The notes under the pieces: model-generated
The model's input: the letters and a program-made list of their open reading frames with translations, nothing else
What the model was told of the DNA's origin: nothing
Databases searched by the model: none
NCBI GenBank assembly: GCA_963839515.1
Contig: CAWIVN010000030.1
Coordinates: forward strand, 32,040-96,039
Direction: 5' to 3'
Length of the DNA stretch: 64,000 nucleotides
Source of the DNA: an uncultured Chloroflexia bacterium
GTDB taxonomy: Bacteria > Chloroflexota > Anaerolineae > Caldilineales > Caldilineaceae
Made by a program: the position numbers and the translations under genes
In this document: positions 1 through 64,000 of the stretch, piece after piece
Layout of the letters: every line of letters begins with the position of its first letter
How positions within the stretch are numbered: position 1 is the stretch's first letter

Positions 1-2
1 GC

Positions 3-560
3 TTGACCGAAGCTATCCATGCCGCCGGCTATATTATCACCGACCATGCGCCTGATTACGTCGTCTTGGGCGAGACACACGGCTATAACCTGCGCCAGAT
101 CACCCGGGCCATTCGCCTGATTGCGGCGGGAGCGCGCTTTGTCGCCACCAACCCGGACCCATCCGGCCCCGGCGAAGGAGGTATCGAACCGGCTTGCGGT
201 GCGATGGCGGCGTTGATCGAAAAGGCAACAGGCGTGGCGCCGTTTTTTGTCGGCAAGCCCAACCCGCTGATGATGCGCAGCGCCCTCAACTACCTGCACG
301 CCCACTCGGAAGAAACCGTCATGATCGGCGACCGCATGGATACGGATATTGTGGGAGCCGTCAGCAGCGGCTTGGACACCGTGCTGGTGCTCACCGGCGT
401 GACCCAACGCCAGCAAATTGCCAATTACCCCTACCAACCTACCTACGTGTTGGAATCCATTGGCGACATCGACCTGCTAGACGAACAGTTGGAAAAGGCA
501 CAGCGCAAGCAGGACAGGACCAATGAGCGCCAGGCAGCGGTCGATAGTGTAGGCCAGTAG
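3..560 (+). CDS. HAD-superfamily hydrolase (subfamily IIA / NagD-like), 5' end outside the window
   Basis: The ORF runs in from the window edge. Motifs [18 protein letters not shown] and [10 protein letters not shown](VG) match HAD IIA sugar phosphatases. Confidence 0.7.
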
Positions 561-620
561 ACTCAGCAGGATCGGCGCAGCAAGCAGTTACGATCAGCAG
601 CCAGAATTAGTGACGAGGCA

Positions 621-2102
621 TTGTGTATGGCAACAGCAGTAGTGATGCCCAAACAGGGCAATTCGGTAGAGAGTTGCATTATCGTCAACTGGAAGAAGCA
701 CGTGGGAGACACGGTTGCGGTCGACGATGTGCTGTGCGAAGTAGAGACCGACAAGGCGACCATGGACGTGCCCAGCCCGGTGGCAGGCACCCTGCTGGCG
801 ACCTTTTTTAAGGAAGGCGACGACGTGCCGGTGATGACCACCATCGCCGCCGTCGGCGCGGCAGGCGAGGACGCCGCCAGCCTGGCCCCGGCGGGAGCAA
901 CTGCGAGCGTCGAAGCGCCTGCATCGGCACCTGCCGCAGGCACGGCGTTGCCACAAGTGCCTGTGGCCACGCCGGCGCCGGCAAGCCCATCGGCAGGTTC
1001 GGCCACGGGCGCAGCACAGGCCGCCATGCCGGTCAGTGGCGCAGTCTCCACCAGCGGCGAGCCGGTTGGCGTATCGCCGCGCGCGCGCCACCTGGCCGAC
1101 CGCAAGGGGATCGACCCGCTTGGGCTCGCAGGCAGCGGACCAGGAGGACGCGTGATCGAGCGTGACGTGCAGGCCGCCATTGCGGCGCAACCAAAGCTCA
1201 CGCCCGTTGCCAAGGCCATGATAGCGGAGGGTGGCTACGCCGTCCCCGGCCAGGGCAGCGGACCGGGCGGGCGCGTCACGAGCAAGGACCTGGTGAAGGG
1301 CGAGCCGTTTGGAGCGCAGGCGTCCTCGCCTGCATCTGCGGTTCCCGTGCCAGCCGCATTGCCAGTCACAAACACGGGCGAGGACACCCGCGCTCCGCTG
1401 GGAACCGAAGAGGTGGAGGTCGTTCCGGTCAAGGGCGTACGCAAAGTGATCGCCGACCGCATGCTGCAGTCGCTCCAGACGACGGCGCAGTTGACGCTGC
1501 ACGCCTCGGCCGATGCCCGTGCCCTGCAAGCGCTGCGCGCCAGGCTCAAGGTCAGCCCGGAAGCGATGGGGCTGCGCGGCATAACGATTAACGACCTGGT
1601 GCTGCTGGCCGTGGCGCGCACGCTACCGCAGTTCGCGGCCATTAACGCCCTGTTCACAGGCGACGCCATCCACCAGCACATGCACGTGCAGCTCGGCATT
1701 GCGGTGGATACACCGCGCGGGCTGATGGTGCCGGTGGTGCGCCAGGCCGATACACTCAGCCTGCGCCAGCTCTCGGCCGAGACCAAGCGCCTGGCCAATG
1801 CATGCTTGAACGGCAAGGTACTGCCCGACGAACTCAACGGCGGCACATTCACCGTGACCAACCTGGGCGCCTTTGGCGTCGAGATGTTTACGCCGGTGCT
1901 CAACCCGCCGCAAGTGGCCATCTTGGGCGTGTGCAACATCCAGCCCAAGGCGACGGATGTGGACGGTGACATCCAATTTATTCCGCACATCGGGCTGTCG
2001 CTGACCATCAACCACCAGGTGGTGGACGGCGCGCCGGCGGCCCGCTTCCTGCAGGCGCTGGGCCAGGCCATTGCCGCGATCGAGCTTGTTTTGGCGGGCT
2101 GA
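621..2102 (+). CDS. Dihydrolipoamide acyltransferase (E2 of a 2-oxoacid dehydrogenase complex); the likely start is the ATG at 627
   Basis: N-terminal lipoyl domain with [14 protein letters not shown] (lipoyl-Lys motif). Ala/Pro-rich linkers and an E3-binding segment ([29 protein letters not shown]). C-terminal catalytic CAT domain (TNLGAFG ... [13 protein letters not shown]). GAGG lies 8 nt upstream of the ATG at 627. Confidence 0.85.
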
Positions 2103-2107
2103 GCACA

Positions 2108-2536
2108 ATGGAATGCCGGCGAGAGGACGGCTACTTGATCAGCACCGACAAGCAGCGCCTGGATATCGACTATATTCATCGTTGGCTGAGCGAGCAGTCT
2201 TACTGGGCACAGGGGCGCAGCCGGGCGGCGGTGGAGACGAGCATCGCCAACTCGCTCTGCTTTGGCCTGTACCAAGGCGACCGGCAGGTTGGCTTTGCTC
2301 GCATCGTGACTGACTTTGCCAACTTTGGCTGGCTGTGCGACCTGTTTGTCGACAATGAACTGCGCGGGCAGGGTCTAGGCAAGTGGTTAATACAAACAGT
2401 GCTGAACCACCCCGACGTGGCACAAATTCGCGGCTTAATGCTCGCCACGCGTGACGCACACGAACTGTATCGCAGATATGGCTTTGAAATAGTTGGCTCC
2501 CCTGAACGTTTTATGGGAAAAACGCAGAGCGTGTAA
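2108..2536 (+). CDS. GNAT-family N-acetyltransferase
   Basis: 142 aa. Acetyl-CoA-binding-like segment LRGQGLGKWLIQTVL; sits between the E2 and E1 genes. Confidence 0.7.
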   Translation: MECRREDGYLISTDKQRLDIDYIHRWLSEQSYWAQGRSRAAVETSIANSLCFGLYQGDRQVGFARIVTDFANFGWLCDLFVDNELRGQGLGKWLIQTVLNHPDVAQIRGLMLATRDAHELYRRYGFEIVGSPERFMGKTQSV

Positions 2537-2572
2537 CGCATAGAGGAAGAAACTGTACGCGAGAAACAGACA

Positions 2573-5035
2573 ATGACAAAAGCAATTCTGATCGACCCAA
2601 CTGAACAACGAAAGCCCGCCAGCCTGGCAGCGCCTGAGATTCCCATAAACGCCTATAGCTCGGATCCGGCGCAAGAGGCCAAGAAATACGGACGCGACAG
2701 CCTGGTACGCATTTACCGGGACATGGTCTACATCCGCGAATTTGAGACCATGCTCGACCGTATCAAGCGGGAAGGCGCCTACGAGGGGATCGAGTACCAA
2801 CACAAGGGGCCGGCCCATCTCTCGATCGGTCAGGAGTCGGCGGCCGTGGGCATGGCGTACAACTTGACGGCGGAGGACTTTATCTTTGGCTCGCACCGCT
2901 CACACGGCGAGATCCTGGCCAAGTCGCTCTCCGCCATCACCAAGCTCTGTGACGACGATCTGCTGGCGATTATGCGGTCGTACATGGGCGGGCGCACCCT
3001 ATCGGTCGTCGAAGGCTTTGCCAAGGCCGGTGACGTCCAGCAGCTGGCCATCAACTATGTCCTATACGGTGCGCTGGCCGAGATCTTCGGCAAGATCACC
3101 GGCTTTAATAAGGGGTTGGGCGGCTCCATGCACGCCTTCTTCCCGCCCTTTGGCGTTATGCCCAACAACGCCATCGTCGGCGGATCGGGCGACATTGCCA
3201 CCGGTGCAGCGCTCTTCAAGCGCATCAACCGCCAGCCGGGCATCGTCATCGCCAACATTGGCGACGCCTCGATGGGCTGCGGGCCGGTGTGGGAAGGCAT
3301 GATGGTGGCGGCGATGGACCAGTACCGCACGTTGTGGCCCGAGGACATTGGCGGCGCACCGCCGATCATCTTCAACTTTATGAACAACTTCTACGGCATG
3401 GGCGGCCAGCCGATCGGCGAAACCATGAGCTTTGGCGTGCTGGCGCGCGTTGGCTTGGGCATCAATCCTGACGGCATGCATGCCGAACGCGTAGATGGCT
3501 ACAGCCCGCTGGCCGTGGCCGACGCTATCGAGCGCAAGCGCAAGATCCTGGCCGAGGGCCGCGGGCCAGTGCTGCTCGACACCATCACCTACCGCTTCTC
3601 GGGCCACTCGCCGTCGGATGCCTCGGCCTACCGGACCAAGGAAGAGGTAGACCTGTGGCGCGCAAATGACGCCATCATCGGCTATCGCGAGTACCTGGTC
3701 GACAACGGCCATGCCTCCGAGCGTGAGCTGGACGACATGGTGCAGGGCACGATCGAGCAGCTCAAGATCGTGCTGACCGCCGCCATCTCACCCGAGCTCT
3801 CCCCGCGCATGGCGATCGACGGCGAAGAAATCGCCGAGGTGATGTTTAGCAACAAGCAGCGCGAGCGTTATGCCGAGCGCGCACCCGAGGTGCTGCTGCC
3901 GCTGGAGGAGACGCGCTGGAAGCAGACGCAGGAGAAATTCCGCTTTGGGCTGGACGAGCAGGGCAAGCCGACGTCCAAGCTCAAGACGCTCACGTATGCC
4001 GAGGCGTTGTTCGAGGCGATGATCTACCGCTTCTACCAGGACCCGACCATGGTGGCATTTGGCGAGGAGAACCGCGACTGGGGCGGCGCGTTTGGTGTCT
4101 ACCGCGGGCTGACCGAGGCGCTGCCTTATCACCGGCTGTTCAACACCTCGATCTCCGAGGGGGCAATCGTGGGCGCCGGCACGGGTTACGCCTTGTGCGG
4201 CGGCCGCGCCGTCTCCGAGCTGATGTACGCCGACTTTATGGGGCGGGCAGGCGACGAGATATTCAACCAGATGGCAAAGTGGCAGTCGATGTCGGGCGGC
4301 CTGCTGGAGATGCCGTTGGTACTGCGCATCTCGGTGGGAGCCAAATACGGGGCGCAGCACTCGCAGGACTGGAGTGCGATGGTAGCGCATGTGCCGGGGC
4401 TCAAGGCATTCTTCCCGGCCACACCGTACGACGCCAAGGGCATGCTCAACCTCGCCTTGGCCGGCAGCGACCCGGTGGTGTTCTTTGAGAGCCAGCGCTT
4501 GTATCCCGAGACAGAAATACTGGTCGAGGGAGGCGTACCCAAGGGCTATTATGATGTGCCGTTGGGCGAGCCGGCCGTGCGGCGCAAGGGCAGCGACCTC
4601 ACCATCATTACGATCGGGGCCACGCTCTACCGGGCGTTGGATGCGGCCAAGGTCTTGCAGGATAAGTATGGCTTGTCGGCCGAAGTGATCGACGTGCGCT
4701 TCCTGAACCCGCTCAACTACGGCCCGTTGGTCGAATCGGTCAAGAAGACGGGCAAAGTCGTCGTAGCCAGCGACGCCACCGAGCGTGGATCGTTTGCGCA
4801 CACGATCGCGAGCAATCTCACGCAGCTGGCCTTCGACCATCTCGATGGGCCGCCCGCCGTGGTCGGCTCGCGCAACTGGATCACCCCGGCGGCAGAGCTG
4901 GAGGACATGTTCTTCCCGACCCAGGAGTGGATCGTGGACACGATACATGAGCGAATCCTGCCGTTGGCGGGGCATGTGGTGAGCACGCGGCAGGGAACGG
5001 GGGAAATTCTCTCGCGCAACCGGCTGGGTGTCTGA
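2573..5035 (+). CDS. TPP-dependent 2-oxoacid dehydrogenase E1 component with alpha and beta subunits fused (820 aa)
   Basis: N-terminal half is E1-alpha (GSHRSHG, TPP-binding [13 protein letters not shown]). C-terminal half is the E1-beta / transketolase-like pyrimidine-binding and C-terminal domain ([11 protein letters not shown] ... [21 protein letters not shown] ... [13 protein letters not shown]). Confidence 0.85.
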
Positions 5036-5057
5036 ACCACGATTCGGGGAATTTAGG

Positions 5058-5105
5058 GGATTACCATGATTCGTGTCGCGAGCAGGACGCGCGAATCATG
5101 GTAAT
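5058..5105. terminator. Perfect 15-bp inverted repeat (GATTACCATGATTCG ... CGAATCATGGTAATC) in a convergent intergenic region; putative bidirectional terminator hairpin
   Basis: The arms at 5058-5072 and 5091-5105 are exact reverse complements, between the E1 stop (5035) and the ABC ATPase stop (5122). No U-tract is present. Confidence 0.4.
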
Positions 5106-5121
5106 CCGATAATTACACGAA

Positions 5122-6090
5122 TCAAGCTTCGGAATCCCGCAGGGCGTACCCTGTCACCGCCAGGAAAACGTCGCCTAAGCTGGGCTTGTTGGTACTTACC
5201 CTGTGGACATGGACAGCACTGGCGGCGGCCAGGCCGACAACAGAAGCCAGGCGCTGCTCGCCATCGTCCACGCCGATCTGCAGGCGGTACGCGCCGTCTG
5301 CAGCGTGGAGCGTGACCTGCGAAACGTAGGTCTCAGCCTCCAGGCGCGCCTCGAGGCCGTTGAGCGAGCCCGGCCCTTCCAATGTGATCACATCGGCGCC
5401 CATGCGTTGCACCAGTTCTTGTGGCGCACCTTCGGCCACCAAGAGACCGTGGTCGATGATACCCACGCGGTCGGCCAATTGCTCGGCTTCATCCATATAA
5501 TGCGTGGTCAGCAGCAGTGTCATGCCGCGTTCTTCGCGCAAGCGGCGAATGTAGCGCCAGATGCCGGCGCGGTTCTGCGGGTCCAAGCCCTGCGTCGGCT
5601 CGTCCAGGAACAGAATTTGGGGAGCCGTCATCAGCCCGCGCGCGAGTTCCAGCCGCCGCTTCATGCCGCCGGAATAGGTTTCGGCCTTGCGGTCGAGCAC
5701 ATCGGCCAACTCCACCAGGACGGCCAACTCGTCGATGCGCTGGCGGCGCGTGGACGCGTCCTGGCCATAAAGCTGGCCATGAAAGTCCAGCGTCTGCCGC
5801 CCCGTCAACTCACCGTCCACGACAATTTCCTGGAAGGTTACGCCGATGCGGCGGCGCACCTCGGCCGCCTGTGCCACCACATCGTAGCCTGCAACCTGGG
5901 CCGTGCCACGCGTGGGCGTCAGGAGCGTGGTCAATATGGACAGCAGGGTCGTTTTGCCGGCGCCGTTGGGCCCCAGCAGCGCATAGATCTCGCCTGCTTG
6001 CACGATAAAGCTTACACCGCGCAACGCATGCACGCTTTCGTTGCCTACGAGGTACACTTTCTCCAGCCCGTTTGTAATTAATGCAGTCAT
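5122..6090 (-). CDS. ABC transporter ATP-binding protein (DrrA / ABC-2 type ATPase)
   Basis: Walker A GPNGAGKTT, ABC signature YSGGMKRRLELA, Walker B ILFLDEPTQGLD, H-loop; about 90-aa C-terminal DrrA-like domain. Confidence 0.85.
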   Translation of the reverse strand: MTALITNGLEKVYLVGNESVHALRGVSFIVQAGEIYALLGPNGAGKTTLLSILTTLLTPTRGTAQVAGYDVVAQAAEVRRRIGVTFQEIVVDGELTGRQTLDFHGQLYGQDASTRRQRIDELAVLVELADVLDRKAETYSGGMKRRLELARGLMTAPQILFLDEPTQGLDPQNRAGIWRYIRRLREERGMTLLLTTHYMDEAEQLADRVGIIDHGLLVAEGAPQELVQRMGADVITLEGPGSLNGLEARLEAETYVSQVTLHAADGAYRLQIGVDDGEQRLASVVGLAAASAVHVHRVSTNKPSLGDVFLAVTGYALRDSEA

Positions 6091-6273
6091 CGCAGTTCAA
6101 TCCATATAGCGAAGCTCAAAAATAGTATATAATCGTAAAGTATCGTATTTGCCTTGTGCATGGTATGTCAGGCGTTGTGCATTCGCCAATCCGGCGGACA
6201 ACCTGCAGTCGTACATTGGAGCGATATCAATTCAACAGTTTGACCGACGGTTCGGGTAAGATAAGACGCCATC

Positions 6274-6891
6274 ATGAAGGAACTCTTCGCCACGCACGGC
6301 TCAATCGAAGCCTCCCCGGCTACATTGGTGCAACGCTGCCTGCAAGGAGATGCCAACGCCTGGCGCCAATTGGTGGATCGCTACGCGCGCCTTGTCCACT
6401 CGGTGCCTGCACGCCATGGGCTTAGCCCTGCCGAGATAGAAGACGTGGGGCAAGAGGTCTTTTTGGCACTGGCGCAAAACCTGCACTCTATCGAAGATCC
6501 TGACCGCCTGCCCGCATGGCTGGTCACCACGGCCCGGCGCCTCTGCTGGCGTATGGTGCAGCGCCAACGCCGCGAACAGTCGCTCGACGAAGAGCCTGAC
6601 AATGGAGATGAATACACGTCGCGCCGTGAGCTCATCAGCCCACTGCAGACCCCTGATGAAGCTGTGGAAGGTTGGAACCGGCAGGCGATCTTGCATGCAG
6701 CTGTCGCGCGCCTGGGCGAACGCTGCCGCAGACTGATCGAGCTGATCTTCCTTGATACCCGCGAGCCCAGCTACGACGAAATCAGCGCCCTGCTGAACAT
6801 CCCCAAAGGCAGCATAGGCCCGACGCGCACTCGCTGCCTGAGCCAGCTCCGCATCCAACTGGGTGAAGAGGATCTCTTAGGTGACGAATAG
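6274..6891 (+). CDS. ECF-type RNA polymerase sigma-70 factor
   Basis: Sigma region 2 (LVDRYARLVHSV ... EDVGQEVFLAL ... PAWLVTTARRLCWR) and region 4 HTH (EPSYDEISALLNIPKGSIGPTRTRCLSQLR). Confidence 0.8.
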   Translation: MKELFATHGSIEASPATLVQRCLQGDANAWRQLVDRYARLVHSVPARHGLSPAEIEDVGQEVFLALAQNLHSIEDPDRLPAWLVTTARRLCWRMVQRQRREQSLDEEPDNGDEYTSRRELISPLQTPDEAVEGWNRQAILHAAVARLGERCRRLIELIFLDTREPSYDEISALLNIPKGSIGPTRTRCLSQLRIQLGEEDLLGDE

Positions 6892-6972
6892 CAGAGTTCG
6901 CGTATCTTTTGCCAGGGGAAAATGCTCTTATATTGCAGGATGAGTTAATTCGCTACGATTGAGGCGCTATAC

Positions 6973-7596
6973 ATGACGCATTTGGCCCCCCAACTACTAT
7001 ATACTCTAGCCTTCGATTCCAAACCGTTGGAAAGCGACGCCGAGCAGCACCTGGCTGCCTGCACTGCCTGCCGCCAAGCCTTGGCCGACCTGCGGGCGCT
7101 GGCCGAGGAGCTGAGGGTTATGAAGGTGAGCGAACCGTCACCCGCGGCGCTTGAACGCTACTATGCGGCGCAGTCGCTCATACAGCAGCAACCTTCGCGC
7201 CTCGGCGTCATGTGGCGCAACGTTTTGGCCATGCTTACGTGGGACAGCCGGCAGCAGGCGGCCTTGCAGGGCGTACGCAGCGGTGCAGGCAGCACGGCCT
7301 ATCGCCTCCTCTATGCTACTGAACAGGCGGAGATAGAGTTGCTGATCGAGCCGGAAGGACGTGCGTTCCGCACCCAGGGCGAAATCATTGCCGGCCAGGA
7401 GCCGGACGCAGCCGGCACACCCGTGACCCCGGCATTGATTCAGTGGATCGACGCGCAGGGCGACATCCGGTACGAAACGGAATCTGACACAAGCGGTCTT
7501 TTTTCGCTGCGCAACATTGCGCCCGGCATCTACCGGCTGTCCATCGTTTCCGCGGCCAGCGACATAATCGAAATTGAGGCGCTGGAGATCATGTGA
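6973..7596 (+). CDS. Putative zinc-finger (ZAS-type) anti-sigma factor, soluble, with a C-terminal carboxypeptidase-regulatory-like beta domain
   Basis: HLAACTACRQ matches the H-x3-C-x2-C ZAS motif and lies directly downstream of the ECF sigma gene. No predicted transmembrane segment. C-terminal FSLRNIAPGIYRLSIV resembles a CarbopepD_reg-like fold. Confidence 0.55.
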   Translation: MTHLAPQLLYTLAFDSKPLESDAEQHLAACTACRQALADLRALAEELRVMKVSEPSPAALERYYAAQSLIQQQPSRLGVMWRNVLAMLTWDSRQQAALQGVRSGAGSTAYRLLYATEQAEIELLIEPEGRAFRTQGEIIAGQEPDAAGTPVTPALIQWIDAQGDIRYETESDTSGLFSLRNIAPGIYRLSIVSAASDIIEIEALEIM

Positions 7597-10583
7597 TGTC
7601 GGACAGTTATAGCGGTGGATTGACAGGTGGCTTGACGAGCGAACTACTCACGCAGCTTGCCGACCGGCCCACCGAAGAAGCTTTAGCCACCCTCACCGCC
7701 AATGGATTGCTTACTACGAGCGCAGCCGCACAGGCTGCGCAGTTAGTATTGGCTGGTGCAGCCACACATCCGGTTCAAGTCGCACGTTGGCTGCCCCTGA
7801 TCGGCGCCATGGTTGCAGCGACCGGCGGCGATCCGGCAACGGCGGCCGATCTGGCCTATGCGCGTTCGCGCCTGGCACTCGAACAGGGTGATCCGGCGGC
7901 AGCCGAGACTTTACTACAAGAGGCGCGCAGCCTTTGGCAGCAGGCCGGCGACGACGCCAGCGTAGCGCGCACCGGTGTGGGCATGACGCAGCTGCTGGCG
8001 ATGCAGGGCCGTTTCGAAGAAGCAGAGGCGACCATTCGCACGTCGATTGCCGCGCTGTCCGCGCTGCCCGGCGAAGAAGTCAGGCTCATACAGATGGACG
8101 CACGCCAGAACCTGGCGACACTCCTGAGCTATCAGGAACGGTTCGTCGAGGCGGCCGAAATCAATAATGACTTGCGCCAAGGCTATCTGAGCTTGCTGGC
8201 GCAGGCCAGGTATCCAGCAGAAGCAGTTGACTTGCAGACGCGCCTCGCCCTGGTCGAACGCGACCTGGCCCTGGCGCATACCTATCTTGATCAACCACAG
8301 GTGGCGGAGACGCTGCTTGAGGGTGCCGTGGAGCGCCTGAGCTTGCCCGAGGTGCGCATCGATCGCGGCCAGACGCGCACCAATCTTGGTCACCTCTATG
8401 TACGCACGGGCCGCTATGCCAGGGCCATTGCCGAGTTGGACGCGGCCACAATTGACCTGCTGGGAACGGTGGATGTCGACAGCGTGCCTGATCTCTGGCC
8501 GGCGGCCGACCTTCTGTTCCTGGAACAGGCATCCGCCTACCTGGTGCTCAACCTGCTGCCTGAAGCCGAAGCCGCCCTGCGCCGCGCCCAGGAGATACTG
8601 CGAGCCACGGAGCAGACGTATGAACTCGGCCAGGCGCTATATCTATTAGGGATATTGGAATGGCGGCGCAATAACATTGGCGCAGCCGGCGCAGCGTTGG
8701 CGGAAGCGGAAACCATCTTTGCGCAACTGGACAACATCTATTGGTTGCATCGCGTCCGCCTGGCTCAGGCGGCGTTGGCGTTACGCAGCGGCGACAGCGA
8801 CGATGCCACCCGTCGCATAGACCTCCTGCTGGCGGATCAGGCACCGACTGGGGAACAGACAGCAGCCGGCGATCAGACTGCCCTTGCCTGGGACCAGTCT
8901 ACAACCTGCGATCTCTATCTGCTCGACGCTCGCCTTGGATCGGCTACCGGCGACCTGGCGCGAGCACAGCGCGCCGTCGATGCGGCTGTGAATGCGCTGG
9001 GCCTTTCTTCGCTTGAGGAAGGCACAACGAGCCTGCCTCATCTGCACCTGCAAGTGCTGCATGCGGCCGGCCAAGTCGCGCGCGCCCAGGGCAGACTTGA
9101 CGACGCACGCAGGCTATTCGTGCGCACGCTCGAGATCGTCGAGGCGCAGCGCGGATTGCTGCCGATCGAAGAGCTGCGGACAGCGTTCCTCACCGATAAG
9201 ACTGCGATCTATGTCGACCTGGTATTAAGCCTGTTGGACCTGCCAGAAGCGGATCCCGGCACCATTTCCGACGCATTTGCCGTCGTGGAGCGATCCCGAT
9301 CGCGTGCCCTGCTTGAACGGCTGCTTACGTCGGTAGACGACATGCAAGCCACCAGCGACTTAGCACCGGACGTGCGCGAGCTGGTTACCGAAACGCGCCG
9401 CCGGCTCTACTGGCTGTATAACCAGCTTTTAGGTGAAGAAGGTGGCAGCCGCGGCTCGGCGCCGGCTATCTCGGACGAGATCCGTGCCCACGAAGCAACG
9501 TTGCAGCGACTTGAGTGGCAGCGCACGCAATGGCTGCAGCAGGCGCGACCGGTCACGCTTGCGGATCTACAGGCCAGCCTTGGCAGCGACCAGGCAGCGT
9601 TGGTCTATTTTATCGCCAGCGACGAGGTGATGGCATTTGTCGTTTCACCTGCCGAGGCCAAAATTGTGCGCAATTTAGCGACCGTTGCGGCGCTCGACGA
9701 TGCGCAGGCGCAGTTGCGATTCCAACTGGGACGCGTCGAAATTGGCTCCGGCTACCAGGAGCGGCATCAAGCGCGCCTGCTGGAGGGTGCGCGCAACGCG
9801 CTGCGCCGCCACTATGACCTGCTTATTGCGCCGCTGCTGCCGCACCTGGCAGAACAAGCACCCGAGCGCCTGCTCGTGATTCCCTATGGATCACTGCACC
9901 TGGCTCCTTTCCATGCTTTCTGGAACGGCAGCGAGTATTTGCTGGAATCCTATGAAATCTCGTATGCTTCCAGTGCCAGCCTGGCCGTGCAGGTACGCGA
10001 GACGGACAAGGCCGGCATGTGCTCACTGGCGGGCGTCGCATTGCGCGACAAAGCCATACCGCAGGCGGAAAGCGAAGTACGCGCAGCGGCGCTCCACTTT
10101 GACCAAGCGCAGCTCTACCTGGACGAGCAAGCGGGTTTGGCAGGATTGTGGGAAGCCGCGCAGGCGGGCGATGTGCTGCATATCGCCACACACGGCGTAT
10201 TTCGTCCAGACAACCCGTTTTTCTCGGCACTTAAGCTGGCCGACGGCTGGATCGACGTGCGCACGATCTACCGGCTTCCGCTCCAAGCCCGGCTTGTTGT
10301 GCTCAGTGCGTGTGAGAGCGGTGCTGTCCAAGTGCAGGGCAGCGACGAGGCAATTGGACTCGTGCGCGGTTTTCTGGGCGCAGGCGCCGAAACATTGCTC
10401 GTCAGTTTGTGGAACGTTCACGACGCCAGCGCCGCTATATTAATGGACGAATTTTACGGACAATTGACGGGGCATGGGACGCGCCCGGCTGCGGCCCTGC
10501 AAACCGTACAGCGTAAGGCCGCCCGGAGCAACCGCCACCCATACTATTGGGCCCCCTATGTGGTAATGGGCGATTCGAGTTGA
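7596..10583 (+). CDS. TPR-repeat protein with a C-terminal CHAT (caspase-like) protease domain, about 996 aa
   Basis: Long helical repeat N-terminal region of about 700 aa, then a CHAT domain. LLVIPYGSLHLAPFHAF ... HIATHGVF (catalytic His) ... LVVLSACESG (catalytic Cys). Its GTG/ATG start overlaps the anti-sigma stop (ATGTGATG at 7591-7598). Confidence 0.8.
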   Translation: MSDSYSGGLTGGLTSELLTQLADRPTEEALATLTANGLLTTSAAAQAAQLVLAGAATHPVQVARWLPLIGAMVAATGGDPATAADLAYARSRLALEQGDPAAAETLLQEARSLWQQAGDDASVARTGVGMTQLLAMQGRFEEAEATIRTSIAALSALPGEEVRLIQMDARQNLATLLSYQERFVEAAEINNDLRQGYLSLLAQARYPAEAVDLQTRLALVERDLALAHTYLDQPQVAETLLEGAVERLSLPEVRIDRGQTRTNLGHLYVRTGRYARAIAELDAATIDLLGTVDVDSVPDLWPAADLLFLEQASAYLVLNLLPEAEAALRRAQEILRATEQTYELGQALYLLGILEWRRNNIGAAGAALAEAETIFAQLDNIYWLHRVRLAQAALALRSGDSDDATRRIDLLLADQAPTGEQTAAGDQTALAWDQSTTCDLYLLDARLGSATGDLARAQRAVDAAVNALGLSSLEEGTTSLPHLHLQVLHAAGQVARAQGRLDDARRLFVRTLEIVEAQRGLLPIEELRTAFLTDKTAIYVDLVLSLLDLPEADPGTISDAFAVVERSRSRALLERLLTSVDDMQATSDLAPDVRELVTETRRRLYWLYNQLLGEEGGSRGSAPAISDEIRAHEATLQRLEWQRTQWLQQARPVTLADLQASLGSDQAALVYFIASDEVMAFVVSPAEAKIVRNLATVAALDDAQAQLRFQLGRVEIGSGYQERHQARLLEGARNALRRHYDLLIAPLLPHLAEQAPERLLVIPYGSLHLAPFHAFWNGSEYLLESYEISYASSASLAVQVRETDKAGMCSLAGVALRDKAIPQAESEVRAAALHFDQAQLYLDEQAGLAGLWEAAQAGDVLHIATHGVFRPDNPFFSALKLADGWIDVRTIYRLPLQARLVVLSACESGAVQVQGSDEAIGLVRGFLGAGAETLLVSLWNVHDASAAILMDEFYGQLTGHGTRPAAALQTVQRKAARSNRHPYYWAPYVVMGDSS

Positions 10584-10598
10584 GACAGGAGGAACACT

Positions 10599-12239
10599 AT
10601 GCGGCCAGTAACTCGTGGCAAACGCCGCATCCTGACAATGATGACCATGTCCGCCGCCGTCATAGTGACGGCGACGCTGTTACTGACGCTGCGCGCAGTA
10701 GCCGCCAACATGGTAGTCAGCCCACTGGGCAGCACGGCAAGCACAGTATATTCCCCCCCTGATACCTATCGGCTGCAAGATACCGGCAGAGGCATTTTGC
10801 GCGACAGCATAGGATTTAACAGTTCGGATCGCCAAGACAACAAGAACAAGGTGACCGGCATCGTGGTGTTGTCTCCCACAAGTGGTTTCTCAGGCACATG
10901 GCAGATTCTTGAGGCCGGTCAGATTGTGACTGTGGTCGTGACGGCGGAGACTACCGTCAAGGATTTCAACGACGTGCGTCCGGAGCTCGGTGACTGGGTG
11001 GAAGCGAAGGGGCGCCCGCAAGCAGACGGCACGCTACTGGCGCGCAAGTTTCGCCCGAACAGATATGAGTCTGCGGAGGTCGTGGCGCGTCTGGCGGTCA
11101 CGGCCGTGCTCACGGATGTGCTAAACCAGTACCAGGCGGTCCAGTTGACGCCGATCCAGTCGTTGTTGTCCTCGGCCAGCATCTATCGCTTTGCCATCGG
11201 CGAAGATTATGACGAAATTTCGGTGACCACGGCGATGGAAAAAGATACGGCCAACTTCGTTTGGGCCGAGGTGAACTTCGTAAGCGAGGTGCCGTCCGGC
11301 AATCCATATCGCACCTGGAAGTGGGGCAGCGACGATCCCACGGGCTACATCAGCCAAAATGCGTTTACGCAGGTCAATCTATTGGAGGCTCAAGGGTTGT
11401 ATTCCGGCATTGGAGTAACGGTAGCCGTGCTGGATACCGGTATTGATGCCAATCATCCCGTGTTTGCCGGCCATCTCTTGGCCGGCCGTGACCTGGTTAA
11501 CGACGACGACGTGCCGCAAGATGGACCAGAGGCGGGCGAGCCAGGCGGCGATGCGCAAGGCCACGGCACGCATGTCAGTGGCGTGATCGCACACATTGCG
11601 CCCGACAGCATGATCCTGCCCATACGCATTCTTGACGTCGATGGGCGCGGCAATACCTTTGTTCTAGCTTATGCCGTCGATTGGGCGGTGGCGAACGGCG
11701 CCGGCGTAATCAACATGAGCCTGGGGTCGGACTCCGACTCGCACGTACTGGGCGAATCGATACAGCGTGCGCAGAGCCAGGGTGCGGTCATTGTAGCGGC
11801 GGCCGGCAACGACAACGCCGAAACGCCGAAGTACCCGGCAGCATATCCTGGCGTGCTTGGGGTTACCGCCGTAGACGATGCCAAGCACAAGGCAGAATTC
11901 GCCAACTATGGCACCGGGTGGGTCGATCTGGCTGCACCTGGGGTGGGCATTACTTCGACGGTGCCCGTCTCAGGTTCGATCCTGTATGGCACGTGGAGCG
12001 GCACGTCGATGGCCACCCCATTTGCAGCCGGAGCCGCCGCCCTGGTGCGGCAGTCCCTGCCCGACGCCAGGTCATCGGAAATTGCCGATATTTTGGTTCA
12101 ATCGGGGAGCGACCTGGATCCCGACAATCCGGGTTACACCGGAAAGCTGGGGCGCCTGCTGGATATCGGCGCCGCCTTGCCGGACACGCTGCCGCAGAAA
12201 CCCATCAAGTTGTTCTTGCCCTCCGTGATTGGCGGGTAG
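10599..12239 (+). CDS. Subtilisin-like S8 serine peptidase with N-terminal signal anchor, beta-module and I9-type propeptide
   Basis: Catalytic triad motifs AVLDTGID (Asp), HGTHVSGVIA (His), GTSMATPFAAGAAAL (Ser). Hydrophobic N-terminal anchor. Strong RBS GGAGGA 6 nt before the ATG. Confidence 0.85.
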   Translation: MRPVTRGKRRILTMMTMSAAVIVTATLLLTLRAVAANMVVSPLGSTASTVYSPPDTYRLQDTGRGILRDSIGFNSSDRQDNKNKVTGIVVLSPTSGFSGTWQILEAGQIVTVVVTAETTVKDFNDVRPELGDWVEAKGRPQADGTLLARKFRPNRYESAEVVARLAVTAVLTDVLNQYQAVQLTPIQSLLSSASIYRFAIGEDYDEISVTTAMEKDTANFVWAEVNFVSEVPSGNPYRTWKWGSDDPTGYISQNAFTQVNLLEAQGLYSGIGVTVAVLDTGIDANHPVFAGHLLAGRDLVNDDDVPQDGPEAGEPGGDAQGHGTHVSGVIAHIAPDSMILPIRILDVDGRGNTFVLAYAVDWAVANGAGVINMSLGSDSDSHVLGESIQRAQSQGAVIVAAAGNDNAETPKYPAAYPGVLGVTAVDDAKHKAEFANYGTGWVDLAAPGVGITSTVPVSGSILYGTWSGTSMATPFAAGAAALVRQSLPDARSSEIADILVQSGSDLDPDNPGYTGKLGRLLDIGAALPDTLPQKPIKLFLPSVIGG

Positions 12240-12259
12240 CAGCGCTCGTTTCGGCCACT

Positions 12260-12476
12260 TGGCCGGTCTATTGCACCAAGCCAAGCAGCCATTTGTCGAA
12301 TTCAACGAAATCTCGTATGCTTCCAGTGTCACCTTTTGTACGGGCCGAAACGGAACAAAAATATGGCGTGTTTCGTCCCGGCAGACCGTACAGCGTGAGT
12401 CTGCCCCTGAGCAATCGCGACCCATACTATTCTCTATGTAGTGATGGGTGATTCGAGTTGAAACAGGAGAAACACT
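12260..12476 (+). pseudogene. Decayed remnant of the 3' end of the TPR-CHAT gene plus the duplicated RBS region (product of a tandem segmental duplication)
   Basis: Blocks GAAATCTCGTATGCTTCCAGTG (12306-12327 vs 9953-9974), ACCGTACAGCGT (12376-12387 vs 10503-10514), CCCATACTATT, and GTGATGGGTGATTCGAGTTGAAACAGGAGAAACACTATGC (vs 10560-10601) are homologous to the end of the CHAT gene and the S8 leader. Confidence 0.6.
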
Positions 12477-14478
12477 ATGCAGCCGGCAGCACATGAAAAG
12501 CGTAGAACCCTGGCGATAGTAATTCTGTCCTCCACTATTTTGGCCGTGACGCTCCTTTTGACGCTGCGCGGGACTGCCGCCTATGCTTGGTCTAGCCATC
12601 CATCCAACGCGCCTGCGGCAGTGGATTCCGCGCCCAGTGCCAGCGGGGCGTTCGGCGCCGGCGAAGCGGTTCTACGCGATTCCAGGCAACAAGATGCCGC
12701 TGCAAAGAACAACAGACCGGTAGTCGGCATCGTGCTGAGTGGCCCGACTACGGGTTTTGCCGGCACCTGGCGAATACTTGACTCCGGCACAGTCGTGACG
12801 CTCACCGTTAACTCTGCCACAAATGTCAAGGCCTTTAACAGTGTGCCGCCGAAAAGAAACACTTGGGTGGAAGCCAGGGTCACACAGCAGGCTGATGGTT
12901 CGTTGCTGGTGCGCAAATTTCGCGCCAACAAGTTCCAGCCAGGTGAGGTCGTGGCCCGGCTGACTTCAACGGCGGTGCTCAGCGAGGTGTTGACAAAGTA
13001 CCAAAAATACCAGCTGATGCCATTGGAATCTTTGCTTTCGTCAGTGAGAATATATCGTTTTGCGATTGGCCTGGATCAAGATGAAGCAACAGTAGTCGGT
13101 GCAATGAAGGCGGATTCTGCCAACTTTATATGGGTAGAAGTCAACTTCGTCAGTGAAATCCCGACCGGCCCGCTTGCCAACCCGTATCGTACATGGAAAT
13201 GGGGCAGCAGCGACGAGACAGGTTATGTCAACCAGAATGCCCTGCAACAAATAGATCTCCTGCCGGTACAGGGCGTCTACTCGGGAACCGACGTGATCGT
13301 GGCCATCTTAGATACTGGTATTGACGCCACGCACCCCGTGTTCGCCGGGCGCGTACTGCCTGGAATCGATCTGGTCAACGGCATCATCTCTCCGACCAGC
13401 GACATCATCTCTTCGACCAGCGACATCATCTCTTCGACCAGCGGCATCCCCACTGACCAAGTGCCGCAGGATGGCCCAGAGCCGGGCCAGCCAAGTGGAG
13501 TTCGCACAGGGCCACGGTACGCACATCAGCGGCATCGTGTCGCTCGTTGCGCCCGAGAGCAAGATCCTGCCGGTGCGCGTCCTCGATGTCGACGGCCGTG
13601 GCGACATGTTTGCGCTGGCTCAGGCTATTGTCTGGGCCGTCGACCATGGCGGCGCTTCCGTAATCAACATGAGTCTGGGCACGGAGGATGATGCCGGCAT
13701 TCTGAAAGAGATCATTGCATACGCCCAAAGCAGAGGCGTTCTCATCGTAGCGGCAGCCGGCAACGACAACGTGGATAAGCCCCAATATCCTGCTGACTTC
13801 CCGGGCGTGCTCGGGGTTACCGCTGTGGACGACGCCGGGCAGAAGGCGGACTTCGCCAACTATGGCAGCGAGTGGGTTGATTTGGCGGCGCCGGGTGTGG
13901 CGATCACCTCCACCGTGCCGGTATCCGGTTCCGTCTACTATGCCACATGGAGCGGAACGTCGATGGCCGTGCCCTTCGTATCCGGAGCCGCCGCGCTTGT
14001 GCGCCAGGCTTCGCCTGATGCTCAACCGGCTGAGGTCAGTAACCGGCTGGTCCAGACAGGCCGCAATCTGGACGCCTTGAACCCAGGCTATGTAGGAAAG
14101 CTAGGGCGCCTGCTTGACGTAGATGCTGCCGTGCTGAATATAGTGCCGACAACTTCTGTACCGACGCTCGAACCGACGCTCGAGTCAACACCACTACCGA
14201 CTACTACTGTGGCGGTGACACCCGTCAATTCTGATGTGCAGACGGTCACGCCTGTGCCGCCAACACCTGTACCACCCACACCGACGTTCACGCCTACCCC
14301 CATGTTGGTGGTAACGCCCGCACCACCGACGACACGGGAGCCAACGCCGACAGTGCTGCCGCAAACGCTAACGCCAATGGTATTGCCGCAACCGACACAG
14401 CTGCCGGAACCGCCGCCGCCAGGTCCGTTGCCGGATGCTCCGCCTAGACTTTTCCTGCCACTGCTGTCCGGCGGTTAG
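12477..14478 (+). pseudogene. Second S8 subtilase paralog, split by a frameshift near 13485-13500 (two ORFs 12477-13691 and 13321-14478); Pro/Thr-rich C-terminal tail
   Basis: Frame 0 carries the signal anchor, propeptide and AILDTGIDATHPVF (Asp). The reading frame shifts by one nucleotide position; the downstream frame carries GHGTHISGIV (His) and GTSMAVPFVSGAAAL (Ser). The junction is DGPEPGQPSGVRTG / SQVEFAQGHGTH. Confidence 0.7.
13383..13445 (+). repeat. Perfect or near-perfect 21-bp tandem repeat x3 (ATCATCTCT(C/T)CGACCAGCG(A/G)C) inside the S8 paralog, encoding (I)ISxTSD x3
   Basis: Read directly from the sequence. It is inserted at the position corresponding to NDDDVPQDGPE of the first subtilase. 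Confidence 0.85.
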
Positions 14479-14745
14479 TCCGGACTACACTCATGTGTCC
14501 CTGGGATCTGCGAGATCCTGGGGACATTTTTTTGCTGCGGGTGCCGTTGATTGGCGTACGCCCCATGTCCGGCAGCCATATGCCGTCTGTACGTACACAA
14601 GCCGTACTCCGAACGCCGCAGTTGTGTGGACGTTTTTTGTATTTTCCAAGCATGTGTCGATCTCTTGTGAGTCAGCCGTGCAAATCTGGCCAGTGCGATG
14701 CCGTTCGATTGCACGCGATATCACACAAATCCAAGGAGGATTACG

Positions 14746-16197
14746 ATGGTTAAAGAAGCGAACACGAAACGTTGGTGGCGACTGTCGCTGACCGTGCTGT
14801 TTGCCGGCATCTTGCTGCCCCTGTTCGGTATGACGGCCCATGCCGGCGCAGCCGGTTGGGGTGGCGCCCTGCATGCCGAGACTGTGCTGCCGGGCGCCGA
14901 GCAAGATGACCATGGCGGCAACGGCGGCGGTGATGATAACGGCGGTAACGGAGATGGGCGCGAGTTCAAAGGTATTGTCGAAGCAATGCCCGAAGGTACC
15001 CCAGTCGGCTCGTGGACCATCAGCGGCAGCGTCTACAACGTCACCGAACAGACCGAGATCAAGGAGAAGTACGGCACGATCGGCGAGGGGACATGTGTAG
15101 GCGGCGAATGGTCCGCAGACGAAACCTACGTGCGTGAGCTTCACTCCACGCGCGAACTTGTGTGTAAGCCCGGCAGCGACGACAACGGCGGGAGTGGCGG
15201 CAGCGAAGGGCGCGGCGAACTTTACGCCAAGTTGGACAAATTCCCACCTGAATTGATCGGCAACTGGGTCATCGGCAGCCTTACCTTCAAGGCTGACGCC
15301 AACACCGAGTTCAACGAGAAGAACGGGCCGTTCACGCTGGAGGAGTTCGTCAAGGTAGAGTTTGTGATTTTACAGGACGGCACTTTCCTGGCCAAGGAAA
15401 TCAAGACCGTCGGCGTAGCACATGACGACGATGACGATGGTCCCGGCCACAGCCATGGCCATGACCGTGATGACATCGAGCACCAGGCTGTGGCTTTTGG
15501 CGTCATCGACAGCCTGCCAGCAGAGAGCGGCGAGGGCGTGTGGCAGATCGGTGGGGTCACCTACACCGTAACCATCTCGACCCAGTTAGAAGCGCAGCAC
15601 GGCCTCTTTGAGCAGGACCGCAACGTACGCGTCAAGTACTGGGTGGACGAATTCGGCAATCGCGTGGCCAAGCATATTAAGTCCATGCCGCCGGCGGCCG
15701 GTGGCAACCCGCAAGGCGTGCTCAAGCTGGTAGGCTTTGTCACCGATATGCCGGATGAGGCTGATGGCTTTATCGGCGAGTGGACAGTCGGCAATGTGGT
15801 TCTCGTGGCCGACCAAAGCAGCAAGTTTGACGAAGAGGATGGTATGCTGGCGGTGGACGCCTTCGTGGAAGTCAAATACCGCAAGGACGGCACCACGCTA
15901 CGTATCGTCGAGATGGAAACGCATGTCATGCCGGGTGGCGGCGACGACGACCATATCGGCAAGGTCGAGCGCATGGACGACAGCATGGCAGCAGCGGGCG
16001 CAGCAGCAGCAACTGCCACGTGGCGTATCGGCGGGAATGACTATGTGGTAACCGATGCGACGATGGTTGGCAACGTCGCGGCGGGCGACACGGTGCTGGT
16101 TAACAGCTACACTGATGCAAGCGGCGCCCAGGTGGCCACGCGGATTAACGACGTGACGTTGGACAACTTGCTCTTCCTGCCGACGGCTTCGCGTTAA
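14746..16197 (+). CDS. Secreted protein made of about 6 tandem beta-rich modules of roughly 60-70 aa each (DUF5666-like); function unknown
   Basis: Signal peptide after the ATG at 14746 (AAGGAGG RBS 6 nt upstream). Recurrent module, for example WTISGSVYNVTEQTEIKEKYG / WQIGGVTYTVTISTQLEAQHG / WRIGGNDYVVTDATMVGN. Confidence 0.6.
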   Translation: MVKEANTKRWWRLSLTVLFAGILLPLFGMTAHAGAAGWGGALHAETVLPGAEQDDHGGNGGGDDNGGNGDGREFKGIVEAMPEGTPVGSWTISGSVYNVTEQTEIKEKYGTIGEGTCVGGEWSADETYVRELHSTRELVCKPGSDDNGGSGGSEGRGELYAKLDKFPPELIGNWVIGSLTFKADANTEFNEKNGPFTLEEFVKVEFVILQDGTFLAKEIKTVGVAHDDDDDGPGHSHGHDRDDIEHQAVAFGVIDSLPAESGEGVWQIGGVTYTVTISTQLEAQHGLFEQDRNVRVKYWVDEFGNRVAKHIKSMPPAAGGNPQGVLKLVGFVTDMPDEADGFIGEWTVGNVVLVADQSSKFDEEDGMLAVDAFVEVKYRKDGTTLRIVEMETHVMPGGGDDDHIGKVERMDDSMAAAGAAAATATWRIGGNDYVVTDATMVGNVAAGDTVLVNSYTDASGAQVATRINDVTLDNLLFLPTASR

Positions 16198-16436
16198 GCC
16201 GCAGCAAGTCAGCAGAACGTCAACAGCAAGCAGGAATACCCTCGGGCCGTCAATTGGCCCGGGGGTATATTTTTGGAGCACATTTCCTGGAGGCGAAGGC
16301 CTTCTGGCAGCCTGCTTGCGCAGTTTTGTTTGCGTGTTTGTCAGCGCATGCGGTATGCTGTGCGGAACCGCCCGTCGCGCCGCTTGCGCGGCGGGGTGGT
16401 CGAACAACAATCAAATCTTTGCATGGCGAGAGTTGG

Positions 16437-18881
16437 ATGCCCTTGACTGCCTTGTTTGTCTGCGTCATCGCGCTTGCCTTGGCCGGACCGGCCTTGTGGC
16501 TGCTGCGACCCCACCGTGCCCACTGGTTTGCCTGGCTGGCCGCAATTTCCCCCGCGGCCGTCTTTGCCTGGTTAGCCCTACAGATTCCCCTAATATCTGG
16601 GTCTGATGGCGTCGGCCGATCCCTGATCGAGACCTATCCCTGGGTTCCCAGCTTGGGATTGACGCTGTCTTTGCGCCTCGACGGGCTTTCCCTCTTCTTC
16701 GGCCTGATCGTGACGGGCATTGGCGCCTGTATCGCCTTTTATACCAACTACTATTTCGAATACGACGAGCAACAGGGCTATTTCTACCTGCTGCTCTTCT
16801 TCTTTATGGCAAGCATGTTGGGGCTGGTGCTGGCCAATGACTTGCTGCTGCTCTTCATCTTTTGGGAAGGCACGAGCATCAGCTCTTACCTGTTGATTGC
16901 TTTTAAGAGCGGGTACAAGGGTGCAGTGGAAGGGGCACGGCGAGCGCTGATCGTGACGACGGCGGGCGGGCTGGCGATGTTGGGAGGAATGTTGCTGCTG
17001 GGCCAGGCAGCAGGCACCTTCCAGATCGACGAGATCCTGGCCATGCCCCAAATGGCGAGCTTTCCACTCTTCCCTTGGGCCCTGGCACTGCTGATGCTGG
17101 GAGCATTCACCAAGTCGGCCCAGTTCCCATTTCATTTCTGGCTGCCGGGAGCAATGGCCGCGCCCACGCCGGCCAGCGCGTACCTGCATTCGGCCACAAT
17201 GGTCAAGGCGGGTGTTTACCTGCTGGCGCGCCTGCACCCAGCGTTTGCAGTCTCGCCGCTCTGGTTCTGGCCGCTGTTCCTGGTTGGCGGCTTCACCATG
17301 CTGTTGGGGGCCGTGAGTGCCATCCGCTACCGCGACATGAAAGCAATCCTGGCCTATACCACTATCAGCGCATTGGGTACCATGGTGATGCTGCTGGCGT
17401 TCCCTGGCGCTGAGCCTGCCATGGTCGTGGTGGTCACCATTCTGGCGCACGCTTTGTACAAAGCGCCTTTGTTTCTCATGGCCGGCATCGTAGATCATGC
17501 CATGGGTACACGCGATTTGCGCAGCCTGGCAGGGTTGTGGCGGCCACTGCCTTGGGTAGCGGCAGTGGCTATCTTGGCCGGCGTCTCGATGGCCGGTGTT
17601 CCGCCGACATGGGGGTTCCTCGCCAAAGAACTTGCCCTGGACGAGTTCTATCATCTTTGGACACATGGAGGAACTCTGGCCAACGAAGTACAGGTGCAGG
17701 CGTCCACGATTGGCATTGTGGGCTTGGTGGCGGTGCTCGTCATGGCCGTGTTTAGCGGCGGAGCGATCTTCACCATGATTTGGGAGGCGTTCTTGCGCCC
17801 GAACGCTGACGACACGCACGGGGCCCAACTGCACCACGCGCCGTCGTTCTGGTTCGTGCTGCCGGCACTATTGCTGGCCGTGGTCGGGGCAGTGACTGCA
17901 CTCTGGAGCGGAGCATTTCAACCACTGCTGAATGCGGCGGCGGGCTCGATCGCTTACGGTGTGGACGGTACATTGGTGGACAAGACGCTCAAGCTTTGGT
18001 ACGGCTGGACACCGGTTTTCATCATGAGCCTGGTGGTGCTGGCCGTGGCCGTACTGGTCGTGTTTGTGCGCCGTTATGTGCGCGCTGCGCTGGAAAGAAC
18101 GCCGCCCAACCTCAACGGGACGCGCATCTATGATGCCGTTGTCGACGCCATCTACGGCTTTGCCTACCGCCTGACGAAGGTGATTCAAGGCGGTCCGATG
18201 GCGCCGCAGGCAGCAGTCACGTTATTGGCAGGTGTGGCGGTCGTGGTCATCGGCTATTGGCAGACAGATTGGGGCACGCTCATCGCATTCAAGACCACTG
18301 TTCCGCTGCCGATCGAGTTCTTGATCGTGGCGGTGGCCTTGGTGTCGGCGATGGCAACCGTGCGGGCACGCTCGCGGCTGAGCGCAATCATCAGCCTGGG
18401 CGTGGTAGGCATCGCCGTGACGCTCTTCTTCGTATTCTATAGCGCGCCCGACCTGGCGCTGACGCAGCTGCTGATCGAGGTCTTGACCGTCATCCTGCTT
18501 GTGCTGGTCTTCTTCCGCGTCAAGCCGGACCAAATGGCTGCCAACGAGGACGTGCGCCGCAAGGCGGGACGTTGGGTGCTCGCCATCGGTATGGGCATCT
18601 TTGGGGCAGGGCTGGTGCTGGCGAGCTACTTTTATCAGGTCGGGCCCAGCATCAGTCCTTATTTTCTGGCCAACTCGATCCCGATTGGGCAGGGCGGCAA
18701 CGTGGTCAATGTGATCCTCGTAGACATTCGCGGCTATGACACGCTGGGCGAGATTACGGTGCTTGGATTGGCAGCAATCGGCGGGTATGCGGTGTTGCGC
18801 AGCCCGCAGCTGCATGTGCTGCGGCGGAAGTTGAACCGGCGACTGCGGATGGTGGTGGGGCAAGAGAGCGGCAATGATTGA
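16437..18881 (+). CDS. mrpA: Na+/H+ (Mrp) antiporter subunit A, including a C-terminal MrpB-like domain
   Basis: NuoL/MrpA-type membrane protein (WLPGAMAAPTPASAYLHSATMVKAGVYLL). The ORF opens at 16254, but MPLTALF at 16437 is the likely start. Confidence 0.8.
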   Translation: MPLTALFVCVIALALAGPALWLLRPHRAHWFAWLAAISPAAVFAWLALQIPLISGSDGVGRSLIETYPWVPSLGLTLSLRLDGLSLFFGLIVTGIGACIAFYTNYYFEYDEQQGYFYLLLFFFMASMLGLVLANDLLLLFIFWEGTSISSYLLIAFKSGYKGAVEGARRALIVTTAGGLAMLGGMLLLGQAAGTFQIDEILAMPQMASFPLFPWALALLMLGAFTKSAQFPFHFWLPGAMAAPTPASAYLHSATMVKAGVYLLARLHPAFAVSPLWFWPLFLVGGFTMLLGAVSAIRYRDMKAILAYTTISALGTMVMLLAFPGAEPAMVVVVTILAHALYKAPLFLMAGIVDHAMGTRDLRSLAGLWRPLPWVAAVAILAGVSMAGVPPTWGFLAKELALDEFYHLWTHGGTLANEVQVQASTIGIVGLVAVLVMAVFSGGAIFTMIWEAFLRPNADDTHGAQLHHAPSFWFVLPALLLAVVGAVTALWSGAFQPLLNAAAGSIAYGVDGTLVDKTLKLWYGWTPVFIMSLVVLAVAVLVVFVRRYVRAALERTPPNLNGTRIYDAVVDAIYGFAYRLTKVIQGGPMAPQAAVTLLAGVAVVVIGYWQTDWGTLIAFKTTVPLPIEFLIVAVALVSAMATVRARSRLSAIISLGVVGIAVTLFFVFYSAPDLALTQLLIEVLTVILLVLVFFRVKPDQMAANEDVRRKAGRWVLAIGMGIFGAGLVLASYFYQVGPSISPYFLANSIPIGQGGNVVNVILVDIRGYDTLGEITVLGLAAIGGYAVLRSPQLHVLRRKLNRRLRMVVGQESGND

Positions 18882-19383
18882 GATCTACCTGCGATTGGTC
18901 GACTATATTCTGACGCCGGTGCTGATTATGCTGGCGATCTTGCTGTTCTTGCGCGGTCACGACTATCCAGGCGGAGGCTTTATTGCCGGGCTGATGGTGG
19001 CAGCGGCCATCGAGTTGCACATTCTGGCGCGCGGCGCCCCCGATGTGCGCAGGCGTTTAGGCCGCTACCTGCTGCCATTAGCCGGGACGGGGCTGTTGAT
19101 CGCTCTATCGGCGGCGTTGATCGGTCTTTATGCTGGCGGCTTCTTCAAGAGCGTGTGGATCGAGTTCTACTTCCTAGGGATCAAGTTCAAGGTGGGAACA
19201 CCGCAGATGTTCGACTTGGGCGTCATGCTGGTCGTCATCGGGATGGCAATCACGTTCCTGCTCAACCTCAGCGAACGCGGGGACAATGAAACTGAGGAAC
19301 AGGTTGAGGGCCCGGATCAGCCCAGCCTCGAGACGCTTGACCTGCGGGAGCCTGGCACGGCAAGACAGGTGGAGGTTCCATGA
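18874..19383 (+). CDS. mrpB: Mrp antiporter subunit B
   Basis: MnhB-like motif GHDYPGGGFIAGLMVA. Overlaps the mrpA stop. Confidence 0.7.
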   Translation: MIEIYLRLVDYILTPVLIMLAILLFLRGHDYPGGGFIAGLMVAAAIELHILARGAPDVRRRLGRYLLPLAGTGLLIALSAALIGLYAGGFFKSVWIEFYFLGIKFKVGTPQMFDLGVMLVVIGMAITFLLNLSERGDNETEEQVEGPDQPSLETLDLREPGTARQVEVP

Positions 19384-19892
19384 CGGTGCTGATGTTAGCT
19401 GTGCTAGCAGGAGCACTCTTCACGTGCGGGACGTTGCTGATCCTGCAGCGAGGGCAGATTAAGGTTGTATTGGGCCTGGCGCTGTACACCCATGCCGTCA
19501 ACCTGTCATTGTTCAGCACCGGCGAGTCGACACACGGCGCACCGGCAATCATTCCGCACGAGGGTGATCTGGCGCAGATCCTGGCCACAAGGACATTTGC
19601 CGACCCACTGCCGCAGGCGCTAATCCTGACGGCGATCGTGATCAGCTTTGGCGTAACGGCTTTCCTGGTGGTGCTGGTGAGCCGCCGCGACTCATTCACC
19701 GGCGGCGACTTGGCCCCGGGCGAACTGGCAGCGGTGCTGAGTTCGGCAGACCCATTTATGCAGGCGTCAGGTGGAGTTGCGCATCACGAAGCGGCCGACG
19801 ATTACGATATTTTCCAGTACGAGTTCGACGAGGTATACGACCGCCCTGTGGCCGAGGCCGAGGTGGCGCACGAGGAACTGCCAGGTACATAA
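19380..19892 (+). CDS. mrpC: Mrp antiporter subunit C (NuoK-like) with an acidic C-terminal extension
   Basis: N-terminal 110 aa is NuoK/MrpC-like (LGLALYTHAVNLSLFS). It is followed by about 60 extra acidic residues. The ATGA overlap with mrpB indicates coupling. Confidence 0.75.
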   Translation: MTVLMLAVLAGALFTCGTLLILQRGQIKVVLGLALYTHAVNLSLFSTGESTHGAPAIIPHEGDLAQILATRTFADPLPQALILTAIVISFGVTAFLVVLVSRRDSFTGGDLAPGELAAVLSSADPFMQASGGVAHHEAADDYDIFQYEFDEVYDRPVAEAEVAHEELPGT

Positions 19893-19906
19893 GGACTAGA
19901 GGGAGC

Positions 19907-21486
<1,580 letters not shown>

Positions 21487-21490
<4 letters not shown>

Positions 21491-21963
21491 AATTGGGCGC
21501 TGTATTGCTGCTGAATATTTTGGTGGCCTTGGTGTGGCAGGCGATGCAGCCGGTGGCGGGACCGGGCGACTATATTCTGGGCTTTGTCGTCGGCTTCCTG
21601 ATGCTGGCGATCCTCTATCGGCCGTATGGCCGACGCACGTGGGCGGCGTCGACCTATGCCGTGTTCCTGGTGTGGGAGATCGTGAAGAGCAGCTTCCAGG
21701 TTGCGGGCATCATCCTATCGCCGCATGCCCACCTGCGCCAGGGAATCGTGGCCATTCCGGTGGAACCATGCACGGACTTCGAGTTGGCGCTGCTTGCCTC
21801 GTCGATCACGTTAACGCCGGGAACATTGAGCATAGACGTGGAGAAGACTGCCAGCGGGCAGCGGGTGCTGTATGTACATAACCTGGTCGTGGACGACCCG
21901 GAAGAGATGCGGCGCCAGATTAAGGCTGATTTCGAGCGGCGTATCATGCGCTTTACGCGTTAG
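21487..21963 (+). CDS. mrpE: Mrp antiporter subunit E
   Basis: MKLGAVLLLNILVALVWQ ...; ATGA overlap with the mrpD stop; size and hydrophobicity typical of MrpE. Confidence 0.7.
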
Positions 21964-21974
21964 GGAGTGGGTAA

Positions 21975-22265
21975 ATGAGTTACGATGCGTGGTTGATGGT
22001 GTTGCTAACGCTGCTCGGTGTGTCGCTGCTGCTGTGCTTTATCCGGTTGTACATTGGCCCAAATCCGCCCAACCGTACGGTTGCGTTTGACACGATCGCT
22101 ATTCACGCCGTCGGCATCATGGCCCTGTACACGATGATCTATGATGTGCCTTCGCTGTTTGACGCCGCCATCATTATCGCCGTGCTCGGCTTTGTGGGAA
22201 CGATGATGTTTGCCCGCTACATGGAACGGGCGAACTTGCAGGATTGGGAACGAGACGACCACTAG
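21975..22265 (+). CDS. mrpF: Mrp antiporter subunit F
   Basis: 96 aa; LRLYIGPNPPNRTVAFDTIAIHAVGIMAL is typical of MrpF/PhaF. Confidence 0.7.
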   Translation: MSYDAWLMVLLTLLGVSLLLCFIRLYIGPNPPNRTVAFDTIAIHAVGIMALYTMIYDVPSLFDAAIIIAVLGFVGTMMFARYMERANLQDWERDDH

Positions 22266-22283
22266 CGATGGAGACGCCATAAA

Positions 22284-22640
22284 GTGTCATTGCAGGAATC
22301 AGCGGCAGTCATCCTGGCCGCAATCGGCGTGGTATTCATGTTGATCAGCGCCATCGGCCTGCTACGTTTGCCGGATGTGTTTTCGCGCATGCATGCGGCG
22401 GGCAAGGCATCAACCGTGGGCGTAAGTTGCCTGCTGCTCGCAGCCGGGGTACATTTCTGGGACCAGAACCTATTCTTCCGCATGGTGCTGCTGATAGCGC
22501 TGGTATTCGCCACGGCCCCGATATCGACTGCGGCAATGGCACGTGCGGCGTATAAGACGGGGACGCCCAAAGGGATGCACTTGCAGATCGACGAGATGGG
22601 CGACAAGGAAATTCCCAAGCCGGCAACCGGAACGGACTAA
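22284..22640 (+). CDS. mrpG: Mrp antiporter subunit G
   Basis: 118 aa; LLRLPDVFSRMHAAGKASTVG matches the MnhG motif. Confidence 0.7.
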   Translation: MSLQESAAVILAAIGVVFMLISAIGLLRLPDVFSRMHAAGKASTVGVSCLLLAAGVHFWDQNLFFRMVLLIALVFATAPISTAAMARAAYKTGTPKGMHLQIDEMGDKEIPKPATGTD

Positions 22641-22646
22641 CAACTA

Positions 22647-23864
22647 ATGGATGCAATACATTCCAGCGGTCTTGCTATTGAGAGCTTTGGTGAAACGATG
22701 GCATTTGATTTTGACAATGCGCCCGAGCGGCGCGGGACAGACAGCGCCAAGTGGGCCTACTTTGGGCCGGATGTACTGCCGATGTGGGTGGCGGACATGG
22801 ATTTTGCTTCGCCGCCTGCAATCAAGGAGGCGCTGCAAGAGCGCGTAGCGCATGGGGTATTTGGCTACGGCTGGGATAGCGCCAAGCTGCGGGCAGCAGT
22901 GGTGGAGCGCATGGCGCGGCTCTATGACTGGAGCATTGAAGCGAGCGACATCTTCTTCCTGCCGGGGCTTGTCAGCGGGCTAAACGTGGTGAGCCGGGCG
23001 ATTGGCGAGCCAGGCGACGGTGTAGTCGTGCACAAACCAGTATATGGGCCGTTCTTGAGCGCGCCGGTCAACCAGGGGCGCACGTTGCAGGTTGCGCCCC
23101 TAAAGCTGCACAGCGAGGGCCAGCGCCTGCACTACACGGTGGACTTCGAACGATTTGAGGAGGTCGTAGACGATTCGACGCGCATGTTCATCCTCTGCAA
23201 CCCGCACAACCCGGTCGGCCGTGCCTTCCGCCGCGACGAGTTACTGCAGATGGCAGATATATGCGAGCGACACAATCTGGTGATTTGCTCAGACGAAATT
23301 CACTGCGACCTGTTAATGGAAGACACGAAGCATATTCCAGTCGCCAGCCTGTCGTCCGAAATTGCGCAGCGCACGATCACGCTGATGGCGCCGAGCAAGA
23401 CTTTCAACGTGCCGGGTTTGGGATTCAGCATGGCGATCATTCAGAACGTCGAAATGCGCAAGCAGATCGAAAAGACGGCAATGGGCATCGTGCCGCATGC
23501 CAACATCTTGGGGGTAGTCGCCGCCGAGGCGGCCTATACGCGCTGCGACGATTGGCTGCGCGAGCTGAATGCCTATCTGACCGCCAACCGGGATTACGCC
23601 GTCGCCTATTTGCAGCGCGAACTGCCCGCCGCGCGCATGACCTGCCCGGAAGCGACCTACCTGCTGTGGGTGGACTGCCGCGAGCTTGGCATCGAAGGAA
23701 CGCCGAGCGATTTCTTTCTCAAGCAGGCCAAGGTAGCGAGCAACGACGGGAAATGGTTTGGGGAAGAGGGCGAAGGATTTGTGCGCCTGAATTATGGCTG
23801 CCCGCGCCACATACTGCAGAAGGGGCTGGAGATGCTCGTGGAGTCTGTTCGCAATGGTCAATGA
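22647..23864 (+). CDS. PLP-dependent class I/II aminotransferase of the MalY/PatB C-S lyase type
   Basis: RRGTDSAKW ... WVADMDF ... SKTFNVPGLGFS (PLP-Lys region). The ATG at 22698 is an alternative start. Confidence 0.75.
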   Translation: MDAIHSSGLAIESFGETMAFDFDNAPERRGTDSAKWAYFGPDVLPMWVADMDFASPPAIKEALQERVAHGVFGYGWDSAKLRAAVVERMARLYDWSIEASDIFFLPGLVSGLNVVSRAIGEPGDGVVVHKPVYGPFLSAPVNQGRTLQVAPLKLHSEGQRLHYTVDFERFEEVVDDSTRMFILCNPHNPVGRAFRRDELLQMADICERHNLVICSDEIHCDLLMEDTKHIPVASLSSEIAQRTITLMAPSKTFNVPGLGFSMAIIQNVEMRKQIEKTAMGIVPHANILGVVAAEAAYTRCDDWLRELNAYLTANRDYAVAYLQRELPAARMTCPEATYLLWVDCRELGIEGTPSDFFLKQAKVASNDGKWFGEEGEGFVRLNYGCPRHILQKGLEMLVESVRNGQ

Positions 23865-24891
23865 CTTCTTGAATGTAGCACTACAATTTACCCCACTGCT
23901 CGCCATTCTCCTGTTCGCCAACTGGGGCGAGCGGCTGCGCCAGCGGGATGTCCCTTACATGGCCCCTGTCGTCGTCAGCTATGTTGCCACCGCCCTGCTC
24001 TATATTGCAGCCTTTGTTTTCGGCCTCATTTTTCTGCTCACCGCCACCATGCCCGCGGCGCCGATTCCGATCGAGTCGCCGGCGTGGCTTGTCTTTGGCG
24101 TCCTCGTACCCAGCGTAATCGGCTTGCTTCTGCTGCTGAAGCCCGCGCGACGCCTCGTCGCCCGTTTCACCAATTTGGAGCCGGATCATCCCGTCCACAC
24201 GGTGGCGCTGGCGCTGACGATGACGCCCATTCTCAACCAAGGCCTGACGCTTGGCATCGGTCTTGAGACACTGACCAACCTCATCAGCCAGCAGGCGGAG
24301 CAGACCGGCATGGCACCGATTTCGCTGGCGAGCCTGTGGGCGCAAAACATCATGTTTGTGCTGATGGCCTTGATAGGCGTAGGCTGGCTCACGCGCCTTA
24401 CCTTTGGCGAGTCGCTGCGGCGGCTTGGGATCGTGCGGCCCAGTGGCCGCGATATTATGATCGGTGTGGCCGCCGCGCTGGTGTTGATTCCAGTGATCCC
24501 CATCCTGCTTGGGTTGCTTGGCAACGCGGGCATGGGCGTAGATCAAGACGTCGAGTCATTGACCGAGGTGTTGACGGGTGCGTTATTTGCGACGCCGCTG
24601 GGAATTCTCTCGGTCGGCCTTGCGCCGGGCATTGGCGAGGAGTCGATCTTCCGCGGCGCGATGCAACCGCGCTTTGGCCTGGTGCTTACTTCGATCTTGT
24701 TTGCCCTGGTACATGGGCAGTATGGGCTCTCGTTGGCGACGCTGGTCGTGTTTGGCCTTGGTCTCGTGCTGGGCATCGTGCGCAACCGCACCAACACGAC
24801 TACGTCCATGCTCACGCATGCGCTGTACAACTCGGGTACTGCCTTGCTGGCTTACCTGGGCATCCAGTTCCTGAGCCAACAGCGGCCCTAG
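23854..24891 (+). CDS. CPBP / CAAX-type intramembrane metalloprotease family protein
   Basis: Motifs GIGEESIFRG (EExxxR) and FALVHG in a multi-transmembrane protein. Confidence 0.7.
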   Translation: MVNDFLNVALQFTPLLAILLFANWGERLRQRDVPYMAPVVVSYVATALLYIAAFVFGLIFLLTATMPAAPIPIESPAWLVFGVLVPSVIGLLLLLKPARRLVARFTNLEPDHPVHTVALALTMTPILNQGLTLGIGLETLTNLISQQAEQTGMAPISLASLWAQNIMFVLMALIGVGWLTRLTFGESLRRLGIVRPSGRDIMIGVAAALVLIPVIPILLGLLGNAGMGVDQDVESLTEVLTGALFATPLGILSVGLAPGIGEESIFRGAMQPRFGLVLTSILFALVHGQYGLSLATLVVFGLGLVLGIVRNRTNTTTSMLTHALYNSGTALLAYLGIQFLSQQRP

Positions 24892-24902
24892 AAGCCATGC
24901 TG

Positions 24903-25208
24903 TTACCAGCCAGCCTCCGCCGGAAACACGTCCGTAAAGCGTACGGCAGTGCGGGGCTTGGCCATCATCGACGTCACGGTATCGCGCCACACAGCGTAAT
25001 GGGCCGTTTCCTTGTGATCGACGGTTGCTTCTTGCGAGCGGTAGACCTCGTTGAGCACAAAGTGCGTGGGGTCGTCATTGTCCTGGATCACGTCAAAGCG
25101 AGCGATCCCTGCTTCCTGTACACTATTGCGAGCGTTCTCGATAGTGGCGGCCTTGAAGGCTTCGACTGATTCAGGCAAAACATAGACATGTACGTGCACG
25201 ACCAACAT
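24903..25208 (-). CDS. Antibiotic-biosynthesis-monooxygenase (ABM) / Dabb-family small protein
   Basis: 101 aa ferredoxin-like ABM fold (HVHVYV ... [12 protein letters not shown] ... HKETAHY). Confidence 0.6.
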
Positions 25209-25427
25209 CGTCAGCCTCTCCTTTTTGCGAGCGGATTGTGAAATGCCAGTATCATATCACCTCGACCCTTCTTGCCTACCTTGACGACTCCTGGTATTCG
25301 CCTTACAATCTGTAGGTGCGATATTAGGTTCTGGTTCCCAGCCCTGCCGTGACTTCGCCGCCCAGGAGAGCCGTATGAGCGACCCCCAAAGCTTGCAGCG
25401 CATCCCCGCATCCTCGGAGGAAAGCAC

Positions 25428-26984
25428 ATGAGCAGCAAAGTGTCTTGGCGCAAGGACATGCCGCCGCTGCTGCACTTCCTGGAACAGAAACTTAACCATC
25501 GCGTGCGCGGCCACGACGAAGTCCTCGGCTATGAGCTTTATTTTGTCGATCTTTCCGCGTGGAAACTGCGCTTCTCCAACGCCACACCCGTATTGTGGAT
25601 GAAAGAGAATGACCTTGCCTCGTTCGACAACCCGCGCCAAATTGCGGAGAGCGTGATCGAAGCTGTGCGCATGCGCAACCTGGTCGAGCGCCAGACAATC
25701 GTATTGGTGGACGGCCCCGAAGCGGGACTGCGCGAAGCCTTTCGCATCAGCTTTATGCCCATTATGGTGCTTGACAGCATTGACGTCCACGCCGTAATGG
25801 AATCACGGCGGGCGACCGGCGAATTGCTCGACCGCCTTTGTATTCAGCTTAGTCCGGCGTTGCTTTCGCCCTACGAGATCAGCAAACCTGTTACCGGCTC
25901 GCGCTTTTTCGGCCGCGAGTCGGACCTACGCCGGATCCTATATGGCAGTGACAGCAACTACGCCGTGATGGGCATACGCCGTATCGGCAAGTCTTCGCTG
26001 CTGCGCGAGGTCGAACGCCGGCTGCAGGAACAAGTACAAGAAACCGTGCAGGAGGGCTTTAGCAGCGAGGATATCGCACGCCGCATTTTTTACAAGGACT
26101 GCAGTTCGATCACTTCGTCGGGAGCACTGATGCAGGCCGTGGTCAACCACTTCCATCCGCAGGAGTTGAATCGGCTCAACCACCGCCAGTTTCCCATCTT
26201 TTTCCCGGATTTCATGCGTCGCATGGCCAAGCGCTACGGTGGACAGCTTGTGTTCTTGCTCGACGAGTTCGATGCGCTGCTGCGCGCCGAGTTCGCCAAC
26301 GAGGAGTTGCTCGACCAACTGCGCGCTTCCAGTAACGAGGGCAGCTGCCGCTTCATTTTTGCCGGCTTCCGCGACTTGCTCAACGAGACTAGCAGCCTGA
26401 GCTCGCCGTTCTTCAATTTCGCCAAACCCCTGCGGCTCAAGGAGTTTAGTCGCGAGGACGCTGCCAGCCTCATTCTCATGCCACTTGAGAGCTTGCGCAT
26501 CCGACTCGAACGCCGCGAAGAAATTATAGACATAATTTACGGCGAAACCGCTGGTCAGCCCAACCTGATCCAATATTACTGTTCCTACTTGGTGGACAAG
26601 CTCGACCGTAGCGGCAATCGTGCGGTTTCGCCCGAGGATGTAGCGGGCGTGCCTGACGACGAAAACTTCCGATCGTTTCTGGTCAACACCTTTATGGACA
26701 ATACCGATCACCTGGAGAAGGCGCTGGTCTTCTCACTGATTCTTTTTGACCCAGTGAGCGAAAAACGCTACGACCTGGAAATGATCGATCAGGCGCTGCG
26801 CAAGGGTGGAATCGACACACGTTTCCTACAGCTGGAGCGAGCCTGCCGCAACCTTGAGCTCACGGGCATTTTGGACAAGCGCGGCCGACACTACCATTTT
26901 GCCATCCCAGTTTTCCCCCGCGTGTTGCGTGCGAACTACAACATAAAGTATCTGCTCGGCAAGATCCGTTATGAGGGTATATAG
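25428..26984 (+). CDS. P-loop ATPase of AAA_16 / Arch_ATPase (DUF234) type with a C-terminal winged-helix domain and an uncharacterised 150-aa N-terminal domain
   Basis: FFGRESDLRRI ... Walker A GIRRIGKSSLL ... Walker B LVFLLDEFD; C-terminal wHTH-like segment. Confidence 0.6.
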   Translation: MSSKVSWRKDMPPLLHFLEQKLNHRVRGHDEVLGYELYFVDLSAWKLRFSNATPVLWMKENDLASFDNPRQIAESVIEAVRMRNLVERQTIVLVDGPEAGLREAFRISFMPIMVLDSIDVHAVMESRRATGELLDRLCIQLSPALLSPYEISKPVTGSRFFGRESDLRRILYGSDSNYAVMGIRRIGKSSLLREVERRLQEQVQETVQEGFSSEDIARRIFYKDCSSITSSGALMQAVVNHFHPQELNRLNHRQFPIFFPDFMRRMAKRYGGQLVFLLDEFDALLRAEFANEELLDQLRASSNEGSCRFIFAGFRDLLNETSSLSSPFFNFAKPLRLKEFSREDAASLILMPLESLRIRLERREEIIDIIYGETAGQPNLIQYYCSYLVDKLDRSGNRAVSPEDVAGVPDDENFRSFLVNTFMDNTDHLEKALVFSLILFDPVSEKRYDLEMIDQALRKGGIDTRFLQLERACRNLELTGILDKRGRHYHFAIPVFPRVLRANYNIKYLLGKIRYEGI

Positions 26985-29828
26985 GTGAACAACTGGCCCT
27001 CCGAACCAACCGGCAGCTGGGAACTCACTCCATATGCGGGCGACAGCCAGTTCAAGCGGCAGCGTCTGCGCCATCTCGATCGCATTCGCCAAGTAGTCGA
27101 ACACGTCCGTCAGCATGATTATGTCGTGCTCCTCGGCCCCGCCTACAGCGAAAAGACGCGACTGCTCAACGACGTGGACGAAAAGCTCGCCGCTAGCGAC
27201 CTTTATACACCGATCTATGTCAATCTCTGGCGCGTGCGCACCGACGACGAGGCGGCGTTCTTTTCTAGCCTGGCCCAGGTGATCTGTCGATCCGAGCGCA
27301 TCTGCGGTCAGCCCTATGCCGATATGGAGCGGGCAGATCGCACCTATGACGGAGGAAGTTTTCGTTCCTTTCTAGACACGATCGCGCAGCATCACGACCG
27401 GCATGTGGTGCTGCTAATTGACCATTTACAGGTGCTGCCGCAGGATTTGACGCACCGCCTGCTGCAGTTGTTGCGCGCTGCCTACATGGAGCGCCAGCCT
27501 ACTGCCCAACACCAGGTCGACGTCGTCGTGGCGGGAAGCGCCGCCTTGGCTGAACTCTCGCATGACAGCACCTCGCCCTTCAACATGGCGCACCCCGTGT
27601 TTCAAGGGCCACTCACAGTTGACGCTTCGCTGGCACTAACCCGCGCCAACTTGGACGCTGCGGGAACACCATACTCGCCGGGAGCGGCTGAGCGCTGCGT
27701 TTACTGGGCTGGTGGCGACAGCTACCTCATCCCGCAATTGATCAGCTTGTGCCAAGAGAAACTCCAAGGCTATCGTAATCAGCGCATTACTCGCACGGTC
27801 GTGGATCATACCGCCGAAGAGTTTGTCGCTGATCTACCATGCGATCCGATGCGGGCAGCTATTCAGGTGATCGAAGAAGACCCAGATACATTGCTCGACA
27901 TCGTCACGCTGCTGCGCGAGGCAGTGCTGCCGCGCAACCAGGCACACCAGACAATCCTGCGCACCGGACTGGATCGCCTGCAATTGTCCGGGGCCGTCGT
28001 ACTGGATGGGGACAGCTACCACATCAAGAATGAGATATACCGCCGCGTGCTACACCGTCATTTCGTACAAGGACGTGTTGCCCATGTGCTGCGCATGAAC
28101 GGGCGATGGGAGGAGGCAATTCAGTACCTATCGACCGAACTAGAGAGCGAACCGCTTGCACCCAGCGACATCGAGGCCAGCCGCACGGTTCTTCTAGACG
28201 CAATCGTCCAGTCAATCTATGCGGCCGGCCGCGAGGAAGATGCCTATCGAGCGTTGCTGGAGGGCATTCACCTGGGTTTCCATCTCTCAGGGGTACGCGT
28301 CTATCGCGCCTACGCCGGCCGCGGCGAACTGCGCCTGGTTGAAAGCGACGACGAAATTACCCCGGCGGATGCGGTCATCGACCTCAACGATGTTGCGCAA
28401 GCCGAAGTGCGCACGTTTCGTGGTGGTGACTATGCTCTGCGCGGCGAGATGGGAAGCAAACGGCTGTTGGCAGCATTGACGCCGGAACGGCGGCCTATCG
28501 GCATGGTTACCATCGATCACTTTAGCGCCGAAACCGAACCTCACGTCTATCCACCCCATCTCTTTGCCTTGCTGCGGTTTCTGCGCCACGCATCCAGCGC
28601 CATCGAGAACGTCATGATGCGCAGCGCTATTCAAGAGATCGGTCGGGCCGTACTCAACGCCAGCACGCTCACCTCCAACCTGGACCACGTGCTGCAGGTC
28701 GTGCTTAACGCCACGGGCGGAGACGCCGCGCAATTGCACTTACTTGACGCAGAGTACGCCCATCTGACACGTTTTGTTCACACTGGAGACATGGCAGCGG
28801 TTCGCGATGCCGGCGAGGCGCGTATTGAGCTGGAGTTGAGCAACCACCCGGCAGTACAGGCACTACGCAATAATACACTCACGCCATCACGCCAGGCTAC
28901 GCCGCCAGGAATGTATGCCTATCTGCCGCTTGTAGCTGGTGGCAATCAACTTGGCGTGCTTGTGCTCTTCTTTGGCGGTTTACACAGTGGTCTCAGCGCC
29001 GAAGATCGCAAAACATTGGAGACTTTTGCTGACCAGGTTGCGATTGCAGTGCACAACATGCAGTTGCTACGCCGTACCGACGACGCCCTGCAGGAGAAAG
29101 TACGGCAGCTTGACGCCCTGCGGCGCCAGGCCGTCCAGGAACGCGACCAGGAGTTGCAGGATGTGGCAACCGCACTCGTCCATCGCATTGGTGGCGCGAC
29201 CGGCGATATTCCCGTTCACCTGGCGCGTGTACGTGCGGCAGTCGCGAACGAGAGTGAGGAACAGATCGCCGCGCGCAGCGAGGTGTTTGATGCACTCGAA
29301 CACGTGGAAAAACGCATCCAGCACGTGCAAGACCTGCTGCCGTCGCTAGAGGAGATTGCGAACCTGGCTGCGGTCAGCTTCCGGCCCGTGGAGCTGTCGG
29401 GCCTGCTGGAGGAATTGGTAAACGAATTGGTGTCTAGTCCCGGCGTAGTCGAAGCGGACCTGGCTGTCGACAAGGATGTCATCGTCGAAGGCAGCCGCAC
29501 CTTGCTGCGCGATGCCTTGCGCTCGCTGCTGGAGAACGGCTACGAGGCCATGCCGCGTGGCGGCACGTTAACCGTACGCGTCACCAAACTGCCGGGAGGG
29601 CACGTCCAGATTCGCATCGAAGATACGGGGGTGGGCATTGCTGATAAGCACAAGAGCAAGATGTTTCAGCTAGGCTTTAGCACCAAGGGAGGACGCAGGC
29701 GCAACCGTGGACGGGGTATGTTCACCTGCCGAGCTATCGTGCGCAAACATGGCGGGGAAATCGCCATCGATTCGCGCGAGGGCCACGGTACAGTCGTCAC
29801 GATAGTACTGCCACTCCTGGGAGTCTAG
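26985..29828 (+). CDS. Cytoplasmic sensor histidine kinase: N-terminal P-loop ATPase domain (paralog of the upstream ATPase) + GAF domains + HisKA-like/HATPase_c
   Basis: VVLLGPAYSEKTRLL (Walker A-like), VVLLIDHLQ (Walker B-like). C-terminal HATPase_c (LLENGYEAM ... IEDTGVGI ... GRGRGMF ... HGGEIAI). No transmembrane segments. The GTG start abuts the upstream stop. Confidence 0.7.
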   Translation: MNNWPSEPTGSWELTPYAGDSQFKRQRLRHLDRIRQVVEHVRQHDYVVLLGPAYSEKTRLLNDVDEKLAASDLYTPIYVNLWRVRTDDEAAFFSSLAQVICRSERICGQPYADMERADRTYDGGSFRSFLDTIAQHHDRHVVLLIDHLQVLPQDLTHRLLQLLRAAYMERQPTAQHQVDVVVAGSAALAELSHDSTSPFNMAHPVFQGPLTVDASLALTRANLDAAGTPYSPGAAERCVYWAGGDSYLIPQLISLCQEKLQGYRNQRITRTVVDHTAEEFVADLPCDPMRAAIQVIEEDPDTLLDIVTLLREAVLPRNQAHQTILRTGLDRLQLSGAVVLDGDSYHIKNEIYRRVLHRHFVQGRVAHVLRMNGRWEEAIQYLSTELESEPLAPSDIEASRTVLLDAIVQSIYAAGREEDAYRALLEGIHLGFHLSGVRVYRAYAGRGELRLVESDDEITPADAVIDLNDVAQAEVRTFRGGDYALRGEMGSKRLLAALTPERRPIGMVTIDHFSAETEPHVYPPHLFALLRFLRHASSAIENVMMRSAIQEIGRAVLNASTLTSNLDHVLQVVLNATGGDAAQLHLLDAEYAHLTRFVHTGDMAAVRDAGEARIELELSNHPAVQALRNNTLTPSRQATPPGMYAYLPLVAGGNQLGVLVLFFGGLHSGLSAEDRKTLETFADQVAIAVHNMQLLRRTDDALQEKVRQLDALRRQAVQERDQELQDVATALVHRIGGATGDIPVHLARVRAAVANESEEQIAARSEVFDALEHVEKRIQHVQDLLPSLEEIANLAAVSFRPVELSGLLEELVNELVSSPGVVEADLAVDKDVIVEGSRTLLRDALRSLLENGYEAMPRGGTLTVRVTKLPGGHVQIRIEDTGVGIADKHKSKMFQLGFSTKGGRRRNRGRGMFTCRAIVRKHGGEIAIDSREGHGTVVTIVLPLLGV

Positions 29829-29859
29829 ACATACCCGTTGGGAAGGAGTCACTGCCGCC

Positions 29860-31428
29860 ATGCAAAATGCACGCATTTTGATTCTCGACGATGATGAACA
29901 GTGGGTTAAGACCTTCCGCACTGTCCTAGATGGAAAGGTTGCCAGTATCGACAGCGTACACAGCTTGGCAGAGGCCATCGACCTGCTCGACAAACGCTAC
30001 TTCAACGTTGCCATCGTGGACCTACGCCTGAATAATGATGACTCGAGCGACGATTCAGGCATGGAGTTTTTGGCCGCGGTCCGGAAACGCGGGTTGGCGG
30101 AGGTATTGGCTCCCATTATGTGCACAGCGTACGGCAACCTTACGAATGCTATAGAAGCCTTGCGCGACTACCAAGTGGTTGATTTTATTAATAAGGGAGA
30201 CTTTCAGGCGGAGTCACTGCTGCTGGCAGTCAGAAAGGCCCTCGAACGGCAGCACTGCGCCAACCATATCGAAATTGAATTGGAAGGGGAGCAGCCGTTT
30301 GCCAGCCTATGGGAAGGTAAAGACTGGGCGCGCAGGGAGGATCCCAAGGAGCTGGCGGCAGAGTTGCACGACCTACTGTGCCGGCTATTTCCGCGTGCTG
30401 ATCACCTGTGGATTCGCCCGCTGGCGGCAGGACAGAGCGGGGCCGGCATACTTGAAGTTGAACCCACATATCGCGCTACCGCCGGCGAGATCGACATCGT
30501 CAAGTTTGGCAAGCGAGATAAGATTCTGCAAGAGGTCGACAACTACACAGAGGGTGTTGATCTCTATGTCAGCAACCAAAGCTCCACCAAGGTCGAAGGC
30601 GCCCATGGCCGCGTGATGGGGGCAATCCGTTACCGATTGATTGGCGCAGGCGACGGCAAGGCCGATTCACTCGCCGACCGTTACCGGAACCACGATGTGG
30701 CCGACGTCTGTGCAGTACTCGACAACCTATTTGGCGTGACCTGCCGGCGCTGGTACGACAATCGCGAGCAGCCCCGGCGTTACCGTGATTTGGTCGGATT
30801 GTACACTGAAGGGCTGCACATTGAGTGGGACGAGGTGTGGAGCGCTGCCGCACACTGCGGCGTCGACGTCAGCCGGCCAAAAATCGAGTTCCCAGGCATT
30901 TCGGGCGATTTCATCAATCCTCGCCATTGGTTAGCGGAGCGCAAACACATCTGCTCGCATCGTGTGTGGCTAGCTTTTACGCACGGCGATCTCAATGAAC
31001 ATAATGTCCTGGTAGCACAAGACCGCCGCTGCTGGCTGATCGACTTCTACCGCACTGGCAAGGGACACATCTTGCGTGACTTTGTAGAATTGGAAACGGC
31101 CTTCAAGTTCGGCTTGACTCAACTTGATAGCTACGCTGACCGAGAACAGTTGGAGAGTCTGCTGCTGGAACAAAAGAGCTTCAAGGAAGAGCTAAGGGTA
31201 GACCAAACTCGCCCCTATGCACGCGCCATCTCTGTGATTGCACACCTACGCTCGCTGGCAGGCGAGGTCCTCGGCTTGGAGCGCGAAATGGAGGAGTATC
31301 AGGTGGCCCTCCTCCTGCAGACACTAAAGCTGCTCAGTCTGAACTTTCTGTACCCAGACGAACGAAGCCGCGGTCATGTTCTGTTGGCGGCCGCCATGAT
31401 CTGCTCTAAGCTAGGCCAGCCAAACTAG
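29860..31428 (+). CDS. Response regulator: REC receiver domain fused to an APH / protein-kinase-like phosphotransferase domain
   Basis: REC domain ILILDDDE ... VAIVDLRL (phospho-Asp) ... CTAY ... FINKG. C-terminal GQSGAGILEV (Gly-rich loop), IVKFGK (Lys), HGDLNEHNVLV (catalytic loop), LIDF (DFG-equivalent). Confidence 0.65.
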   Translation: MQNARILILDDDEQWVKTFRTVLDGKVASIDSVHSLAEAIDLLDKRYFNVAIVDLRLNNDDSSDDSGMEFLAAVRKRGLAEVLAPIMCTAYGNLTNAIEALRDYQVVDFINKGDFQAESLLLAVRKALERQHCANHIEIELEGEQPFASLWEGKDWARREDPKELAAELHDLLCRLFPRADHLWIRPLAAGQSGAGILEVEPTYRATAGEIDIVKFGKRDKILQEVDNYTEGVDLYVSNQSSTKVEGAHGRVMGAIRYRLIGAGDGKADSLADRYRNHDVADVCAVLDNLFGVTCRRWYDNREQPRRYRDLVGLYTEGLHIEWDEVWSAAAHCGVDVSRPKIEFPGISGDFINPRHWLAERKHICSHRVWLAFTHGDLNEHNVLVAQDRRCWLIDFYRTGKGHILRDFVELETAFKFGLTQLDSYADREQLESLLLEQKSFKEELRVDQTRPYARAISVIAHLRSLAGEVLGLEREMEEYQVALLLQTLKLLSLNFLYPDERSRGHVLLAAAMICSKLGQPN

Positions 31429-32588
31429 ACAGTCTCTGTGCGCGTCGTCTTCAATAAAGCGTTGTCCGCTTCGTCCAGCGGATAGTCCGGATCCATTCCG
31501 TTATCTGCTTTGGGTGCAGATGCGAAGGCTGCCGCAACCGGCGCATTCGGCGCGGCGGCTGGTTCCGGCTGCTGGTTTGCCACTGGTCGGTGTGGCTCCG
31601 GCTCCGTCGCCGCGAGCGGCATAGGTTTGGCGGGTTGCTTTTCCGCCGGCGGGTTGGTGCCAGTCGTCCCCGTGTCAGGCCGGAGTACATGACGCATGCT
31701 TGGCTGGCCATCCTGCAACAGCATTTCGGTGTTGAGCATGCCGCCCGTGAAAATGCTGTGTATGTCTGCCGAGGGATTCTGGATAGTGTTGAAGAGCTGG
31801 ATGAGACCTGCTTCGGACATATTGGGGGCAGCCTTTTGTACGCGGCGGATAAAGTCCGAACGCGCCGAACTGCTGACGTCGCTTCGCAACATGTCCACAT
31901 AGGCACTGCTGATTTCGTACGGCAGAGTAAGTCCGTTGATCAGCACCGGCGCATCGGTAACCATGATGCCGTGTGGTCGCAATGCATTACGCACAGCCGG
32001 CTCCAGAGCTACCTGCAAAGCGCGAGCCTTGGCGCCAGCAAAAGGGCTGAAGAGCTTGACAATGTCCACACGATCAGGTGCTTCCGCAGCACCCAATTGT
32101 CGCTCAGGTGTTTTGCCGCTGGTCTGCGCCCCAGGGTTGGTAGGCGGCGTCGCCTGCTCCAACTGATAGACAAGGTCCTGAAATACGCGCTTGAGGAGCG
32201 TGCGCTGCTGCTCCGCGCGCTCGGCGTCGGTATAGTAGATCTCGTGCCGATTCATGTGCTTGGGTTCGAGCCAGTAGGAATAGCGCAAATTGACCGTCAC
32301 CGGCATTCCGCCTTCGGTAAAGACATTGGGTACGACTTCCTTTGCCTCGCGCTGGCGTACGTAAACCTTCGTTGCTTCGTTTTCGATCGGGCTAAGGAAA
32401 TAGTAACCAGGTCCCGCGGTGCGTTTGAATCGATCCATTTGTTCGATTACCGCCACGTAGCCTTCCTCAGCTTTGCGAATGCGTGTGGACAGGTAATACA
32501 CGGTGGCGACTGTAAGTGCAGAAAGTAGGCCACCCAACAGGCACAGTACCACTAGTTCCGGATCAGGGTTTCCCATAGGTAGCCACAT
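31425..32588 (-). CDS. SPFH / band-7 (stomatin-prohibitin-flotillin-HflK/C) domain membrane protein with a Pro-rich C-terminal tail
   Basis: N-terminal transmembrane segment, then GYVAVIEQMDRFKRTAGPGYYFLSPIE ... VFTEGGMPVTVNLRYSY, typical of SPFH. Disordered Pro/Ala-rich C-terminal 90 aa. Confidence 0.65.
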   Translation of the reverse strand: MWLPMGNPDPELVVLCLLGGLLSALTVATVYYLSTRIRKAEEGYVAVIEQMDRFKRTAGPGYYFLSPIENEATKVYVRQREAKEVVPNVFTEGGMPVTVNLRYSYWLEPKHMNRHEIYYTDAERAEQQRTLLKRVFQDLVYQLEQATPPTNPGAQTSGKTPERQLGAAEAPDRVDIVKLFSPFAGAKARALQVALEPAVRNALRPHGIMVTDAPVLINGLTLPYEISSAYVDMLRSDVSSSARSDFIRRVQKAAPNMSEAGLIQLFNTIQNPSADIHSIFTGGMLNTEMLLQDGQPSMRHVLRPDTGTTGTNPPAEKQPAKPMPLAATEPEPHRPVANQQPEPAAAPNAPVAAAFASAPKADNGMDPDYPLDEADNALLKTTRTETV

Positions 32589-33567
32589 ACTCCTTGAACG
32601 CCGGCGAAAAGATCTCGGGCGTCTGCAGGCTATCGATCAGCCCACGCTTATACAAAAACTCGCGCAGCCACGGGGCTGGCAGTTCGCCGCTCGTGAGTTT
32701 CAACAAGGCAGTACGTTCGGAGCTGTGCAAGTGCTTCCAAATGTGCTCACATGCGTTACGCACGGGTCCGGGCACTGTAGCCAGATCCTTTAGTCGGCGA
32801 GGCGGCATGTTGAACTGGGGTTTGATGGCCGTCACCAATGCGGCCATAATACCGGCGTGATTGCCACTCATCATGAGAATACGCTCGCGATCCACCGCCT
32901 CAATAGTAAGCCTCTCCCTTGCCGCCAACACATCCAACATGGCTTTGGCATCGTCTGACCGGTAGGGGCCGAATGCCACCATGTTGTCACAGATCAAACG
33001 ATAAAGCGAGCTATTTTCAAAGGGTTGGCTGCCCACCACCCGATGTGGTAGCCGGTGGGTGATAAAGACGTAGGCAAAGCGCGGCGGCGTGCGCACCTCG
33101 TCGCGCACGTTGCACAACTCTTCAAAGAAATACAACGGTTGGTGCCGAATCAGGCTCTCAAACTCATCCAGGACATAGACAATACGTTGGCCAGCCGTTA
33201 GGCAAAGATGTCTCACGGCATCGCGCAACTCAGTGTAGCCGCTGCCTTCCCGCCCTGGCCGCAGTTCGTACCCAACTTTCTGCGCTGCCGGCCGCAGACC
33301 ATGAAGCATCTCAGCATAGAAGCGCGCCGACGAGTCAGCCACCTGCAGGCAGCTAATCCAACATACGGTAGTGCTATCGGCTGTGGCCTGGTCTGCCGCA
33401 TAGTGACGCAGCACCTGCGGCTGCCTGGTGAAATTCACCAGGTTCGATTTCCCCGACCCGGCCAGACCCACCAGGCATAGGGAATGTCCGACAGCCGTGG
33501 TGTCGAGTACGTATTCGACCACCTCGCGCCGATAGTCAAGCGGGTATCGATCTAGAATCAACTCCAT
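32563..33567 (-). CDS. P-loop NTPase (AAA_16 / Arch_ATPase-like), third paralog in this neighbourhood
   Basis: Walker A GLAGSGKSNL, Walker B IVYVLDEFE; overlaps the start of the SPFH gene. Confidence 0.6.
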   Translation of the reverse strand: MELILDRYPLDYRREVVEYVLDTTAVGHSLCLVGLAGSGKSNLVNFTRQPQVLRHYAADQATADSTTVCWISCLQVADSSARFYAEMLHGLRPAAQKVGYELRPGREGSGYTELRDAVRHLCLTAGQRIVYVLDEFESLIRHQPLYFFEELCNVRDEVRTPPRFAYVFITHRLPHRVVGSQPFENSSLYRLICDNMVAFGPYRSDDAKAMLDVLAARERLTIEAVDRERILMMSGNHAGIMAALVTAIKPQFNMPPRRLKDLATVPGPVRNACEHIWKHLHSSERTALLKLTSGELPAPWLREFLYKRGLIDSLQTPEIFSPAFKEYVATYGKP

Positions 33568-33773
33568 GAATCAAAGATACGTCGATTGCGTTCGTGTGTC
33601 AACCAAAATCATCGTGGTTTTGCCTATAATTACCTTACATTTCTGAGATGTTCGACAGAGAGTAAGGTCCATGGTATGCTATCCGCGCCATCGTTCGGCC
33701 GCGCGAATGGCCGAATGATGATCTTGATCGTTGCGTGATGGCGCCGCGACGTCGAAACCCAGGAGGTGCGTAA

Positions 33774-36449
33774 ATGACTGACGAGATTGAGGCTGACGCT
33801 GAGGCCAAGGCTGAGACGGCGCCCACAAACGGTCCGATCGACGACGCGGCCGAAGCTACTACCGACACGGTGTCCATAGAGTCCGGCGATCAAGAGTCTC
33901 AAGAAGATCAAGAAGTAATTGGAGAAACCGCCTCATCTCCAGTCAGAAGACGCCGCGGACGGCCTGCCGGCAGCCGCAATAAGACTAAGCCAAAGCTGGC
34001 GCCGCCAGTGGAGGAAAGCGCACCGCCGACCGCGACAAGGCAGAACCACGAGGCACAGCCTGCTCCTCGTCGTGTGCGGCGGCGGGCAACCCCCGCCGCC
34101 AACGGGTCCACTCCCAGCGGCACGCCGCCAGATGTGAGGCGAGCCGGCGAGACAACTATGAATGGTATGAATGGAGCTGAGGGCGTCGCAGTCACTGGGG
34201 CGCAGAGAGGCGACTTGGCACCGGAGCTCAGTCCCGAATTGGCAAGCAGCATGTCGGAGCGTTACGTTCGGTTCCTGCATAACTTTCAGCGCGACCGCAC
34301 GCTGCCGCCTCACCCCATTATCGAGCCACGCTACGACATTACGACATTGTCGATCGACGAGCTGAGCAGTTCCGAAGAAGTGTACAATCGCGAGCTCAGC
34401 TGGCTGGATTTCAACTGGCGCGTGCTGCATGAAGCGGTGGACCGACGCACCCCGCTGCTCGAACGGCTGAAGTTCATCGCCATTACTTCTTCCAACCTGG
34501 ACGAGTACTTTAGCAAACGCGTAGGTGGCCTCAAGCGCCAGAAGGCAGCCGGCGTCGCCAATCTTACGCTCGACGGCTGGGCGCCGGACGTGCAGCTTTC
34601 GCTCATCGCCGCGACCGTACGCCGGATGATCGACGTCGAAAGCGACTGCTTACACGACGACATTCTGCCGGCCCTGGCCAAGCATGGCATTCGCATTTTC
34701 AATTATGCCGAGCTGACGCCCGCGCAGCACGAGAAGCTGACGAGCTTCTATCAGAAAGAAGTCTACCCGATCCTGACACCGCTGGCCGTCGATCCTGGCC
34801 ATCCCTTCCCGTTTATCTCCAATTTGAGCCTGAGCCTCGGGGTCGTGCTGCGCGACCCGGCCAGCGGCGACGTGCAGTTTGCGCGCGTGAAGGTGCCGCA
34901 GACCCGCCAGCGTTGGGTGCCGCTCGACAGCCTCATGCACTTCGTGCCGCTGGAACAGGTGATCACCGCCAACCTCGACACGCTTTTCAAAGGCATGGAG
35001 GTGCTGGCTGTCTATCCCTTCCGCGTAACCCGCAATGCGGACCTTGCGCGCAACGAGGAAGAAGCGGACGACCTGCTGGAGATGATCTCGGAAGAGCTGC
35101 GCGAGCGCCGTTTTGCCCCGGTGGTACGGCTGGAAGTAGACGAGAAAATGCCGGCGGAAGTGCTGGCGCTGTTGCAGAATCAACTCCACCTGGACAATGA
35201 CGACGTCTACCATGTGCGCGGGTTGCTGCGGCGCGTGGACCTGTTCGCGCTGGCCGACATCAATCTGCCGCATCTCAAATACGAGCCATGGACTCCGCTG
35301 ACGCCTTCGCGCTTTGCCGGCATCAACAGCAAGGGGCGGCCGGGCGAGATGTTCAGCGCCATCCGTCAAGGCGACATCATCGTCCATCACCCATACCACA
35401 GCTTTCAAGGCAGCACGCAGATGTTTGTGGAGGCGGCGGCGCGCGACGCGCAGGTGCTTGCGATTAAGCAAACACTATATCGCACAAGCGACAACTCGCA
35501 GATTATCGCCGCGCTGATCCAAGCGGCCGCAATGGGTAAGCAGGTGGCGGTGCTGGTCGAAGTCAAGGCACGCTTTGACGAGGCCAAAAATATAGAGTGG
35601 GCGCGCAAACTGGAAGAGGCGGGCTGCCATGTCGCCTATGGGTTGGTCGGACTAAAAACGCACTGCAAGGTGTCGTTGGCTATTCGCCAAGAAGAGGACG
35701 GACTGCGCACCTATTACCATATCGGTACGGGCAACTACAACGCCAAGACGGCAGGCGTCTACACGGACCTCGGTTACTTTAGCTGCAACCCCGATATCGG
35801 CGCCGACCTGCTGGACCTTTTTAACTATTTGACAGGGTACAGCTACCAGATCGACTATCGCAAGCTATTGGTTGCCCCCGTCAACATGCGCAACCGCTTT
35901 ATCGAGCACATTGATCGCGAGATCGCACATGCCGTGGCAGGCAGGCCGGGACGCATCATTGCCAAGATGAACGGTTTGGAAGACCCGGCCATGGTGCGCA
36001 AGCTCTACGAAGCAAGCCAGGGGGGCGTGGATATCGACCTGATCGTGCGCGGCAACTGCCGGCTGCGTCCGGGTATTCCGGGGGTCAGCGACAACATTCG
36101 CATCATTTCGATTATCGGCCGCTTCCTAGAGCATTCACGCATCTTTTACTTCCACAACGACGGGGCGCCGCATTACTATATCGGCAGCGCCGACTGGATG
36201 CGGCGCAACCTCAGCAGCCGCGTCGAAGCTGCTACTCCGATTGAAGACCCACGATTGCAGGAATACCTGTGGTTTATTCTGCAGAGTTCGTTGGAAGATC
36301 ATCGCCAGGCGTGGGACTTGCTGCCCGACGGTCGTTATCGCCAACGCCTGCCCTGGTCTGGGAGCACCACGCTTGAATCAGGCGGCGTACAGGCCTATTT
36401 CATGCAGTACACGCGCATGACGGCGCCTGCGGGGGGCGTCGGGACGTGA
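33774..36449 (+). CDS. ppk: Polyphosphate kinase 1 with a roughly 180-aa low-complexity N-terminal extension containing an AT-hook-like motif
   Basis: PPK1 N, H and C domains (RYVRFLHNF ... [17 protein letters not shown] ... catalytic His region ... two PLD-like C-terminal domains). Perfect AGGAGG 7 nt upstream of the ATG at 33774. The extension contains [16 protein letters not shown]. Confidence 0.85.
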
Positions 36450-36474
36450 GGATAAGACGGTAACATTCTAGAGA

Positions 36475-36525
36475 ATGTCCCCGGGACCGGCGAACGCAAG
36501 CGTTCGCTTGAGGTCCCGGGGACAT
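36475..36525. repeat. 51-nt nested palindromic element (ATGTCCCCGGGACC-GGCGAACGC-AAG-CGTTCGC-TTGA-GGTCCCGGGGACAT), copy 1, in the ppk/mdh convergent intergenic region
   Basis: 14-bp perfect outer stem plus an 8-bp inner stem. A near-identical copy lies at 57130-57179. Confidence 0.75.
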
Positions 36526-36542
36526 GAATCGGCCTCTTGCGT

Positions 36543-37526
36543 TTAGCCGAGCATTTCCTCAATCGCGGCGCGCTCTTCCAACAGTTCCTGGCCTGTGGCA
36601 GCGATCATCTGCTTGTCGAAGTCGCTCAGTTGCAGGCCCTCGACGATGGTGTAGACGCCGTTCTTGACCGTTACCGGATAGCTGAAAATGACACCCTCGG
36701 CCGAACCATAGGCGCCGGTGCTGGGAATGCCCATGCTGACCCAGTCGCCGGCGGCCGTGCCGTTGTACCACGTCTGTACGTGGTTGATGGCGGCATTGGC
36801 GGCGCTGGCGGCACTGCTCTGGCCACGCGCCTCGATGATGGCGGCGCCGCGCTTCTGCACGTTCGGAATAAAGCTACTCTTGATCCAGACGTCGTCGTCG
36901 ATTACGGCGGCGGCGTTTTGGCCGTTGATCTCGGCGTGGTAAGCGTCCGGGTACTGCGTGGCACTGTGATTGCCCCAAATCGTGACCTTTTTGACGGCTG
37001 TGACGGCGACCTGCGCCTTGTCGGCAAGCTGGAACATGGCGCGGTTATGGTCGAGCCGGGTCATGGCCGTGAAGCGATCAGCCGGCACGTCGGGTGCGCT
37101 GCGCTGGGCGATGAGGCAGTTGGTGTTGGCAGGGTTGCCGACGACGAGCACACGCACATCTGAGGCGGCGTTGTCGTTGATCGCCTTACCCTGCACCGTG
37201 AAAATGGCGCCATTGGCCGACAGCAGGTCCTTGCGCTCCATGCCCTTGCTGCGCGGGCGCGCACCGACCAGCAATGCCCAATTTGTATCCTGAAAGGCGC
37301 GATTGGGATCATCGGTCATAACCATGTCCGCCAACAGCGGGAAGGCACAGTCCACCAGTTCCATGCCGACGCCTTCCAGCGCCTTCATCGCGGGCGTGAT
37401 TTCCAGCATTTGCAGGATGACCGGCTGGTTGGGGCCAAAGAGATCGCCGTTGGCGATGCGAAAAAGCAGGGCGTAGCCGATGTTGCCGGCAGCGCCGGTA
37501 ACTGTCACGCGAATAGGTGCCGTCAT
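36543..37526 (-). CDS. mdh: NAD-dependent malate dehydrogenase (cytosolic/Thermus type)
   Basis: Rossmann motif [17 protein letters not shown]; MDH signature regions ([26 protein letters not shown]). Confidence 0.85.
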
Positions 37527-37836
37527 TTGGTAACCTCCGTTAATTGGTTAGTGCTACTATTTCGAAACTATAAAGGAAAATAGTAATCAATAGCGATCTA
37601 TACAAGGGAACATCCGTATTGGGATGCACGTTCGGATTGTGTACAATGCCTTGATTGCGGCAGTCCCGCAGTCGTTTCGCAGGTCAATGGAGCCGTGACT
37701 TACCGGCGTCGTCTCGTGTAGGATACCGCCGATCGGGTATTTGGGCAATCGGGCATTTGAACAATTGCGTACTACACCCATTCCATCAGCGGTTTGCGCT
37801 GATCAAGACACAGATGCAGAGGAAAGGATCTAGATT

Positions 37837-40032
37837 ATGAGCAGAGTAGCACGCCGCAAGGTGGCGAGCTGGTCGATTCTTGGCGCGCTGTTGCTGTCGC
37901 TGTTGCCCCTGGCGACATTGCAGCCGAGCGTGGCGCTGGCAGAAGGGCGCAAGGTCGATCAAACTGACCAAACCAGCGTCAACCCAAACGAGGAAATCGT
38001 CTACATTGATGACGACGGGTATATCCGGGTTTTGGATGTAGAGGCGCCCAATACACCCAAAACCATCCAGTTTAAGAGCCCGGACTCCGGCTGGCGCAGT
38101 CTGTCACTAGGCGATTTCAACAATGACGGCGACATGGAGATTGTGGCGGTCAAGGGCACCGGCACAGGCGACAGTGCTGTAGCGATCTACGATCCAGTGG
38201 TCGCTTCGGGCCAGACAGTACCCGGGCAGGAAATTAACGGCGTGCCCTGGAAACTGCTGGCCACCATTACTATTCCCGATAAGCCGGAGCTTGCCGTGGC
38301 CGGCAACTTCGATCCAAACGTGGATGGCGATGAGATTCTGATCGTGCGCGAGACGGCCGCGGGCGAATCTGACGATCCAGATGACGACCGCGTAGTGATA
38401 TACAAGCAGAGCGACCCGACCAAAGGTGATGGCACACAGTGGGTCGAGCACTTTGCCAAGAACTTCGGCGAGAATTGGGACCGCGCCAGCGTCGGCAATG
38501 TCGACGGCCAGGGCGGCGACGAAGTTGTGCTGATTGAAGCCAATGTGGCGGTGCACGTCTACCAGCCCGACCAGAATTTCCGGCGCTTATTTGAGTACGG
38601 CAGTGACTGTCGAATTGCGCGTGACGCGTCGCTCGGCCAATTTTTGGGTGGCGGGGCGCTGGAATTGGTAATGGTTGCGCGGCAACGCTGCTCGGCCACC
38701 AGCCCGCAGGATGCTTTCCGCGTGTACGCCTACAGCAACAATGTGTTCCCCGAAACATGGGTGGTGGGGGAGAAATTTGATCCCGACCCACGCGTGGTCT
38801 TCATGGGCGACATCAACGGCAACGGCGACGACGAAGCGATCATGTTGCGCCAGGTGATTGACAACGCTGCAGCAGCGCGCCTGATCGTGCGCGGCAATGG
38901 GGACGACCAGGTTATCAGTGAATTCCTCAATGGCCTGCCGTTGGCTGCCGATAATGGCTATCGCGAAGGCGATGCAGGCGATATCGACGGCGACGGCAAA
39001 GACGAGATCGTCATCATCCGTGATAACAACATCCGCTACTATCCGGATGCCAACACATCGGCACAGGCCGTGGATTATGCGACGACCACCAACCGTCGCA
39101 CAATTGCCATCGGCGACCTGGATATGGGCGGGAGCACCTCGGGCCCGATGTTTGCCACCGACGTGGCTAAGCTGGACCTCGACGTGAACTACGGCTTTGT
39201 CACGACCGGGCAGATCACACTCAAGAATAGCGGCACAGAGGAAGGGATCCCGTTTACCATCGTGTCGAATCTGAGTCCGCTGCAGGTTACGCCGAGCTTT
39301 GGCACGGCCCCCGGCAAGAGTTCAGGCGCGCTCGCCTTGACGTACAGCGTGGATGCACGCAACCTGCAAATCGGCCAGACGGTCCAGGCCACGATCAGCA
39401 TCTTCAACGCAGGCACACCGGCAGCCAGCAACAGCCCGCTGGTGATCCCCGTGACGATTCGGGTCAAGGCCCCGCCGTTTGAAGCGATCCCAGCAGGAGC
39501 CAGCGCCATGTTCATCCCATGCGATGCGCCGCTGACGGCGCGCAACGTGACGATGACACTGAGCGGATTGCCCGGTTCCCAACTGCGCGACGTGCAGGTT
39601 TGGGATGCGGCCACCCTGGCTGCCGCCAGCGCGGCCGCCGGCCTGAATGGCGATCTATACCTGGGCAGCCGCAGTGAAGACGGCAGCAGCCTGGTATTGC
39701 GCAATGCGGCCGGCGAAGAACAGGTGCTGGCAGCGAGCGGCCGCATGAGCCTGTTCGCCAGCGCAAGCGTAGACGAAGTCGATGCGACTCTGGACGTAAC
39801 CTACACATCGCAGGTGCCGTGGATCACGTCGATTACTGTAAACACAACCACATTGCCGTCACAGCTGACGCTGACCTTGGACCCGACACTACGCAGCAGC
39901 AGCATCGAGCAGGCGGGACTGGTCCTTATAGGCCCGTCGTACGACGTGAGCAATCCCATTGCGGTGCGTTCATACCCGATTACGATGGTTTGCAGCAACT
40001 GGGGCGCGTGGATGCCCATCCTGCGCAGATAG
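37837..40032 (+). CDS. Secreted FG-GAP / VCBS-repeat (integrin-alpha-like beta-propeller) protein
   Basis: Signal peptide. Recurrent Ca-binding FG-GAP motifs: GDFNNDGDMEIV, GNFDPNVDGDEILIV, GNVDGQGGDEVVLI, GDINGNGDDEAIML, GDIDGDGKDEIVII. Confidence 0.65.
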   Translation: MSRVARRKVASWSILGALLLSLLPLATLQPSVALAEGRKVDQTDQTSVNPNEEIVYIDDDGYIRVLDVEAPNTPKTIQFKSPDSGWRSLSLGDFNNDGDMEIVAVKGTGTGDSAVAIYDPVVASGQTVPGQEINGVPWKLLATITIPDKPELAVAGNFDPNVDGDEILIVRETAAGESDDPDDDRVVIYKQSDPTKGDGTQWVEHFAKNFGENWDRASVGNVDGQGGDEVVLIEANVAVHVYQPDQNFRRLFEYGSDCRIARDASLGQFLGGGALELVMVARQRCSATSPQDAFRVYAYSNNVFPETWVVGEKFDPDPRVVFMGDINGNGDDEAIMLRQVIDNAAAARLIVRGNGDDQVISEFLNGLPLAADNGYREGDAGDIDGDGKDEIVIIRDNNIRYYPDANTSAQAVDYATTTNRRTIAIGDLDMGGSTSGPMFATDVAKLDLDVNYGFVTTGQITLKNSGTEEGIPFTIVSNLSPLQVTPSFGTAPGKSSGALALTYSVDARNLQIGQTVQATISIFNAGTPAASNSPLVIPVTIRVKAPPFEAIPAGASAMFIPCDAPLTARNVTMTLSGLPGSQLRDVQVWDAATLAAASAAAGLNGDLYLGSRSEDGSSLVLRNAAGEEQVLAASGRMSLFASASVDEVDATLDVTYTSQVPWITSITVNTTTLPSQLTLTLDPTLRSSSIEQAGLVLIGPSYDVSNPIAVRSYPITMVCSNWGAWMPILRR

Positions 40033-40066
40033 ACGGCAAGCGCGGAGTCCAGCAGTAAAATTTGAT

Positions 40067-40099
40067 CGAGGGGGTGGCCAGAGCTTGGCCGCCCCCTCG
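40067..40099 (+). terminator. GC-rich hairpin (CGAGGGGGTGGCC-AGAGCTT-GGCCGCCCCCTCG) 35 nt downstream of the FG-GAP gene; putative intrinsic terminator
   Basis: 13-bp stem with one mismatch; no clear U-tract. Confidence 0.35.
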
Positions 40100-40213
40100 C
40101 CATGTCTACATGCATGGTTGTTTGACGCGCACCTTGAGAGACGGTAAGATGGACAGCAGGACTGTTTGACCGCTGCAACAGATGCCCGCCTGGTGGAGGA
40201 ATAGAAGCTAACG

Positions 40214-40813
40214 ATGATATCCAAATATGGACGCGGATGGATTGCGGCGCCTTTGGGGCAGATCGCAGCCTGGCTCGAGACGACGGGAGTCAGTCCAAAC
40301 GCGCTGACACTGATTGGTTTTCTGCTGACAATCGTCGTTGCGCTGGTACTGGCTACAGGACAATTGTTATGGGGTGGGCTGCTGTTGATTCTAGCGGCGC
40401 TGTTCGATACGCTGGATGGCGCCTTGGCGCGGCATGCCGGCAAGACCACTGTCTTTGGTGCGTTTTTCGACAGCGTCATGGATCGTTTCTCCGAGTCCGT
40501 GACGCTCGTTGCCTTGATCTGGTACTACAGCAGCCAGGCAGATGGGCAGGTAGCAGTGATTCTGCTTGCTGCAACACTGGTGGGCTCCCTGATGGTCAGC
40601 TATACGCGGGCGCGGGCGGAAGCGGTCGGAATCGAGTGCAAAGAAGGCTTTTTCCAGCGCACCGAGCGCATCATCGTACTTATTCTGGGCCTGGTGACAG
40701 GGTGGATGCTACCCGTACTTTGGATTCTGGCGATTTTCACCAATGTTACGGCAGTGCAGCGTATTTACGACGTGTACCGCAAAACAAGCTCCGAAACGCC
40801 ACCGGCGACCTAA
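40214..40813 (+). CDS. CDP-alcohol phosphatidyltransferase family protein (PgsA-like)
   Basis: Motif DTLDGALARHAGKTTVFGAFFDSVMDRFSE matches D-G-x2-A-R-x8-G-x3-D-x3-D; multi-transmembrane. Confidence 0.75.
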   Translation: MISKYGRGWIAAPLGQIAAWLETTGVSPNALTLIGFLLTIVVALVLATGQLLWGGLLLILAALFDTLDGALARHAGKTTVFGAFFDSVMDRFSESVTLVALIWYYSSQADGQVAVILLAATLVGSLMVSYTRARAEAVGIECKEGFFQRTERIIVLILGLVTGWMLPVLWILAIFTNVTAVQRIYDVYRKTSSETPPAT

Positions 40814-40924
40814 GCGCCGCTACCGATAGAACGAGATATCAGCGCATACAAGCACACTCCTCGCGCCAGGGCACTGTACCCGTGCCGAAATTGGCCGTAA
40901 TCTTTTTCACGGTTTTACGTCATC

Positions 40925-41524
40925 ATGTTTAAGAGTCTGTCGAAACGTAGCCGTGACATTGAAGCCATGCCGATCACAGAGGCAAGCGAAGAAGAACTGC
41001 TGGCGGCTGCCATGCAATATAACGATGCTGCGCTTGGCGAACTGTATGATCGATATGAGGCCAAGATTTTCAGCTACATCTTTCGACGGACAGGCGACCA
41101 GCCGCTGGCCGAGGATCTGACCGCGCAGGTCTTCTTGCGCATGTTGGAGTCCATTCGCGATCGCAAGGCGTGGCACAGTTCGTTTTCAGGCTGGTTATAT
41201 CGGATTGCTCACAACCTGGTCATCGATTTCTATCGCCGCCGCGACCGCCAGAGCGCGATCGACATCGAGGAGGCGCCGCCTATGGCATCGGACCTGGAAA
41301 ATCCTGTGGAAACGGCCGAGATGAACCTCGACGCCGAACGTTTGCGCGCGGCGATCCGGCGGTTGACGGACGAGCAAGCGGAGGTGGTTAGCCTGCGCTT
41401 TCTGGAGGGATATAGCATTGCCGAGGTTGCCGAAATGACCAACCGCACCGAAGGTGCGATCAAGGCACTGCAATATCGAGCGGTGACAACGCTGCGCGGG
41501 CTGTTATATGAATATATGCACTGA
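40925..41524 (+). CDS. ECF-type sigma-70 factor
   Basis: Region 2 (LYDRYEAKIFSYIFRRTGD ... DLTAQVFLRM ... WLYRIAHNLVIDFYRRR) and region 4 (VVSLRFLEGYSIAEVAEMTNRTEGAIKALQYRA). Confidence 0.8.
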   Translation: MFKSLSKRSRDIEAMPITEASEEELLAAAMQYNDAALGELYDRYEAKIFSYIFRRTGDQPLAEDLTAQVFLRMLESIRDRKAWHSSFSGWLYRIAHNLVIDFYRRRDRQSAIDIEEAPPMASDLENPVETAEMNLDAERLRAAIRRLTDEQAEVVSLRFLEGYSIAEVAEMTNRTEGAIKALQYRAVTTLRGLLYEYMH

Positions 41525-41565
41525 GTATAGTGCTGCGGGAGAGAACCTGGGACTTGGTGTAGGTT

Positions 41566-43455
41566 ATGTCGATGCATGAGCTGTTTGCCGAAGCTGTAGA
41601 ACGCCTGAAGGCGGGTGAACCCGCCGCTACGATCGTGGCGTCCTACCCGGCGGATGTGCAAGCCGAGATAAGCGAGCTGTTGGCTATCGTCGAGATGGCT
41701 GACCAGGTCGCGGTGCAGCCGCTGCCACAGCGCAGTATGCGGCAGCGCTCGCTGGCGCGTGCCCAGTTTTTGCAGCAGGCGGGCGCAATACGCGCCGAGC
41801 TCGAGGAAACCCTGGGTGCACCGGTCCTGACGCAGCAGTCCGGCGGCGCGTCGACCAGTGGGAAAAAGCGTGCAGCGCAACCCAGTTGGCGTGAGCGCCT
41901 GGCGATGGGCTGGGGCAGCCTGTTTGACAGCCCGTTGCTGCGGCTGGCGCCGCTGGCAGCGGTGACACTGGCAGTATACCTCGCCCTTTTCTGGACCGTC
42001 CGCACGGCCGAAGCGGCGCTGCCTGGCGACGCTGTGTACCCCATCAAGCAGTGGGTGCGCGAGCAGAAAATCAATCTGTCACCTCCCGAACAACGTGTAG
42101 GGGCAATCCGCGAGGCACAAGACCAGCTAGCACTCGAAGCCAAAACACTGGCGACGGTGCTGCAAACGCGACCCGAAGCGCGCTCGGAGCTGGCGCTCGA
42201 GTACAGCGAAGACATGATCTATTATGGCCGTCACGGCGACCTCCTCATGATCGGCCCATTCTTGGTGGCGCCCAACTACCAGCCTGATGCGGCCGAAGAG
42301 CAATTTGTGGCCATGGAGTTGGCGGGGACACCGGAGCCGGGTTCAACGGTGCGCTTGACGTATCGTGTGCTGCCCGGCAACCCGAGCGTCGTGCAAGGTG
42401 TGCGAGCAGTTGTGGTAGATACGCCGAAGCCTGCACCTGAACCTACGGCGACGCCAACGCGAGGCGATGTATGCCGAATTGCGCTGCCGGCAAATTGGAT
42501 TCCCTATGCAGTAAGACCAGGCGATAGCCTGGCAGGTCTGGCAAACCGCAGTGGCGCAAGTGTGGACTCCATTCGGAGGGTGAATTGCGTCTACACCATC
42601 GATGGCATTAACACGCTTTACCTGCCAGACAGCGTTTACGTGCTGGTCACACCAGCAAGCATGCCGACGCCGATTCCCACTCTGCCGCCGACGCTCACGC
42701 CGGTGCCTACAGCAACATCGATTCCGCAGTTGACTGCGACGCCCATGCCGACCGGCGACCAAACCGAGGTTCCGACTGGCGTTCCGACTGGCATTCCAAC
42801 CGGGATTCCAACCGGCGTGGCAACCGTCGAGCCGACGGCGCAAACCACTGTCGAACCGACGGGTGAGCCGGGCCAGACGCCGGCCGAGACACCTGGAGGA
42901 ACACCAGGTCAGACGCCGGCTGCAACTCCGATGGCTACACCGACCGAGTCACCGACCGCATTACCGACAGAGTCTCCTTCGGTGACTGCCACCAGCGAAC
43001 CGAATGGGACTGTCGCACCCACCAATCAGGCGACGGCGACAGTGGTGGCTGCAACAGAGGCCGCTACTGAGGCGCCTACGAGCCTCCCGACTGCTGTTCC
43101 GACGAGTGCACCTACGTTGGAGCCTACGCCTGTCCCGACACAAGTGCCACCGACACAGGCGCCGCCCACCGAAGCGCCTCCTACGGCAGCGCCTCCTACG
43201 GCAGCGCCTCCCACCCAGGCACTGCCTACGCAAGCACTGCCAACGCCTATCCCGCCCGCGCCGGAGCCCCCTACCCCCGCACCCCCGGCACCAGAGCCGG
43301 CGACACCCGTACCGGCGCCAGTTCTGCCTGCGCCAGAGCCGCCGACTCCCATACCAGCTGCACCTCTGCCGCCAGCGCCGGAGCCGCCAACGCCGGGGCC
43401 GGCGCTGGTGCCGGATGTACCTACGGACCCGCCGGCGATATCGGAATCCAATTAG
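41566..43455 (+). CDS. Putative membrane anti-sigma factor with a LysM domain and a long Pro/Thr-rich repeat tail
   Basis: Position downstream of the ECF sigma; one transmembrane segment (LLRLAPLAAVTLAVYLALFW). LysM-like segment YAVRPGDSLAGLANRSGASVDSIRRVN. About 270-aa PT-rich tail with tandem repeats (VPTGVPTGIPTGIPTG; APPTEAPPTAAPPTAAPPT; PAPEPPTP). Confidence 0.5.
   Translation: MSMHELFAEAVERLKAGEPAATIVASYPADVQAEISELLAIVEMADQVAVQPLPQRSMRQRSLARAQFLQQAGAIRAELEETLGAPVLTQQSGGASTSGKKRAAQPSWRERLAMGWGSLFDSPLLRLAPLAAVTLAVYLALFWTVRTAEAALPGDAVYPIKQWVREQKINLSPPEQRVGAIREAQDQLALEAKTLATVLQTRPEARSELALEYSEDMIYYGRHGDLLMIGPFLVAPNYQPDAAEEQFVAMELAGTPEPGSTVRLTYRVLPGNPSVVQGVRAVVVDTPKPAPEPTATPTRGDVCRIALPANWIPYAVRPGDSLAGLANRSGASVDSIRRVNCVYTIDGINTLYLPDSVYVLVTPASMPTPIPTLPPTLTPVPTATSIPQLTATPMPTGDQTEVPTGVPTGIPTGIPTGVATVEPTAQTTVEPTGEPGQTPAETPGGTPGQTPAATPMATPTESPTALPTESPSVTATSEPNGTVAPTNQATATVVAATEAATEAPTSLPTAVPTSAPTLEPTPVPTQVPPTQAPPTEAPPTAAPPTAAPPTQALPTQALPTPIPPAPEPPTPAPPAPEPATPVPAPVLPAPEPPTPIPAAPLPPAPEPPTPGPALVPDVPTDPPAISESN
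42770..43440 (+). repeat. Coding low-complexity tandem repeats (12-nt and 15-24-nt units) encoding PT-rich and PAPEPPTP-type linkers
   Basis: For example CCGACTGGCGTT / CCGACTGGCATT / CCAACCGGGATT / CCAACCGGCGTG, and GCGCCTCCTACGGCA x2. Confidence 0.6.
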
Positions 43456-43707
43456 GCGCCTGTGACGACCGGCGCGGGGCCCTTGCTCACGCGCCCTATG
43501 AGTTATGCCCCTGCGCCTGGCCCGGTTTGACCCATGGCAAGGAATTGGATATACTGTGCGATGAATTGCGCCCGGTTGCCCGCGTGTTGGGGTGGAGCAA
43601 GCGACGGGCGCATCCTTATTGGTGGGGCACACGATTGCTGGGCTGGCCTGGCGGGAGTGCGGCAAAGCGACCCGCCCGTGACGAAATGTGCCCGTGGAGA
43701 CAGTGCT

Positions 43708-45144
43708 GTGTTTGAGAGCTTAACTGACAAACTTCAAGGTGTTTTCGACCGTCTGTCGAGCAAGGGCAAGCTGACGGAAAGTGATGTCAACGTGGCCATG
43801 CGCGAGGTGCGCCTTGCGCTGTTGGAGGCCGACGTTAACTACAAGGTCGTCAAGGAGTTTGTCGATAAGGTCAAGGAGCGCTCGATCGGGGCCGAAGTGA
43901 TGCAGAGCTTGACGCCGGCGCAAACGGTGGTCAAGATCGTGCACGAGGAGTTGATCGAACTACTCGGTAAACCGGCGCCGCTCAACACATCCGGACAGCC
44001 ACCGACAGTCATCATGCTGGTAGGTCTACAAGGCGCCGGTAAGACAACGATGGCAGCCAAGCTGGCGTTGCGGCTGCGCAAGAACGGCCAACGCCCCTTG
44101 CTCGTGGCAGCCGACATTTATCGACCGGCGGCTATCAAGCAGCTCGAGATTTTGGGCAAACAGATCGATGTACCGGTGCATGCCGAAGGTACGAGCGTTG
44201 GCGCAGCTACCATTGCCAAAAACGCCGTCAAGCTGGCACGCGAGAAAGCCTACACGATCGTCCTGATCGACACCGCCGGCCGCCTGCAAATCGACGACGC
44301 GTTGATGCAGGAGTTGGAACAGGTGCGCATGGTGGCACGCCCGGCCGACATTCTGCTGGTCGTGGACGCCATGACCGGTCAGGAAGCCGTCAACGTGGCC
44401 GAAGGCTTTAATGCGCGCGTGCCGCTCACCGGCTTGATCATGACCAAGATCGACGGCGACGCCCGTGGTGGCGCAGCCTTGAGCGTGCGCCAGGTGACTG
44501 GCGTGCCAATCAAGTTTTTGGGCACCGGCGAAAAAATCGTCGACCTGGAGCCCTTTGAGCCGGACCGCCTGGCAGGACGCATCCTAGGCATGGGCGACGT
44601 GCTGACGCTGATCGAGCGGGCACAGGAAAACATCAGCGACGCCGATGCCGCCGCCATGGAACAACGCCTGGCAGAAGGCCAGTTTGATTTTGAGGACTTC
44701 CTCGATCAACTCAAGCAGATCAAGAAGCTGGGGCCGATCACCGACTTGATGGGCATGATCCCGGGGATGAACAAGATCACGAAGGATCTCGACCCGCAGC
44801 TGGCACAGAGCGGGTTGAAACGCACCGAGGCAATTATTAACAGCATGACGCTGGCCGAGCGACGCAATCCAGACCTGCTGAACGCCAGCCGGCGGCGGCG
44901 CATTGCGGCGGGCAGCGGCACGACAGTGCAAGACATAAATATGCTGGTCAAGCAGTTCCGCGACATGCAGAAGATGATGAAACAGCTCGGCGTGATGGGC
45001 ATGGGCCGCAGCAAAAAGAAGAAGCAAAAGGGCAAGCAAGGGCGGTCGCCAATGGGCCCGGGCCGGCGCATGCCAGGCGGGCAGGGTGGTTTGCCGCCCG
45101 GTTTACCGCCCAATTGGATGGATATGTTTAAGGGAGGAAACTGA
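43708..45144 (+). CDS. ffh: Signal recognition particle protein Ffh
   Basis: VFESLTDKLQGVFDRL ... (N domain), GLQGAGKTT (G domain), M domain with a basic Gly/Pro tail. GTG start at 43708; the ORF extends further upstream, but homology begins here. Confidence 0.9.
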   Translation: MFESLTDKLQGVFDRLSSKGKLTESDVNVAMREVRLALLEADVNYKVVKEFVDKVKERSIGAEVMQSLTPAQTVVKIVHEELIELLGKPAPLNTSGQPPTVIMLVGLQGAGKTTMAAKLALRLRKNGQRPLLVAADIYRPAAIKQLEILGKQIDVPVHAEGTSVGAATIAKNAVKLAREKAYTIVLIDTAGRLQIDDALMQELEQVRMVARPADILLVVDAMTGQEAVNVAEGFNARVPLTGLIMTKIDGDARGGAALSVRQVTGVPIKFLGTGEKIVDLEPFEPDRLAGRILGMGDVLTLIERAQENISDADAAAMEQRLAEGQFDFEDFLDQLKQIKKLGPITDLMGMIPGMNKITKDLDPQLAQSGLKRTEAIINSMTLAERRNPDLLNASRRRRIAAGSGTTVQDINMLVKQFRDMQKMMKQLGVMGMGRSKKKKQKGKQGRSPMGPGRRMPGGQGGLPPGLPPNWMDMFKGGN

Positions 45145-45370
45145 CAGGCCGGCAATCCTCGCACGGTGAAGTGGTTGGCACAACCTTCTTTTGTGCCTCC
45201 TCTACCCACTTTGCTGCAGCGACTGATGGCGGGCCGGGCTGCGGGCACTGCGTGTTTGCCAGTGCTTGAGCGCCAGGTGTTTCCTTTGTCGATAGACGAT
45301 TTGACTGAGTATTTGGCTGTGGCGTTTTTGAGAGCTAACAACTGCTGTTTGTTGAAGGAGTAAAATAGAA

Positions 45371-45673
45371 GTGGTTCGTATTCGTCTGCGCCGCATGGGC
45401 GCCAAGAAAAGTCCCTATTATCGCATCGTCGTGTCCGACAAGCGCTCGCCGCGTGACGGCCGTTTTATCGAGGCCATTGGCACGTACGATCCTAACACCC
45501 AACCGGAAACCGTACACCTGGAGATAGACCGCGCTGCCTATTGGCTGGCCAACGGTGCACAGGCTAGCGATGGCGCAATCCGCATTCTGCGGCGCGCCAA
45601 TCTCGTGGATGAAAACGGCAAGGCCATTGCCAACACGCCGGCGGAAACGGCCGTCGCGGGCGCCGCGGCCTGA
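45371..45673 (+). CDS. rpsP: 30S ribosomal protein S16
   Basis: [34 protein letters not shown] ...; GTG start. Confidence 0.9.
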
Positions 45674-45691
45674 CTGGAGAGCTAAACAGTT

Positions 45692-45919
45692 ATGGAAGAT
45701 CTCATTCGCTTTGTTGCCCGTTCGTTGGTGGAGCAGCCGGATCGCGTGCGTGTCTATACCAAGGAGACACGGCGCGAGACGATTATTAAGCTGCAAGTGG
45801 CGCAGGGCGATGTCGGTCGCGTCGTCGGCCGCAGTGGGCGAGTGGCCAATGCCATGCGCTCGCTGCTGGATGTCGCCACACGGCAGAGCAGCAAGCCCGT
45901 AATTCTTGAGATCGACTAA
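45692..45919 (+). CDS. KH-domain RNA-binding protein (YlqC / UPF0109 family)
   Basis: 75 aa with a GRVVGRSGRVANA KH loop; conserved position between rpsP and rimM. Confidence 0.8.
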   Translation: MEDLIRFVARSLVEQPDRVRVYTKETRRETIIKLQVAQGDVGRVVGRSGRVANAMRSLLDVATRQSSKPVILEID

Positions 45920-46060
45920 ACGCCAGGCACTATCCACGACGGCCACGGGTCAACAACAGGTTGCCATTCGTGGAGAAGGACCTCCAGGAGGCAGTAACCT
46001 TCTGGAGGTCTTACTTTCAGCCCTAAAGATTCTGCTCTAAGAGCCTGCCCTATAGATAGT

Positions 46061-46684
46061 ATGAGCACACAATTCTCTGAGTCCGCAGCCGGAAAGCCGG
46101 AGCGCAAACCCAAGCGTGGTCCCCAAGCGAATGTCTACTATGTGCGCAACCAGGCAGTGGTCGTGCCACCTGGCTACATGGCCGTTGGCCAGATTGTGGG
46201 CGCACACGGGCTGTACGGCGAACTCAAGGTTGAGGCGTACAGCGACTTTCCAGACCGCTTTGCGCCGGGAGTGACATTATTTCTTGGCGAAGATTTGGAG
46301 AAGGTCCAGGTGACTTCCATGCGGCCACACAAGAGCAATCTGCTCGTGCGGCTGGAAGAGGTCGGCGACCGCAACGAAGCCGAAGATGTGCGCGGCCTAT
46401 GGTTCTATGTGCCGGAAGCCGAGGCAGCCGAACTGGAGGAGGGGCAGTACTGGATTCACGACATCATCGGACTGCAGGTTGTGACAGTAGATGGGCTCCA
46501 AATTGGCAACATCACCGATGTGATGGCCACTGGTGCCAACGACGTCTATGTGGTGCGTCCGGCGACAAACTTCAACCAGGGTCGCGACGTCCTCCTGCCC
46601 GCCATTGCGGACGTGGTCGAAAGCGTCGACCTGGAAAAAGGGGTCATGGTCATTCGCTTGCTCGAAGGCCTGATCGACGTGTAA
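46061..46684 (+). CDS. rimM: 16S rRNA processing protein RimM
   Basis: GQIVGAHGLYGELKV ... PRC-barrel C-terminal region. Confidence 0.85.
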   Translation: MSTQFSESAAGKPERKPKRGPQANVYYVRNQAVVVPPGYMAVGQIVGAHGLYGELKVEAYSDFPDRFAPGVTLFLGEDLEKVQVTSMRPHKSNLLVRLEEVGDRNEAEDVRGLWFYVPEAEAAELEEGQYWIHDIIGLQVVTVDGLQIGNITDVMATGANDVYVVRPATNFNQGRDVLLPAIADVVESVDLEKGVMVIRLLEGLIDV

Positions 46685-46693
46685 ACTAGCCTC

Positions 46694-47824
46694 GTGAACA
46701 GCACACCTGACAACCAACCTGATAGCCACGCTGGCAGCACAGCCTATTGGATTGCGTTTAACAGGGTCAACGGCATAGGGCCGGCCCGGCTGCGGGCGTT
46801 GCTGGATGTATGCGGCAGCGTCGAAGCAGCCTGGCACGCCTCAATCCAGCAGCTACAGGCGGCTCGGCTCGATCGACGCAGCATCGAGAGCCTCCTCAAC
46901 GCACGGCGGGAGATTCATCCTGAACAAGAATACAGTCGTGTCCAGGCCGCGGGCGTAACGGCGCTCACCTGGGACGACGCCGAGTATCCTGCAATCTTAC
47001 GCACGATCGACGCCTCGCCGCCCGTGCTGTACGTGCGCGGGAGGATGACGAGCCAAGACGAATGGGCGGTAGCACTGGTGGGCACGCGCCATGCCAGCGC
47101 GTACGGGCGCGAAGTGGCCCAGGTATTGGCAAGCGAACTTGCGCGACATGGCGTAACAGTCGTCAGCGGCCTGGCGCTTGGCGTGGACACGGTCGCACAT
47201 CGGGCGGCAATTGACGCCGGTGGCCGTACTCTGGCGGTGTTGGGTAGCGGCCTCGACCAAATGTATCCACCACAAAACCGCGGGTTGGCGCAGGCGATCG
47301 CCCACCAAGGAGCGGTGATCAGCGATTATCCGCTGGGAACGCGCCCGGACGCCAACAACTTCCCGCCGCGCAACCGCATCATCAGCGGATTGAGCCGGGG
47401 CGTCGTGGTGATCGAAGCAGGCGAGCGCAGTGGTGCTTTGATCACCGCCAAGTTTGCAGCCGAGCAAGGGCGCGATGTGTTTGCCGTGCCGGGCAGCATT
47501 CTGCACCCGGGCAGCGCAGGCTGCAACGGCCTGATCCAGCAGGGAGCGACACCGCTTCTCTCGGTGGACGACGTCTTGGAACAGCTCAACATGGTGCACT
47601 TGCAGGAGCGCATGGACGCACGGCGCAGCGTGGCGGCAGGTGAACAAGCGGGCGAACAGGAGACAAAGGTATTAGCACTGCTATCGGCCGAACCGACTCA
47701 CATCGACGACATCGTGCGCGGGGCCAACATGCCGGCGGCAACCATCGGCGGGCTGCTGGCAATCCTGGAGTTAAAGGGCTTGGTACGGCAGGTAGCAGCG
47801 ATGACCTATGTGAAGGCAAACTAG
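46694..47824 (+). CDS. dprA: DNA processing protein DprA (Smf)
   Basis: Rossmann-like DprA core (VVSGLALGVDTVAHRAAIDAGGRTLAVLGSGLD ... NFPPRNRIISGLS) plus a C-terminal wHTH. Confidence 0.85.
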   Translation: MNSTPDNQPDSHAGSTAYWIAFNRVNGIGPARLRALLDVCGSVEAAWHASIQQLQAARLDRRSIESLLNARREIHPEQEYSRVQAAGVTALTWDDAEYPAILRTIDASPPVLYVRGRMTSQDEWAVALVGTRHASAYGREVAQVLASELARHGVTVVSGLALGVDTVAHRAAIDAGGRTLAVLGSGLDQMYPPQNRGLAQAIAHQGAVISDYPLGTRPDANNFPPRNRIISGLSRGVVVIEAGERSGALITAKFAAEQGRDVFAVPGSILHPGSAGCNGLIQQGATPLLSVDDVLEQLNMVHLQERMDARRSVAAGEQAGEQETKVLALLSAEPTHIDDIVRGANMPAATIGGLLAILELKGLVRQVAAMTYVKAN

Positions 47825-47846
47825 ACAAACACAAAGGGGTGGAAGC

Positions 47847-48923
47847 ATGTACGCCACGATTTTGGCGGGAGGCGTGGGCACACGGTTGTGGCCACGCAGC
47901 AGGCAAGACCGACCGAAGCAGTTCACAGACATTACTGGCAGCGGCCTGACTATGATTCAGGATACGGCCGTGCGGCTGGAAGGCGTTGTCAGCAGCGACC
48001 GGTTGTATGTGGTGACAGGCGCCGCCTTTGCCGGTCTGGTGCGCGAGCAGCTGCCGGAAGTACCGGTCGAACAGATCGTCGTCGAACCAAGCGGGCGCAA
48101 CACGGCCCCGGCGATCGGCCTGGCGTGCGTGCATCTAGAACAGTCCGATCCGCAGGCCGTGCTGGCCGTGTTGCCGGCCGACCACGTGATTATGGACGCC
48201 GCGTGCTTTCGACAAGCCTTGGCGCAAGCCGGCCGGCTGGCCGCCGATGGTTATGTGGTAACGCTTGGTATCGAGCCAACCTTTGCCCACACTGGCTACG
48301 GCTACATCAAACGCAGCGAACCGCTGCCGGCGAGCGAAGATGACCTGCCCGTTTACGCGGTCGAACGCTTCCTTGAAAAACCAAACCGCGTGGTGGCAGA
48401 GCAATTCCTGGCTGAGGGTGGTTACTACTGGAACGGCGGCATCTTCGTGGCGCGCGTGGATGTGTGGCTGGCAGAGCTGGCGCGACAGACACCCGAAATC
48501 TACACGCGGCTGCAACGCATCGGTGCCGCGCTGGACACACCGGAGGCAGACACTGTGTTGGATACCGAATGGGCAGACATGCCCAGCATCAGCATCGATT
48601 ACGCAGTGATGGAGCATGCCCAACGCGTGGCGGTCGTGCCGTTACAAGCAGGCTGGAACGACGTCGGCAGTTGGGATGCGTTGGAGACGATCCTGGAGCA
48701 GGATGACCGCGGTAACAGTATTGCCAAAGGTGACGTGCTGCTGCTGGACAGCGAAGGCAACATCGTCTACAGTGATAAACGCCTTGTGGCGCTGGTGAAC
48801 GTGAGCAACCTGGTGGTAGTGGACACGGGCGACACGCTGTTGATCGGCGACAAGAGAAACATGCAGCGCGTAAAAGATGTCGTAGAGCAGTTACGCCGGC
48901 AAGGCCGCACAGAACTCTTGTAA
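47847..48923 (+). CDS. Mannose-1-phosphate guanylyltransferase (GDP-mannose pyrophosphorylase)
   Basis: MYATILAGGVGTRLWPRSR ... nucleotidyltransferase fold; C-terminal left-handed beta-helix region. Confidence 0.8.
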   Translation: MYATILAGGVGTRLWPRSRQDRPKQFTDITGSGLTMIQDTAVRLEGVVSSDRLYVVTGAAFAGLVREQLPEVPVEQIVVEPSGRNTAPAIGLACVHLEQSDPQAVLAVLPADHVIMDAACFRQALAQAGRLAADGYVVTLGIEPTFAHTGYGYIKRSEPLPASEDDLPVYAVERFLEKPNRVVAEQFLAEGGYYWNGGIFVARVDVWLAELARQTPEIYTRLQRIGAALDTPEADTVLDTEWADMPSISIDYAVMEHAQRVAVVPLQAGWNDVGSWDALETILEQDDRGNSIAKGDVLLLDSEGNIVYSDKRLVALVNVSNLVVVDTGDTLLIGDKRNMQRVKDVVEQLRRQGRTELL

Positions 48924-48938
48924 CCCAAGGAGTGTTTG

Positions 48939-50522
48939 ATGGCATGGCAGCAACGAATGGAAGCGATGAAAGCCACGCGGGTGGATCGCACCACCGTGAC
49001 AGGCTTGATAATCGGCATCATCCTGGGGCTGGCGCTGGGCCTGCTCATCGGCTGGGTATGGTGGCCAGTGGAATGGCAGGGAGCGGAAGTCGCCCAGGCT
49101 CCAGCAGCCGCCTCTGCCACCGGGTCGGGCAGCAGCCAGTTTAACACGCCGGAAGCCCGCTATTTGTACCTGGGCGCGACAGCCGATGCCTTTGTCTTTG
49201 CGACGGCTGCGGGCGAGCGCGATGCAGCTGCCACGGCAGCGCAGCGGCTTGCCGCCTTGGGCGGGGACATCCGCGCTGCATTCGACTCGGCCATCGATTT
49301 CTACAGCAGCCAGGCAGGCGGGGCGACGCAGGTGAGCAACCTGACTACGCTGGCATCGGCAGTGGGCATCCCACTCGGAACAAGTGCAGCCAACGCAGAT
49401 ACGGCCGCGGCTGCTTCAATCGCCGGGCAAGCTGGGGTGGAACCGGCGGCCCAGGCAGGCGGCGGCGCACAAGCGGGCACGGCGCAGGCGGGGGGCAGCA
49501 ACCCTCTACAATGGTCCTTAAGTTTGCTGGCAGCACTTCTCTTGATTGGTGGCGGTCTCTACCTGCTGTGGTTGTTGAATCGCAGGCGAGGACTGGAAGC
49601 AAACGGGGCCGGCCCCATAGGTTTTGAGGACGAGGAAATCAGCACCTCGCCGGCCCTGGTTGTACCTGCATTCGACCGCAACAGCCTAAGCCCACTCCCA
49701 TCCGGCGTGACGCCCGCCGCATCGATGCGCTCCACCGTGGAGCGACCGGTGGCGGCGCAAGGCGGCGATCCGCATGGATTTGATGCAGAAGAGGACGACG
49801 AGATCTATCCCCCGATGCGACGCAGTGTGACCATCGTCGACACCGAAATCGACGAAGATGAAGATATGGCCGGCGATGGCAGTGAGCACGGCGATGACAG
49901 TGCGTGGAACGAGGATGAAGAGCGCGACGATGAGGGCCGCGACCTGGCACTGGAGCCGGCGGAAGACGAGGATAACGACGGCATAGACAATATACCGCCA
50001 ACCCGCACGAATGTGCCGGGCGCCTCGGTGCGTACGGCGCCGCCGCCCACCCTGCAGCCGCCAACCCCGTCACGCTATGAGCGCTACACGACGATTGACA
50101 GCTACACGGCCACCTATTATCTAGGTCAAGTGGATTTCGACCAGGGTAAGCCGATCGGTTCGCCTAGCGGAGACGGCTACCTGGGCGAGTACAGCGTCGG
50201 CATTCCGCAAAAGAACGGCCTGTTGGACCACGACATGGAAAAACCGATCGCCATGGAGGTGGTGCTGTTTGATAAAAGCGACGGTCAATCGACGCTCACG
50301 ACCACGCGCCTGCTGTTAAGCGAATACGCGGCCGATCACATGTACGAGGAGTACCAGCGCACCAATCCGAACCTGGCTCCTATCGTAGCCCGGCCCAACA
50401 CCCGTTTCCAGTTGGAAGGCAAGCAGCTGTTGCTGGACTGCCTGATCAAGGACGTCAAGTACACACGCGACGGGTTCTTCCAAAATGTTGTGCTGGAACT
50501 GGTGGTAAAGCGCAAGGCGTAA
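48939..50522 (+). CDS. Hypothetical membrane-anchored protein with an Ala/Gly-rich region, a second transmembrane segment, an acidic Asp/Glu-rich stretch and a conserved-looking C-terminal globular domain
   Basis: GGAG RBS before the ATG at 48939; transmembrane segments at about aa 20-45 and 190-210. No recognisable catalytic motifs. Confidence 0.5.
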   Translation: MAWQQRMEAMKATRVDRTTVTGLIIGIILGLALGLLIGWVWWPVEWQGAEVAQAPAAASATGSGSSQFNTPEARYLYLGATADAFVFATAAGERDAAATAAQRLAALGGDIRAAFDSAIDFYSSQAGGATQVSNLTTLASAVGIPLGTSAANADTAAAASIAGQAGVEPAAQAGGGAQAGTAQAGGSNPLQWSLSLLAALLLIGGGLYLLWLLNRRRGLEANGAGPIGFEDEEISTSPALVVPAFDRNSLSPLPSGVTPAASMRSTVERPVAAQGGDPHGFDAEEDDEIYPPMRRSVTIVDTEIDEDEDMAGDGSEHGDDSAWNEDEERDDEGRDLALEPAEDEDNDGIDNIPPTRTNVPGASVRTAPPPTLQPPTPSRYERYTTIDSYTATYYLGQVDFDQGKPIGSPSGDGYLGEYSVGIPQKNGLLDHDMEKPIAMEVVLFDKSDGQSTLTTTRLLLSEYAADHMYEEYQRTNPNLAPIVARPNTRFQLEGKQLLLDCLIKDVKYTRDGFFQNVVLELVVKRKA

Positions 50523-50532
50523 CGAGGAGCGG

Positions 50533-51693
50533 CTATGCCCGCTCCTCCATATCGAAGAGACGGCGGTACTCCTGGATGGCATAACGGTCGGTCATGCCGG
50601 CCAGGTAGTCGGCGATCACACGTTGCAGGCCGCCGGGGTCGGATGTAACGTTTTCACGCGTCTCGCTCGGGAGCTGCTCGGGTCGCGCAACATAGGCGTG
50701 AAAGAGATTGGTCAAGGTGCGCTCGGCCTTGACCGCCATGCGCATCACGCGGAAGTGGCGGTAGAAGTTGTCGAACAGGAAGTGACGCAATTCGCGGTTG
50801 TCTTCCTGCATGGCCGGCGAGTAGCCGGCCGTATTTGTCGGCTGGGCGCGCAGGCCGGCAAGGCTCTGGACGCCGGCAGCGGCCAGGTTGGCAGCCGTGG
50901 CCCGAATGGTATCGGTAACCTCGATGCCCACGAGGCGGCGAACAAAGCGATAGCGCAGCATGTCTTCGCCAAGGTCGGTGTCCTGCGGCAAGCCCAACTG
51001 GGCAAGGGCTTTGCGTGCTAGGGCGAGTTGCGCTACGGCACGCGGTTTGAGAATGCCGCTGCGCAGGCCATCGTCCAGGTCACTGGTGTTGTAGGCGATC
51101 TCGTCGGCCAGATTGGCAAGCTGGCACTCCAGCGTGCCGCGCTCGTGGGGGTTGAAGTCGCGTGCATCGGCCAGATCGTAATCAGTGTCATGCTTCACGA
51201 CGCCTTCCAGCACTTCGTAGGTCAGGTTTAGACCTGGATGATCAGGGTAACGGTGCTCCAGTTCGGTGACGACACGGAAGGTTTGGCGCTGGTGATCAAA
51301 GCCACCATATTCGGCCATGAGAGTGTTGAGCGTATCTTCGCCAACATGGCCGAACGGTGGGTGACCAAGGTCGTGCGAAAGACAGATGGCCTCGGTCAGG
51401 TCCTCGTTGCAGCCCAGCCCGCGCGCCAGTGTGCGCCCGATCTGGGCCACCTCGATGCTGTGGGTGAGCCGGTTGCGATAGTGATCGCCCTCGGAATAAA
51501 CAAATACCTGCGTCTTGTATTCGAGACGGCGGAAGGCAGTCGTGTGAATGATTCGATCACGATCGCGCTGGAAGTCAAGGCGAAAAGGGTCCTTCGTTTC
51601 GGGGTGGCGCCGGCCGCGGGATGCGGCATTGGTCATAGCATAGGGGGCGAGGGTTAAAGACTCGCGCTGCTCCAGGGTTTCGCGTGTAATCAT
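50533..51693 (-). CDS. dGTPase-like HD-domain deoxynucleoside triphosphate triphosphohydrolase
   Basis: HD motif region HSLEVAQIGR ... LSHDLGHPPFGH. Start chosen at MITRETLEQ (51693); the ORF extends to 51801. Confidence 0.8.
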   Translation of the reverse strand: MITRETLEQRESLTLAPYAMTNAASRGRRHPETKDPFRLDFQRDRDRIIHTTAFRRLEYKTQVFVYSEGDHYRNRLTHSIEVAQIGRTLARGLGCNEDLTEAICLSHDLGHPPFGHVGEDTLNTLMAEYGGFDHQRQTFRVVTELEHRYPDHPGLNLTYEVLEGVVKHDTDYDLADARDFNPHERGTLECQLANLADEIAYNTSDLDDGLRSGILKPRAVAQLALARKALAQLGLPQDTDLGEDMLRYRFVRRLVGIEVTDTIRATAANLAAAGVQSLAGLRAQPTNTAGYSPAMQEDNRELRHFLFDNFYRHFRVMRMAVKAERTLTNLFHAYVARPEQLPSETRENVTSDPGGLQRVIADYLAGMTDRYAIQEYRRLFDMEERA

Positions 51694-51712
51694 AGGACGA
51701 ATTATACCGTAT

Positions 51713-52456
51713 TCACCCCTGCAAGGCGGCACGCATAGCGGCGACCAAGACCGGATCTGTGATGCGCACGTGGTCTTCCGGCGGCATAGTGGCGGCGCCA
51801 AAATGGAGCGCAGGGTTGGCCGCAGTGGAAGGATCCATCCGGCTGCCGCTCAACGACGCATGCACCTGGTCGGCGCCGGTCAAACGCAGCAGTTCGCCCA
51901 CATTGGCCACTGTGATCCCGCCACCCGGCAGCACCTGCACGTGTCCCCCGAGATACGCTCGATAGGCCGCAAGATTGGCGGCGCCTTCCAGCGCACTTGC
52001 CTTCTGGCCGGAGCTCAATATTCGCGTCACCCCCAAAGCCGCCAGCCCATCCAGTGCGGCAAATGGATCTGCTATAACGTCAAAGGCCCGGTGAAATACA
52101 GTTTCCTTGCTGCCGGCCAGCGTCACCAGGGAGCGCGTGCGGATTATGTCAACTCTACCACCTGGTTCTAAGCATCCAAACACGATGCCGTCCGCGCCAT
52201 GCGCCAGTGCGAGCTCTGCGTCGCGCAACATGACGGCAAAATCGGGCTCGCTGTACGCAAATCCGCCCGGGCGAGGACGAATCATGGCCATGATCGGCAG
52301 GCGCACGGCCTGGCGCGCTCCGATCAGCAGACCCATCGACGGCGTGAGGCCGCCGAGCGGGAGGGCAGCGCAAAGCTCGATCCGGTCGGCGCCGCCGGCT
52401 TGGGCGGCGAGACAGTCTTCGAGCGAGGTAGCTATGACTTCCAGCAGGATAGACAT
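51713..52456 (-). CDS. cutC: Copper homeostasis protein CutC family (TIM barrel)
   Basis: MSILLEVIATSLEDCLAAQAGGADRIELCAALPLGGLTPS matches the CutC N-terminal signature. Confidence 0.8.
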   Translation of the reverse strand: MSILLEVIATSLEDCLAAQAGGADRIELCAALPLGGLTPSMGLLIGARQAVRLPIMAMIRPRPGGFAYSEPDFAVMLRDAELALAHGADGIVFGCLEPGGRVDIIRTRSLVTLAGSKETVFHRAFDVIADPFAALDGLAALGVTRILSSGQKASALEGAANLAAYRAYLGGHVQVLPGGGITVANVGELLRLTGADQVHASLSGSRMDPSTAANPALHFGAATMPPEDHVRITDPVLVAAMRAALQG

Positions 52457-52461
52457 GGCGA

Positions 52462-53289
52462 TTAGCTCTTTCCGCGCGCCTGGCGTTGGCGCAGCAGCGG
52501 TTCGCTGAGGCTGGCGGCCTCTACACCTCGCTGCACGCTGATGATTTCGGCCATGATACAGACGGCGATTTCCGCCGGGGTCTGTGCCCCAATCGCCAGG
52601 CCAACTGGAGCATGGATGCGGTCAAACTTCTCCGGCGGGATGCCCTGTTCGCGTTCCAGCAGCTCGTAGACGGCACGAATGCGCCGTTGGCTGCCGATCA
52701 TGCCAATGTAGGCGACCGGGTCGTCGAGCACCTCGAGCAGGCATGCGACGTCGTACTGGTGACCACGCGTGACGAGGACGAGATAGGTATCCTCGTCAAA
52801 GGTGGGCCGTCCAAGGCGCAAGCGGCGCAGTTCTGCGGTAAACTCGCCGGCAATCACGCGGTCGGCGGTGGGAAAGCGCTGGAGATTGGCATACTGTGGG
52901 CGGTCGTCCAGCACCGTCACCTCAAAGTCACAGATACGCCCAATCTCGGCAAGCGGCGCGGCTATATGCCCCGCGCCGATAATCAGCAGGTGCGGTGGCG
53001 GAGCCTGCACGTCGACAAACACCTGCAGCAACCCATCGTCAGGTTGGTACTCGATGCCGCGCGCTGTGCGTGCGGCCAGAGCGGCGCGGGCGTCGCCCTG
53101 AACCTGGTCATCCAGGCCCGGGGGCACCAGATCGCCTTGCACGGGTTGTGACAGGTCGGACCACACGATCAGCCGCCGGCCTACCTGGCCGGCATACACA
53201 CCCGAGCCGGCGATCGCCGTGACCAATGCCACAGGCCGCCGTTGGTCGAGCGACGCCAGCAGGGCCTTTAGGATCTGTTGGTCGTTCAT
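52462..53289 (-). CDS. XdhC/CoxI-family molybdenum-cofactor insertion chaperone (N-terminal domain plus Rossmann-like C-terminal domain)
   Basis: LDQRRPVALVTAIAGSGVYAGQVG ... HLLIIGAGHIAAPLAEIGRICDFEVTVLDDR. Confidence 0.7.
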   Translation of the reverse strand: MNDQQILKALLASLDQRRPVALVTAIAGSGVYAGQVGRRLIVWSDLSQPVQGDLVPPGLDDQVQGDARAALAARTARGIEYQPDDGLLQVFVDVQAPPPHLLIIGAGHIAAPLAEIGRICDFEVTVLDDRPQYANLQRFPTADRVIAGEFTAELRRLRLGRPTFDEDTYLVLVTRGHQYDVACLLEVLDDPVAYIGMIGSQRRIRAVYELLEREQGIPPEKFDRIHAPVGLAIGAQTPAEIAVCIMAEIISVQRGVEAASLSEPLLRQRQARGKS

Positions 53290-53618
53290 GGTTGGCCAGA
53301 CGGTGCGCCGGACCAGCGTTCGACAAAGACGTTAAGAATGCCGCCGCATACACCAAGGCTCTGCATGCTGATGTCCTCGGTGAGGTCCACCAATACAGTA
53401 CGCGGATGGCTATCGGCCAACACGTCAAGCCCGGCGCGAATGACGTCCGCTTCGCCGCAGCCGCCGCCGACCGTGCCGACGTGCTTGCCGTAAGGGTGAA
53501 TAATCATCTTGGTGCCCACGCCGCGTGGGGTAGAGCCTTTGGTCTGCGTGATGGTGGCGACGGCGACATCCAGCCCTTGGTCGAGCAGGTCTTGCAGCTG
53601 TCGGTAAAAGTTTGACAT
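53286..53618 (-). CDS. Stand-alone XdhC/CoxI N-terminal domain protein
   Basis: VAVATITQTKGSTPRGVGTKMIIHPYGKHVGTVGGGCGEADV; 4-nt overlap with the downstream xdhC. Confidence 0.6.
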   Translation of the reverse strand: MSNFYRQLQDLLDQGLDVAVATITQTKGSTPRGVGTKMIIHPYGKHVGTVGGGCGEADVIRAGLDVLADSHPRTVLVDLTEDISMQSLGVCGGILNVFVERWSGAPSGQP

Positions 53619-53642
53619 GGGTACGTGATCCCCGTGAGGTGG

Positions 53643-54401
53643 CTAGGGTGCAATGGAAAGCACGGGGCCATCCAGGCAAAGAACCTGGCCGGCATGTTCG
53701 CAGGCACCGCAAATGCCCATCGCGCACCGCATGTAGGCCTCCCAGCTGAGTTGGCAGGCAACCCCATAGCGACCTGCCAGGCGGGTAAGGGCGTCGAGCA
53801 TGCCGTGGGGGCCGCAGGCGAAAATGCCGTCGACTTCCTGGCTGGCCAACAAGGGTTCCAGTACGTCGGTGACACGCCCCGGTGCGCCTTGGCTGCCGTC
53901 TTCGGTGGTGGTATAGAGCGAGAGCGAGGGTTGATGGTCGGCAATGGCTTGAAAACGCCGCGTGTAGAGCAAATCGTCGGCCGTGCGGGCGCCGATGATT
54001 ACCGCCATGGCGTCCACCCAGTCAACGTGCTGTTGCGCGAACCACAACAGCGGGGCGACACCGTAGCCGCCGCCGACAAGCGCAGGGCGGCGGCAGCCTG
54101 GCGACAGCGAGAACCCGTGGCCAAACGGACCGCGCAGCCACAGGCGGTCACCAACGGCCAGTTCGTGAACGAGGCGTGTGAATGGCCCGACGGCAGAAAT
54201 CATGAGGGTCACTGGATTGGCCTGCACCAACGAGAAAGGCTTCTCATCAAAGCGCGGCAGCCATGCCATTAGGAATTGGCCGGGTTCGGCATCAAGGCGC
54301 ATGTCGAGTGTAAAGGTCTTGGTGCGGTAGTTCTCGCTTTCGATAGCGAGCACACGGGCCGGGGCTGGCATCTGGGACACGGGTGCAGGATTGGCGAACA
54401 T
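53643..54401 (-). CDS. PyrK-like FAD/NAD-binding oxidoreductase with a C-terminal [2Fe-2S] Cys cluster
   Basis: FNR-like fold (RTKTFTL ... FLMAWLP ... LVGGGYGVAPL) and a C-terminal C-x4-C-x2-C ... C motif (CAMGICGACE). Confidence 0.7.
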   Translation of the reverse strand: MFANPAPVSQMPAPARVLAIESENYRTKTFTLDMRLDAEPGQFLMAWLPRFDEKPFSLVQANPVTLMISAVGPFTRLVHELAVGDRLWLRGPFGHGFSLSPGCRRPALVGGGYGVAPLLWFAQQHVDWVDAMAVIIGARTADDLLYTRRFQAIADHQPSLSLYTTTEDGSQGAPGRVTDVLEPLLASQEVDGIFACGPHGMLDALTRLAGRYGVACQLSWEAYMRCAMGICGACEHAGQVLCLDGPVLSIAP

Positions 54402-54419
54402 AGTTGTATTATGCCCGGT

Positions 54420-55292
54420 CTAGCCCTTTTGGGCCACAAAGATAATGACGTGAGGAATCAGCCGCAGCGAGGCCAGGGCATCGTCTGCGGGCCAGACGGA
54501 ATCGAGCGTCTCCACCGGCGGCGCAGGTTCGACAATCCGCTGCAGCTGGAAGCCGGCAGCGGCGAGCAAGTCGGTCCACTGGCCGATGCTGCGATGATAG
54601 GTCTGCAGGAGAATACCGGTATTGCCCCAACGCCAACGATTCGGACGCCAGTCAAAATAGCTGCGCGCTGGGATGATGGACAATTCGTCATCCTCTTCTC
54701 CCGTTTCGGCATCGAAAAAGCAATCACGCAGCGGATGGTCCAGGCTAAAGACGAGACGTCCGCCCGGACGGAGGACACGGTGGCACTCCGCCAGGCATGC
54801 GGCCATTTCGGCAACGTACTGAACCGTGTTGACGCTGAACACGAGATCGTAGGCGTTCTCGGCAAAAGCCGCAAGGTGGTCCGCACTGCCCTGGACAAAC
54901 TGCACTGTCACCCTTGCTTGCTCGGCCATCTGGCGCGCAAAGGCAAGTTGCACGTCGCTAAGGTCCACACCCGCGACAACGGCCCCCGCGCGCGCAAAGG
55001 CGACGCAGCATTGACCGCCTCCACACCCAATTTCTAGGATGCGCCTGCCGGCCACCTCGCCCAACAAGTTCAGTTCGTTCTCCAGCGGGGCCCACGGGCC
55101 ATAATGAACACTGGCGGTGGATATCTCATGATGTGCCTGGTAGATGGGGCTGAGGCGATCCCAGGCAGCGCGCAAATCTGGGCGCAAATCTGGGCGCGAA
55201 TCGGCGTGCGAATCGGCGTGTGAATCAGGCTGCACGGCTATGTTCCCGTGCCAAGCATAGTTGATTCGAGCAGGAAGAAGGTCGTGCTGCAC
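54420..55292 (-). CDS. Class I SAM-dependent methyltransferase
   Basis: Motif I ILEIGCGGGQ; Methyltransf_11/25-like. The N-terminus is uncertain and encodes DSHADSHADSRPDLRPDLR from a 12-nt tandem repeat. Confidence 0.7.
   Translation of the reverse strand: MQHDLLPARINYAWHGNIAVQPDSHADSHADSRPDLRPDLRAAWDRLSPIYQAHHEISTASVHYGPWAPLENELNLLGEVAGRRILEIGCGGGQCCVAFARAGAVVAGVDLSDVQLAFARQMAEQARVTVQFVQGSADHLAAFAENAYDLVFSVNTVQYVAEMAACLAECHRVLRPGGRLVFSLDHPLRDCFFDAETGEEDDELSIIPARSYFDWRPNRWRWGNTGILLQTYHRSIGQWTDLLAAAGFQLQRIVEPAPPVETLDSVWPADDALASLRLIPHVIIFVAQKG
55170..55231. repeat. Imperfect 12-nt tandem repeat x5 (GCGCAAATCTGG x2, then GCG(C/T)GAATCGGCGT-type units)
   Basis: Read directly from the sequence; overlaps the 5' end of the methyltransferase ORF. 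Confidence 0.7.
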
Positions 55293-55975
55293 ATGCAGGA
55301 AAAAACAATTGAAGCAATGCCCAAGATGAGAAACGCGCGGGCGGCGGAGCGATCGGGCTGCGCAGGCTTGTTGCGATAGACAAAGTAGAGGATCAGACCA
55401 AGGATCGGCAGCAACAGCGACAGTGCATAGAAGAGCACTTTCATGCCGCCGGTCAGTTCGGCAATCGGGCCAAAGTCACGTGCTTGGTAGCCGGCAGTGG
55501 CCGGCGCACCCTGGCTTGTGGCGGGCAGGGCAGCCGATGCGCCGGTAGGAGAGCCGGAGGCAACTGCACTCGCAGCTGCGACCCGGCTCGGCTGGACGGC
55601 AGCCCACTTGGGCAGATTTGACGCGCCGGCGCTCGTTGCGGCAGGACTTGATGCAGCCAGGCTTGATTCGCTACTGGGGGCTACGGCAGATTTCGCTTGC
55701 TCTGCCAGCGGATCGACGGCGGGCGCGCTGGGCAGCGACGGGGGCGGTGGAATCGACGGTGTGCCTGTGGGGGGCGTAGCCGCAACCCAGTCCCCCTTAT
55801 TGCTGTCGTAAAAATGCCAGGCGCCGTTTTCGCGTGATTTTGCCCACCAAAACCCGGCGTCGTCGAGAACCATCAACCGGTGAAGCTGTTCGTCGAGCTG
55901 GTTGTCATCCAACGCTCCCGCCAGATATTGCTGTTTGATGACCTCGTATTGTGCATCCGCTTCTGCAAAAGTCAT
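55238..55975 (-). CDS. Hypothetical protein: small N-terminal globular domain, Pro/Ser/Ala-rich linker, C-terminal two-transmembrane anchor
   Basis: Start chosen at MTFAEADAQYEV (55975); the ORF extends to 56299 but overlaps the ROK gene promoter region. Confidence 0.45.
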   Translation of the reverse strand: MTFAEADAQYEVIKQQYLAGALDDNQLDEQLHRLMVLDDAGFWWAKSRENGAWHFYDSNKGDWVAATPPTGTPSIPPPPSLPSAPAVDPLAEQAKSAVAPSSESSLAASSPAATSAGASNLPKWAAVQPSRVAAASAVASGSPTGASAALPATSQGAPATAGYQARDFGPIAELTGGMKVLFYALSLLLPILGLILYFVYRNKPAQPDRSAARAFLILGIASIVFSCMCSTTFFLLESTMLGTGT

Positions 55976-56153
55976 GATCAACCTGCCTTTCCTGCCGCCT
56001 GGTGTGCGCGGGTGCATGTGACGTAGCGAAATTATAGCAGAATCGCCAGGGTCCAACGACTTCCAGGGCAGTGCGGTTGCCGGTTTTGCCCGAAATGGCG
56101 TACCATAGAAGGCAACGACGTACCATCCACCGACAACCTGCGAGAGGTGAAAG

Positions 56154-57122
56154 ATGACCATGCAACTCCTAGGCGTGGACCTGGGCGGGACGCAGATCCG
56201 GGCGGCTTTGGCCGACGAGAACGGCGTGATGAAAACCCGCGTGGCCACGCTTACGTTGGCCGACGAGGGGCCGGCGGCCGTGATCGAACGTATCTGCATC
56301 CAGATCGAACTGGCAATGGAGGGGCAGAAGATTACGGCGATTGGTCTCGGTGCTCCCGGCCCGACCGACCCCTACGAGGGCGTGGTGCTCGTGGCCCCCA
56401 ATCTGCCCGGCTGGCACAATGTGCCGCTGCGGCAGCTTTTGGCACAACGCTTTGGTGTTCCAGTCTTCATCGGCAACGACGCCAACCTGGCCGGTCTCGC
56501 CGAGTACCGTTATGGCGCAGGTCGCAAGTCCAGCCATATGATCTATATCACCGTCAGCACCGGCATCGGCGGTGGGGTCATTAGCGGCAAACGGCTGTTG
56601 ATCGGCCGGCAGGGGCTGGCGGCCGAAATCGGCCATATTACGATCGATTACTCGGGCGAACAGGAAGGGCGACACGAAGTCGGCTCGCTCGAAGGATTGG
56701 CGTCCGGGCCAAACTTTGCGCGCCGCGTACGCAAGGAATTGCTGGCAGGCGCCGACAGTATCTTGCGTGACTGGGTAAATGGCGACATCGAAGCGGTGAC
56801 GCCGCAGCTGGTACAGCAGGCGGCGGCCCAGGGTGACGACTTTGCGCTGGACCAGTTTGCGCTCAACGGGCGCTATCTTGGCGTAGGTATCACCAACCTG
56901 CTGCACGTTTTCAACCCGCAACGAATCGTGATCGGCGGCAGCGTCTGGCTGCACGCGCAGGAGTTTATGGTCACGACAATGTGGGACACAATCCGTAAGC
57001 GCAGCCAGTCACCGAACTATTGGAACGAGCTTGAAATCGTGAGCGCCGAGTTGGGGGACGACGTAGGGCTGCTGGGAGCGATTGCGCTGGCGGAAGACGA
57101 GATGGAACGGATGCGAGGGTAG
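56154..57122 (+). CDS. ROK-family sugar kinase (glucokinase-like)
   Basis: LLGVDLGGTQIRAAL ... ROK signature region and the Cys/His zinc motif region (GHITIDYSG ...). GAGAGGTGA RBS. Confidence 0.8.
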   Translation: MTMQLLGVDLGGTQIRAALADENGVMKTRVATLTLADEGPAAVIERICIQIELAMEGQKITAIGLGAPGPTDPYEGVVLVAPNLPGWHNVPLRQLLAQRFGVPVFIGNDANLAGLAEYRYGAGRKSSHMIYITVSTGIGGGVISGKRLLIGRQGLAAEIGHITIDYSGEQEGRHEVGSLEGLASGPNFARRVRKELLAGADSILRDWVNGDIEAVTPQLVQQAAAQGDDFALDQFALNGRYLGVGITNLLHVFNPQRIVIGGSVWLHAQEFMVTTMWDTIRKRSQSPNYWNELEIVSAELGDDVGLLGAIALAEDEMERMRG

Positions 57123-57129
57123 AGCCCCC

Positions 57130-57179
57130 TGTCCCCGGGACCGGCAAACGCAAGCGTTCGCTTGAGGTCCCGGGGACAT
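57130..57179. repeat. Copy 2 of the nested palindromic element (TGTCCCCGGGACCGGCAAACGCAAGCGTTCGCTTGAGGTCCCGGGGACAT) in the ROK / M32 carboxypeptidase convergent intergenic region
   Basis: 49 of 50 positions identical to 36476-36525. Confidence 0.75.
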
Positions 57180-57188
57180 AACAACCCC

Positions 57189-58706
57189 TTACAGTTTGTA
57201 GATGCTGCCGTACTTGGTGCGCAGATAGTCCAGGTATGGGGTCAAGGACAATGGGCCACCTGTGACGCGTGCAAGCAGCTCGTTGGCGGTGTACTTGCTG
57301 CCGTGCTGGTAGATGTTTTCACGCAGCCATGTGTGCAGGGTGTCGAACTTGCCCTGGCGAATCTGGCCGGGGATCTCCGGGTGCGCTTTGAGCGCGGCGG
57401 CGTAGAATTGGGACGCCATGATATTGCCAAGCGTGTAGCCCTGGAATACCCCGCCGATGGGTCCGCCATACCAGTGTACGTCCTGGAGGATGCCGTCGCG
57501 ATCGTCGGGGGCGCGCACGCCCAGGCTTTCGACATAGCGAGCATGCCAGGCCTCGGGCAGGTCGGCCACGGCCAGCTTACCTTCCAGCAAGTCCAACTCC
57601 AGGCCAAAGCGAATGATGACGTGCAGGTTGTAGGTGACCTCGTCGGCATCGGTGCGGATGAGCGAAGGCTGCGACTTGTTGACGGCCTTGAAGAACTCCT
57701 CTACGTCCACGCCGGCCAGCTGGTCGGGGAAGACGGCCGCCAGCTTGGGCAAGTAGAATTCCCAGAAGCCGGCGCTGCGTCCGACGATATTCTCCCACAG
57801 GCGCGACTGGCTCTCGTGTACGCCGGCAGACGTGCCGGTATCCAGCGGCGTGCCTTCATACTTCTGGTCGATCCCGAGTTCGTAGAGCGCGTGGCCGGTC
57901 TCGTGGATGCTGCTAAACAAGCCGTCGCCCAAATCAGTTTCGTTGTAGCGCGTGGTGATGCGCACATCGCCCCACGCGAACTTGGTCATGAACGGGTGAT
58001 GAGTCTTGTCCTGGCGACCGCGGTGGAAATCAAAGCCTAAGTCGCGCACGAGCGACTCGCCGAAGTGTGCTTGCAGCGCCTCGGGATAGTTGCAGTGCAG
58101 TACGCTGTCGTCTACCTGCTGCGCCTGGGCGATCGCCTTGACGAGCGGGCTGAGTTGCTGGCGCAACGCTTCAAAGAGCGGGCCGATCTGCGCCGCGCTC
58201 ATGCCATAATCGGCGGCGTCAATTAGCGGGTCGGCAATGTGCTGGTAGCCGGGGAAGAAGTTGGCATACTGCCGGCTCATGTCCAGCGTCTTTTCCAGCG
58301 CAGGCTGCACGCGGCGAAAGTCATTGGCAGGGCGCGCCTCGGCCCATAACGAGAAGGTTTCGGCCACGTGGCCCGCAAAAGCGGACGCAAACTCGGCCGG
58401 AACCTTGGTGCGCCGGTCGTAGTTGCGCCGCGCCACACGCACGAGCGCAGCGTCGTCATGGTCGGCCGGCAGGCTGTCGGCATAGGGCTGAAGTTCGTCG
58501 AGCAGGCGGCCGATGGCCGGATCCGTGGCGGCTTCGTGCGCCAACCCTTCCAACGCCGCCAACTGCCGAGCGCGCCCGGCAGCCCCGGCGGGCGGCATAT
58601 ACGTGGACTGATCCCACATCAGTACGGCGCTGGCTGAAGCAATATCATTGGCCTTGCGCAGGCGCGCAACCAGCTCGTCACGTTGTTGTTGTACCTTGCT
58701 ATCCAT
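57189..58706 (-). CDS. M32 carboxypeptidase (Taq-type thermostable carboxypeptidase)
   Basis: HEXXH motif HETGHALYE, DxRxT and HESQS-type conserved regions. Start at MDSKVQQ (58706). Confidence 0.85.
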   Translation of the reverse strand: MDSKVQQQRDELVARLRKANDIASASAVLMWDQSTYMPPAGAAGRARQLAALEGLAHEAATDPAIGRLLDELQPYADSLPADHDDAALVRVARRNYDRRTKVPAEFASAFAGHVAETFSLWAEARPANDFRRVQPALEKTLDMSRQYANFFPGYQHIADPLIDAADYGMSAAQIGPLFEALRQQLSPLVKAIAQAQQVDDSVLHCNYPEALQAHFGESLVRDLGFDFHRGRQDKTHHPFMTKFAWGDVRITTRYNETDLGDGLFSSIHETGHALYELGIDQKYEGTPLDTGTSAGVHESQSRLWENIVGRSAGFWEFYLPKLAAVFPDQLAGVDVEEFFKAVNKSQPSLIRTDADEVTYNLHVIIRFGLELDLLEGKLAVADLPEAWHARYVESLGVRAPDDRDGILQDVHWYGGPIGGVFQGYTLGNIMASQFYAAALKAHPEIPGQIRQGKFDTLHTWLRENIYQHGSKYTANELLARVTGGPLSLTPYLDYLRTKYGSIYKL

Positions 58707-58959
58707 TGCGATTCCTTTCGTGTTAACAGCAATAATCCGGTAAGTATACCATTGCGCCATATGTTCTTTGTTTCACGAGGTCCTTTCGCTTTGGCAAATT
58801 CGGTTTATCCAAGTATACTGGAACGGATTTTCGGGGGTCATAATTGACCAGTACGCAAATAAGGCGAACAGAAATACGAAAATTATAAAGTGTTAAGAGG
58901 ATCGAGGCGTGGCGGCCGCCATAAGCGGCGCGACGCCGGAAGTGTTCGGGAGAATAGTC

Positions 58960-60054
58960 ATGAGCGAGCAGCAATTCAACGAAGCCACAGTGAGCGAGGC
59001 GACCAACGGTGTGGTCGTAGCCAAAGAGACGGCCCAAGCAGAGCCGGATACCCCGGCTGAAGCAACCGTGCCGGCCGAGGTAGACGCGCCGGTGGCGGCT
59101 GCACCAGCTACTGCCGACGAAGCAGCACCGAAAGTGGAAGCAGCGTCTGCAAGCGAGACGGGAGCTGCACCCGAGACAACGGATACGCCCGAAGCGGTGG
59201 CTGCCCCCGAAGCGGCTGCACCCGAGGCAGCTGCATCCGAGGCAGCTGCATCCGATACGGCGGAACCAGCCGGTGAATCGGGCGCAGTGGATGCAAACGG
59301 CACTGTGGTGAGAATGCTCAGCGTCGGCCAACAGGTGAAAGGTAAGGTCAAGCGCGTCACGGAGTTTGGCGCCTTTGTCGACATCGGCGTTGGACGCGAC
59401 GGCCTGGTACATATCTCCGAGCTTTCCGCCAAGCGCGTGGGCAAGGTCTCCGACGTGCTGCAGGAAGGTCAAGAGGTGCTGTTGTGGATCAAGAAGCTGG
59501 ATAGGGATCGCAACCGCATCAGCCTCACCATGATCGAACCGGGCAAGCGCACGATTCGTGACCTGCAAAAGGGCGAGGTTGTCGAAGGAACAGTGACACG
59601 CATCCTGCCGTATGGCGCGTTTATCGATATCGGCATCGGCCGCGATGCGCTGCTGCACGTGCGCGAAATGGGCGAAGGTTTTGTCGCCAAGCCCGAGGAT
59701 GTGGTGCAGGTGGGCCAGCTGGTCGAGGTGCGCGTGATCGAGATCGCGCGCCGCCGCAGCCGGGTGGACCTGAGCATGAAGGGTCTGCGCCCGGAGCCGG
59801 AGACCCCGCAACAGTCCTCCCGTTCAAATGCTCAACCGGAACCCGAACCTGAGCCGGAACTTGTCGACGAGTACGCTGAATTGGAAGTGCTGTCGCCGAT
59901 GCAGTTGGCGTTCAAGCGGGCGCAGGAAAAGAGCGGCGTTGTGCTGCCGCCGACCGGCAAACCCGGCAAGACCAATAAGCGGCAAGACAGCAACAGGAAG
60001 CGGGCGCAGCAGGAAGATATCATTGCCCGCACGCTGAGCACCGGCAAGAAGTAA
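58960..60054 (+). CDS. Tandem S1 RNA-binding domain protein with an Ala/Glu/Pro-rich N-terminal region
   Basis: Two S1 domains (GQQVKGKVKRVTEFGAFVDIG ... ; GEVVEGTVTRILPYGAFIDIG ...). GGGAG RBS before the ATG at 58960. Confidence 0.7.
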   Translation: MSEQQFNEATVSEATNGVVVAKETAQAEPDTPAEATVPAEVDAPVAAAPATADEAAPKVEAASASETGAAPETTDTPEAVAAPEAAAPEAAASEAAASDTAEPAGESGAVDANGTVVRMLSVGQQVKGKVKRVTEFGAFVDIGVGRDGLVHISELSAKRVGKVSDVLQEGQEVLLWIKKLDRDRNRISLTMIEPGKRTIRDLQKGEVVEGTVTRILPYGAFIDIGIGRDALLHVREMGEGFVAKPEDVVQVGQLVEVRVIEIARRRSRVDLSMKGLRPEPETPQQSSRSNAQPEPEPEPELVDEYAELEVLSPMQLAFKRAQEKSGVVLPPTGKPGKTNKRQDSNRKRAQQEDIIARTLSTGKK

Positions 60055-60075
60055 ATTCATACGTATATTACGATG

Positions 60076-60103
60076 AGGCGGGGCAAATTGCCCCGCCTTT
60101 TTG
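60076..60103 (+). terminator. Rho-independent terminator (AGGCGGGGCAA-A-TTGCCCCGCCT followed by TTTTT)
   Basis: 11-bp GC-rich stem plus T-tract, 22 nt after the S1 protein stop. Confidence 0.55.
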
Positions 60104-60137
60104 CATTCCAGTGGCTGTGTTCCAGGAGGTATTCGCA

Positions 60138-60898
60138 ATGGAGATCCAGGGCAAGGTGGCGCTGGTAACGGGCGGCGCTATCCGCGTGGGCAAGGCAATC
60201 ACGCTGGCGTTGGCACGCGGGGCGCGAATGTCGTGGTCAACTACAATACGTCGGCCGGCGAGGCCCAGGACACTGTAGCTGAGGCCGAGGCGCTGGGCGT
60301 GCACGGCCTGGCCGTGCAATGCGACGTTTCCAACCTGGCGGCGGTGCAGGCGATGGTCCAGCAAGTGACCGATCGGTTTGGCGGTGTGGACATCCTTGTC
60401 AATGCAGCCAGCCTGTTTGGCAAAATCCAAGTGCCTTCCACGGATCTGGAGAAAGATCTAGAGACCTGGCACAAGGTAACACGCATCTCGATCGACGGCG
60501 CCTTTTACGTCTCGACCCTGCTCGCTCCCGGTATGCTGGCGCGTGGGGGCGGCGCCATCGTCAACATCGTAGATTTGTCAGTATGGAACCCCTGGCCCGG
60601 CTTCACCGCGCACGCCGTCGGCAAGGCAGGGTTGATGGCCCTGACGCAGCAGTTGGCGCTGGAACTGGCGCCGACTGTACGAGTAAACGCCGTCGCCCCC
60701 GGCCCAATCTTGCCGCCCCCTGGGCGCAGCGAGGCGCAGAAAGCTGCCATCGCCGGACGCACACTTTTGGAACGCTGGGGCTCGCCCGACGACGTCGGCC
60801 ACGCCGTCCGCTTTCTGGTGGAGGCTGACTACATAACCGGCGAAACCATCTACGTGGACGGTGGCGAGCACTTTGGGCAATACAAGCCCCGTCGCTAG
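60138..60898 (+). pseudogene. SDR-family oxidoreductase with a +1 frameshift in a G-run near 60205-60215
   Basis: MEIQGKVALVTGGAIRVGKAITLALAR is in one frame and GANVVVNYNTS ... NAAS ... Y-x3-K ... in the next; the junction is at GCACGCGGGGCGCGAATG. Confidence 0.65.
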
Positions 60899-60908
60899 GA
60901 ACCTGCGC

Positions 60909-62054
60909 CTAGAAGCCCATGCTGCGGCCGATGATTTCCTTCATGATCTCATTGCTGCCGCCGTAGATGCGCTGCACGCGGGCATCAAGATAGGCGCGTG
61001 CGATCGGGTATTCGAGCATGTAGCCGTAGCCGCCATGCAGCTGCAGGCAGCGGTCCAGCACGCGGCCTTCGAGTTCGGTGGTCCACCATTTGGCCATGGC
61101 CGCTACCTCGTTGCTTAACGTGCCGGCATTCAAATCTTCTATACAGCGATCGACAAAGACGCGTGCCACCTGTGTCTCGGTCTGCATCTCGGCCAGCGCA
61201 AAACGGGAGGCTTGAAAGGTGCCGATCGGCTGGCCAAAGGCAGAGCGCTCGTGGCAGTACTGGGTGGTCACCGCCAGGCCAAATTCACAGGCGGCCACCG
61301 CCTTGATGGCGATCGTCAGCCGTTCCTGCGGCAAGTTGCTCATCAGGTAGGTAAAGCCCTTGCCTTCCTCGCCCAGCAGGTTGGCGGCCGGCACGCGCAC
61401 ATTGTCGAAGAACAGCTCGGCCGTATCCTGGGCATGCAGCCCAATCTTCTCCAGCTTGCGGCCCCGCCGAAAGCCTTCCATCCCGCGCTCGACGACCAGC
61501 AAAGAGATCCCCTTGCGCCCGGCGCCCGGGTCGGTCTTGGCCACGACGATGACCAGGTCGCTGAGCAGGCCATTGGTAATGAATGTCTTTTGCCCGTTGA
61601 CGATGTAGTCATCGCCGTCGCGGATGGCGGTCGTGCGGACAGCTGCAAGGTCGCTGCCCGCGCTCGGCTCCGTCATGGCGATGGCGAGAATCAGGTCACC
61701 CGACGCGATCCCGGGCAGCCAGCGCTCCTTCTGTTCGTCAGTCGTGTAGGCAACCATGTAGGGCGCGGCGACGTCGGCGTGCAGGCTAAAGCCCACGCTT
61801 GGCGCGTTCGCCAGCATCAGCTCTTCGATCACGATCGTGCTGTAGCGAAAGTCGTTGGCTTCGCCGCCGCCATAGGCCTCCGGCAGGTTCACGCCCAGCA
61901 GCCCCTGCGCCCCCGCTTTGCGCCACAGTTCGCGTGACACGCAGCCATCCTTCTCCCACTGGTCGTAGTACGGGGTCACTTCCTTCTGGGTGAAGCGACG
62001 AACGGACTGGCGGAACTGGTCATGTTCGGCAGTGAATAGCGTGCGAGCTAGCAT
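60909..62054 (-). CDS. Acyl-CoA dehydrogenase
   Basis: ACAD N-terminal, middle and C-terminal domains (NGQKTFITNG ... catalytic Glu region YEIYGGSNEI-like IYGGSNEIMKEII). Confidence 0.85.
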   Translation of the reverse strand: MLARTLFTAEHDQFRQSVRRFTQKEVTPYYDQWEKDGCVSRELWRKAGAQGLLGVNLPEAYGGGEANDFRYSTIVIEELMLANAPSVGFSLHADVAAPYMVAYTTDEQKERWLPGIASGDLILAIAMTEPSAGSDLAAVRTTAIRDGDDYIVNGQKTFITNGLLSDLVIVVAKTDPGAGRKGISLLVVERGMEGFRRGRKLEKIGLHAQDTAELFFDNVRVPAANLLGEEGKGFTYLMSNLPQERLTIAIKAVAACEFGLAVTTQYCHERSAFGQPIGTFQASRFALAEMQTETQVARVFVDRCIEDLNAGTLSNEVAAMAKWWTTELEGRVLDRCLQLHGGYGYMLEYPIARAYLDARVQRIYGGSNEIMKEIIGRSMGF

Positions 62055-62348
62055 AATAACCCTCCAACTTCAGACTGCCCGTGTCCAAGTTTGTCCTCAC
62101 TGACGTCATCTAGAATAGTCCACTCCACACGTCGGCGTCAACCGCACATCAAAGCCAAGGCCAGCCCGCACTATTACTGGAGCGCAGGCGTCCTCGCCTG
62201 CATTCCCGCGGGCGACACTTCCAGGAGGTACCCCCACCTCCGGGAAGTCCAAAGTTATACCAGAGATAACCGGTTGTTCGAGCAAACGTCTTGCCCAAAA
62301 CATGCGAGGCTGCCTTTACATGTACATACAATTGGTGCATACTTGATC

Positions 62349-62474
62349 ATGGTAACATGCGAATGGGATGAAGCGAAGAACCAGGCCAACATCCGCATCA
62401 TCTCGGCGCGGCCCGCCAATCGCAAGGAAAGGAGACGGTACCATGCAGAAGTACAAAGAACCGCTGACCGCTAG
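62349..62474 (+). pseudogene. BrnT-family toxin remnant (41 aa; internal in-frame deletion)
   Basis: EWDEAKNQANI, which matches the N-terminal BrnT motif, is fused directly to RIISARPANRKERRRY, which matches the BrnT C-terminal motif. Confidence 0.5.
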
Positions 62475-62712
62475 TGAACTGGCCAACCTGCCAGACGCCG
62501 AGATCGACTACTCCGACATCCCCGAACTGGACGAGGAGTTCTGGCAGAACGCTGAGCTGCGCGTGCCCGCTAACAAGGAGCGGATCACCCTGCGCGTGGA
62601 TCGGGATGTGCTGGAGTACTTCCGCCGCAGCGGGCAAGGCTACCAGACGCGCATCAATGCCGTGCTACGGGCGTATGTGGAGATGCAGCATGGGAAGAAT
62701 ACCCTCCCCTAG
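62443..62712 (+). CDS. BrnA-family antitoxin (DUF4415 / CopG-like)
   Basis: IDYSDIPELDEEFWQNA ... ITLRVDRDVLEYFRRSGQGYQTRINAVLRAYVE. AGGAG RBS before the ATG at 62443; overlaps the BrnT remnant. Confidence 0.6.
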   Translation: MQKYKEPLTASELANLPDAEIDYSDIPELDEEFWQNAELRVPANKERITLRVDRDVLEYFRRSGQGYQTRINAVLRAYVEMQHGKNTLP

Positions 62713-63038
62713 TCAGTTGGCGGCGACATGGCCAGTAAGTCGTACCGAGCCAACATTTATCAGCGCTACCAATCTCGGCGTGCTGCAGTGCTCCTAATGT
62801 TGCCGAGGTCCAGGAGTGCGAGGAGCCGGATAAGTGGCCAAACTGCAGTGCCACGTCGATTCAATGGCACGGCGTCAAGCCGCACAAGGTAGCGACCACG
62901 CGGCGACGGAGGTTAAGTTCGCGCCTTTGCTCAATCGCAACAAGGAGTTAGGCTCGCAGGCGCAAGACAGTCTTCCAACGTATACCTGCCGCAAGAAGCC
63001 GGTGCAGCCGGAAGCAGACACATCGTAAGGAGACAGGT

Positions 63039-63860
63039 ATGAAAGCAAGCGGACATACCAAATGGATTGCCATCCTAATGGTGTGCGCAGCGCTGCTGGC
63101 CAGCGGCTGTACCGGCGTCACAGTCACAATTCATCGCTTCACGCCGGTGGCCATTGTCACTGCGGCACCTACCCCCATCGCAGCAGCTGACGCCGCTTCG
63201 GCACCCGTTGCAGTTGCCTTCTCCACGCCAGAAGCGGCGATCGAAGCGTATCTTGACGGCATCGCCCATCAGGATATCGATGCCATCCTGGCCGCCAGCG
63301 CCGTCAACGAAGTGGCCGAGCAGTTCGACTTCCAGGGTTATGTCGAGCGGCTGCACGCTATGCCGCTGCTCACCTCGCCGGCCCCCGCCGATCACCAGTT
63401 CTATGCCGAAATGAACCGGATCCGGCGGCAGAGCGAAATTCTCAGCCTGGTGCGCAATTTCGCCTACAGCCTGCTGTCGGGCGAGGTGATCGACGGGAAC
63501 ATCATCGCTGCTCCGGAGCCCGACCGTGTGCGCACCTTTGTGACCGATATCGACCCCAGCAGGCTGGCCGGCCTCGAACTCGTCAAGATCGGCTCGCCTA
63601 TGCCCGATCTGCTGTCCAGCACCCGCTACCTGGACAACACGGCGAAGATGGCCGCAATCTATGGCGCGGACGAGCTGACGGAACGGGTCGCGCTGCTGGC
63701 GTTTGAACAGAACTACTACCTCGTGGGTTTCTCGCTGCTCCGCTATGGCGCAGACTGGAAGATCCTGAACCAGACATCCAACCTGGCCGGCACCTCGGCA
63801 CTAGGCACGGTGCAGCCGACGACACCCGAGGCATTCGCAGGCCTGATCGCCGCGGATTGA
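63039..63860 (+). CDS. Hypothetical lipoprotein
   Basis: Lipobox LLASGC after a signal peptide; AGGAGA RBS; no recognisable domains. Confidence 0.5.
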   Translation: MKASGHTKWIAILMVCAALLASGCTGVTVTIHRFTPVAIVTAAPTPIAAADAASAPVAVAFSTPEAAIEAYLDGIAHQDIDAILAASAVNEVAEQFDFQGYVERLHAMPLLTSPAPADHQFYAEMNRIRRQSEILSLVRNFAYSLLSGEVIDGNIIAAPEPDRVRTFVTDIDPSRLAGLELVKIGSPMPDLLSSTRYLDNTAKMAAIYGADELTERVALLAFEQNYYLVGFSLLRYGADWKILNQTSNLAGTSALGTVQPTTPEAFAGLIAAD

Positions 63861-63869
63861 CTCGCGCCC

Positions 63870-64000
63870 TCATACTCCTATCGCACCGTCTGCCAACAGT
63901 GCGTCAATCTCTCCCTGCGTAAAGCCCCAGTCGCAGAGGACGGCCTGCGTGTCCTGGCCGGCAAGCGGCGGCGGGTTGCGGATCTCGCCGGGCGTGCGGC
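63870..64000 (-). CDS. Family III CoA-transferase (CaiB/BaiF-like), 3' end only (partial)
   Basis: The reverse-strand translation ends ... PGEIRNPPPLAGQDTQAVLCDWGFTQGEIDALLADGAIGV*, typical of the CaiB C-terminus. Confidence 0.5.
   Translation of the reverse strand, partial: RTPGEIRNPPPLAGQDTQAVLCDWGFTQGEIDALLADGAIGV

Follow-up and report, generated by a model that had tools for sequence, protein, structure and literature searches.

The window analysed here, a 64-kb stretch of a Caldilineaceae (Chloroflexota) chromosome taken as a whole, contains a cassette of genes that all lie on the + strand, and the open reading frames for the sigma factor, the 207-aa protein, the TPR-CHAT protease, the S8 subtilases and the repeat protein were found where the first-pass annotation had placed them. 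The first gene (6274-6891) encodes a 205-aa protein that matched Sigma70_r2 with 47.8 bits against a threshold of 24 (E 1.3e-12) and TIGR02937 with 85.5 bits against a cut-off of 42.9 over residues 29-196. It is an ECF (group IV) sigma-70 factor, with sigma-2 and sigma-4 regions only and a score that reaches the family threshold, and a hydrophobicity scan found no transmembrane segment in it. An ECF-type sequence, CCAATCC-N17-CGTAC, lies on the same strand at 6186-6213, 88 nt upstream of the sigma ATG. The pattern CCAATC-N18-CGTA[AC]A was found 5' of the sigma gene in loci L001, L002, L004, L010, L011, L014 and L031, with a GCAATC variant in L005, and in relaxed form it occurred in those loci almost exclusively upstream of sigma. 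The motif was seen in only about nine loci, and from its sequence we infer a candidate promoter by which the sigma factor might regulate its own gene.

The second gene (6973-7596, +) encodes a protein of 207 aa. Its AF2 model (pLDDT 82) has helices at 6-15, 21-29, 31-52 and 57-71, and the protein is read as an N-terminal four-helix zinc anti-sigma-like domain (aa 1-72) followed by a C-terminal Ig-like beta-sandwich (aa 83-206). The motif H-x3-C-x2-C (HLAACTAC, aa 26-33; 7048-7071, +) and an upstream ligand form a zinc site of the class I ZAS type, with the spacing found in ChrR. The HHCC ligands H3, H26, C30 and C33 were invariant in an N-terminal alignment of 22 sequences (A3), and C30 was present at 90% or above in an alignment of 34 (A2). 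Across the wider family the motif is found in 40/62 members; the 22 that lack it belong mostly to distant lineages. When an N-terminal profile of the family was compared with the PDB, DdvA (8rlz_A, E 0.018) came first, followed by RslA (0.026) and then by RsiW and ChrR. These anti-sigma domain matches are weak (E 0.02-0.5), and the assignment leans on them together with the motif and the gene order. Fold searches with the model returned generic Ig-like matches only, and the C-terminus gave a weak CarboxypepD_reg-like match, which was found in 31 of 34 members of the family. None of the 62 family members has a transmembrane segment or a signal peptide (no hydrophobic 19-mer at KD 1.6), and consequently the Ig-like domain is cytoplasmic. 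These features suggest that the 207-aa protein is a soluble anti-sigma-like partner of the sigma factor. Most members of this conserved, unnamed family of about 200 aa are annotated as hypothetical.

Conservation in the family is strongest not at the zinc site but in a loop, FDS-x7-G-V-R-S/G, represented here by the motif WDSRQQAALQGVRSG (aa 90-104; 7240-7290, +). The Arg of this loop was found in 60/62 members, across phyla, against 40/62 for the zinc ligands. In the AF2 model, aa 97-106 have a pLDDT below 50 and are modelled as disordered. The CHAT protease HetF cuts R117|S118 of PatU3 (PMC9457339), and because HetF cuts at R|S we propose loop aa 97-106 as the candidate site of CHAT recognition and cleavage, between R102 and S103. 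Separase also cuts after Arg, at ExxR. Both proteases act on small regulators within disordered segments, and the proposed G-V-R-S loop matches this manner of cutting. Alternatively, the loop could owe its conservation to a role in binding or in the structure of the protein and not be cut at all.

The third gene (7593-10583, +) encodes the TPR-CHAT protease of 996 aa, with a start codon that overlaps the stop codon of the 207-aa gene (ATGTGATG); overlapping or abutting ends were found for this pair in about half of the loci. The protein matched the CHAT domain PF12770 with 194 bits against a threshold of 24, and TPR_12 with 61 bits. Of the profile matches expected in the first-pass annotation, those to CHAT, TPR and Sigma70_r2 were therefore obtained, whereas the 207-aa protein gave no Pfam zf-HC2 match of its own and the matches to sigma region 4 (r4) were weak and below threshold. 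A TPR-like helical solenoid (aa 16-662; 7638-9578, +), with about 30 AF2 helices and TPR family matches, is presumed to be the sensor and docking arm of the protease. The CHAT caspase-like domain (9798-10574, +) carries His867 in HIATHG (aa 863-868; 10179-10196) and Cys907 in LSACESG (aa 904-910; 10302-10322). H867 and C907 were invariant in alignment A1, and the dyad is kept in 78/80 related loci, the two exceptions being truncated ORFs. With this domain and an intact His-Cys dyad, the protein is a CHAT, clan CD caspase-like peptidase, encoded just downstream of the anti-sigma gene as had been described, and the lack of both a transmembrane segment and a signal peptide places it in the cytoplasm. 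The AF2 model (pLDDT 82.7, pTM 0.74) had separase, DdvA and Csx29 as top Foldseek matches (E 4e-13 to 1e-10). Judged from positions alone, the model has three helices in a row at 698-755, before the core sheet. An element of three helices completes the active site of separase and of Craspase; DdvA lacks it.

The subtilase gene S8 #1 (10599-12239, +; 546 aa) starts 15 nt past the CHAT stop and is preceded by AGGAGG. It is intact and matched Peptidase_S8 with 174.7 bits (E 3.4e-51) as well as a DUF5666 domain (7.5e-8), and the triad motifs LDTGID, HGTHVSG and GTSMATP are all present. The Asp/His/Ser triad and the pre-pro organisation identify a subtilase (peptidase S8) that, from its signal-like hydrophobic N-terminal segment (KD 2.1), is predicted to be secreted; the C-terminal tail is KLFLPSVIGG. 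A signal-like N-terminus was found in 48/56 cassette cases, and the S8 proteins of distant cassettes have fervidolysin-type prodomains. Two S8 subtilases had been annotated in the first pass, but the paralogue S8 #2 (12477-14478, +) carries a frameshift near 13,490 that separates the catalytic Asp from the His and divides the gene into two frames, 12477-13691 and 13321-14478. This gene also contains an in-frame tandem repeat (21-nt x3.2, 13382-13448), and its orthologue in L001 is intact and reads through. From the sigma gene to the end of S8 #2 no strong terminator-like hairpin was found (stems of 9 bp or less), and a terminator-like hairpin with a 15-bp stem and a T run (14495-14527, +) closes the sigma-to-S8 transcription unit. 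The repeat protein (14698-16197, +) has its own transcription unit, with another terminator-like hairpin 3' of the gene (16236-16268, +). Its DUF5666 repeats (E 1.8e-24, three stretches) and signal-like segment agree with the earlier description of a secreted repeat protein, although the likely start is the ATG at 14746, after AAGGAGG, rather than 14698. The C-terminal tail reads LLFLPTASR, and a homologue was found 3' of the S8 gene in part of the Caldilineaceae loci.

Conservation was assessed in a close set of 35 Caldilineales-type loci with enough flank and in a distant set of 21 loci. In the close set the sigma factor and the S8 subtilase were found in 35/35 loci and the 207-aa family in 34/35, with all four genes together in 34/35. 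The set of sigma, anti-sigma, CHAT and S8 genes was present in 16/21 distant loci, where the CHAT proteins are 28-34% identical. These loci come from other Chloroflexota, Armatimonadota, Acidobacteriota and Actinomycetota, giving at least four phyla overall. The full set is missing in five of the 21, and outputs of another kind occur at some loci (L080, L070). An S8 gene lies next to CHAT in 35/35 close and 16/21 distant loci; because it is kept in both, it is a core member of the cassette and not an incidental neighbour. The subtilases had been listed as downstream candidates for the regulon, and S8 #1 is present as described, but as a conserved core member it is more than a possible regulon gene. 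The gene order varies, with sigma-CHAT-anti-sigma-S8 in Bryobacterales, S8 first in L072 and divergent pairs in L061, and the four genes remain together although the flanking genes differ. Across 45 loci, pairwise identity in one component correlates with that in the others (r = 0.85-0.93, confounded by species phylogeny), and none of the best 150 representatives carries the 207-aa family fused to CHAT. Since the arrangement recurs in dozens of genomes, it is far beyond chance. The linkage of CHAT to the sigma and anti-sigma genes, proposed from the first-pass annotation, is thus kept within the family and across phyla, and this synteny supports the view that sigma, anti-sigma and CHAT form a functional module that has no CRISPR component.

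The module had been called Craspase-like. In Craspase, Csx29 cleaves Csx30, an inhibitor of the RpoE-type CASP-sigma together with Csx31 (PMC10028731). The likeness is one of logic, in that both have a cytoplasmic TPR-CHAT protein whose gene is linked to those for an ECF sigma factor and for an inhibitor that binds sigma (presumed so here), the cleavage of which licenses transcription in Craspase, and the CHAT domains are homologous (PDB profile E about 1e-6; Foldseek 1e-12). Nevertheless, the locus is not a member of type III-E Craspase. As had been noted, the window contains neither cas genes nor CRISPR repeats: a tandem-repeat search found no CRISPR-like array, and Cas7-11 (gRAMP, >1300 aa) is absent because no ORF in the 64-kb window is longer than the CHAT protein of 996 aa. 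The Csx29 model NF041237 scored 56.8 bits where 300 are required and covered CHAT residues 754-956 only. The profile of the 207-aa family against PDB sequences found no Csx30 or Csx31 chain, although Craspase-Csx30 entries were included, and PADLOC gave no Csx30/Csx31 match, domain-level matches only and no complete defence system. In place of Csx30, the presumed inhibitor here is a zinc anti-sigma domain with an Ig-like domain. The TPR arm has about twice the length, no crRNA is present, activation by an RNA guide is excluded, and the conserved output is S8.

The closest described relatives also include the DdvA/DdvS system, which the first-pass annotation did not mention. DdvA of Myxococcus xanthus is a 991-residue single-pass membrane protein with a periplasmic, dimeric TPR-CHAT part (PMC11506125, PMC6061681). 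What it has in common with our cassette is a zinc anti-sigma domain at the N-terminus, an ECF sigma partner and a TPR-CHAT part that bears the His/Cys dyad (PMC11506125, PMC6061681), and 8rot_A was among the top structural matches of the CHAT protein (E 9e-13). Membership of the DdvA type was rejected as well, since the anti-sigma and the TPR-CHAT are encoded by separate genes and have no transmembrane helix, the KD 1.6 level being reached by no hydrophobic 19-mer of either protein. Our locus instead has two soluble cytoplasmic proteins, the anti-sigma with an extra Ig-like domain, and its conserved output is a secreted S8, whereas the genes driven by DdvS are those of CBASS and CRISPR-Cas. 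Reports of DdvA-like fusions are limited to Myxococcota and one Comamonas species, in contrast to the cassette in Chloroflexota, Armatimonadota, Acidobacteriota and Actinomycetota. Cutting of the DdvA anti-sigma by its CHAT domain is a proposal in the literature (PMC11506125), still unproven there because the signal is missing and DdvA is a large, dimeric protein of the membrane.

Other known systems share parts of this design. In the type III-B CRISPR signalling systems CalpL-CalpT-CalpS and SAVED-CHAT / PCaspase / PCc-sigma, transcription is altered by soluble cytoplasmic proteases, whose target is a protein that inhibits sigma or is associated with it (bioRxiv 10.1101/2023.06.23.546230), but these are activated by cyclic oligoadenylates via SAVED, CalpL is Lon-like, and no SAVED, cyclase or CRISPR genes were found at our locus. 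Separase-securin and HetF-PatU3, with proteases of clan CD, family C50 / CHAT, also combine helical repeats with CHAT, and separase 9hma was the best Foldseek match (4e-13); their substrates, however, are cohesin and PatU3, a cell-division and heterocyst regulator, and no sigma factor is involved.

Following these comparisons, the cassette looks like a CRISPR-independent, split relative of Craspase and DdvA, the two known CHAT-controlled sigma switches, and we would give an even chance to its being a cytoplasmic switch, complete in itself, that works by regulated proteolysis. At rest, the N-terminal zinc domain of the 207-aa protein would hold the ECF sigma factor, while the Ig-like domain would offer the exposed loop FDS-x7-G-V-R|S to a TPR-CHAT that is inactive until its TPR arm of about 650 aa senses a signal. 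The His867/Cys907 site would then cut the anti-sigma, probably after Arg102, and bulk proteases would destroy the sigma-binding piece that is left, freeing sigma. Sigma-RNAP would transcribe its own operon from the CCAATC-N18-CGTA promoter, a motif that is observed and whose use we infer, giving positive feedback and exported S8. Freeing of an ECF sigma by a protease that cuts its inhibitor has precedents in Csx29/Csx30/CASP-sigma and CalpL/T/S, and is proposed for DdvA. As the sigma operon yields one or more co-transcribed, exported S8 subtilases, the conserved output would be extracellular proteolysis. Nutrition, antagonism, envelope remodelling and defence are all candidates for the purpose of such proteolysis. 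The fuller reading is of a widespread "split DdvA" switch, CRISPR-independent and entirely cytoplasmic, in which a free TPR-CHAT senses an intracellular cue with its TPR arm and cuts a dedicated soluble anti-sigma at G-V-R|S, sigma drives subtilase export and the cue is perhaps subtilase-made peptides or secretion stress; this we hold tentatively, at somewhat below even chances.

Perhaps the cassette is instead a classical ZAS switch, in which oxidation or alkylation of the zinc-thiolate releases sigma, as with RsrA or ChrR, and the CHAT and S8 proteins are mere co-transcribed products with substrates of their own. RsrA-SigR and ChrR-SigE do have cytoplasmic anti-sigmas with HHCC/CHCC ligands, H3/H26/C30/C33 aligns with ChrR from residue 6, the four ligands are invariant in A3, the protein is soluble like the redox-sensing ZAS proteins, and the operon structure would make CHAT and S8 sigma-dependent anyway. 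However, RsrA and ChrR respond to redox or singlet oxygen and have no dedicated protease partner, whereas the 22/62 family members without H-x3-C-x2-C keep both the CHAT neighbour and the Arg loop, and the adjacency of CHAT with its start/stop overlap suggests a stoichiometric partnership. Many ZAS proteins are not redox sensors, and on this evidence we regard a purely zinc-based switch as unlikely.

A slightly poorer prospect is a securin-like arrangement, with the 207-aa protein mainly a pseudosubstrate inhibitor or chaperone of CHAT, the true targets elsewhere (programmed death, abortive infection, development) and sigma release a side branch that reports activation. The structural neighbours separase, which is securin-inhibited, and Csx29 would fit this, the conserved loop could occupy the active site as a pseudosubstrate, and CHAT proteases act in defence cascades. 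Against it, the surroundings hold housekeeping genes and no defence island, PADLOC matches stayed at the domain level, and sigma and S8 are as conserved as the CHAT/207-aa pair, which argues that the transcriptional output is central. An envelope-type system, with secreted S8 as site-1 protease on an extracytoplasmic anti-sigma domain and CHAT as an accessory, is very improbable: S8 is conserved beside the trio and CarboxypepD_reg-like domains are usually extracytoplasmic, but with export signals in 0/62 of the 207-aa family and signal-like N-termini in 48/56 S8 proteins the topologies differ, so that the two should not meet after export.

CHAT proteases are common in bacteria, and substrates are known for few of them (HetF, Csx29, SAVED-CHAT). 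Because the cassette offers this logic in the form of three small, soluble components, and a scissile loop is predicted, the idea that CHAT cuts the anti-sigma can be tested in E. coli or in vitro. If true, the proteolytic switch proposed here would be a new mechanism for freeing ECF sigma factors from soluble anti-sigmas and a free-living version of the CHAT / sigma logic that serves defence in Craspase and DdvA, and it would give a function to a conserved, unnamed family of 200-aa proteins. More speculatively, the sigma-control branch of Craspase might have been recruited from an earlier housekeeping-type switch. It would also hint at how the output of extracellular proteases is controlled in Caldilineaceae and other Chloroflexota, groups that abound in soils and activated sludge.

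ORF calling in the window placed six genes in the same orientation within 6274-16197, and the first three are those described in the first-pass annotation, as confirmed by the ORFs, their motifs and domain matches. The 205-aa product of the first (6274-6891) is an ECF sigma factor, with matches to Sigma70_r2 (1.3e-12) and TIGR02937 (85.5 bits; cut-off 42.9). It is followed by a 207-aa protein (6973-7596) with HLAACTAC at residues 26-33, and by a 996-aa protein (7593-10583) with TPR_12 (61 bits) and CHAT (194 bits) domains and the catalytic motifs HIATHG (863-868) and LSACESG (904-910). The CHAT gene lies directly 3' of the 207-aa gene, its start overlapping the stop of the latter (ATGTGATG), and 15 nt past the CHAT stop, preceded by AGGAGG, is the start of a gene for a 546-aa S8 subtilase (S8 #1, 10599-12239) with D/H/S motifs, a DUF5666 domain and a signal-like N-terminus. 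A second subtilase gene (S8 #2, 12477-14478) precedes the last gene (14698-16197), whose product is, as first described, a secreted repeat protein; its repeats are DUF5666. The ATG listed for this gene at 14698 is probably not its start; AAGGAGG is followed by an ATG at 14746, from which the protein begins MVKEANTKRWW and has a typical signal peptide. Since terminator-like hairpins were found 3' of S8 #2 (14495-14527) and of the DUF5666 gene (16236-16268), and the hairpin search gave no strong one from sigma to S8 #2, the genes look like two transcription units, one running from sigma through anti-sigma and CHAT to both subtilases and the other consisting of the DUF5666 gene.

Of the two subtilases claimed, S8 #1 stands as described, but the reading frame of S8 #2 is broken near 13,490 (13,480-13,500), between the catalytic Asp and His. 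Because its orthologue in L001 (L numbers denote homologous loci of other genomes, gathered around CHAT relatives) is intact through this position, S8 #2 would be either a recent pseudogene or the product of an assembly indel; the comparison is at the protein level, blastn of the frameshift region against L001 having given no alignment. An in-frame tandem repeat of 21 nt x3.2 (13382-13448; IISxTSD three times) is present in S8 #2 and missing from S8 #1.

The exported proteins share a C-terminal tail, LFLPxxxx-COOH, read as KLFLPSVIGG in S8 #1 (12210-12239), RLFLPLLSGG in S8 #2 (14449-14478) and LLFLPTASR in the DUF5666 protein (16171-16197). In the 64-kb window these are the only credible ORFs with the tail, one further match (58723-59811, minus strand) appearing spurious. 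Nearly all Caldilineaceae cassette subtilases end in [LFY][FY][LIM]P-x-[VI]-x-x (S8 and DUF5666 genes of L003-L043) and those of other phyla do not. No library family matched the tail, which may be a lineage-specific tag for C-terminal sorting, anchoring or recognition. In several Caldilineaceae cassettes a gene for a short protein (about 200-260 aa) ending in an xFLPxxxR tail lies between the S8 and DUF5666 genes (L020 11597-12226, L023 15100-15888, L026 14873-15499, L034 14919-15566, L036 15470-16078 and L037 14563-15267); in the window that place is taken by S8 #2.

The window neighbours of the cassette are housekeeping genes (2-oxoacid dehydrogenase E1/E2, ABC ATPase, Mrp antiporter, polyphosphate kinase and Ffh). 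The statement that CRISPR and cas genes are missing holds throughout the 64 kb, with no CRISPR-like array and no ORF of sufficient length for Cas7-11, and PADLOC matched no known defence system, only individual domains. At 25428-31428, three genes in one orientation code for a 518-aa AAA_22 ATPase, a histidine kinase of 947 aa with a GAF domain, and a response-regulator receiver joined to ternary-complex-associated domain 9 (TCAD9; 4.9e-32). TCAD9 is known from NTP-dependent conflict systems. Together the genes may constitute a signalling or defence module of their own.

Homologues of the CHAT protein carry Caldilineaceae or Chloroflexi annotation; the roughly 72 full-length orthologues are 42-100% identical to it, and beyond them identity falls abruptly to about 30%. 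One genome per species was scanned, giving 80 loci with flanks of up to 10 kb, and synteny was called by searching six-frame ORFs with the window proteins and iterated profiles. The predicted association of CHAT with a sigma / anti-sigma pair was borne out across genomes. All 35 Caldilineales-type loci with sufficient flank had sigma and S8, and 34 of them the 207-aa family; of 21 distant loci, with CHAT 28-34% identical, 18 had sigma, 20 the 207-aa family and 16 S8, with all three together in 16. The hosts of these distant loci are Ardenticatenaceae, Anaerolineae, Armatimonadota, Acidimicrobiales and other Actinomycetota, and Bryobacterales and other Acidobacteriota. The same genes also appear in altered order: Bryobacterales have sigma-CHAT-anti-sigma-S8, L072 has S8-sigma-anti-sigma-CHAT, and in L061 the genes form divergent pairs. 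At the locus of a 52%-identical orthologue, independently called genes with precomputed Pfam matches read Sigma70_r2, CarboxypepD_reg, CHAT, Peptidase_S8 and DUF5666 amid quite different flanking genes. Over 45 loci, pairwise identities in one of the four components track those in the others (r = 0.85-0.93), which is compatible with inheritance of the cassette as a unit and is confounded by phylogeny. Partner genes are missing beside a few CHAT relatives (L055, L056).

Taken across genomes, gene neighbourhood makes a strong case for functional linkage, and by the same evidence the subtilase is a core member. The linkage is therefore wider than first claimed, when S8 was put forward as a candidate regulon member or effector. 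S8 would be the usual rather than the sole output, because some distant loci that keep sigma, anti-sigma and CHAT carry other genes in its place, such as one for a 2030-aa secreted protein ending VYLPLVVRE in L080 (7224-17725) and, in L070 (1773-10436), downstream ketosynthase-like and adenylation-like genes.

Some of the Caldilineaceae loci have another ECF sigma gene, weakly related to the first, on the opposite strand 3' of CHAT, at about 3 kb (minus strand; L015 10470-11060, L019 14877-15467, L021 16275-16865, L025 8240-8830, L046 4012-4602) or at 6-7 kb (minus strand; L028 20283-20876, L029 19141-19725). A DrrA-like ABC ATPase gene divergent from sigma (window 5122-6090, minus strand) recurs upstream in about a dozen Caldilineaceae loci (L001-L004, L010, L011, L014, L027, L031, L032, L038, L041) and is missing at others such as L081; its conservation may reflect mere common ancestry of the chromosomal site.

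The 207-aa protein is probably an anti-sigma factor. While CHAT, TPR and Sigma70_r2 all matched as expected, zf-HC2 had no match in the window's own protein, in which Pfam found only a weak CarboxypepD_reg-like region (145-191); 8 of 34 family members matched zf-HC2 weakly. Homologues are mostly unnamed, one being called RsiW-like. H3, H26, C30 and C33 are invariant in an N-terminal alignment of 22 sequences, and in another, of 34 sequences, C30 reaches at least 90% conservation. In the AF2 model (pLDDT 82) four helices at the N-terminus are followed by a beta-sandwich (83-206). A PDB search with a profile built from the first 78 residues retrieved anti-sigma domains first, DdvA (E 0.018) and RslA (0.026), then full-length DdvA, RsiW and ChrR. 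It is the conserved HHCC ligands, the modelled helices, the weakness of the profile matches and the fact that fold searches returned Ig-like matches only that make this assignment probable rather than proven. No transmembrane segment was predicted in any of 62 family members, which points to a soluble, cytoplasmic family.

The CHAT protein has no predicted signal peptide or transmembrane segment. In its AF2 model (pLDDT 82.7, pTM 0.74) about 30 helices build a solenoid (16-662) that leads into an alpha/beta CHAT domain, and the nearest structures are human separase, DdvA and Csx29 (E 4e-13 to 1e-10, 12-16% identity). The His/Cys dyad is intact in 78 of 80 loci, the remaining two being truncated ORFs.

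Cleavage of the anti-sigma factor by CHAT, as originally proposed, is plausible. The best conserved element of the 207-aa family across lineages is not the zinc site but L-x-[WF]-D-S-x7-G-[VIAL]-R-[SGN], with Arg in 60 of 62 members, and within it the AF2 model reaches its lowest confidence, in the loop Q99-S106. Work on other proteases lends support to a P1 Arg: the CHAT protease HetF cuts PatU3 at R117|S118, with a preference for Arg described for family C50 (PMC9457339), and the separase site is ExxR (PMC11506125). An exhaustive profile search for fusions of the 207-aa protein to CHAT found every full-length match among the best 150 representatives to be stand-alone, at about 200 aa, the top of the list being mostly giant proteins with CarboxypepD_reg repeats.

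The family could instead be a ZAS switch governed by redox alone, CHAT being mere cargo, but this is unlikely, because H-x3-C-x2-C is present in only 40 of 62 members and CHAT stays adjacent where the Cys ligands are lost. Somewhat less likely still, the 207-aa protein would be a securin-like inhibitor of a CHAT protease having other targets. A role for S8 as site-1 protease on the anti-sigma factor was rejected because of topology, from transmembrane and signal prediction. Under the cleavage reading that we prefer, the anti-sigma domain would sequester sigma and the Ig-like domain would offer the G-V-R|S loop to the TPR-CHAT protease. A cue sensed via the TPR arm would switch on cleavage, the sigma-binding fragment would be broken down, and sigma would then transcribe its own operon, exported S8 included.

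A candidate promoter element, CCAATC-N18-CGTA[AC]A, is conserved 5' of sigma, at 6186 in the window and likewise in 8-9 other loci, and is almost absent elsewhere in those loci, which fits autoregulation. No further copies were found before the S8 #2 and DUF5666 genes. About 100 nt 5' of S8 #2 is a single canonical-looking ECF promoter motif, GGAAC-N17-CGTC (12352-12377); it is unlike the motif 5' of sigma, and the other loci do not conserve it.

We found no description of this CHAT-sigma-subtilase cassette in the literature searched; the ECF Hub group tables may already annotate such a context. In its main text, the ECF reclassification paper (PMC7826278) names neither CHAT nor peptidases nor Chloroflexi. 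In Craspase, Csx29 cleaves Csx30 and so lifts inhibition of CASP-sigma (PMC10028731). The logic of CHAT-controlled sigma release is alike, although in the cassette cleavage is what we infer, and Cas7-11 and a CRISPR array are lacking. The cassette CHAT scores 57 bits with the Csx29 family model (cut-off 300), and Csx30 and Csx31 were not matched by the 207-aa family profile among PDB sequences. CalpL/T/S also matches in logic, as does DdvA with its proposed self-cleavage, but DdvA is a single transmembrane polypeptide whereas the anti-sigma factor and CHAT are separate proteins without a transmembrane segment. Judged by sequence, the cassette falls outside the Craspase, CalpL/T/S and DdvA families. 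The Craspase-like reading is partly supported, and the cassette is a variation on the known theme of CHAT-controlled sigma / anti-sigma pairs.

Follow-up and report, generated by a model that had tools for sequence, protein, structure and literature searches.

The window, that is, the whole 64-kb stretch of DNA analysed, carries a cluster of genes on the forward strand that begins with an ECF-type sigma factor and leads, through a TPR-CHAT protein, to two secreted subtilases (S8-1 and S8-2) and a DUF5666 protein. The features to which the text refers are as follows.

6274 to 6891, + strand: ECF-type sigma factor gene, which opens the cluster (Pfam Sigma70_r2, 1e-12; NCBIfam sigma70-ECF, 3e-24, above cutoff)
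6973 to 7596, + strand: putative cytoplasmic anti-sigma gene (HxxxCxxC, ZAS-like, motif near the N-terminus; CarboxypepD_reg-like C-terminal part)
7593 to 10583, + strand: TPR-CHAT gene, 996 aa, the remnant deriving from its 3' end (Pfam CHAT, 5e-57, and TPR families)
9937 to 9978, + strand: original of block A inside CHAT, TTGCTG (9939-9944), 18 nt, TATGCT (9963-9968), encoding YLLESYEISYAS; 86% identical to 12291-12331
10492 to 10598, + strand: CHAT 3' end and CHAT/S8-1 junction, original of the leader/RBS (CHAT TGA 10581-10583; Shine-Dalgarno AGGAGG 10587-10592)
10599 to 12239, + strand: S8-1, the 'short' subtilase, 546 aa (Pfam Peptidase_S8, 3e-51; DUF5666, 8e-8)
12240 to 12290, + strand: 5' part of the spacer, with no HSP to CHAT and a weak hairpin, GGCCA-CT-TGGCC
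12291 to 12331, + strand: remnant block A, sigma-70-like, -35 TTGTCG (12293-12298), 17-nt spacer, -10 TATGCT (12316-12321)
12332 to 12373, + strand: 42-nt stand-in for a CHAT stretch of 513 nt (9979-10491), which is absent
12337 to 12392, + strand: candidate leader RNA helix, TGTACGG (12337-12343) pairing with CCGTACA (12386-12392)
12374 to 12476, + strand: remnant 3' block, decayed last CHAT codons and S8-2 translation-initiation region (GGGTGATTCGAGTTGA; AGGAG 12465-12469)
12477 to 14478, + strand: S8-2, the 'long' subtilase, 666 aa on removal of one base in 13500-13506; Pfam S8 match split over two ORFs
13382 to 13448, + strand: in-frame tandem repeat, 21 nt x 3.2 (TRF score 120, 95% matches; IISPTSD IISSTSD IISSTSG)
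13500 to 13506, + strand: site of a +1 frameshift, an extra base within GTTCGCA, between catalytic Asp and His
14495 to 14527, + strand: strong intrinsic-terminator-like hairpin after S8-2 (15-bp stem and T run)
14698 to 16197, + strand: secreted DUF5666-repeat protein gene (Pfam DUF5666, 2e-24, 3 stretches; C-terminus ...LLFLPTASR)

The ECF sigma gene keeps its synteny in all related loci, and the DUF5666 gene is a conserved, syntenic partner downstream of the S8 gene or genes in relatives. The anti-sigma-like translation contains HLAACTAC and matches Pfam CarboxypepD_reg weakly (2e-5, below cutoff); no transmembrane-grade hydrophobic segment was found in it (maximum KD19 = 1.33), nor was a transmembrane segment found in the TPR-CHAT protein (maximum KD19 = 1.49), whose catalytic codons lie in ATHG (from 10185) and SACESG (from 10305). 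The CHAT stop is 15 nt ahead of the S8-1 ATG. S8-1 scores 174.7 bits against a Peptidase_S8 cutoff of 21.8, with DTGID, HGTHVSG and GTSMATP all present, and consists of an N-terminal hydrophobic signal/anchor (KD19 = 2.11, residues 11-29), a DUF5666-like region and the catalytic domain, ending ...LFLPSVIGG; S8-2 is extended at its C-terminus by about 120 further residues rich in Pro and Thr. A 20-bp hairpin equivalent to the terminator of the window follows the long S8 gene of locus L002, and these two terminators would mark the end of the operon.

Pairwise blastn of the two halves of the region paired 12291-12331 with 9937-9978 (86% identity, E 9e-8), 12374-13348 with 10492-11470 (64%, E 2e-28) and 13455-14007 with 11505-12053 (72%, E 8e-78); that is, 9937-9978 and 10492-12053 recur in order as 12291-12331 and 12374-14007. 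These HSPs agree with the tandem segmental duplication, starting inside the CHAT domain and running through the S8 gene, that had been proposed in the preliminary description. Tandem segmental duplication that leaves a truncated fragment of the upstream gene is a general mechanism. The two subtilases proved to be paralogous over their full length, as had also been described, with HSPs across both genes and identities of 57% (amino acid) and 64–72% (nucleotide). The CHAT homology reported for 12260-12476 is real, although its detectable start is 12291 rather than 12260, and the remnant (12291-12476) corresponds to two parts of the CHAT 3' region (9937-9978 and 10492-10598). Its best HSP with CHAT reached 91 bits, whereas 100 shuffled versions of the remnant gave 14 +/- 7 (maximum 24). 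Each of the three short blocks quoted earlier has exactly two occurrences in the whole window: 9954/12307, 10503/12385 and 10538/12421. Identity is 81% between 12374-12476 and 10492-10598 (108 aligned positions) and 38/43 (88%) in the RBS block, close to the approximately 90% first given. The deletion of roughly 0.5 kb is likewise borne out, with 42 nt (12332-12373) in place of 513 nt (9979-10491) and about 0.47 kb missing; the absent stretch includes the catalytic His (10185) and Cys (10305) codons. The remnant thus holds no His-Cys dyad codons, and indels of +1 and -5 disrupt its frame. No terminator-like site was reported by the scan in 12240-12290.

A scan of genomes gave just 5 loci of relatives and a scan of metagenomes 10. 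The arrangement CHAT, short S8, spacer, long S8 was found in at least nine other assemblies of Caldilineaceae-like Chloroflexota; synteny extends through DUF5666 to Mrp in L001, L002, L003, L005 and L008, short S8, spacer and long S8 are present in L011, L012 and the contig of P0006 (which carries the nearest relative of S8-2), and L010 comprises the spacer and long S8 only. The closest relative (L020/L021, 76% nucleotide identity) has CHAT, short S8 and DUF5666, with the long S8 absent, and the more distant L006, L007 and L013-L018 have one S8 each. MrpD and MrpE, which occupy separate frames in the window and are fused in L002, were considered as a further frameshift and set aside, as the separate genes look normal.

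Two lesions in the second subtilase had gone unnoticed in the preliminary description. As sequenced, S8-2 consists of two ORFs (12477-13691 and 13321-14478), with the catalytic Asp in the first and His and Ser in the second, so that no single frame encodes the triad; removal of C13503 restores ...PSGVAQGHGTH, in agreement with the family consensus xGxAxGHGTH. The other lesion is the repeat, a 63-nt insertion that occupies the loop between catalytic Asp and His and is lineage-specific, being absent in all relatives inspected (approximately 19), where D(L/F)VxDDxxPQDGPE occupies this position. The frameshift probably exists in the organism, S8-2 then being a very recent pseudogene; the alternative is a sequencing error. 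To the latter reading, in which a sequencing or assembly error conceals two intact and functional proteases, we give somewhat less than an even chance. It draws on the frame past the shift, which runs on for 325 codons without interruption until the native stop and keeps all conserved motifs, on a relative-rate test for relaxed selection in which S8-2 of the window gave no clear acceleration (mostly non-significant), and on related long-read MAGs (L001, L003, L005, L008) that are full of similar frameshifts. However, other long genes of the window are intact where those MAGs break (E1 dehydrogenase, 820 aa; CHAT, 996 aa; MrpA, 875 aa), the site is not in a homopolymer run, the second lineage-specific lesion of the gene lies 55 nt upstream, and the long S8 has been lost in the sister lineage L020/L021, a loss suggesting that the long copy may be dispensable. 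Protein database matches also fit a deposited pseudogene call, S8-1 being present at 100% (P0001) and the best match for either S8-2 ORF reaching 66%.

In an alignment of nine spacers, which represent only about four independent lineages, the blocks of the remnant are invariant or nearly so and the remaining spacer diverges. The block A element occupies the same aligned position in all nine, and its -35 and -10 hexamers lie within the 16–18 nt spacing looked for in a promoter of sigma-70 type. The version of the relatives, TTGCCA-17-TATGCT (9/12 matches), was picked up by the promoter scan in both L002 and L011; that of the window, TTGTCG-17-TATGCT (8/12 matches), has a weak -35 and falls under the scan threshold. 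In the relatives the 17 nt between the hexamers are conserved as well, and a plain promoter needs no conserved spacer sequence, so block A may instead, or in addition, bind a regulator. Block A was also considered as the promoter on which the ECF sigma factor of the cluster itself would act, an idea that was rejected as no comparable motif was seen upstream of the sigma gene in the conserved region of six loci.

Downstream of block A, the candidate leader helix derived with RNAalifold comprises 11 pairs, of which 4 have changed on both sides; 87.5% of its cells are paired, and the helix appears in the minimum-free-energy fold of the window (z = -1.9). The whole leader structure was 92.9% paired compared with 34–55% when the 3' partners were slid, as scored on its own source sequences; both-side changes occurred in 6 of 32 pairs and the covariation score was 0.267 (0.04–0.11 when slid), again for about four lineages and a structure taken from the same sequences. 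A hairpin of about 50 nt, GTAAGC-loop-GCTTAC, is shared by the spacers of every relative and missing from the window. Searches of Rfam with window positions 9800-14800 and the L002 spacer gave no match at E <= 1. In the remnant 3' block, GGGCGATTnnAGTTGAnnnnGGAG is conserved in 9/9 spacers, and about 45 nt around the Shine-Dalgarno are conserved in this non-coding spacer across lineages. A mini-ORF (MGDSS, stop) was examined for translational coupling and rejected: the window keeps YVVMGDSS and the stop with synonymous changes only, while the other spacers carry an extra G (L001/L002/L008) or different frames (L010), and since the ATG and frame are not conserved, the conservation is at the nucleotide level. 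No ORF was conserved across the spacers, L005 and L011 carrying TAA directly after TATGCT, and a 70-codon ORF (12229-12441) was discarded as a small gene on the same ground.

The intact CHAT genes were compared at the same positions. In 8/8 in-clade CHAT genes the codons TAT TTG ... TAT GCT are nucleotide-invariant, against 25 of 176 comparable codons (14%) overall in the eight genes, and in outgroup CHAT genes TTG becomes CTG or CTC and GCT becomes GCG, GCA or GCC. Synonymous invariance peaks in two windows, 9936-9966 and 10518-10542, both of which fall on the retained blocks, in a synonymous-site test that was designed after the blocks had been seen. Because the retained pieces are also nucleotide-constrained inside intact CHAT genes, the pattern suggests that cis-elements for S8 expression are embedded in the CHAT coding sequence. 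Internal promoters occur within the coding regions of operons, and the predicted sigma-70-like element inside CHAT, with its synonymous-site invariance, resembles them; TTGCTG-18-TATGCT lies 640 nt upstream of S8-1 and is a moderate match to consensus. The preliminary description had placed the S8 promoter and RBS inside CHAT: the translation signals do overlap the last CHAT codons, and a promoter there is putative, with partial support from the element conserved in the remnant and the synonymous invariance of its homologue in CHAT; leader function is likewise putative.

We think it improbable that the remnant is functionless and that its likeness to CHAT has been upheld by gene conversion now and then, with the CHAT 3' end, itself under protein constraint, as donor to the adjacent direct repeat. 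Block A of the window is indeed nearer to CHAT genes (75–82%) than to other spacers (66–77%); its last 105 nt are 82% identical to its own junction, 76–78% to other junctions and 63–72% to other spacers, the corresponding likeness to CHAT in relatives being 62–74%; and the variants GAGC and ACACTATG are common only to the two copies in the window. The spacers of other lineages, however, conserve the same blocks and yet differ clearly from their own CHAT (block A 69–76%), their middle block is not detectably similar to their own CHAT, and conversion would not yield the spacer-specific conserved TTGCCA, TCCTATATA, hairpin and CAACTGCGC. The window lineage may simply retain more of the ancestral state, a 92% clade of L010 and the rest excluding it. 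Part of the similarity between CHAT and remnant within the window may nevertheless be due to gene conversion and not to constraint.

The duplication had been described as recent, but the S8 pair is an old, widely conserved tandem duplicate, as judged from the 57% amino acid identity, two-clade NJ trees, synteny in many assemblies and the single S8 of distant relatives. The trees separate a long clade (100% bootstrap) from a core short clade (78%); S8-1 of the window falls in the short clade as sister to P0002 (100%) and S8-2 in the long clade, where L010 and the rest form the 92% clade without it. Early-branching S8 proteins (P0009, P0031 and the L004 short S8, P0030) have no firm place relative to the short/long split (25–40% bootstrap). 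The comparison of copy number with relatives that had been proposed gave both copies in at least nine assemblies and one S8 in distant relatives. A duplication of an effector gene in this strain, with a CHAT remnant decaying neutrally, would match the 86–88% identity of the short blocks within this genome, yet the gene bodies share just 64–72% of nucleotides, the copies are not near-identical, and each has its own orthologues in many assemblies together with a conserved spacer; this reading, to which we had left very little probability, is refuted by the two-clade phylogeny and the synteny. An assembly artefact from an expanded repeat, which the preliminary description had named as a possible refutation and for which no supporting point was found, is excluded, as the copies are 28–36% divergent in nucleotides, copy 2 has a different C-terminal architecture and the arrangement recurs in independent assemblies (ENA, JGI, NCBI, Logan).

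The best explanation as a whole, an old duplication with remnant cis-elements and a lesioned long copy, we consider likely. In the ancestor of the clade of the window, a segment of about 2.3 kb, from near 9937 in CHAT through S8, would have been duplicated in tandem, its embedded cis-elements giving the duplicated unit its own expression signals. Both S8 copies would then have been kept for long and have diverged, the 'short' one beside CHAT and the 'long' one with a Pro/Thr-rich linker and followed by a strong terminator, while the CHAT fragment ahead of the long copy lost its catalytic core and reading frame. Selection would have preserved three pieces of the fragment, the sigma-70-like promoter element, the structured leader and about 45 nt around the Shine-Dalgarno, which most likely act in S8 expression as cis-elements lying within the CHAT coding sequence. 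In this genome the long copy further has the 63-nt repeat insertion, which is young, and, ahead of the catalytic His, the +1 frameshift. That the CHAT 3' coding sequence doubles as an S8 expression cassette made up of an internal promoter, a structured leader and a translation-initiation region, that the duplicated fragment, its coding role gone, is kept purely as that cassette, and that the conserved leader helix and hairpin form an undescribed cis-regulatory RNA controlling the long S8, is a tentative proposal that we think doubtful as it stands.

In kind the locus is unsurprising: the segmental duplication is old and ordinary, and its regulatory remnant is of modest interest. As in the general mechanism, a direct repeat runs from inside one gene through the next, the partial copy degenerates, and the paralogs diverge, lineages later losing one copy (L020) or rearranging (L004); unlike it, parts of the fragment have here persisted, non-coding yet conserved, throughout the existence of the paralogs, and these match nucleotide-constrained stretches of the parent coding sequence. 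The supposed recent effector duplication becomes an old conserved pair whose members have been independently lost, moved or disabled across lineages, and the remnant shows, as a clean natural case, what is left of a coding sequence after coding constraint has gone, pointing to S8 cis-elements hidden in CHAT. No CHAT remnant was found ahead of the displaced short S8 in L004, nor in the independent S8 and DUF5666 duplication of L013, whose unit starts 6 nt past the CHAT stop and therefore carries none.

The locus would represent a conserved cluster of Caldilineaceae type, comprising an ECF sigma factor, a ZAS-like anti-sigma, a TPR-CHAT protein, one or more secreted S8 proteases and a secreted DUF5666 protein; this uncharacterised Chloroflexota cluster resembles known protease-controlled sigma-factor switches. 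The Craspase of type III-E CRISPR systems, which has a link to an ECF sigma factor, cleaves Csx30. Its Csx29 is a TPR-CHAT protein (PMC10028731), and Csx29 is the only NCBIfam match of the CHAT protein (1.8e-15), which likewise stands beside an ECF sigma gene; the score of 56.8 is, however, far under the cutoff of 300, the window CHAT is not a member, and the flanks that were inspected showed no CRISPR genes. DdvS/DdvA of Myxococcus xanthus comprises an ECF sigma factor and a ZAS anti-sigma fused to a periplasmic TPR-CHAT (PMC11506125). Here too an ECF sigma factor, an anti-sigma of Cys/His zinc-binding type and a TPR-CHAT module of about 1000 aa are encoded together, the sigma gene neighbouring a partner with the HxxxCxxC motif. 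In contrast to the single polypeptide of DdvA, the window has two ORFs (6973-7596 and 7593-10583) and no transmembrane segment, and the next genes are predicted to encode secreted S8 proteases and a DUF5666 protein rather than CBASS or CRISPR components. The S8 proteins share the Asp (DTG), His (HGTH) and Ser (GTSMA) motifs of thermitase- and mycosin-like proteases (PF00082, 3e-51), and relatives are annotated as thermitase by some sources; NCBIfam equivalog matches are nevertheless all below cutoff (mycosin 182 against 279), and two features set the family apart, a region resembling DUF5666 at the N-terminus and a [YF][LM]P tail conserved at the extreme C-terminus.

The two subtilases (S8 family, PF00082) lie in a cluster whose gene order, taken from the ORF listing together with Pfam and NCBIfam scans, is as follows.

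6274-6891, + strand: ECF sigma factor (ORF and Pfam/NCBIfam)
6973-7596, + strand: 207-aa protein; HxxxCxxC motif, C-terminus weakly CarboxypepD_reg-like
7593-10583, + strand: TPR-CHAT protein, 996 aa
10599-12239, + strand: S8-1 subtilase, 546 aa
12240-12476, + strand: spacer, 237 nt
12293-12298 and 12316-12321: TTGTCG and TATGCT, 17 nt apart (window version of spacer block (a))
12337-12343 and 12386-12392: TGTACGG and CCGTACA, arms of a candidate long-range leader helix
12477-14478, + strand: S8-2, the second S8 gene
14495-14527: strong terminator-like hairpin after S8-2
14698-16197, + strand: DUF5666-repeat protein
downstream of the DUF5666 gene, + strand: Mrp antiporter operon
12213-12239, 14452-14478 and 16171-16197: C-terminal tails of the S8 and DUF5666 proteins

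The preliminary description had proposed that the CHAT 3' end and the adjoining S8 gene were copied in tandem, leaving a decayed CHAT remnant in the spacer, and this was borne out by blastn of the two halves, which aligned 12374-13348 with 10492-11470 (64% identity, E 2e-28), 13455-14007 with 11505-12053 (72%, E 8e-78) and 12291-12331 with 9937-9978 (86%, E 9e-8). The top HSP between remnant and CHAT reached 91 bits, against 14 +/- 7 (maximum 24) in 100 shuffles. Each of the three short blocks reported earlier is present in two copies, and no more, across the 64 kb (9954/12307, 10503/12385 and 10538/12421); the similarity of the RBS block was confirmed (38/43 identical), as was the internal deletion of about 0.5 kb in copy 2, where 42 nt of spacer separate the homologous parts in place of 513 nt of CHAT (9979-10491). 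The missing part takes in the codons for the catalytic His and Cys of CHAT, and the CHAT frame left in the remnant is disrupted by +1 and -5 indels. Two details required correction: detectable CHAT homology starts at 12291 rather than 12260, and the second subtilase is split into two ORFs rather than intact. As a genomic event there is nothing out of the ordinary here: a segment was duplicated in tandem, and a truncated piece of the upstream gene came with it.

Contrary to what had been supposed, the duplication is not recent. At the protein level S8-1 is 57% identical to S8-2 with its frame corrected (543 positions), and the homology search turned up contigs that encode both a short (~530-547 aa) and a long (~610-670 aa) S8 protein. 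The order CHAT, short S8, spacer (233-308 nt), long S8, DUF5666, Mrp was found in the relatives' loci L001, L002, L003, L005 and L008, and short S8, spacer and long S8 also follow one another in L011, L012 and the contig of homolog P0006, while L010 comprises the spacer and long S8 only. Neighbour-joining trees placed S8-2 in a 'long' clade (100% bootstrap) and S8-1, with homolog P0002 as its sister (100%), in a core 'short' clade (78%). Since the pair is common to many independent loci and forms diverged clades, a recent origin is untenable and, on these sequence comparisons, an assembly artefact is excluded. The more distant Caldilineaceae/Caldilinea loci (L006, L007, L013-L018) carry sigma, anti-sigma, CHAT, one S8 and DUF5666; single S8 genes there and pairs within the clade date the duplication, as judged from gene content, to within the clade and before the split of at least a dozen lineages.

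Constraint on the parts retained in the remnant was assessed in eight intact in-clade CHAT genes, using conserved amino acids with degenerate codons in 8-codon windows. Only 25/176 such codons were nucleotide-invariant, and the top two windows, 9936-9966 (TAT TTG ... GAA ... TAT GCT) and 10518-10542, are both stretches kept in the remnant; in the outgroup CHAT genes, where only one S8 comes next, the codons found there are CTG/CTC and GCG/GCA/GCC. We infer that the retained stretches act at the DNA or RNA level in S8 expression. The elements would then already have lain within the CHAT coding sequence prior to duplication, and the modest twist would be that a coding fragment was kept as a regulatory cassette. 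The earlier proposal that the S8 promoter and RBS lie inside CHAT is thereby partly vindicated, the promoter itself being plausible but unproven. No strong terminator was found after the short S8, so that read-through from upstream is likely as well; strong terminators lie downstream of the long S8 in the window and L002.

When aligned, the nine spacers diverge over most of their length but contain blocks of marked conservation; no ORF is conserved across them. Block (a), GCAATTTGCCATTTTCCTATATAnCnCGTATGCTTCnAGTG, reads as TTGCCA, 17 nt, TATGCT, and in both L002 and L011 a consensus scan flagged it as promoter-like. The candidate leader helix has 11 pairs, four of them changed on both sides, with 87.5% of cells paired; the leader further holds a GTAAGC-loop-GCTTAC hairpin (lost in the window) and a CAACYGCGC block. 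For the whole leader structure, 92.9% of cells were paired against 34-55% with slid partners, with the caveats that the spacers amount to only about four independent lineages and that the same sequences gave the structure. Folding of the window leader gives z = -1.9, and Rfam yielded no match for the region. Block (c), GGGCGATTnnAGTTGAnnnnGGAG, lies 7-8 nt before the ATG and is the translation-initiation region; at the CHAT/short-S8 junction it also spans the last CHAT codons. Separately, the intergenic region between the divergent ABC gene and the sigma gene (6100-6273) holds blocks common to six loci, GTATATAAT, CATTCGCCAATCCGGCG and TTGACCGnCGGTTCGGGTAAGAT, which are probably the cluster's regulatory sites; none of them resembles block A, the promoter-like part of the remnant (12291-12331).

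The window remnant is more CHAT-like than those of its relatives. Over the final 105 nt it matches its own CHAT/S8 junction at 82% identity and other junctions at 76-78%, but other spacers at only 63-72%; for other spacers compared with junctions the figure is 62-74%. Block A shows the same trend. This unusual likeness accounts for the blocks having seemed recent. Retention of a more ancestral remnant state in the window lineage would fit and is allowed by the tree, in which L010 and the rest form a 92% clade without the window; renewal of the remnant by a short gene-conversion tract from CHAT would fit also.

S8-2 is split into an ORF at 12477-13691 (signal, N-terminal region and catalytic Asp) and one at 13321-14478 (His and Ser) by one surplus base, which comparison with orthologues placed within GTTCGCA at 13500-13506. 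Removal of C13503 restores ...PSGVAQGHGTH, as in the family consensus xGxAxGHGTH, and a protein of 666 aa. An in-frame tandem repeat (21 nt x 3.2, 13382-13448, 95% matches), 55 nt upstream of the frameshift, adds IISPTSD-IISSTSD-IISSTSG to a loop whose sequence in each of the ~19 relatives inspected is D(L/F)VxDDxxPQDGPE. In the protein database S8-1 is 100% identical to P0001 and the best identity to either S8-2 ORF is 66%, consistent with the gene having been called a pseudogene in the deposited annotation. No clear acceleration of S8-2 emerged from a relative-rate test and the frame after the lesion is still open, so the frameshift either arose very recently or is an error of assembly. We lean towards a genuine mutation, because other long window genes are intact where those of long-read relatives are broken, the site has no homopolymer, S8-2 bears a second lineage-specific lesion and the long S8 was lost from the sister lineage. 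L001, L003, L005 and L008 (one ENA metagenome assembly and MFD-named MAGs) show many apparent frameshifts in conserved genes, with E1 dehydrogenase, CHAT, S8 and MrpA each in pieces, and gene integrity there is therefore unfit as biological evidence. MrpD (frame 2) and MrpE (frame 1) are separate window genes overlapping by ~25 nt (19907-21960) and are called as one 699-aa fusion in L002, where an indel in either assembly may be responsible.

The closest relative (L020/L021; 76% nucleotide identity over the CHAT 3' end and S8-1) has CHAT, short S8 and DUF5666 without the long copy (L020 1993-2902); its S8, P0002, is the closest relative of S8-1 (72% amino-acid identity), with the DUF5666 gene directly after. 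L004 has a long-type S8 directly 3' of CHAT and a short-type S8 moved between the E1 dehydrogenase and ABC genes (3000-4577 and 10001-12019), an arrangement that may reflect transposition of the short copy, then recombination between the CHAT 3' end and the remnant; no CHAT remnant was found upstream of the displaced gene. An independent duplication in L013 (5310-11673) gave S8-DUF5666-S8-DUF5666, the S8 copies being sisters (100% bootstrap, 77% nucleotide identity) and the unit beginning 6 nt past the CHAT stop; the second pair has its own terminator and a promoter-like TTGGCT-17-TAGAAT upstream. Beside its ABC transporter gene, L002 (1-3839) has genes for an RVT_1 reverse transcriptase, the accessory protein bAvd and a NACHT/FGE-sulfatase protein of 909 aa; the set looks like a diversity-generating retroelement cassette and is not at the same position in the window. 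In L022 (3042-4352), an insertion separates the E1 dehydrogenase gene from the ABC gene and comprises an MqsA-like HTH gene as well as a toxin-antitoxin pair of BrnT/CopG type.

No description of the cluster was found in the literature searched. Among characterised systems, DdvS/DdvA of Myxococcus xanthus comes closest (PMC11506125); there, the ECF sigma factor is paired with an anti-sigma of the ZAS type to which a periplasmic TPR-CHAT is fused. The window's anti-sigma-like and TPR-CHAT proteins are instead separate and cytoplasmic: hydrophobicity of the translated ORFs revealed no transmembrane-grade segment in these or the sigma factor, and an N-terminal signal/anchor segment in S8-1, S8-2 and the DUF5666 protein. 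The three genes run head to tail (6274-10583), the stop of the 207-aa gene overlapping the TPR-CHAT start. By analogy, the set looks like a split, cytoplasmic DdvS/DdvA module and may serve to switch the secreted S8/DUF5666 genes through a sigma factor under protease control. The sole NCBIfam match of the CHAT protein, far under cutoff, was Craspase Csx29. Both S8 proteins match PF00082 strongly, with no NCBIfam equivalog above cutoff. A conserved tail at the extreme C-terminus, [YF][LM]P plus only 4-6 residues, ends 141 of the 145 S8 homologs (e.g. ...LFLPSVIGG, ...YLPAVIGK) and likewise the cluster's DUF5666 protein (...LLFLPTASR); no NCBIfam model matched the tail of either protein, and this shared ending of the locus's secreted proteins could represent a tag for sorting or processing that has yet to be described.

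Follow-up and report, generated by a model that had tools for sequence, protein, structure and literature searches.

The locus lies within the window, which is the whole stretch of 64,000 nucleotides analysed, and comprises five genes arranged as two convergent operons that together form a conserved signalling module of Chloroflexota. The plus strand carries A1, an ATPase of 518 aa (25428-26984), HK, a soluble sensor histidine kinase of 947 aa (26985-29828), and RR, a protein of 522 aa in which a receiver domain (REC) is joined to a TCAD9/APH kinase domain (29860-31428). The minus strand carries A3, a P-loop NTPase of 334 aa (32563-33567), and a Band_7-containing membrane protein of 387 aa, hereafter SPFH (31425-32588). 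An earlier note on this DNA had described five such genes, their domains and their tight packing, and the list of open reading frames and Pfam agree with it apart from the corrections given below. The TAG stop of A1 immediately precedes the GTG start of HK, with GAGGG upstream of that start, and A1 is predicted to be translationally coupled to HK. HK and RR are separated by a gap of 31 nt, and the ribosome-binding site of RR is GGAAGGAG. The stops of RR and SPFH overlap by 4 nt, while the end of A3 overlaps the start of SPFH, and translational coupling is predicted for this second pair as well. Judging by ribosome-binding-site spacing, the second ATG, at 32576, is the probable start of SPFH. 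A consensus scan proposes two candidate sigma-70-like promoters, both of them pattern matches only: TTGACG-17-TACAAT upstream of A1 (25281..25309, plus strand) and TTGACA-17-TATCTT immediately upstream of A3 (33574..33602, minus strand).

The neighbours of the module in the window encode an Mrp antiporter, an aminotransferase, PPK1 and MDH, and the same context is preserved in relatives whose RR is 45-74% identical. It is a vertically inherited, housekeeping context, unlike that of typical mobile defence islands. No mobile-element or defence-island context is found in the window, where the flanks consist of housekeeping genes, and the GC content (0.56-0.59 versus ~0.60) is only slightly lower. 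MoxR and vWA genes are absent from the 16 flanking ORFs scanned, as is VMAP from the flanking genes. A gene of the ABM family (101 aa; 24903..25208, minus strand) may be a travelling companion, its membership of the module being uncertain. Copies that are 65-91% identical occur inside or beside the module at varying positions in relatives, namely between RR and SPFH in four loci and beyond A3 in a fifth, and two further loci also possess one.

A1 combines an AAA+ core with its lid, a C-terminal winged helix and an extra conserved N-terminal domain of 150 aa, and is matched in Pfam by AAA_22, nSTAND1, AAA_16 and ATPase_2. Going by its Walker motifs (Walker A GIRRIGKS, Walker B LLDEFD), A1 is predicted to be an active, catalytically intact AAA+ ATPase. 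A STAS-like assignment of the N-terminus, suggested by a 'VDLS..F.D' motif and by the order of strands and helices, was rejected after hhalign against a SpoIIAA sequence gave a probability of 0.1. In some relatives, the partner of A1 carries SpoIIE/PP2C instead of GAF-HK, which indicates that A1 and a partner with a degenerate AAA+ module constitute the input of the system.

HK consists of a P-loop ATPase_2-like module (aa 27-254), a helical region, a GAF domain (aa 562-690), a coiled linker, a DHp region and HATPase_c (aa 838-944), as judged from Pfam, NCBIfam and the alignment of orthologues. The N-terminal module, which matches the PF01637 Arch_ATPase family weakly, has a conserved deviant P-loop of the form GPxxSEK[TS] followed by hhhhDH; compared with Arch_ATPase proteins, it has lost the glycine of Walker A as well as the catalytic glutamate. 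The GP..EK[TS] and D-H motifs are invariant in the alignment of orthologues. The kinase core had been announced as HisKA/HATPase. Its second half holds, with HATPase_c scoring 78 bits against a cut-off of 26.4 and boxes N, G1, F and G2 present as LLENGYEAM, EDTGVGI, GFSTK and GRGMF, but HisKA is not detected by Pfam, and its place is taken by an H-box, 'LVHRIGGATGDIP', conserved in orthologues and containing His733 (codon at 29181-29183). Every HK orthologue keeps this histidine within the motif 'LVHR[IL]GxAxGD[IV]P', the sole replacement being in the PP2C-output paralogue. In one locus (L027), paralogous sensor modules with PP2C output stand in tandem with HK. No transmembrane segment was found in HK.

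The receiver of RR (aa 6-124; Response_reg 45 bits, cut-off 30.2 in Pfam) contains the acceptor Asp54 (30019-30021), and D11-D12, D54, T89 and K112 are conserved among HK-linked homologues. The kinase domain (~aa 160-520) belongs to TCAD9 (PF19974, protein-kinase-like clan; 112.1 bits, cut-off 40), and residues K215, E225, H375-G-D377, N382 and D395 are invariant in the RR alignment. Its motifs HGDLNxxN and IDFxRTG are APH-like. The AF2 model of RR (pLDDT 90.6) has APH(3')-Ia, amicoumacin kinase and receiver domains as PDB neighbours, and the model and its APH matches confirm an APH-like fold for the TCAD9 domain. Receiver and catalytic residues are intact. No death effector is present in RR of the window, whose chain ends right after the kinase domain. 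A literature search for REC-APH/TCAD9 regulators or for the module returned mentions of Pfam names only.

HK and RR display the sequence attributes of two-component systems, i.e. a DHp histidine and HATPase_c boxes on one side, and an acidic pocket, an Asp and a Thr/Lys pair in the receiver on the other. The adjacency of the two genes in ~30 loci and the existence of a HATPase_c-REC-TCAD9 fusion protein point to His-to-Asp transfer from HK to RR. At the sequence level, the fusions HATPase_c-REC-TCAD9 and (GAF)n-TCAD9 found among relatives support the predicted HK/RR wiring. The cytoplasmic two-component pair with a kinase-like output that the earlier note had proposed is borne out in its composition, HK being soluble and RR consisting of REC and TCAD9. 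Most likely, HK switches on an antibiotic-kinase-like enzyme.

The second operon begins with A3, in which Walker A GLAGSGKS and Walker B VLDEFE are conserved and which is matched by AAA_22 (30.4 bits, cut-off 27), nSTAND1 and AAA_16. A3 orthologues of another clade carry an OmpR-type DNA-binding domain at their C-terminus (Trans_reg_C, 8e-18 in two loci) and are co-transcribed with RR; Pfam finds no DNA-binding domain in A3 of the window. SPFH, as had been anticipated, is a Band_7 protein with an N-terminal membrane anchor: a transmembrane or hydrophobic helix (aa 9-35) precedes a partial SPFH domain (aa 39-114; score 33.6 bits, cut-off 23.6, with a match to only the N-terminal part of the profile, positions 2-76) and a long low-complexity tail rich in Pro and Ala. 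Among 17 candidate genes located downstream of A3 in the various loci, 14 match Band_7.

The three ATPases had been taken for paralogous copies of one NTPase module. Recent paralogy is rejected by pairwise BLASTP (E = 4e-4 for A1 versus A3, 0.29 and 0.29 for the other pairs), and each protein belongs to a separate orthologue family; their P-loop modules are instead ancient, barely similar relatives. The proposed likeness to STAND NTPases is weakened. The nSTAND1 scores of A1 (25.4 bits) and A3 (26.5 bits) approach the Pfam cut-off of 27.1 from below, but the best structural and sequence matches are AAA+ proteins of the ORC/Cdc6 and Arch_ATPase groups, with NB-ARC and MalT ranking lower, and Pfam detects no repeat domains in either.

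A neighbourhood shared with other genomes, on which the earlier note had staked its case, is found in ~30 Chloroflexota genomes, even where identity has fallen to 23-30%. At its core, GAF-HK is followed by REC-TCAD9, NTPase and SPFH, with A1 and an M29-like gene as accessory members. At least 15 loci have A1, HK and RR side by side, and where the flanking sequence suffices, the gene immediately preceding that of the TCAD9 protein is nearly always an HK. The linked families show at least four gene orders, among them colinear arrangements in a single operon and fusions of domains. Linkage in ~30 genomes exceeds what chance would produce. In the first operon, divergence is about as slow as in the housekeeping genes on either side (57% for A1, 62% for the aminotransferase), while the A3-SPFH cassette diverges fast and is re-assorted relative to the A1-HK-RR arm. 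A3, with or without SPFH, adjoins TCAD9 kinases in ~26 loci, over a range of RR identity from 74% to 23%. The M29-like gene (455 aa), which immediately precedes A1 in 12 loci, was considered as a sixth component and dropped for the window, from which it is absent (tblastn E > 0.1). All named hosts are filamentous-lineage Chloroflexota, some of them from wastewater sludge, with the exception of one bin labelled Heliobacteriaceae. In relatives, the neighbours include Trypco2, MNT/HEPN, HNH and NB-ARC-WD40.

Relatives of RR that are linked to HK fuse the REC-TCAD9 chassis to TIR, SIR2, CHAT or PNP domains. The C-terminal domain of the TIR form, known from two loci, matches the ThsB model (1.5e-60), and that of the SIR2 form, also from two loci, matches the ThsA model (7e-11); the CHAT and PNP_UDP_1 fusions are detected at 7.5e-25 and 2.4e-20, respectively. 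A PNP gene also follows the TIR form, and a stand-alone receiver gene occurs in the operon of two further loci. Gains of effectors map to several branches of the RR tree. A different fate is seen in L001, a copy 58% identical and sister to RR of the window, which lies in a MoxR operon and retains neither Asp54 nor the catalytic Asp377. This operon, in which MoxR is the only component identified, resembles ternary conflict systems, whose effectors are acquired in inactive form (PMC7159879), and the loss of both aspartates fits that rule.

These relatives bear on the idea of a defence module, which can be retained only in part. In favour are the TCAD9 family, named after NTP-dependent conflict systems, and the TIR, SIR2, CHAT and PNP relatives; against it are the lack of a death effector, the housekeeping context and the outcome of the search proposed for defence systems, in which no PADLOC-DB 2.0.0 model matched the five proteins meaningfully (the only two hits were marginal: PDC-S01, with 5.9e-4 and a match of 43 residues, and PDC-M60B, with 3.2e-3 on the receiver). 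Membership of a PADLOC defence system was consequently abandoned. Given indirect support on the one hand and the want of an effector, a PADLOC match and a mobile context on the other, defence is plausible and unproven for the locus in the window. The presence of TIR, SIR2, CHAT and PNP on the HK to REC-TCAD9 chassis elsewhere, together with the inactivated copy in a MoxR operon, makes a role in stress or conflict the most likely one.

The best reading of the module, on which our confidence is evenly balanced, is that of an NTPase-assisted, phosphorelay-gated kinase module that follows a logic similar to that of Detocs and serves stress or conflict responses. HK would respond to a cue in the cytoplasm, with its GAF domain and its AAA+-like module as sensors, the latter probably binding nucleotide and being unable to hydrolyse it, and would probably do so in complex with A1, the coupled AAA+/winged-helix ATPase. 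His733 would autophosphorylate and pass its phosphoryl group to Asp54 of RR, and phosphorylation of the receiver would release an active TCAD9 kinase. The predicted target of this kinase may be a protein, A3 and the SPFH tail being the foremost candidates, or else a small molecule. A3 and SPFH would act as a membrane-anchored pair and form a second arm, tied genetically to TCAD9 kinases over very deep divergence. The outcome in these filamentous bacteria could be a thresholded response to stress or conflict, for instance dormancy or abortive infection. For the 'effector-less' variant found in the window, the kinase itself or the A3-SPFH pair would take the part of the effector, as Detocs logic suggests.

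The main rival explanation, to which we give less than even credence while taking it seriously, is a housekeeping or developmental signalling pathway specific to the lineage and devoid of any conflict role. A metabolic or energy cue from the cytoplasm, perceived by GAF and the nucleotide-binding modules, would act through the receiver-gated kinase on the phosphorylation of A3, a DNA-binding transcription factor in sister clades, with SPFH as a membrane scaffold; such a scheme presumably resembles the control of STAND-type regulators by Ser/Thr kinases, as in AfsK/AfsR. The conserved Mrp, aminotransferase, PPK1 and MDH context speaks for it, as do the slow, housekeeping-like conservation of A1, HK and RR, the predominance of plain REC-TCAD9 proteins (83 of the 120 full-length TCAD9 relatives), the co-transcription of A3-Trans_reg_C with RR, the PP2C-output paralogues typical of partner-switching signalling and the PADLOC result. 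OmpR-type A3 orthologues and PP2C variants are just as compatible with ordinary gene-regulatory signalling. The TIR, SIR2, CHAT and PNP fusions would then be secondary borrowings by conflict systems, and a passage of PMC7159879 indeed states that such systems borrow modules from cellular subsystems. The model accounts less easily for the recurrence of four classic immune effector families on HK-linked chassis in several branches, for the fast-diverging and re-assorted A3-SPFH cassette, for the Trypco2, MNT/HEPN, HNH and NB-ARC-WD40 neighbours in relatives and for an A3 in the window that has no DNA-binding domain.

A second rival, which we hold to be rather unlikely, views the module as a small-molecule kinase under two-component regulation. 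Its TCAD9 substrate would be a metabolite, a compound resembling an antibiotic or a signal derived from nucleotides, and its role resistance, detoxification or the setting of second-messenger levels. The closest solved structures (aminoglycoside 3'-phosphotransferases and amicoumacin kinase), the APH-like motifs of RR and the nature of the fused partners TIR, SIR2 and PNP, which act on nucleotides or NAD+, argue in its favour. The structural likeness is low (12-15% identity, with a TM of ~0.5 relative to the target) and cannot discriminate between substrates. APH-fold enzymes include protein kinases, and the tandem PP2C-output module of L027 hints at a phosphoprotein target. Besides, this proposal concerns the substrate alone and is compatible with either biological role. 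Finally, the notion that five unrelated neighbours met by chance, for which one could invoke the abundance of P-loop, GAF-HK and REC genes in Chloroflexota genomes and the location of the two arms on opposite strands, is refuted by synteny (~30 genomes, at least four gene orders) and by the domain fusions, and retains a negligible probability.

Beyond the phosphorelay-gated kinase module preferred here, a bolder and tentative proposal, more probably wrong than right, is that loci of the HK to REC-TCAD9(-effector) type constitute an undescribed family of two-component-gated immune or programmed-dormancy systems of multicellular Chloroflexota. In these, the APH-like kinase would be obligatory as transducer or effector, the AAA+ pair (active A1 and the degenerate module fused to HK) would sense invaders or stress, and the NTPase-SPFH membrane cassette would be an exchangeable executioner; the window would hold the ancestral form, fixed in the chromosome, and MoxR systems would have copied an inactivated decoy. 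Should the preferred reading be right, the module would be a second case, after Detocs, of a two-component phosphorelay used as an immune or dormancy switch, with a distinct architecture, and the first in which a protein-kinase-like enzyme is under the control of a receiver. The orphan TCAD9 family (~1,800 representative clusters, none characterised) would thereby gain a cellular 'home'. The reading would also offer an example of an inactive AAA+ module that joins an active partner as a sensor, and would link SPFH scaffolds to NTPase signalling. Even as a housekeeping system, the module would represent a widespread and unstudied signalling pathway of filamentous Chloroflexota.

Several known systems share parts of this design. 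A1 has the base, lid, winged helix and N-terminal F-G-R-E motif of the ORC/Cdc6-like Arch_ATPase proteins (PF01637; PDB 2fna, 2qen), and differs from them by its additional N-terminal domain; the copy in HK is degenerate and fused to GAF-HK. SPFH-NfeD operons are likewise two-gene units with an N-terminally anchored SPFH protein, but here a P-loop NTPase takes the place of NfeD, the Band_7 profile is matched partially and the tail is long and of low complexity. The likeness to Thoeris concerns relatives only and not the window: their TIR and SIR2 domains match ThsB and ThsA, but sit on an HK-controlled receiver-kinase chassis instead of forming a ThsA/ThsB pair.

The Pfam families TCAD9 and nSTAND1 stem from NTP-dependent ternary conflict systems (Kaur et al. 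2020, PMC7159879; 2021, PMC8195603). The vWA-MoxR-VMAP ternary systems have in common with the module the TCAD9 kinase family, NTPase components and multicellular or filamentous hosts, and combinations of a receiver with an APH-like kinase as well as Band-7 domains are listed among their effectors (PMC7159879; PMC8195603). Receivers of ternary systems are reported to act without histidine kinases, and no HK to figure among the effectors (PMC7159879; PMC8195603), whereas here HK adjoins the TCAD9 protein. The kinase is intact in the window and catalytically dead in the copy of the MoxR context, and the genes flanking the module in the window include no MoxR, vWA or VMAP.

The closest parallel in logic is Detocs, a defensive two-component system composed of DtcA, a histidine kinase with a TPR sensor, DtcB, a stand-alone buffer receiver, and DtcC, a receiver joined to a cell-killing effector (Rousset et al., bioRxiv 10.1101/2023.01.24.525353). 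In both cases, a cytoplasmic sensor kinase phosphorylates, or would phosphorylate, a receiver fused to an enzymatic effector, and the effector domain is swappable; PNP, the Detocs effector family, is found on relatives of RR besides TIR, SIR2 and CHAT. Instead of a TPR-based sensor, there is a deviant AAA+ module with GAF and a separate AAA+ partner, and the window contains neither a TPR sensor nor a stand-alone (buffer) receiver nor a killing domain. Between the receiver and any effector stands an APH-like kinase, which in the window is the only output. The A3-SPFH arm has no Detocs counterpart. The module is not a member of Detocs; what it has in common with Detocs is its logic.

The five open reading frames called in the earlier note are all recovered with identical boundaries. 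The plus strand carries A1, an AAA+ ATPase (25428-26984; 518 aa; AAA_22 above threshold, with nSTAND1, AAA_16 and ATPase_2 just below), then HK, a histidine kinase (26985-29828; 947 aa) with a weak ATPase_2 match (residues 27-199), GAF (562-690) and HATPase_c (838-944), and finally RR, a response regulator (29860-31428; 522 aa) joining a receiver to Pfam TCAD9, an APH-like kinase domain (112 bits, cut-off 40) whose region also weakly matches APH, RIO1 and Kdo. HK starts at a GTG abutting the TAG stop of A1, with GAGGG upstream, and the 31-nt gap between HK and RR contains GGAAGGAG. The minus strand carries A3, a P-loop NTPase (32563-33567; 334 aa; AAA_22, with nSTAND1 just below cut-off), and its SPFH/Band_7 partner, SPFH (31425-32588; 387 aa); the end of A3 overlaps the start of SPFH, and the stops of SPFH and RR share 4 nt. 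Judging from AAGGAG spacing, the second ATG (32576) is the more likely start of SPFH, which alone among the five proteins has a hydrophobic helix (residues 9-35) and ends in a Pro/Ala-rich tail. Candidate sigma-70-like hexamers, as pattern matches only, lie upstream of both operons.

The three P-loop modules, which the earlier note regarded as paralogues, are not closely so (mutual BLASTP E = 4e-4, 0.29 and 0.29), and each belongs to a separate orthologue family. In A1, GIRRIGK[ST], DEFD and the downstream arginines are invariant (22 homologues), as in a canonical and presumably active ATPase. The A1 profile matches the Sulfolobus Arch_ATPase 2fna (3.7e-8), and the nearest neighbours of the AF2 model (pLDDT 76) are 2fna/2qen and ORC/Cdc6, with TnsC, NB-ARC, MalT, BrxC and RdrA ranked lower; given this match and these neighbours, A1 is an ORC/Cdc6-like AAA+ protein with lid and winged helix. 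The 150-residue domain preceding its AAA+ module is well predicted and highly conserved and could be assigned to no family; a STAS identity was considered and failed. The P-loop module of HK is a conserved deviant, with GPxxxEK[TS] and hhhhDH in close orthologues and GPRxx[S/N/T]K[ST] with D[S/D/A/N] in a more distant clade. The canonical P-loop glycine is found only in a relative with a PP2C phosphatase output, and the catalytic glutamate is missing from every HK-type module compared; these motifs suggest nucleotide binding without hydrolysis. Pfam gives no HisKA match in HK; the H-box 'LVHRIGGATGDIP' (His733, window 29181-29183) is kept in all HK orthologues, and the N, G1, F and G2 boxes are all found. 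RR conserves the complete acidic pocket of its receiver together with Asp54, Thr89 and Lys112 and, in the kinase domain, Lys215, Glu225, His375-Gly-Asp377, Asn382 and Asp395. The solved structures nearest to the confident RR model (pLDDT 90.6) are APH(3')-Ia/IIa, the amicoumacin kinase AmiN and TvaE, plus receiver domains. The locus encodes a bona fide two-component pair, and RR is a bona fide TCAD9/protein-kinase-like member.

A word-indexed search resolves the RR family into 89 clusters at 90% identity. Scanning of species-representative genomes yields 31 loci, 30 of them in Chloroflexota (Caldilineaceae, Ca. Amarolinea, Promineifilaceae, Ca. Leptovillus/Leptofilum, Anaerolineales and others) and one in a bin labelled Heliobacteriaceae. 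Six-family profile HMMs mapped on all 42 fetched loci, with tblastn also used, reveal four recurrent gene orders: [M29-like]-A1-HK-RR convergent with A3-SPFH (window, L003/4, L007, L010, L012, L014-L016, L027, L028, L037, L041); a colinear operon M29-like-A1-HK-RR-A3-SPFH (L017, L022, L023, L025, L033); A3(-SPFH or M29-like)-A1-HK-RR (L009, L019); and HK-RR-A3(-SPFH) without A1 (L006, L029, L030, L038, L040). Band_7 is matched by 14 of the 17 downstream partners of A3. From these orders and counts, the invariant core comprises GAF-HK, REC-TCAD9 and NTPase, as a rule with SPFH; an accessory pair is formed by A1 and an M29-like gene of 455 aa, the latter not found in the window. The linkage whose loss in other genomes would have spoken against the earlier note is clearly conserved, and chance juxtaposition of the five genes is excluded. 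A 101-aa ABM-family gene (window 24903-25208, minus strand; L003 9971-10276; L007 13766-14071; L039 16464-16769), with copies 65-91% identical, keeps in or beside the module at a varying position: L003, L010, L016 and L036 have it between RR and SPFH, L007 has it beyond A3, and in the window and L014 it precedes A1. It could be a functional companion or a mere syntenic neighbour. Fragmentation into several ORFs (A1, RR, SPFH and A3 of L014, most genes of L033, RR of L041) may reflect either long-read assembly frameshifts or true pseudogenisation.

The mechanism proposed as a whole, in which an AAA+/GAF-sensing HK relays to RR and its TCAD9 kinase to elicit a stress, dormancy or abortive-infection-type response, has in our estimation about an even chance of being correct. 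A cytoplasmic cue would be read by the GAF domain and non-hydrolysing AAA+ module of HK, which probably assembles into a hetero-oligomer with A1, the ATP-hydrolysing partner, given their translational coupling, co-inheritance and paired active and degenerate motifs. His733, present like its partner residue, would be phosphorylated and pass the phosphoryl group to Asp54, and the phosphorylated receiver would switch on the TCAD9 kinase. The first candidate targets would be A3 or the SPFH tail, since the A3-SPFH cassette accompanies TCAD9 kinases from clade to clade and is transcribed together with RR where the loci are colinear. The physiological output would most likely be thresholded and occur in filamentous cells.

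TCAD9 and nSTAND1 owe their definition to Aravind-lab surveys, which dealt with NTP-dependent conflict systems in multicellular prokaryotes and count an active APH-like kinase and receiver domains among the effectors; the surveys state explicitly that no histidine kinases occur with those effectors (PMC7159879; PMC8195603). HK-linked relatives of RR carry C-terminal TIR (ThsB model, 1.5e-60), SIR2 (ThsA model, 7e-11), CHAT (7.5e-25) or PNP_UDP_1 (2.4e-20). In L031 (7736-13200) and L034, REC-GAF-HK is followed by a ThsB-like REC-TCAD9-TIR and an overlapping separate PNP_UDP_1 gene, and in the relative P0374 REC-TCAD9 is fused directly to PNP_UDP_1; of all the relatives, these seem best suited to testing defence by experiment. 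The TIR, SIR2, CHAT and PNP gains fall on different branches of an NJ tree, an effector-swapping pattern typical of immune systems and also reported for Detocs, a defensive two-component system.

The sister of the window RR, 58% identical to it, is a 669-aa REC-TCAD9 with an N-terminal extension that has lost both acceptor and catalytic Asp. It lies in an operon (L001, 3056-12010; GCA_046328745.1, Caldilineaceae) with astacin-like, transglutaminase-like, MoxR AAA_5 ATPase, 634-aa and 550-aa proteins; the 550-aa protein weakly matches CHAT, and the operon also shows weak peptidase-like matches. According to a passage of PMC7159879, conflict systems take modules from cellular subsystems 'typically in inactive form', and L001 matches the rule as worded there. 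Its REC-TCAD9 has the appearance of a decoy effector, inactive and descended from a window-type RR, which suggests that the window-type module is the source subsystem of such copies.

The two arms of the module have been re-assorted. Compared with the window, L038, L039 and L040 have A3 and SPFH at 38-57% identity, but only 23-25% identity between their TCAD9 kinases and the window RR; in loci with window-type A1, HK and RR (42-57%), A3 reaches 24-31% and SPFH 23-27%. L039 (10001-14739) has the chromosomal context of the window (Mrp, aminotransferase, CAAX, ABM) and an A3-SPFH pair 56-57% identical, followed by a protein of 854 aa that matches APH/TCAD9 only weakly; it looks like one arm replaced at a fixed locus, as A1, HK and RR are absent there. 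L040 (1-21005) is dense, with REC-multiGAF-HK, a TCAD9 pseudokinase, TCAD9-CHAT, Trypco2, NTPase-Trans_reg_C, an MNT/HEPN pair, A3-SPFH and an inositol phosphatase, then PocR-HK, stand-alone REC, GAF-HK and REC-TCAD9. The latter four recur before A3 and SPFH in L038 (4133-15008), which adds an HNH nuclease.

The main rival reading, possible but short of even, holds that the module serves housekeeping regulation particular to the lineage, as a pathway from which conflict systems have borrowed parts. The origin of the TCAD9 and nSTAND1 families, the effector-bearing relatives, the L001 copy and the re-assortment of the two arms speak for a conflict or stress role. Several points speak against defence as the role of this one locus: the window RR has no effector beyond its kinase, and PADLOC, which the earlier note had advised, finds nothing at the window locus. 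The flanks encode Mrp antiporter, aminotransferase, CAAX protease, ABM, PPK1 and MDH, with Ffh further on, a context recurring in L003, L007, L010, L014, L039 and L041. A1, HK and RR have diverged at about the slow pace of the neighbouring genes, and A3 of the colinear clade carries an OmpR-type DNA-binding domain (8e-18), which would suit ordinary transcriptional signalling.

Downstream of a 996-aa TPR-CHAT (caspase-like) protein (window 7593-10583, plus strand; CHAT 4.7e-57) come an S8 subtilase with DUF5666 and then a DUF5666 protein (10599-12239, 14698-16197), and a similar S8/DUF5666 pair lies upstream of the Mrp operon in L039; these genes may form a separate proteolytic or conflict-type system. 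The 891-aa PPK1 ORF (33774-36449, plus strand) has Pfam domains from residue 204 and homologues aligning from about 136, so either its true start lies downstream or it bears a lineage-specific N-terminal extension. As mechanically called, the aminotransferase (22647-23864) and CAAX-protease (23794-24891) ORFs on the plus strand overlap by 71 nt; the latter probably starts further downstream, because alignments to its homologues begin at residue 2-20. No Pfam match at E ≤ 1e-5 was found for plus-strand ORFs 12477-13691 (404 aa) and 41566-43455 (629 aa).

TCAD9-domain representatives form 1,802, 769 and 169 clusters at E ≤ 1e-3, 1e-10 and 1e-30, and plain REC-TCAD9 accounts for 83 of the 120 full-length top matches. 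Among the remainder, HATPase_c-REC-TCAD9 fusions support the putative HK-to-REC wiring, (GAF)n-TCAD9 joins sensor directly to kinase, and REC-TCAD9-HisKA-HATPase_c also occurs. ATPase_2-SpoIIE/PP2C proteins adjoin A1-like genes (L042), and in L027 (246-7069) two deviant-AAA+/GAF sensor paralogues stand in tandem upstream of REC-TCAD9; the first type of C-terminus is SpoIIE/PP2C (1.2e-50), the second DHp-HATPase_c, which suggests that a single kind of sensor drives phosphatase and kinase outputs of opposite effect. From these variants, A1 with a degenerate-AAA+ partner behaves as an input unit for varied phospho-signalling outputs. The occurrence of a protein phosphatase as alternative output hints weakly at a phosphoprotein as the thing regulated. 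A small-molecule substrate of the TCAD9 kinase is possible in view of its APH-like fold, though less likely than not.

In the literature covered, which is incomplete, no description was found of an HK-coupled REC-TCAD9 regulator or of the five-/six-gene module. The locus is not a vWA-MoxR-VMAP system, as no MoxR or vWA gene lies nearby, and its SPFH arm is not of the SPFH-NfeD kind. Unlike canonical STAND proteins, to which the earlier note likened the architecture, the ATPases lack repeat arrays and best match ORC/Cdc6-type AAA+ proteins. Nor is the locus a member of Detocs, being without TPR sensor, buffer receiver and killing domain, although the stand-alone REC of L038 and L040 is reminiscent of that buffer and the output of the window module would follow an analogous logic with different parts. 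The module combines two-component-gated enzymatic effectors with NTPase-based conflict-style modules.

Follow-up and report, generated by a model that had tools for sequence, protein, structure and literature searches.

What a response regulator might do when its output domain looks like a phosphotransferase is the question raised by one gene in the window, as we call the whole stretch of 64,000 nucleotides that was analysed. The initial annotation had read its product as a canonical receiver (REC) domain followed by a domain with the hallmarks of the ePK/APH phosphotransferase fold, and both parts of this reading hold up against Pfam. Response_reg is matched at residues 6-124 (E 1.3e-11), with the motifs around D54, T89 and K112 all in place (VAIVDLRL at 50-57, MCTAY at 87-91 and FINKG at 109-113), and the rest of the protein after REC matches TCAD9 (PF19974) with 112.1 bits against a cut-off of 40 (E 4.9e-32); these scores put the identity of the two domains beyond chance. 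The proposed kinase motifs are likewise found in the open reading frame, namely GQSGAG (191-196), VKFGK (214-218), HGDLNEHNVLV (375-385) and LIDF (393-396). Two details needed amendment. A lysine is present in VKFGK as the beta-3 residue, but the conserved one is the first of the two, K215, and not K218. The kinase domain does occupy the region proposed for it, at about residues 170-522, although the module, including an N-terminal helical extension, begins at about 136-180. With regard to other profiles, APH is matched marginally (23.9 bits against a cut-off of 23.2) at residues 371-411 only, and the catalytic loop attracts marginal or sub-threshold matches to APH, RIO1, Kdo kinase and choline kinase models. 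The Hanks-type profiles Pkinase (PF00069) and PK_Tyr_Ser-Thr (PF07714), which would take in the activation segment and APE-type features, have no match in the protein at E<=1. The protein carries no further output domain beside TCAD9. The coordinates of the gene, its sites and its neighbours are given in Table 1.

Table 1. Positions in the window of the REC-TCAD9 gene, its functional sites and the neighbouring cassette genes
Feature	Position	Strand	Basis or remark
First gene of apparent three-gene operon, 518 aa	25428..26984	+	N-terminal domain of ~155 aa, then nSTAND1-like NTPase
Putative cognate sensor histidine kinase, 947 aa as listed (true start uncertain)	26985..29828	+	
H733 codon	29181..29183	+	
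Shine-Dalgarno-like AAGGAG	29843..29848	+	11 nt 5' of REC-TCAD9 ATG; sequence inspection
REC-TCAD9 response regulator gene	29860..31428	+	ORF of 522 aa plus stop, ATG start; Pfam REC, TCAD9 and APH
Receiver (REC) domain, residues 1 to ~131	29860..30252	+	Acid pocket D10/D11, D54, T89, K112
Phospho-acceptor D54 codon	30019..30021	+	
TCAD9 / APH-like kinase domain, residues ~136-522	30265..31425	+	Includes N-terminal helical extension and C-terminal four-helix subdomain
Gly-rich loop GQSGAG, residues 191-196	30430..30447	+	G191 in 107/128 and G194 in 108/128 relatives
Beta-3 lysine K215	30502..30504	+	128/128 relatives
E225, presumed alpha-C helix partner of K215	30532..30534	+	128/128 relatives
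Catalytic loop HGDLNEHN, residues 375-382 (H375, G376, D377, N382)	30982..31005	+	H/G/N in 128/128, D377 in 127/128 relatives
D395 (metal-binding, LIDF) through D407 (RDFVELE motif)	31042..31080	+	Both in 128/128 relatives
SPFH/Band-7 protein, 387 aa, convergent	31425..32588	-	Pfam Band_7 E 5e-8
Small STAND-like NTPase, 334 aa	32563..33567	-	Walker A GLAGSGKS, Walker B LDEFE

Residue conservation was counted in 128 relatives with about 30% identity to the window protein, taken from the HMMER search described below. The catalytic residues proved to be conserved, as the kinase reading of the initial annotation required: none of the relatives departs from K215, E225, H375, G376, N382, D395 or D407, and D377 is kept in all except one. 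D407 lies 12 residues past the metal-binding Asp in an RDFxxLE context, which we take to resemble the second conserved motif of APH and choline kinases. The receiver is also well preserved in these relatives, D54 being present in 123, K112 in 118, a Thr or Ser at position 89 in 119 and an Asp or Glu at position 10 in 112; position 11 is Asp in 82 and Asn in 32.

An AlphaFold2 model of the protein, built on an alignment of 47 sequences, has a mean pLDDT of 91.9 and a pTM of 0.89, with no segment below 50. Its receiver part takes up the (beta/alpha)5 receiver fold with a canonical active site, and its kinase part the bilobal kinase fold. Foldseek matches the model with probability 1.0 to APH(3')-Ia, -IIa and -IIIa, the amicoumacin kinase AmiN, APH(2'') and TvaE, so that the C-terminal domain has the APH-like kinase fold that had been proposed from its motifs. 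Given these matches and the missing Hanks-type hit, the TCAD9 domain is, as modelled, a eukaryotic-like kinase of the APH/choline-kinase type. The closest solved folds are mostly small-molecule kinases, with LxmK and TvaE also among them. The likeness should be read as one of fold, since APH(3'), APH(2''), AmiN, 5-methylthioribose kinase and choline kinase share only 10-15% identity with the REC-TCAD9 protein and their substrate-binding region is not comparable to its own. Moreover, we know of no matched APH-type enzyme that is controlled by a fused receiver. LxmK and TvaE act on peptides in RiPP pathways, and the fold alone therefore does not settle the class of substrate. For biosynthesis these two enzymes (LxmK in the case of lexapeptide) join a complex with a lyase or a leader-peptide partner, whereas Pfam, applied to a set of window ORFs between about 14.7 and 40 kb, revealed no RiPP genes.

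A word-indexed search returned 88 homologs, almost all of about 520 aa with REC and TCAD9, whose sources, where named, are metagenome-assembled genomes of Caldilineaceae and Anaerolineae. When the kinase domain by itself was used in an exhaustive HMMER search, the representatives at 50% identity numbered 1,800 at E<=1e-3, 767 at E<=1e-10 and 170 at E<=1e-30. By a Pfam tally, REC is found in 83 of the 90 mid-length and 28 of the 36 long representatives (111/126), which makes REC plus TCAD9 the commonest architecture of the TCAD9 family; APH is matched at E<=1e-3 in 85 and 33 of them, respectively. Other arrangements are also present. In a large subclade (L044-L058) a REC-TCAD9 protein of about 840 aa bears a C-terminal SIR2_2-like region, scoring just under the Pfam cut-off in the L044 protein and over it in the representative P0169 (839 aa). 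The L044 gene is preceded by one for a 1,700-aa protein with an NTPase, four GAF domains and a histidine kinase, and followed by one whose product joins an nSTAND1-like NTPase to a winged-helix DNA-binding domain. Further architectures are REC-TCAD9-PNP_UDP_1, REC-TCAD9-HisKA-HATPase_c and REC-TCAD9 with TIR_2. At L049, a single protein of 2,253 aa contains EAD7, a STAND NTPase, CHAT, REC, TCAD9 and a SIR2_2-like region. A paralog with 58% identity (L009) lies behind genes for a MoxR-type AAA_5 ATPase and a weakly CHAT-like protein, and a vWA domain was not detected at that locus. In some relatives (P0114, P0126) GAF repeats are fused straight to TCAD9, with neither kinase nor receiver between them; such fusions condense the window's chain of GAF, histidine kinase, REC and TCAD9 and thereby speak for TCAD9 as the output that a GAF-sensed signal regulates.

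In the window, the REC-TCAD9 gene is the third of three close-set genes on the same strand and is separated by 31 nt from the gene for the putative histidine kinase. At the N-terminal end of this kinase is a STAND-like NTPase, after which come GAF, the DHp region that contains H733, and HATPase_c. The 518-aa product of the first gene scores above the Pfam cut-off for AAA_22 and reaches 25.4 bits for nSTAND1 (cut-off 27.1). On the opposite strand, the SPFH gene overlaps the 3' end of the REC-TCAD9 gene with its own 3' end by 4 nt, and its product has an N-terminal hydrophobic stretch resembling a membrane helix and a Pro/Ala-rich tail. The 334-aa NTPase is again above the cut-off for AAA_22 and, at 26.5 against 27.1 bits, just below that for nSTAND1. 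Mutual matches after profile iteration indicate that the three NTPase modules of this cassette are paralogs. Walker A and B are canonical in the 518-aa and 334-aa proteins, and the kinase-fused NTPase has an atypical P-loop, GPAYSEKT, of the pattern GPxxxxK[ST]. No second response-regulator gene was found among the cassette genes scanned, and Pfam detected no MoxR (AAA_5), vWA or VMAP in the four cassette neighbours and nine other ORFs between about 14.7 and 40 kb. The cassette is surrounded by housekeeping genes, among them those for an Mrp antiporter, an aminotransferase, polyphosphate kinase and malate dehydrogenase.

The same neighbourhood was followed through 59 loci in species representatives of GTDB, with few exceptions filamentous Chloroflexota (Caldilineales, Ardenticatenaceae, Promineifilaceae, Thermoflexales and Anaerolineales), several of whose genomes carry TCAD9 paralogs; neighbours were counted at those 38 loci whose flanks were long enough. 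At 36 of them the TCAD9 gene has a histidine kinase gene no more than 6 kb away, in most cases immediately upstream in the same orientation. The NTPase-kinase fusion and a relative of the 334-aa NTPase are each present at 26/38, a relative of the 518-aa protein at 16/38 and an SPFH gene at 14/38; this last figure is probably an undercount, SPFH neighbours having mostly been missed by single-sequence phmmer and recovered by profile iteration. H733 is invariant in all 44 kinases found directly upstream of TCAD9 genes, in which the N, G1 and G2 boxes are also conserved. Kinase matches more than 6 kb away from TCAD9 are few in the same loci, at a roughly estimated one per 60 kb, so the 95% adjacency is not explained by kinase density.

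The linkage also extends to the other members. The small NTPase and the SPFH gene recur at 26% identity, in altered gene order and among unrelated flanks: at L005 the order is GAF-histidine kinase, TCAD9, NTPase and SPFH, all on one strand, and at L007 it is NTPase, SPFH, S1-REC-HATPase, a large hybrid kinase and TCAD9, with SPFH on the same strand as TCAD9. Background synteny was considered as the cause of this linkage and rejected, because the flanking genes (Mrp, aminotransferase) are common to four close lineages only and the cassette genes recur far more widely. The cassette thus appears to be a functional unit. Its place among housekeeping genes is shared by relatives with as little as 45% identity, and such constancy speaks more for a stable regulatory module than for a mobile defence island. 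Additionally, a scan with PADLOC-DB v2 recognised no known anti-phage defence system among the five cassette proteins and gave only two marginal matches (E 3e-3 and 6e-4, about 40-60 residues each), and together with the housekeeping surroundings this result disfavours a classical defence island.

Taken together, the linkage and the conserved sites point, with moderate probability in our estimate, to a pathway running from the histidine kinase through D54 to the TCAD9 kinase, with a low-molecular-weight compound as its most likely substrate. In this pathway REC-TCAD9 would form a dedicated two-component pair with the upstream kinase, as its response regulator. That kinase, which would be soluble, may sense a ligand via its GAF domain, possibly gated by the fused STAND-like NTPase module, and would then autophosphorylate H733. 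Passage of the phosphoryl group from H733 to D54 of the receiver would switch on the attached TCAD9 kinase, a domain of the aminoglycoside/choline/methylthioribose-kinase type, which would transfer a phosphate from ATP to its substrate. A small molecule is favoured as the acceptor, and a peptide or protein seems less likely, because the nearest folds are mostly small-molecule kinases, because of the similarity to APH, choline and Kdo kinases and because domains that process NAD or nucleotides are fused to TCAD9 in relatives. The low-molecular-weight substrates that Kaur et al. independently predicted for APH-like kinases of conflict systems agree with this preference. The genes of the pair belong to a conserved Chloroflexota cassette, whose other members encode two further STAND-like NTPases, paralogs of the kinase-fused one, and the SPFH protein as a membrane scaffold.

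The serious competitor to a small-molecule substrate keeps the architecture and the upstream signalling and makes TCAD9 a protein or peptide kinase which, after D54 phosphorylation, would act on Ser/Thr residues of the SPFH tail, of the NTPases, of itself or of an invader or host protein. Stk2-type abortive-infection kinases, YihE/SrkA and the lanthipeptide kinases would be its parallels, and it has to be taken seriously because LxmK and TvaE have the same fold. The profile matches tell against it, since all come from APH, RIO, Kdo or choline-kinase models and none from Hanks-type Pkinase, and so do the top structural matches, most of which are small-molecule kinases. We regard a protein or peptide target as possible but rather unlikely.

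Two other readings would take away either the catalysis or the phosphorelay. TCAD9 might be a pseudokinase, that is, a nucleotide-binding sensor or scaffold through which the receiver alters assembly with the NTPases or the activation of a fused SIR2 or TIR domain. Kaur, Burroughs, Iyer and Aravind (eLife 2020, 2021) report that catalytic residues are disrupted in most Ser/Thr/Tyr kinase domains of ternary systems, and in the REC-TCAD9 fusions to SIR2, TIR or PNP the C-terminal domain could be the true effector. The same authors, however, single out the APH-like kinases as active, for which they predict low-molecular-weight substrates, and the window protein has no other domain that could serve as output. 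Catalytic residues that are invariant or, in the case of D377, nearly so across 128 divergent members would not be expected of a pseudokinase, and on this ground the reading was rejected as very improbable. Alternatively, the receiver could be a switch that responds to nucleotides or small phosphodonors, with the adjacent kinase signalling to another regulator. Action without histidine kinases is what Kaur et al. 2021 predicted for the receivers of the MoxR-vWA ternary systems, and some relatives do lack a kinase nearby: the giant fusions at L049 and L067, L009, which lies beside MoxR, and L003, whose neighbour is a STAND protein of the NB-ARC-WD40 type. At the window locus the adjacency of the kinase, shared by nearly all the loci counted, and the intact receiver active site make this unlikely, and no other response-regulator gene was seen among the scanned cassette genes to receive the signal; we give this reading the lowest probability of all those considered, slightly below that of the pseudokinase.

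The five genes (nSTAND1-like NTPase, NTPase-GAF-histidine kinase, REC-TCAD9, SPFH protein and small STAND-like NTPase) might, as we tentatively propose, provide filamentous Chloroflexota with a signalling or immune-like system that has not been described before. In such a system, oligomerising NTPases at the membrane would gate a His-Asp phosphorelay, which in turn would license an APH-like kinase effector; in sister versions the same switch, REC-TCAD9, would set free the NAD- or nucleotide-degrading domains SIR2, TIR and PNP. A part in conflict or in cell-fate decisions of multicellular bacteria is suggested by these fusions and by the linked STAND-like NTPases. What is modestly new here is the conserved cassette of histidine kinase, STAND-like NTPases and SPFH protein, which would gain in interest if it proved to be a two-component-gated immune or cell-fate system; no description of the combination of NTPase-GAF-histidine kinase, small NTPase and SPFH protein was found in the literature searched.

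The REC-TCAD9 architecture itself is already catalogued, and the window protein joins a known family. TCAD9 stands for 'ternary complex associated domain 9' and is linked to vWA-MoxR-VMAP conflict systems (Pfam PF19974, InterPro IPR045544); KINtaro lists it as the protein-kinase-like family PKLF000039, equivalent to both entries. In the literature searched, outside which many subscription journals lie, neither an experimentally tested member of the TCAD9 family nor a characterised response regulator whose output is a kinase or APH domain was found. Among response regulators with an enzymatic output (CheB, PleD/WspR, RpfG, the RssB/PP2C type and PorX) the logic appears to be the same, in that a fused catalytic domain is controlled through phosphorylation of the receiver Asp.

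With regard to conflict systems, APH-like kinases and receivers were noted there by Kaur et al., who listed receivers as effectors and stated that histidine kinase domains were absent. The window protein has the same APH-like kinase domain, predicted to be active, as the TCAD9 proteins of the vWA-MoxR-VMAP ternary systems, where it is often preceded by a receiver. Furthermore, its relatives adjoin MoxR, CHAT, EAD7 and STAND genes and are fused to SIR2, TIR and PNP domains, and the family is found, as those systems are, in filamentous, multicellular bacteria. The window differs from them in that no MoxR, vWA or VMAP gene occurs in its scanned ORFs and in its linkage to a histidine kinase, which departs from the published view of receivers acting without such kinases; as the immune-like system tentatively proposed above, the cassette would be a two-component-controlled counterpart of the MoxR-vWA ternary systems. 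NTP-dependent conflict systems have a core STAND or AAA+ NTPase to which variable effector domains are linked. The cassette has three paralogous STAND-like NTPases, but nSTAND1 scores just below the cut-off in two of them, and the variety of effectors (SIR2, TIR, PNP, CHAT and EAD7) is seen in its relatives and not in the window. The sister versions with SIR2, TIR and PNP place the family in the NTP-dependent conflict repertoire of multicellular bacteria, and it clearly appears to belong to the effector-sharing network of those systems, with the version in the window seemingly wired to a two-component kinase.

The histidine kinase encoded directly upstream of the REC-TCAD9 gene carries in its N-terminal third a STAND-like NTPase module, the sequence of which departs from the usual pattern at two points. 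Its P-loop, GPAYSEKT, is non-canonical, the consensus in the family being GPxxxxK[ST], and its Walker B motif presents one Asp without the second acidic residue. The atypical P-loop and the single-Asp Walker B suggest that this kinase-fused NTPase may bind nucleotide without hydrolysing it. The GTG start of the kinase gene directly abuts the stop codon of the preceding gene, and the GTG that was called may not be the true start. The N-terminal region of about 155 residues in the 518-aa nSTAND1-like protein has no Pfam family match and is kept in 22 related loci; this domain could be the sensor or the adaptor of the cassette.

On the other side of the REC-TCAD9 gene, the SPFH gene is convergent with it, the two stops overlapping by 4 nt, and at its start it shares 26 nt with the 3' end of the NTPase gene upstream of it. 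The SPFH protein begins with a hydrophobic stretch resembling a membrane helix and ends in a Pro/Ala/Thr-rich tail of about 90 aa. With regard to the flanking genes, synteny of the antiporter and aminotransferase genes upstream of the cassette is confined to the four closest relatives. In polyphosphate kinase 1 the PP_kinase_N domain is preceded by about 200 additional N-terminal residues, a low-complexity stretch with many Ala, Pro, Arg and Glu; the start of this ORF may be over-called.

Features in the window and in three TCAD9 loci from GTDB species representatives (L numbers)
Sequence	Coordinates	Feature	Content
Window	14698..24891	Region upstream of cassette	DUF5666-repeat protein, Mrp/Mnh-type antiporter subunits, class I/II aminotransferase, Rce1-like CAAX protease
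Window	16254..21490	Mrp/Mnh-type antiporter subunit genes	
Window	25428..25892	N-terminal ~155 residues, 518-aa nSTAND1-like protein	
Window	26985..27980	STAND-like NTPase module, histidine kinase	P-loop GPAYSEKT
Window	31425..32588	SPFH protein gene	- strand
Window	33774..36449	Polyphosphate kinase 1 gene	
L044	4855..13866	Variant cassette	Three genes, NTPase-GAFx4-HK first
L049	5705..12466	2,253-aa ORF	EAD7, NPHP3_N/nSTAND3-type STAND NTPase, CHAT peptidase, REC, TCAD9, SIR2_2-like region
L067	6806..12478	Similar open frame	1,891 codons, stop to stop

In the variant cassette of L044, the first protein has 1,708 aa; the second, a REC-TCAD9 protein, is about 840 aa long and its C-terminal region is SIR2_2-like; the third is an nSTAND1-like NTPase of 477 aa that also carries a winged-helix domain of the OmpR type (Trans_reg_C). 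The L044-L058 subclade resembles this cassette, as judged by ORF length and neighbour matches, and no SPFH gene was detected in its loci. Among the TCAD9-family representatives, TCAD9 is also fused directly to GAF repeats without a receiver (P0114 and P0126), or found as REC-TCAD9-HisKA-HATPase_c (P0152) and REC-TCAD9-PNP_UDP_1 (P0215), while TIR_2 is present in 4 of the 36 long members. The L049 and L067 open frames have no histidine kinase nearby, and their products are all-in-one conflict-system proteins with the same REC-TCAD9 module.
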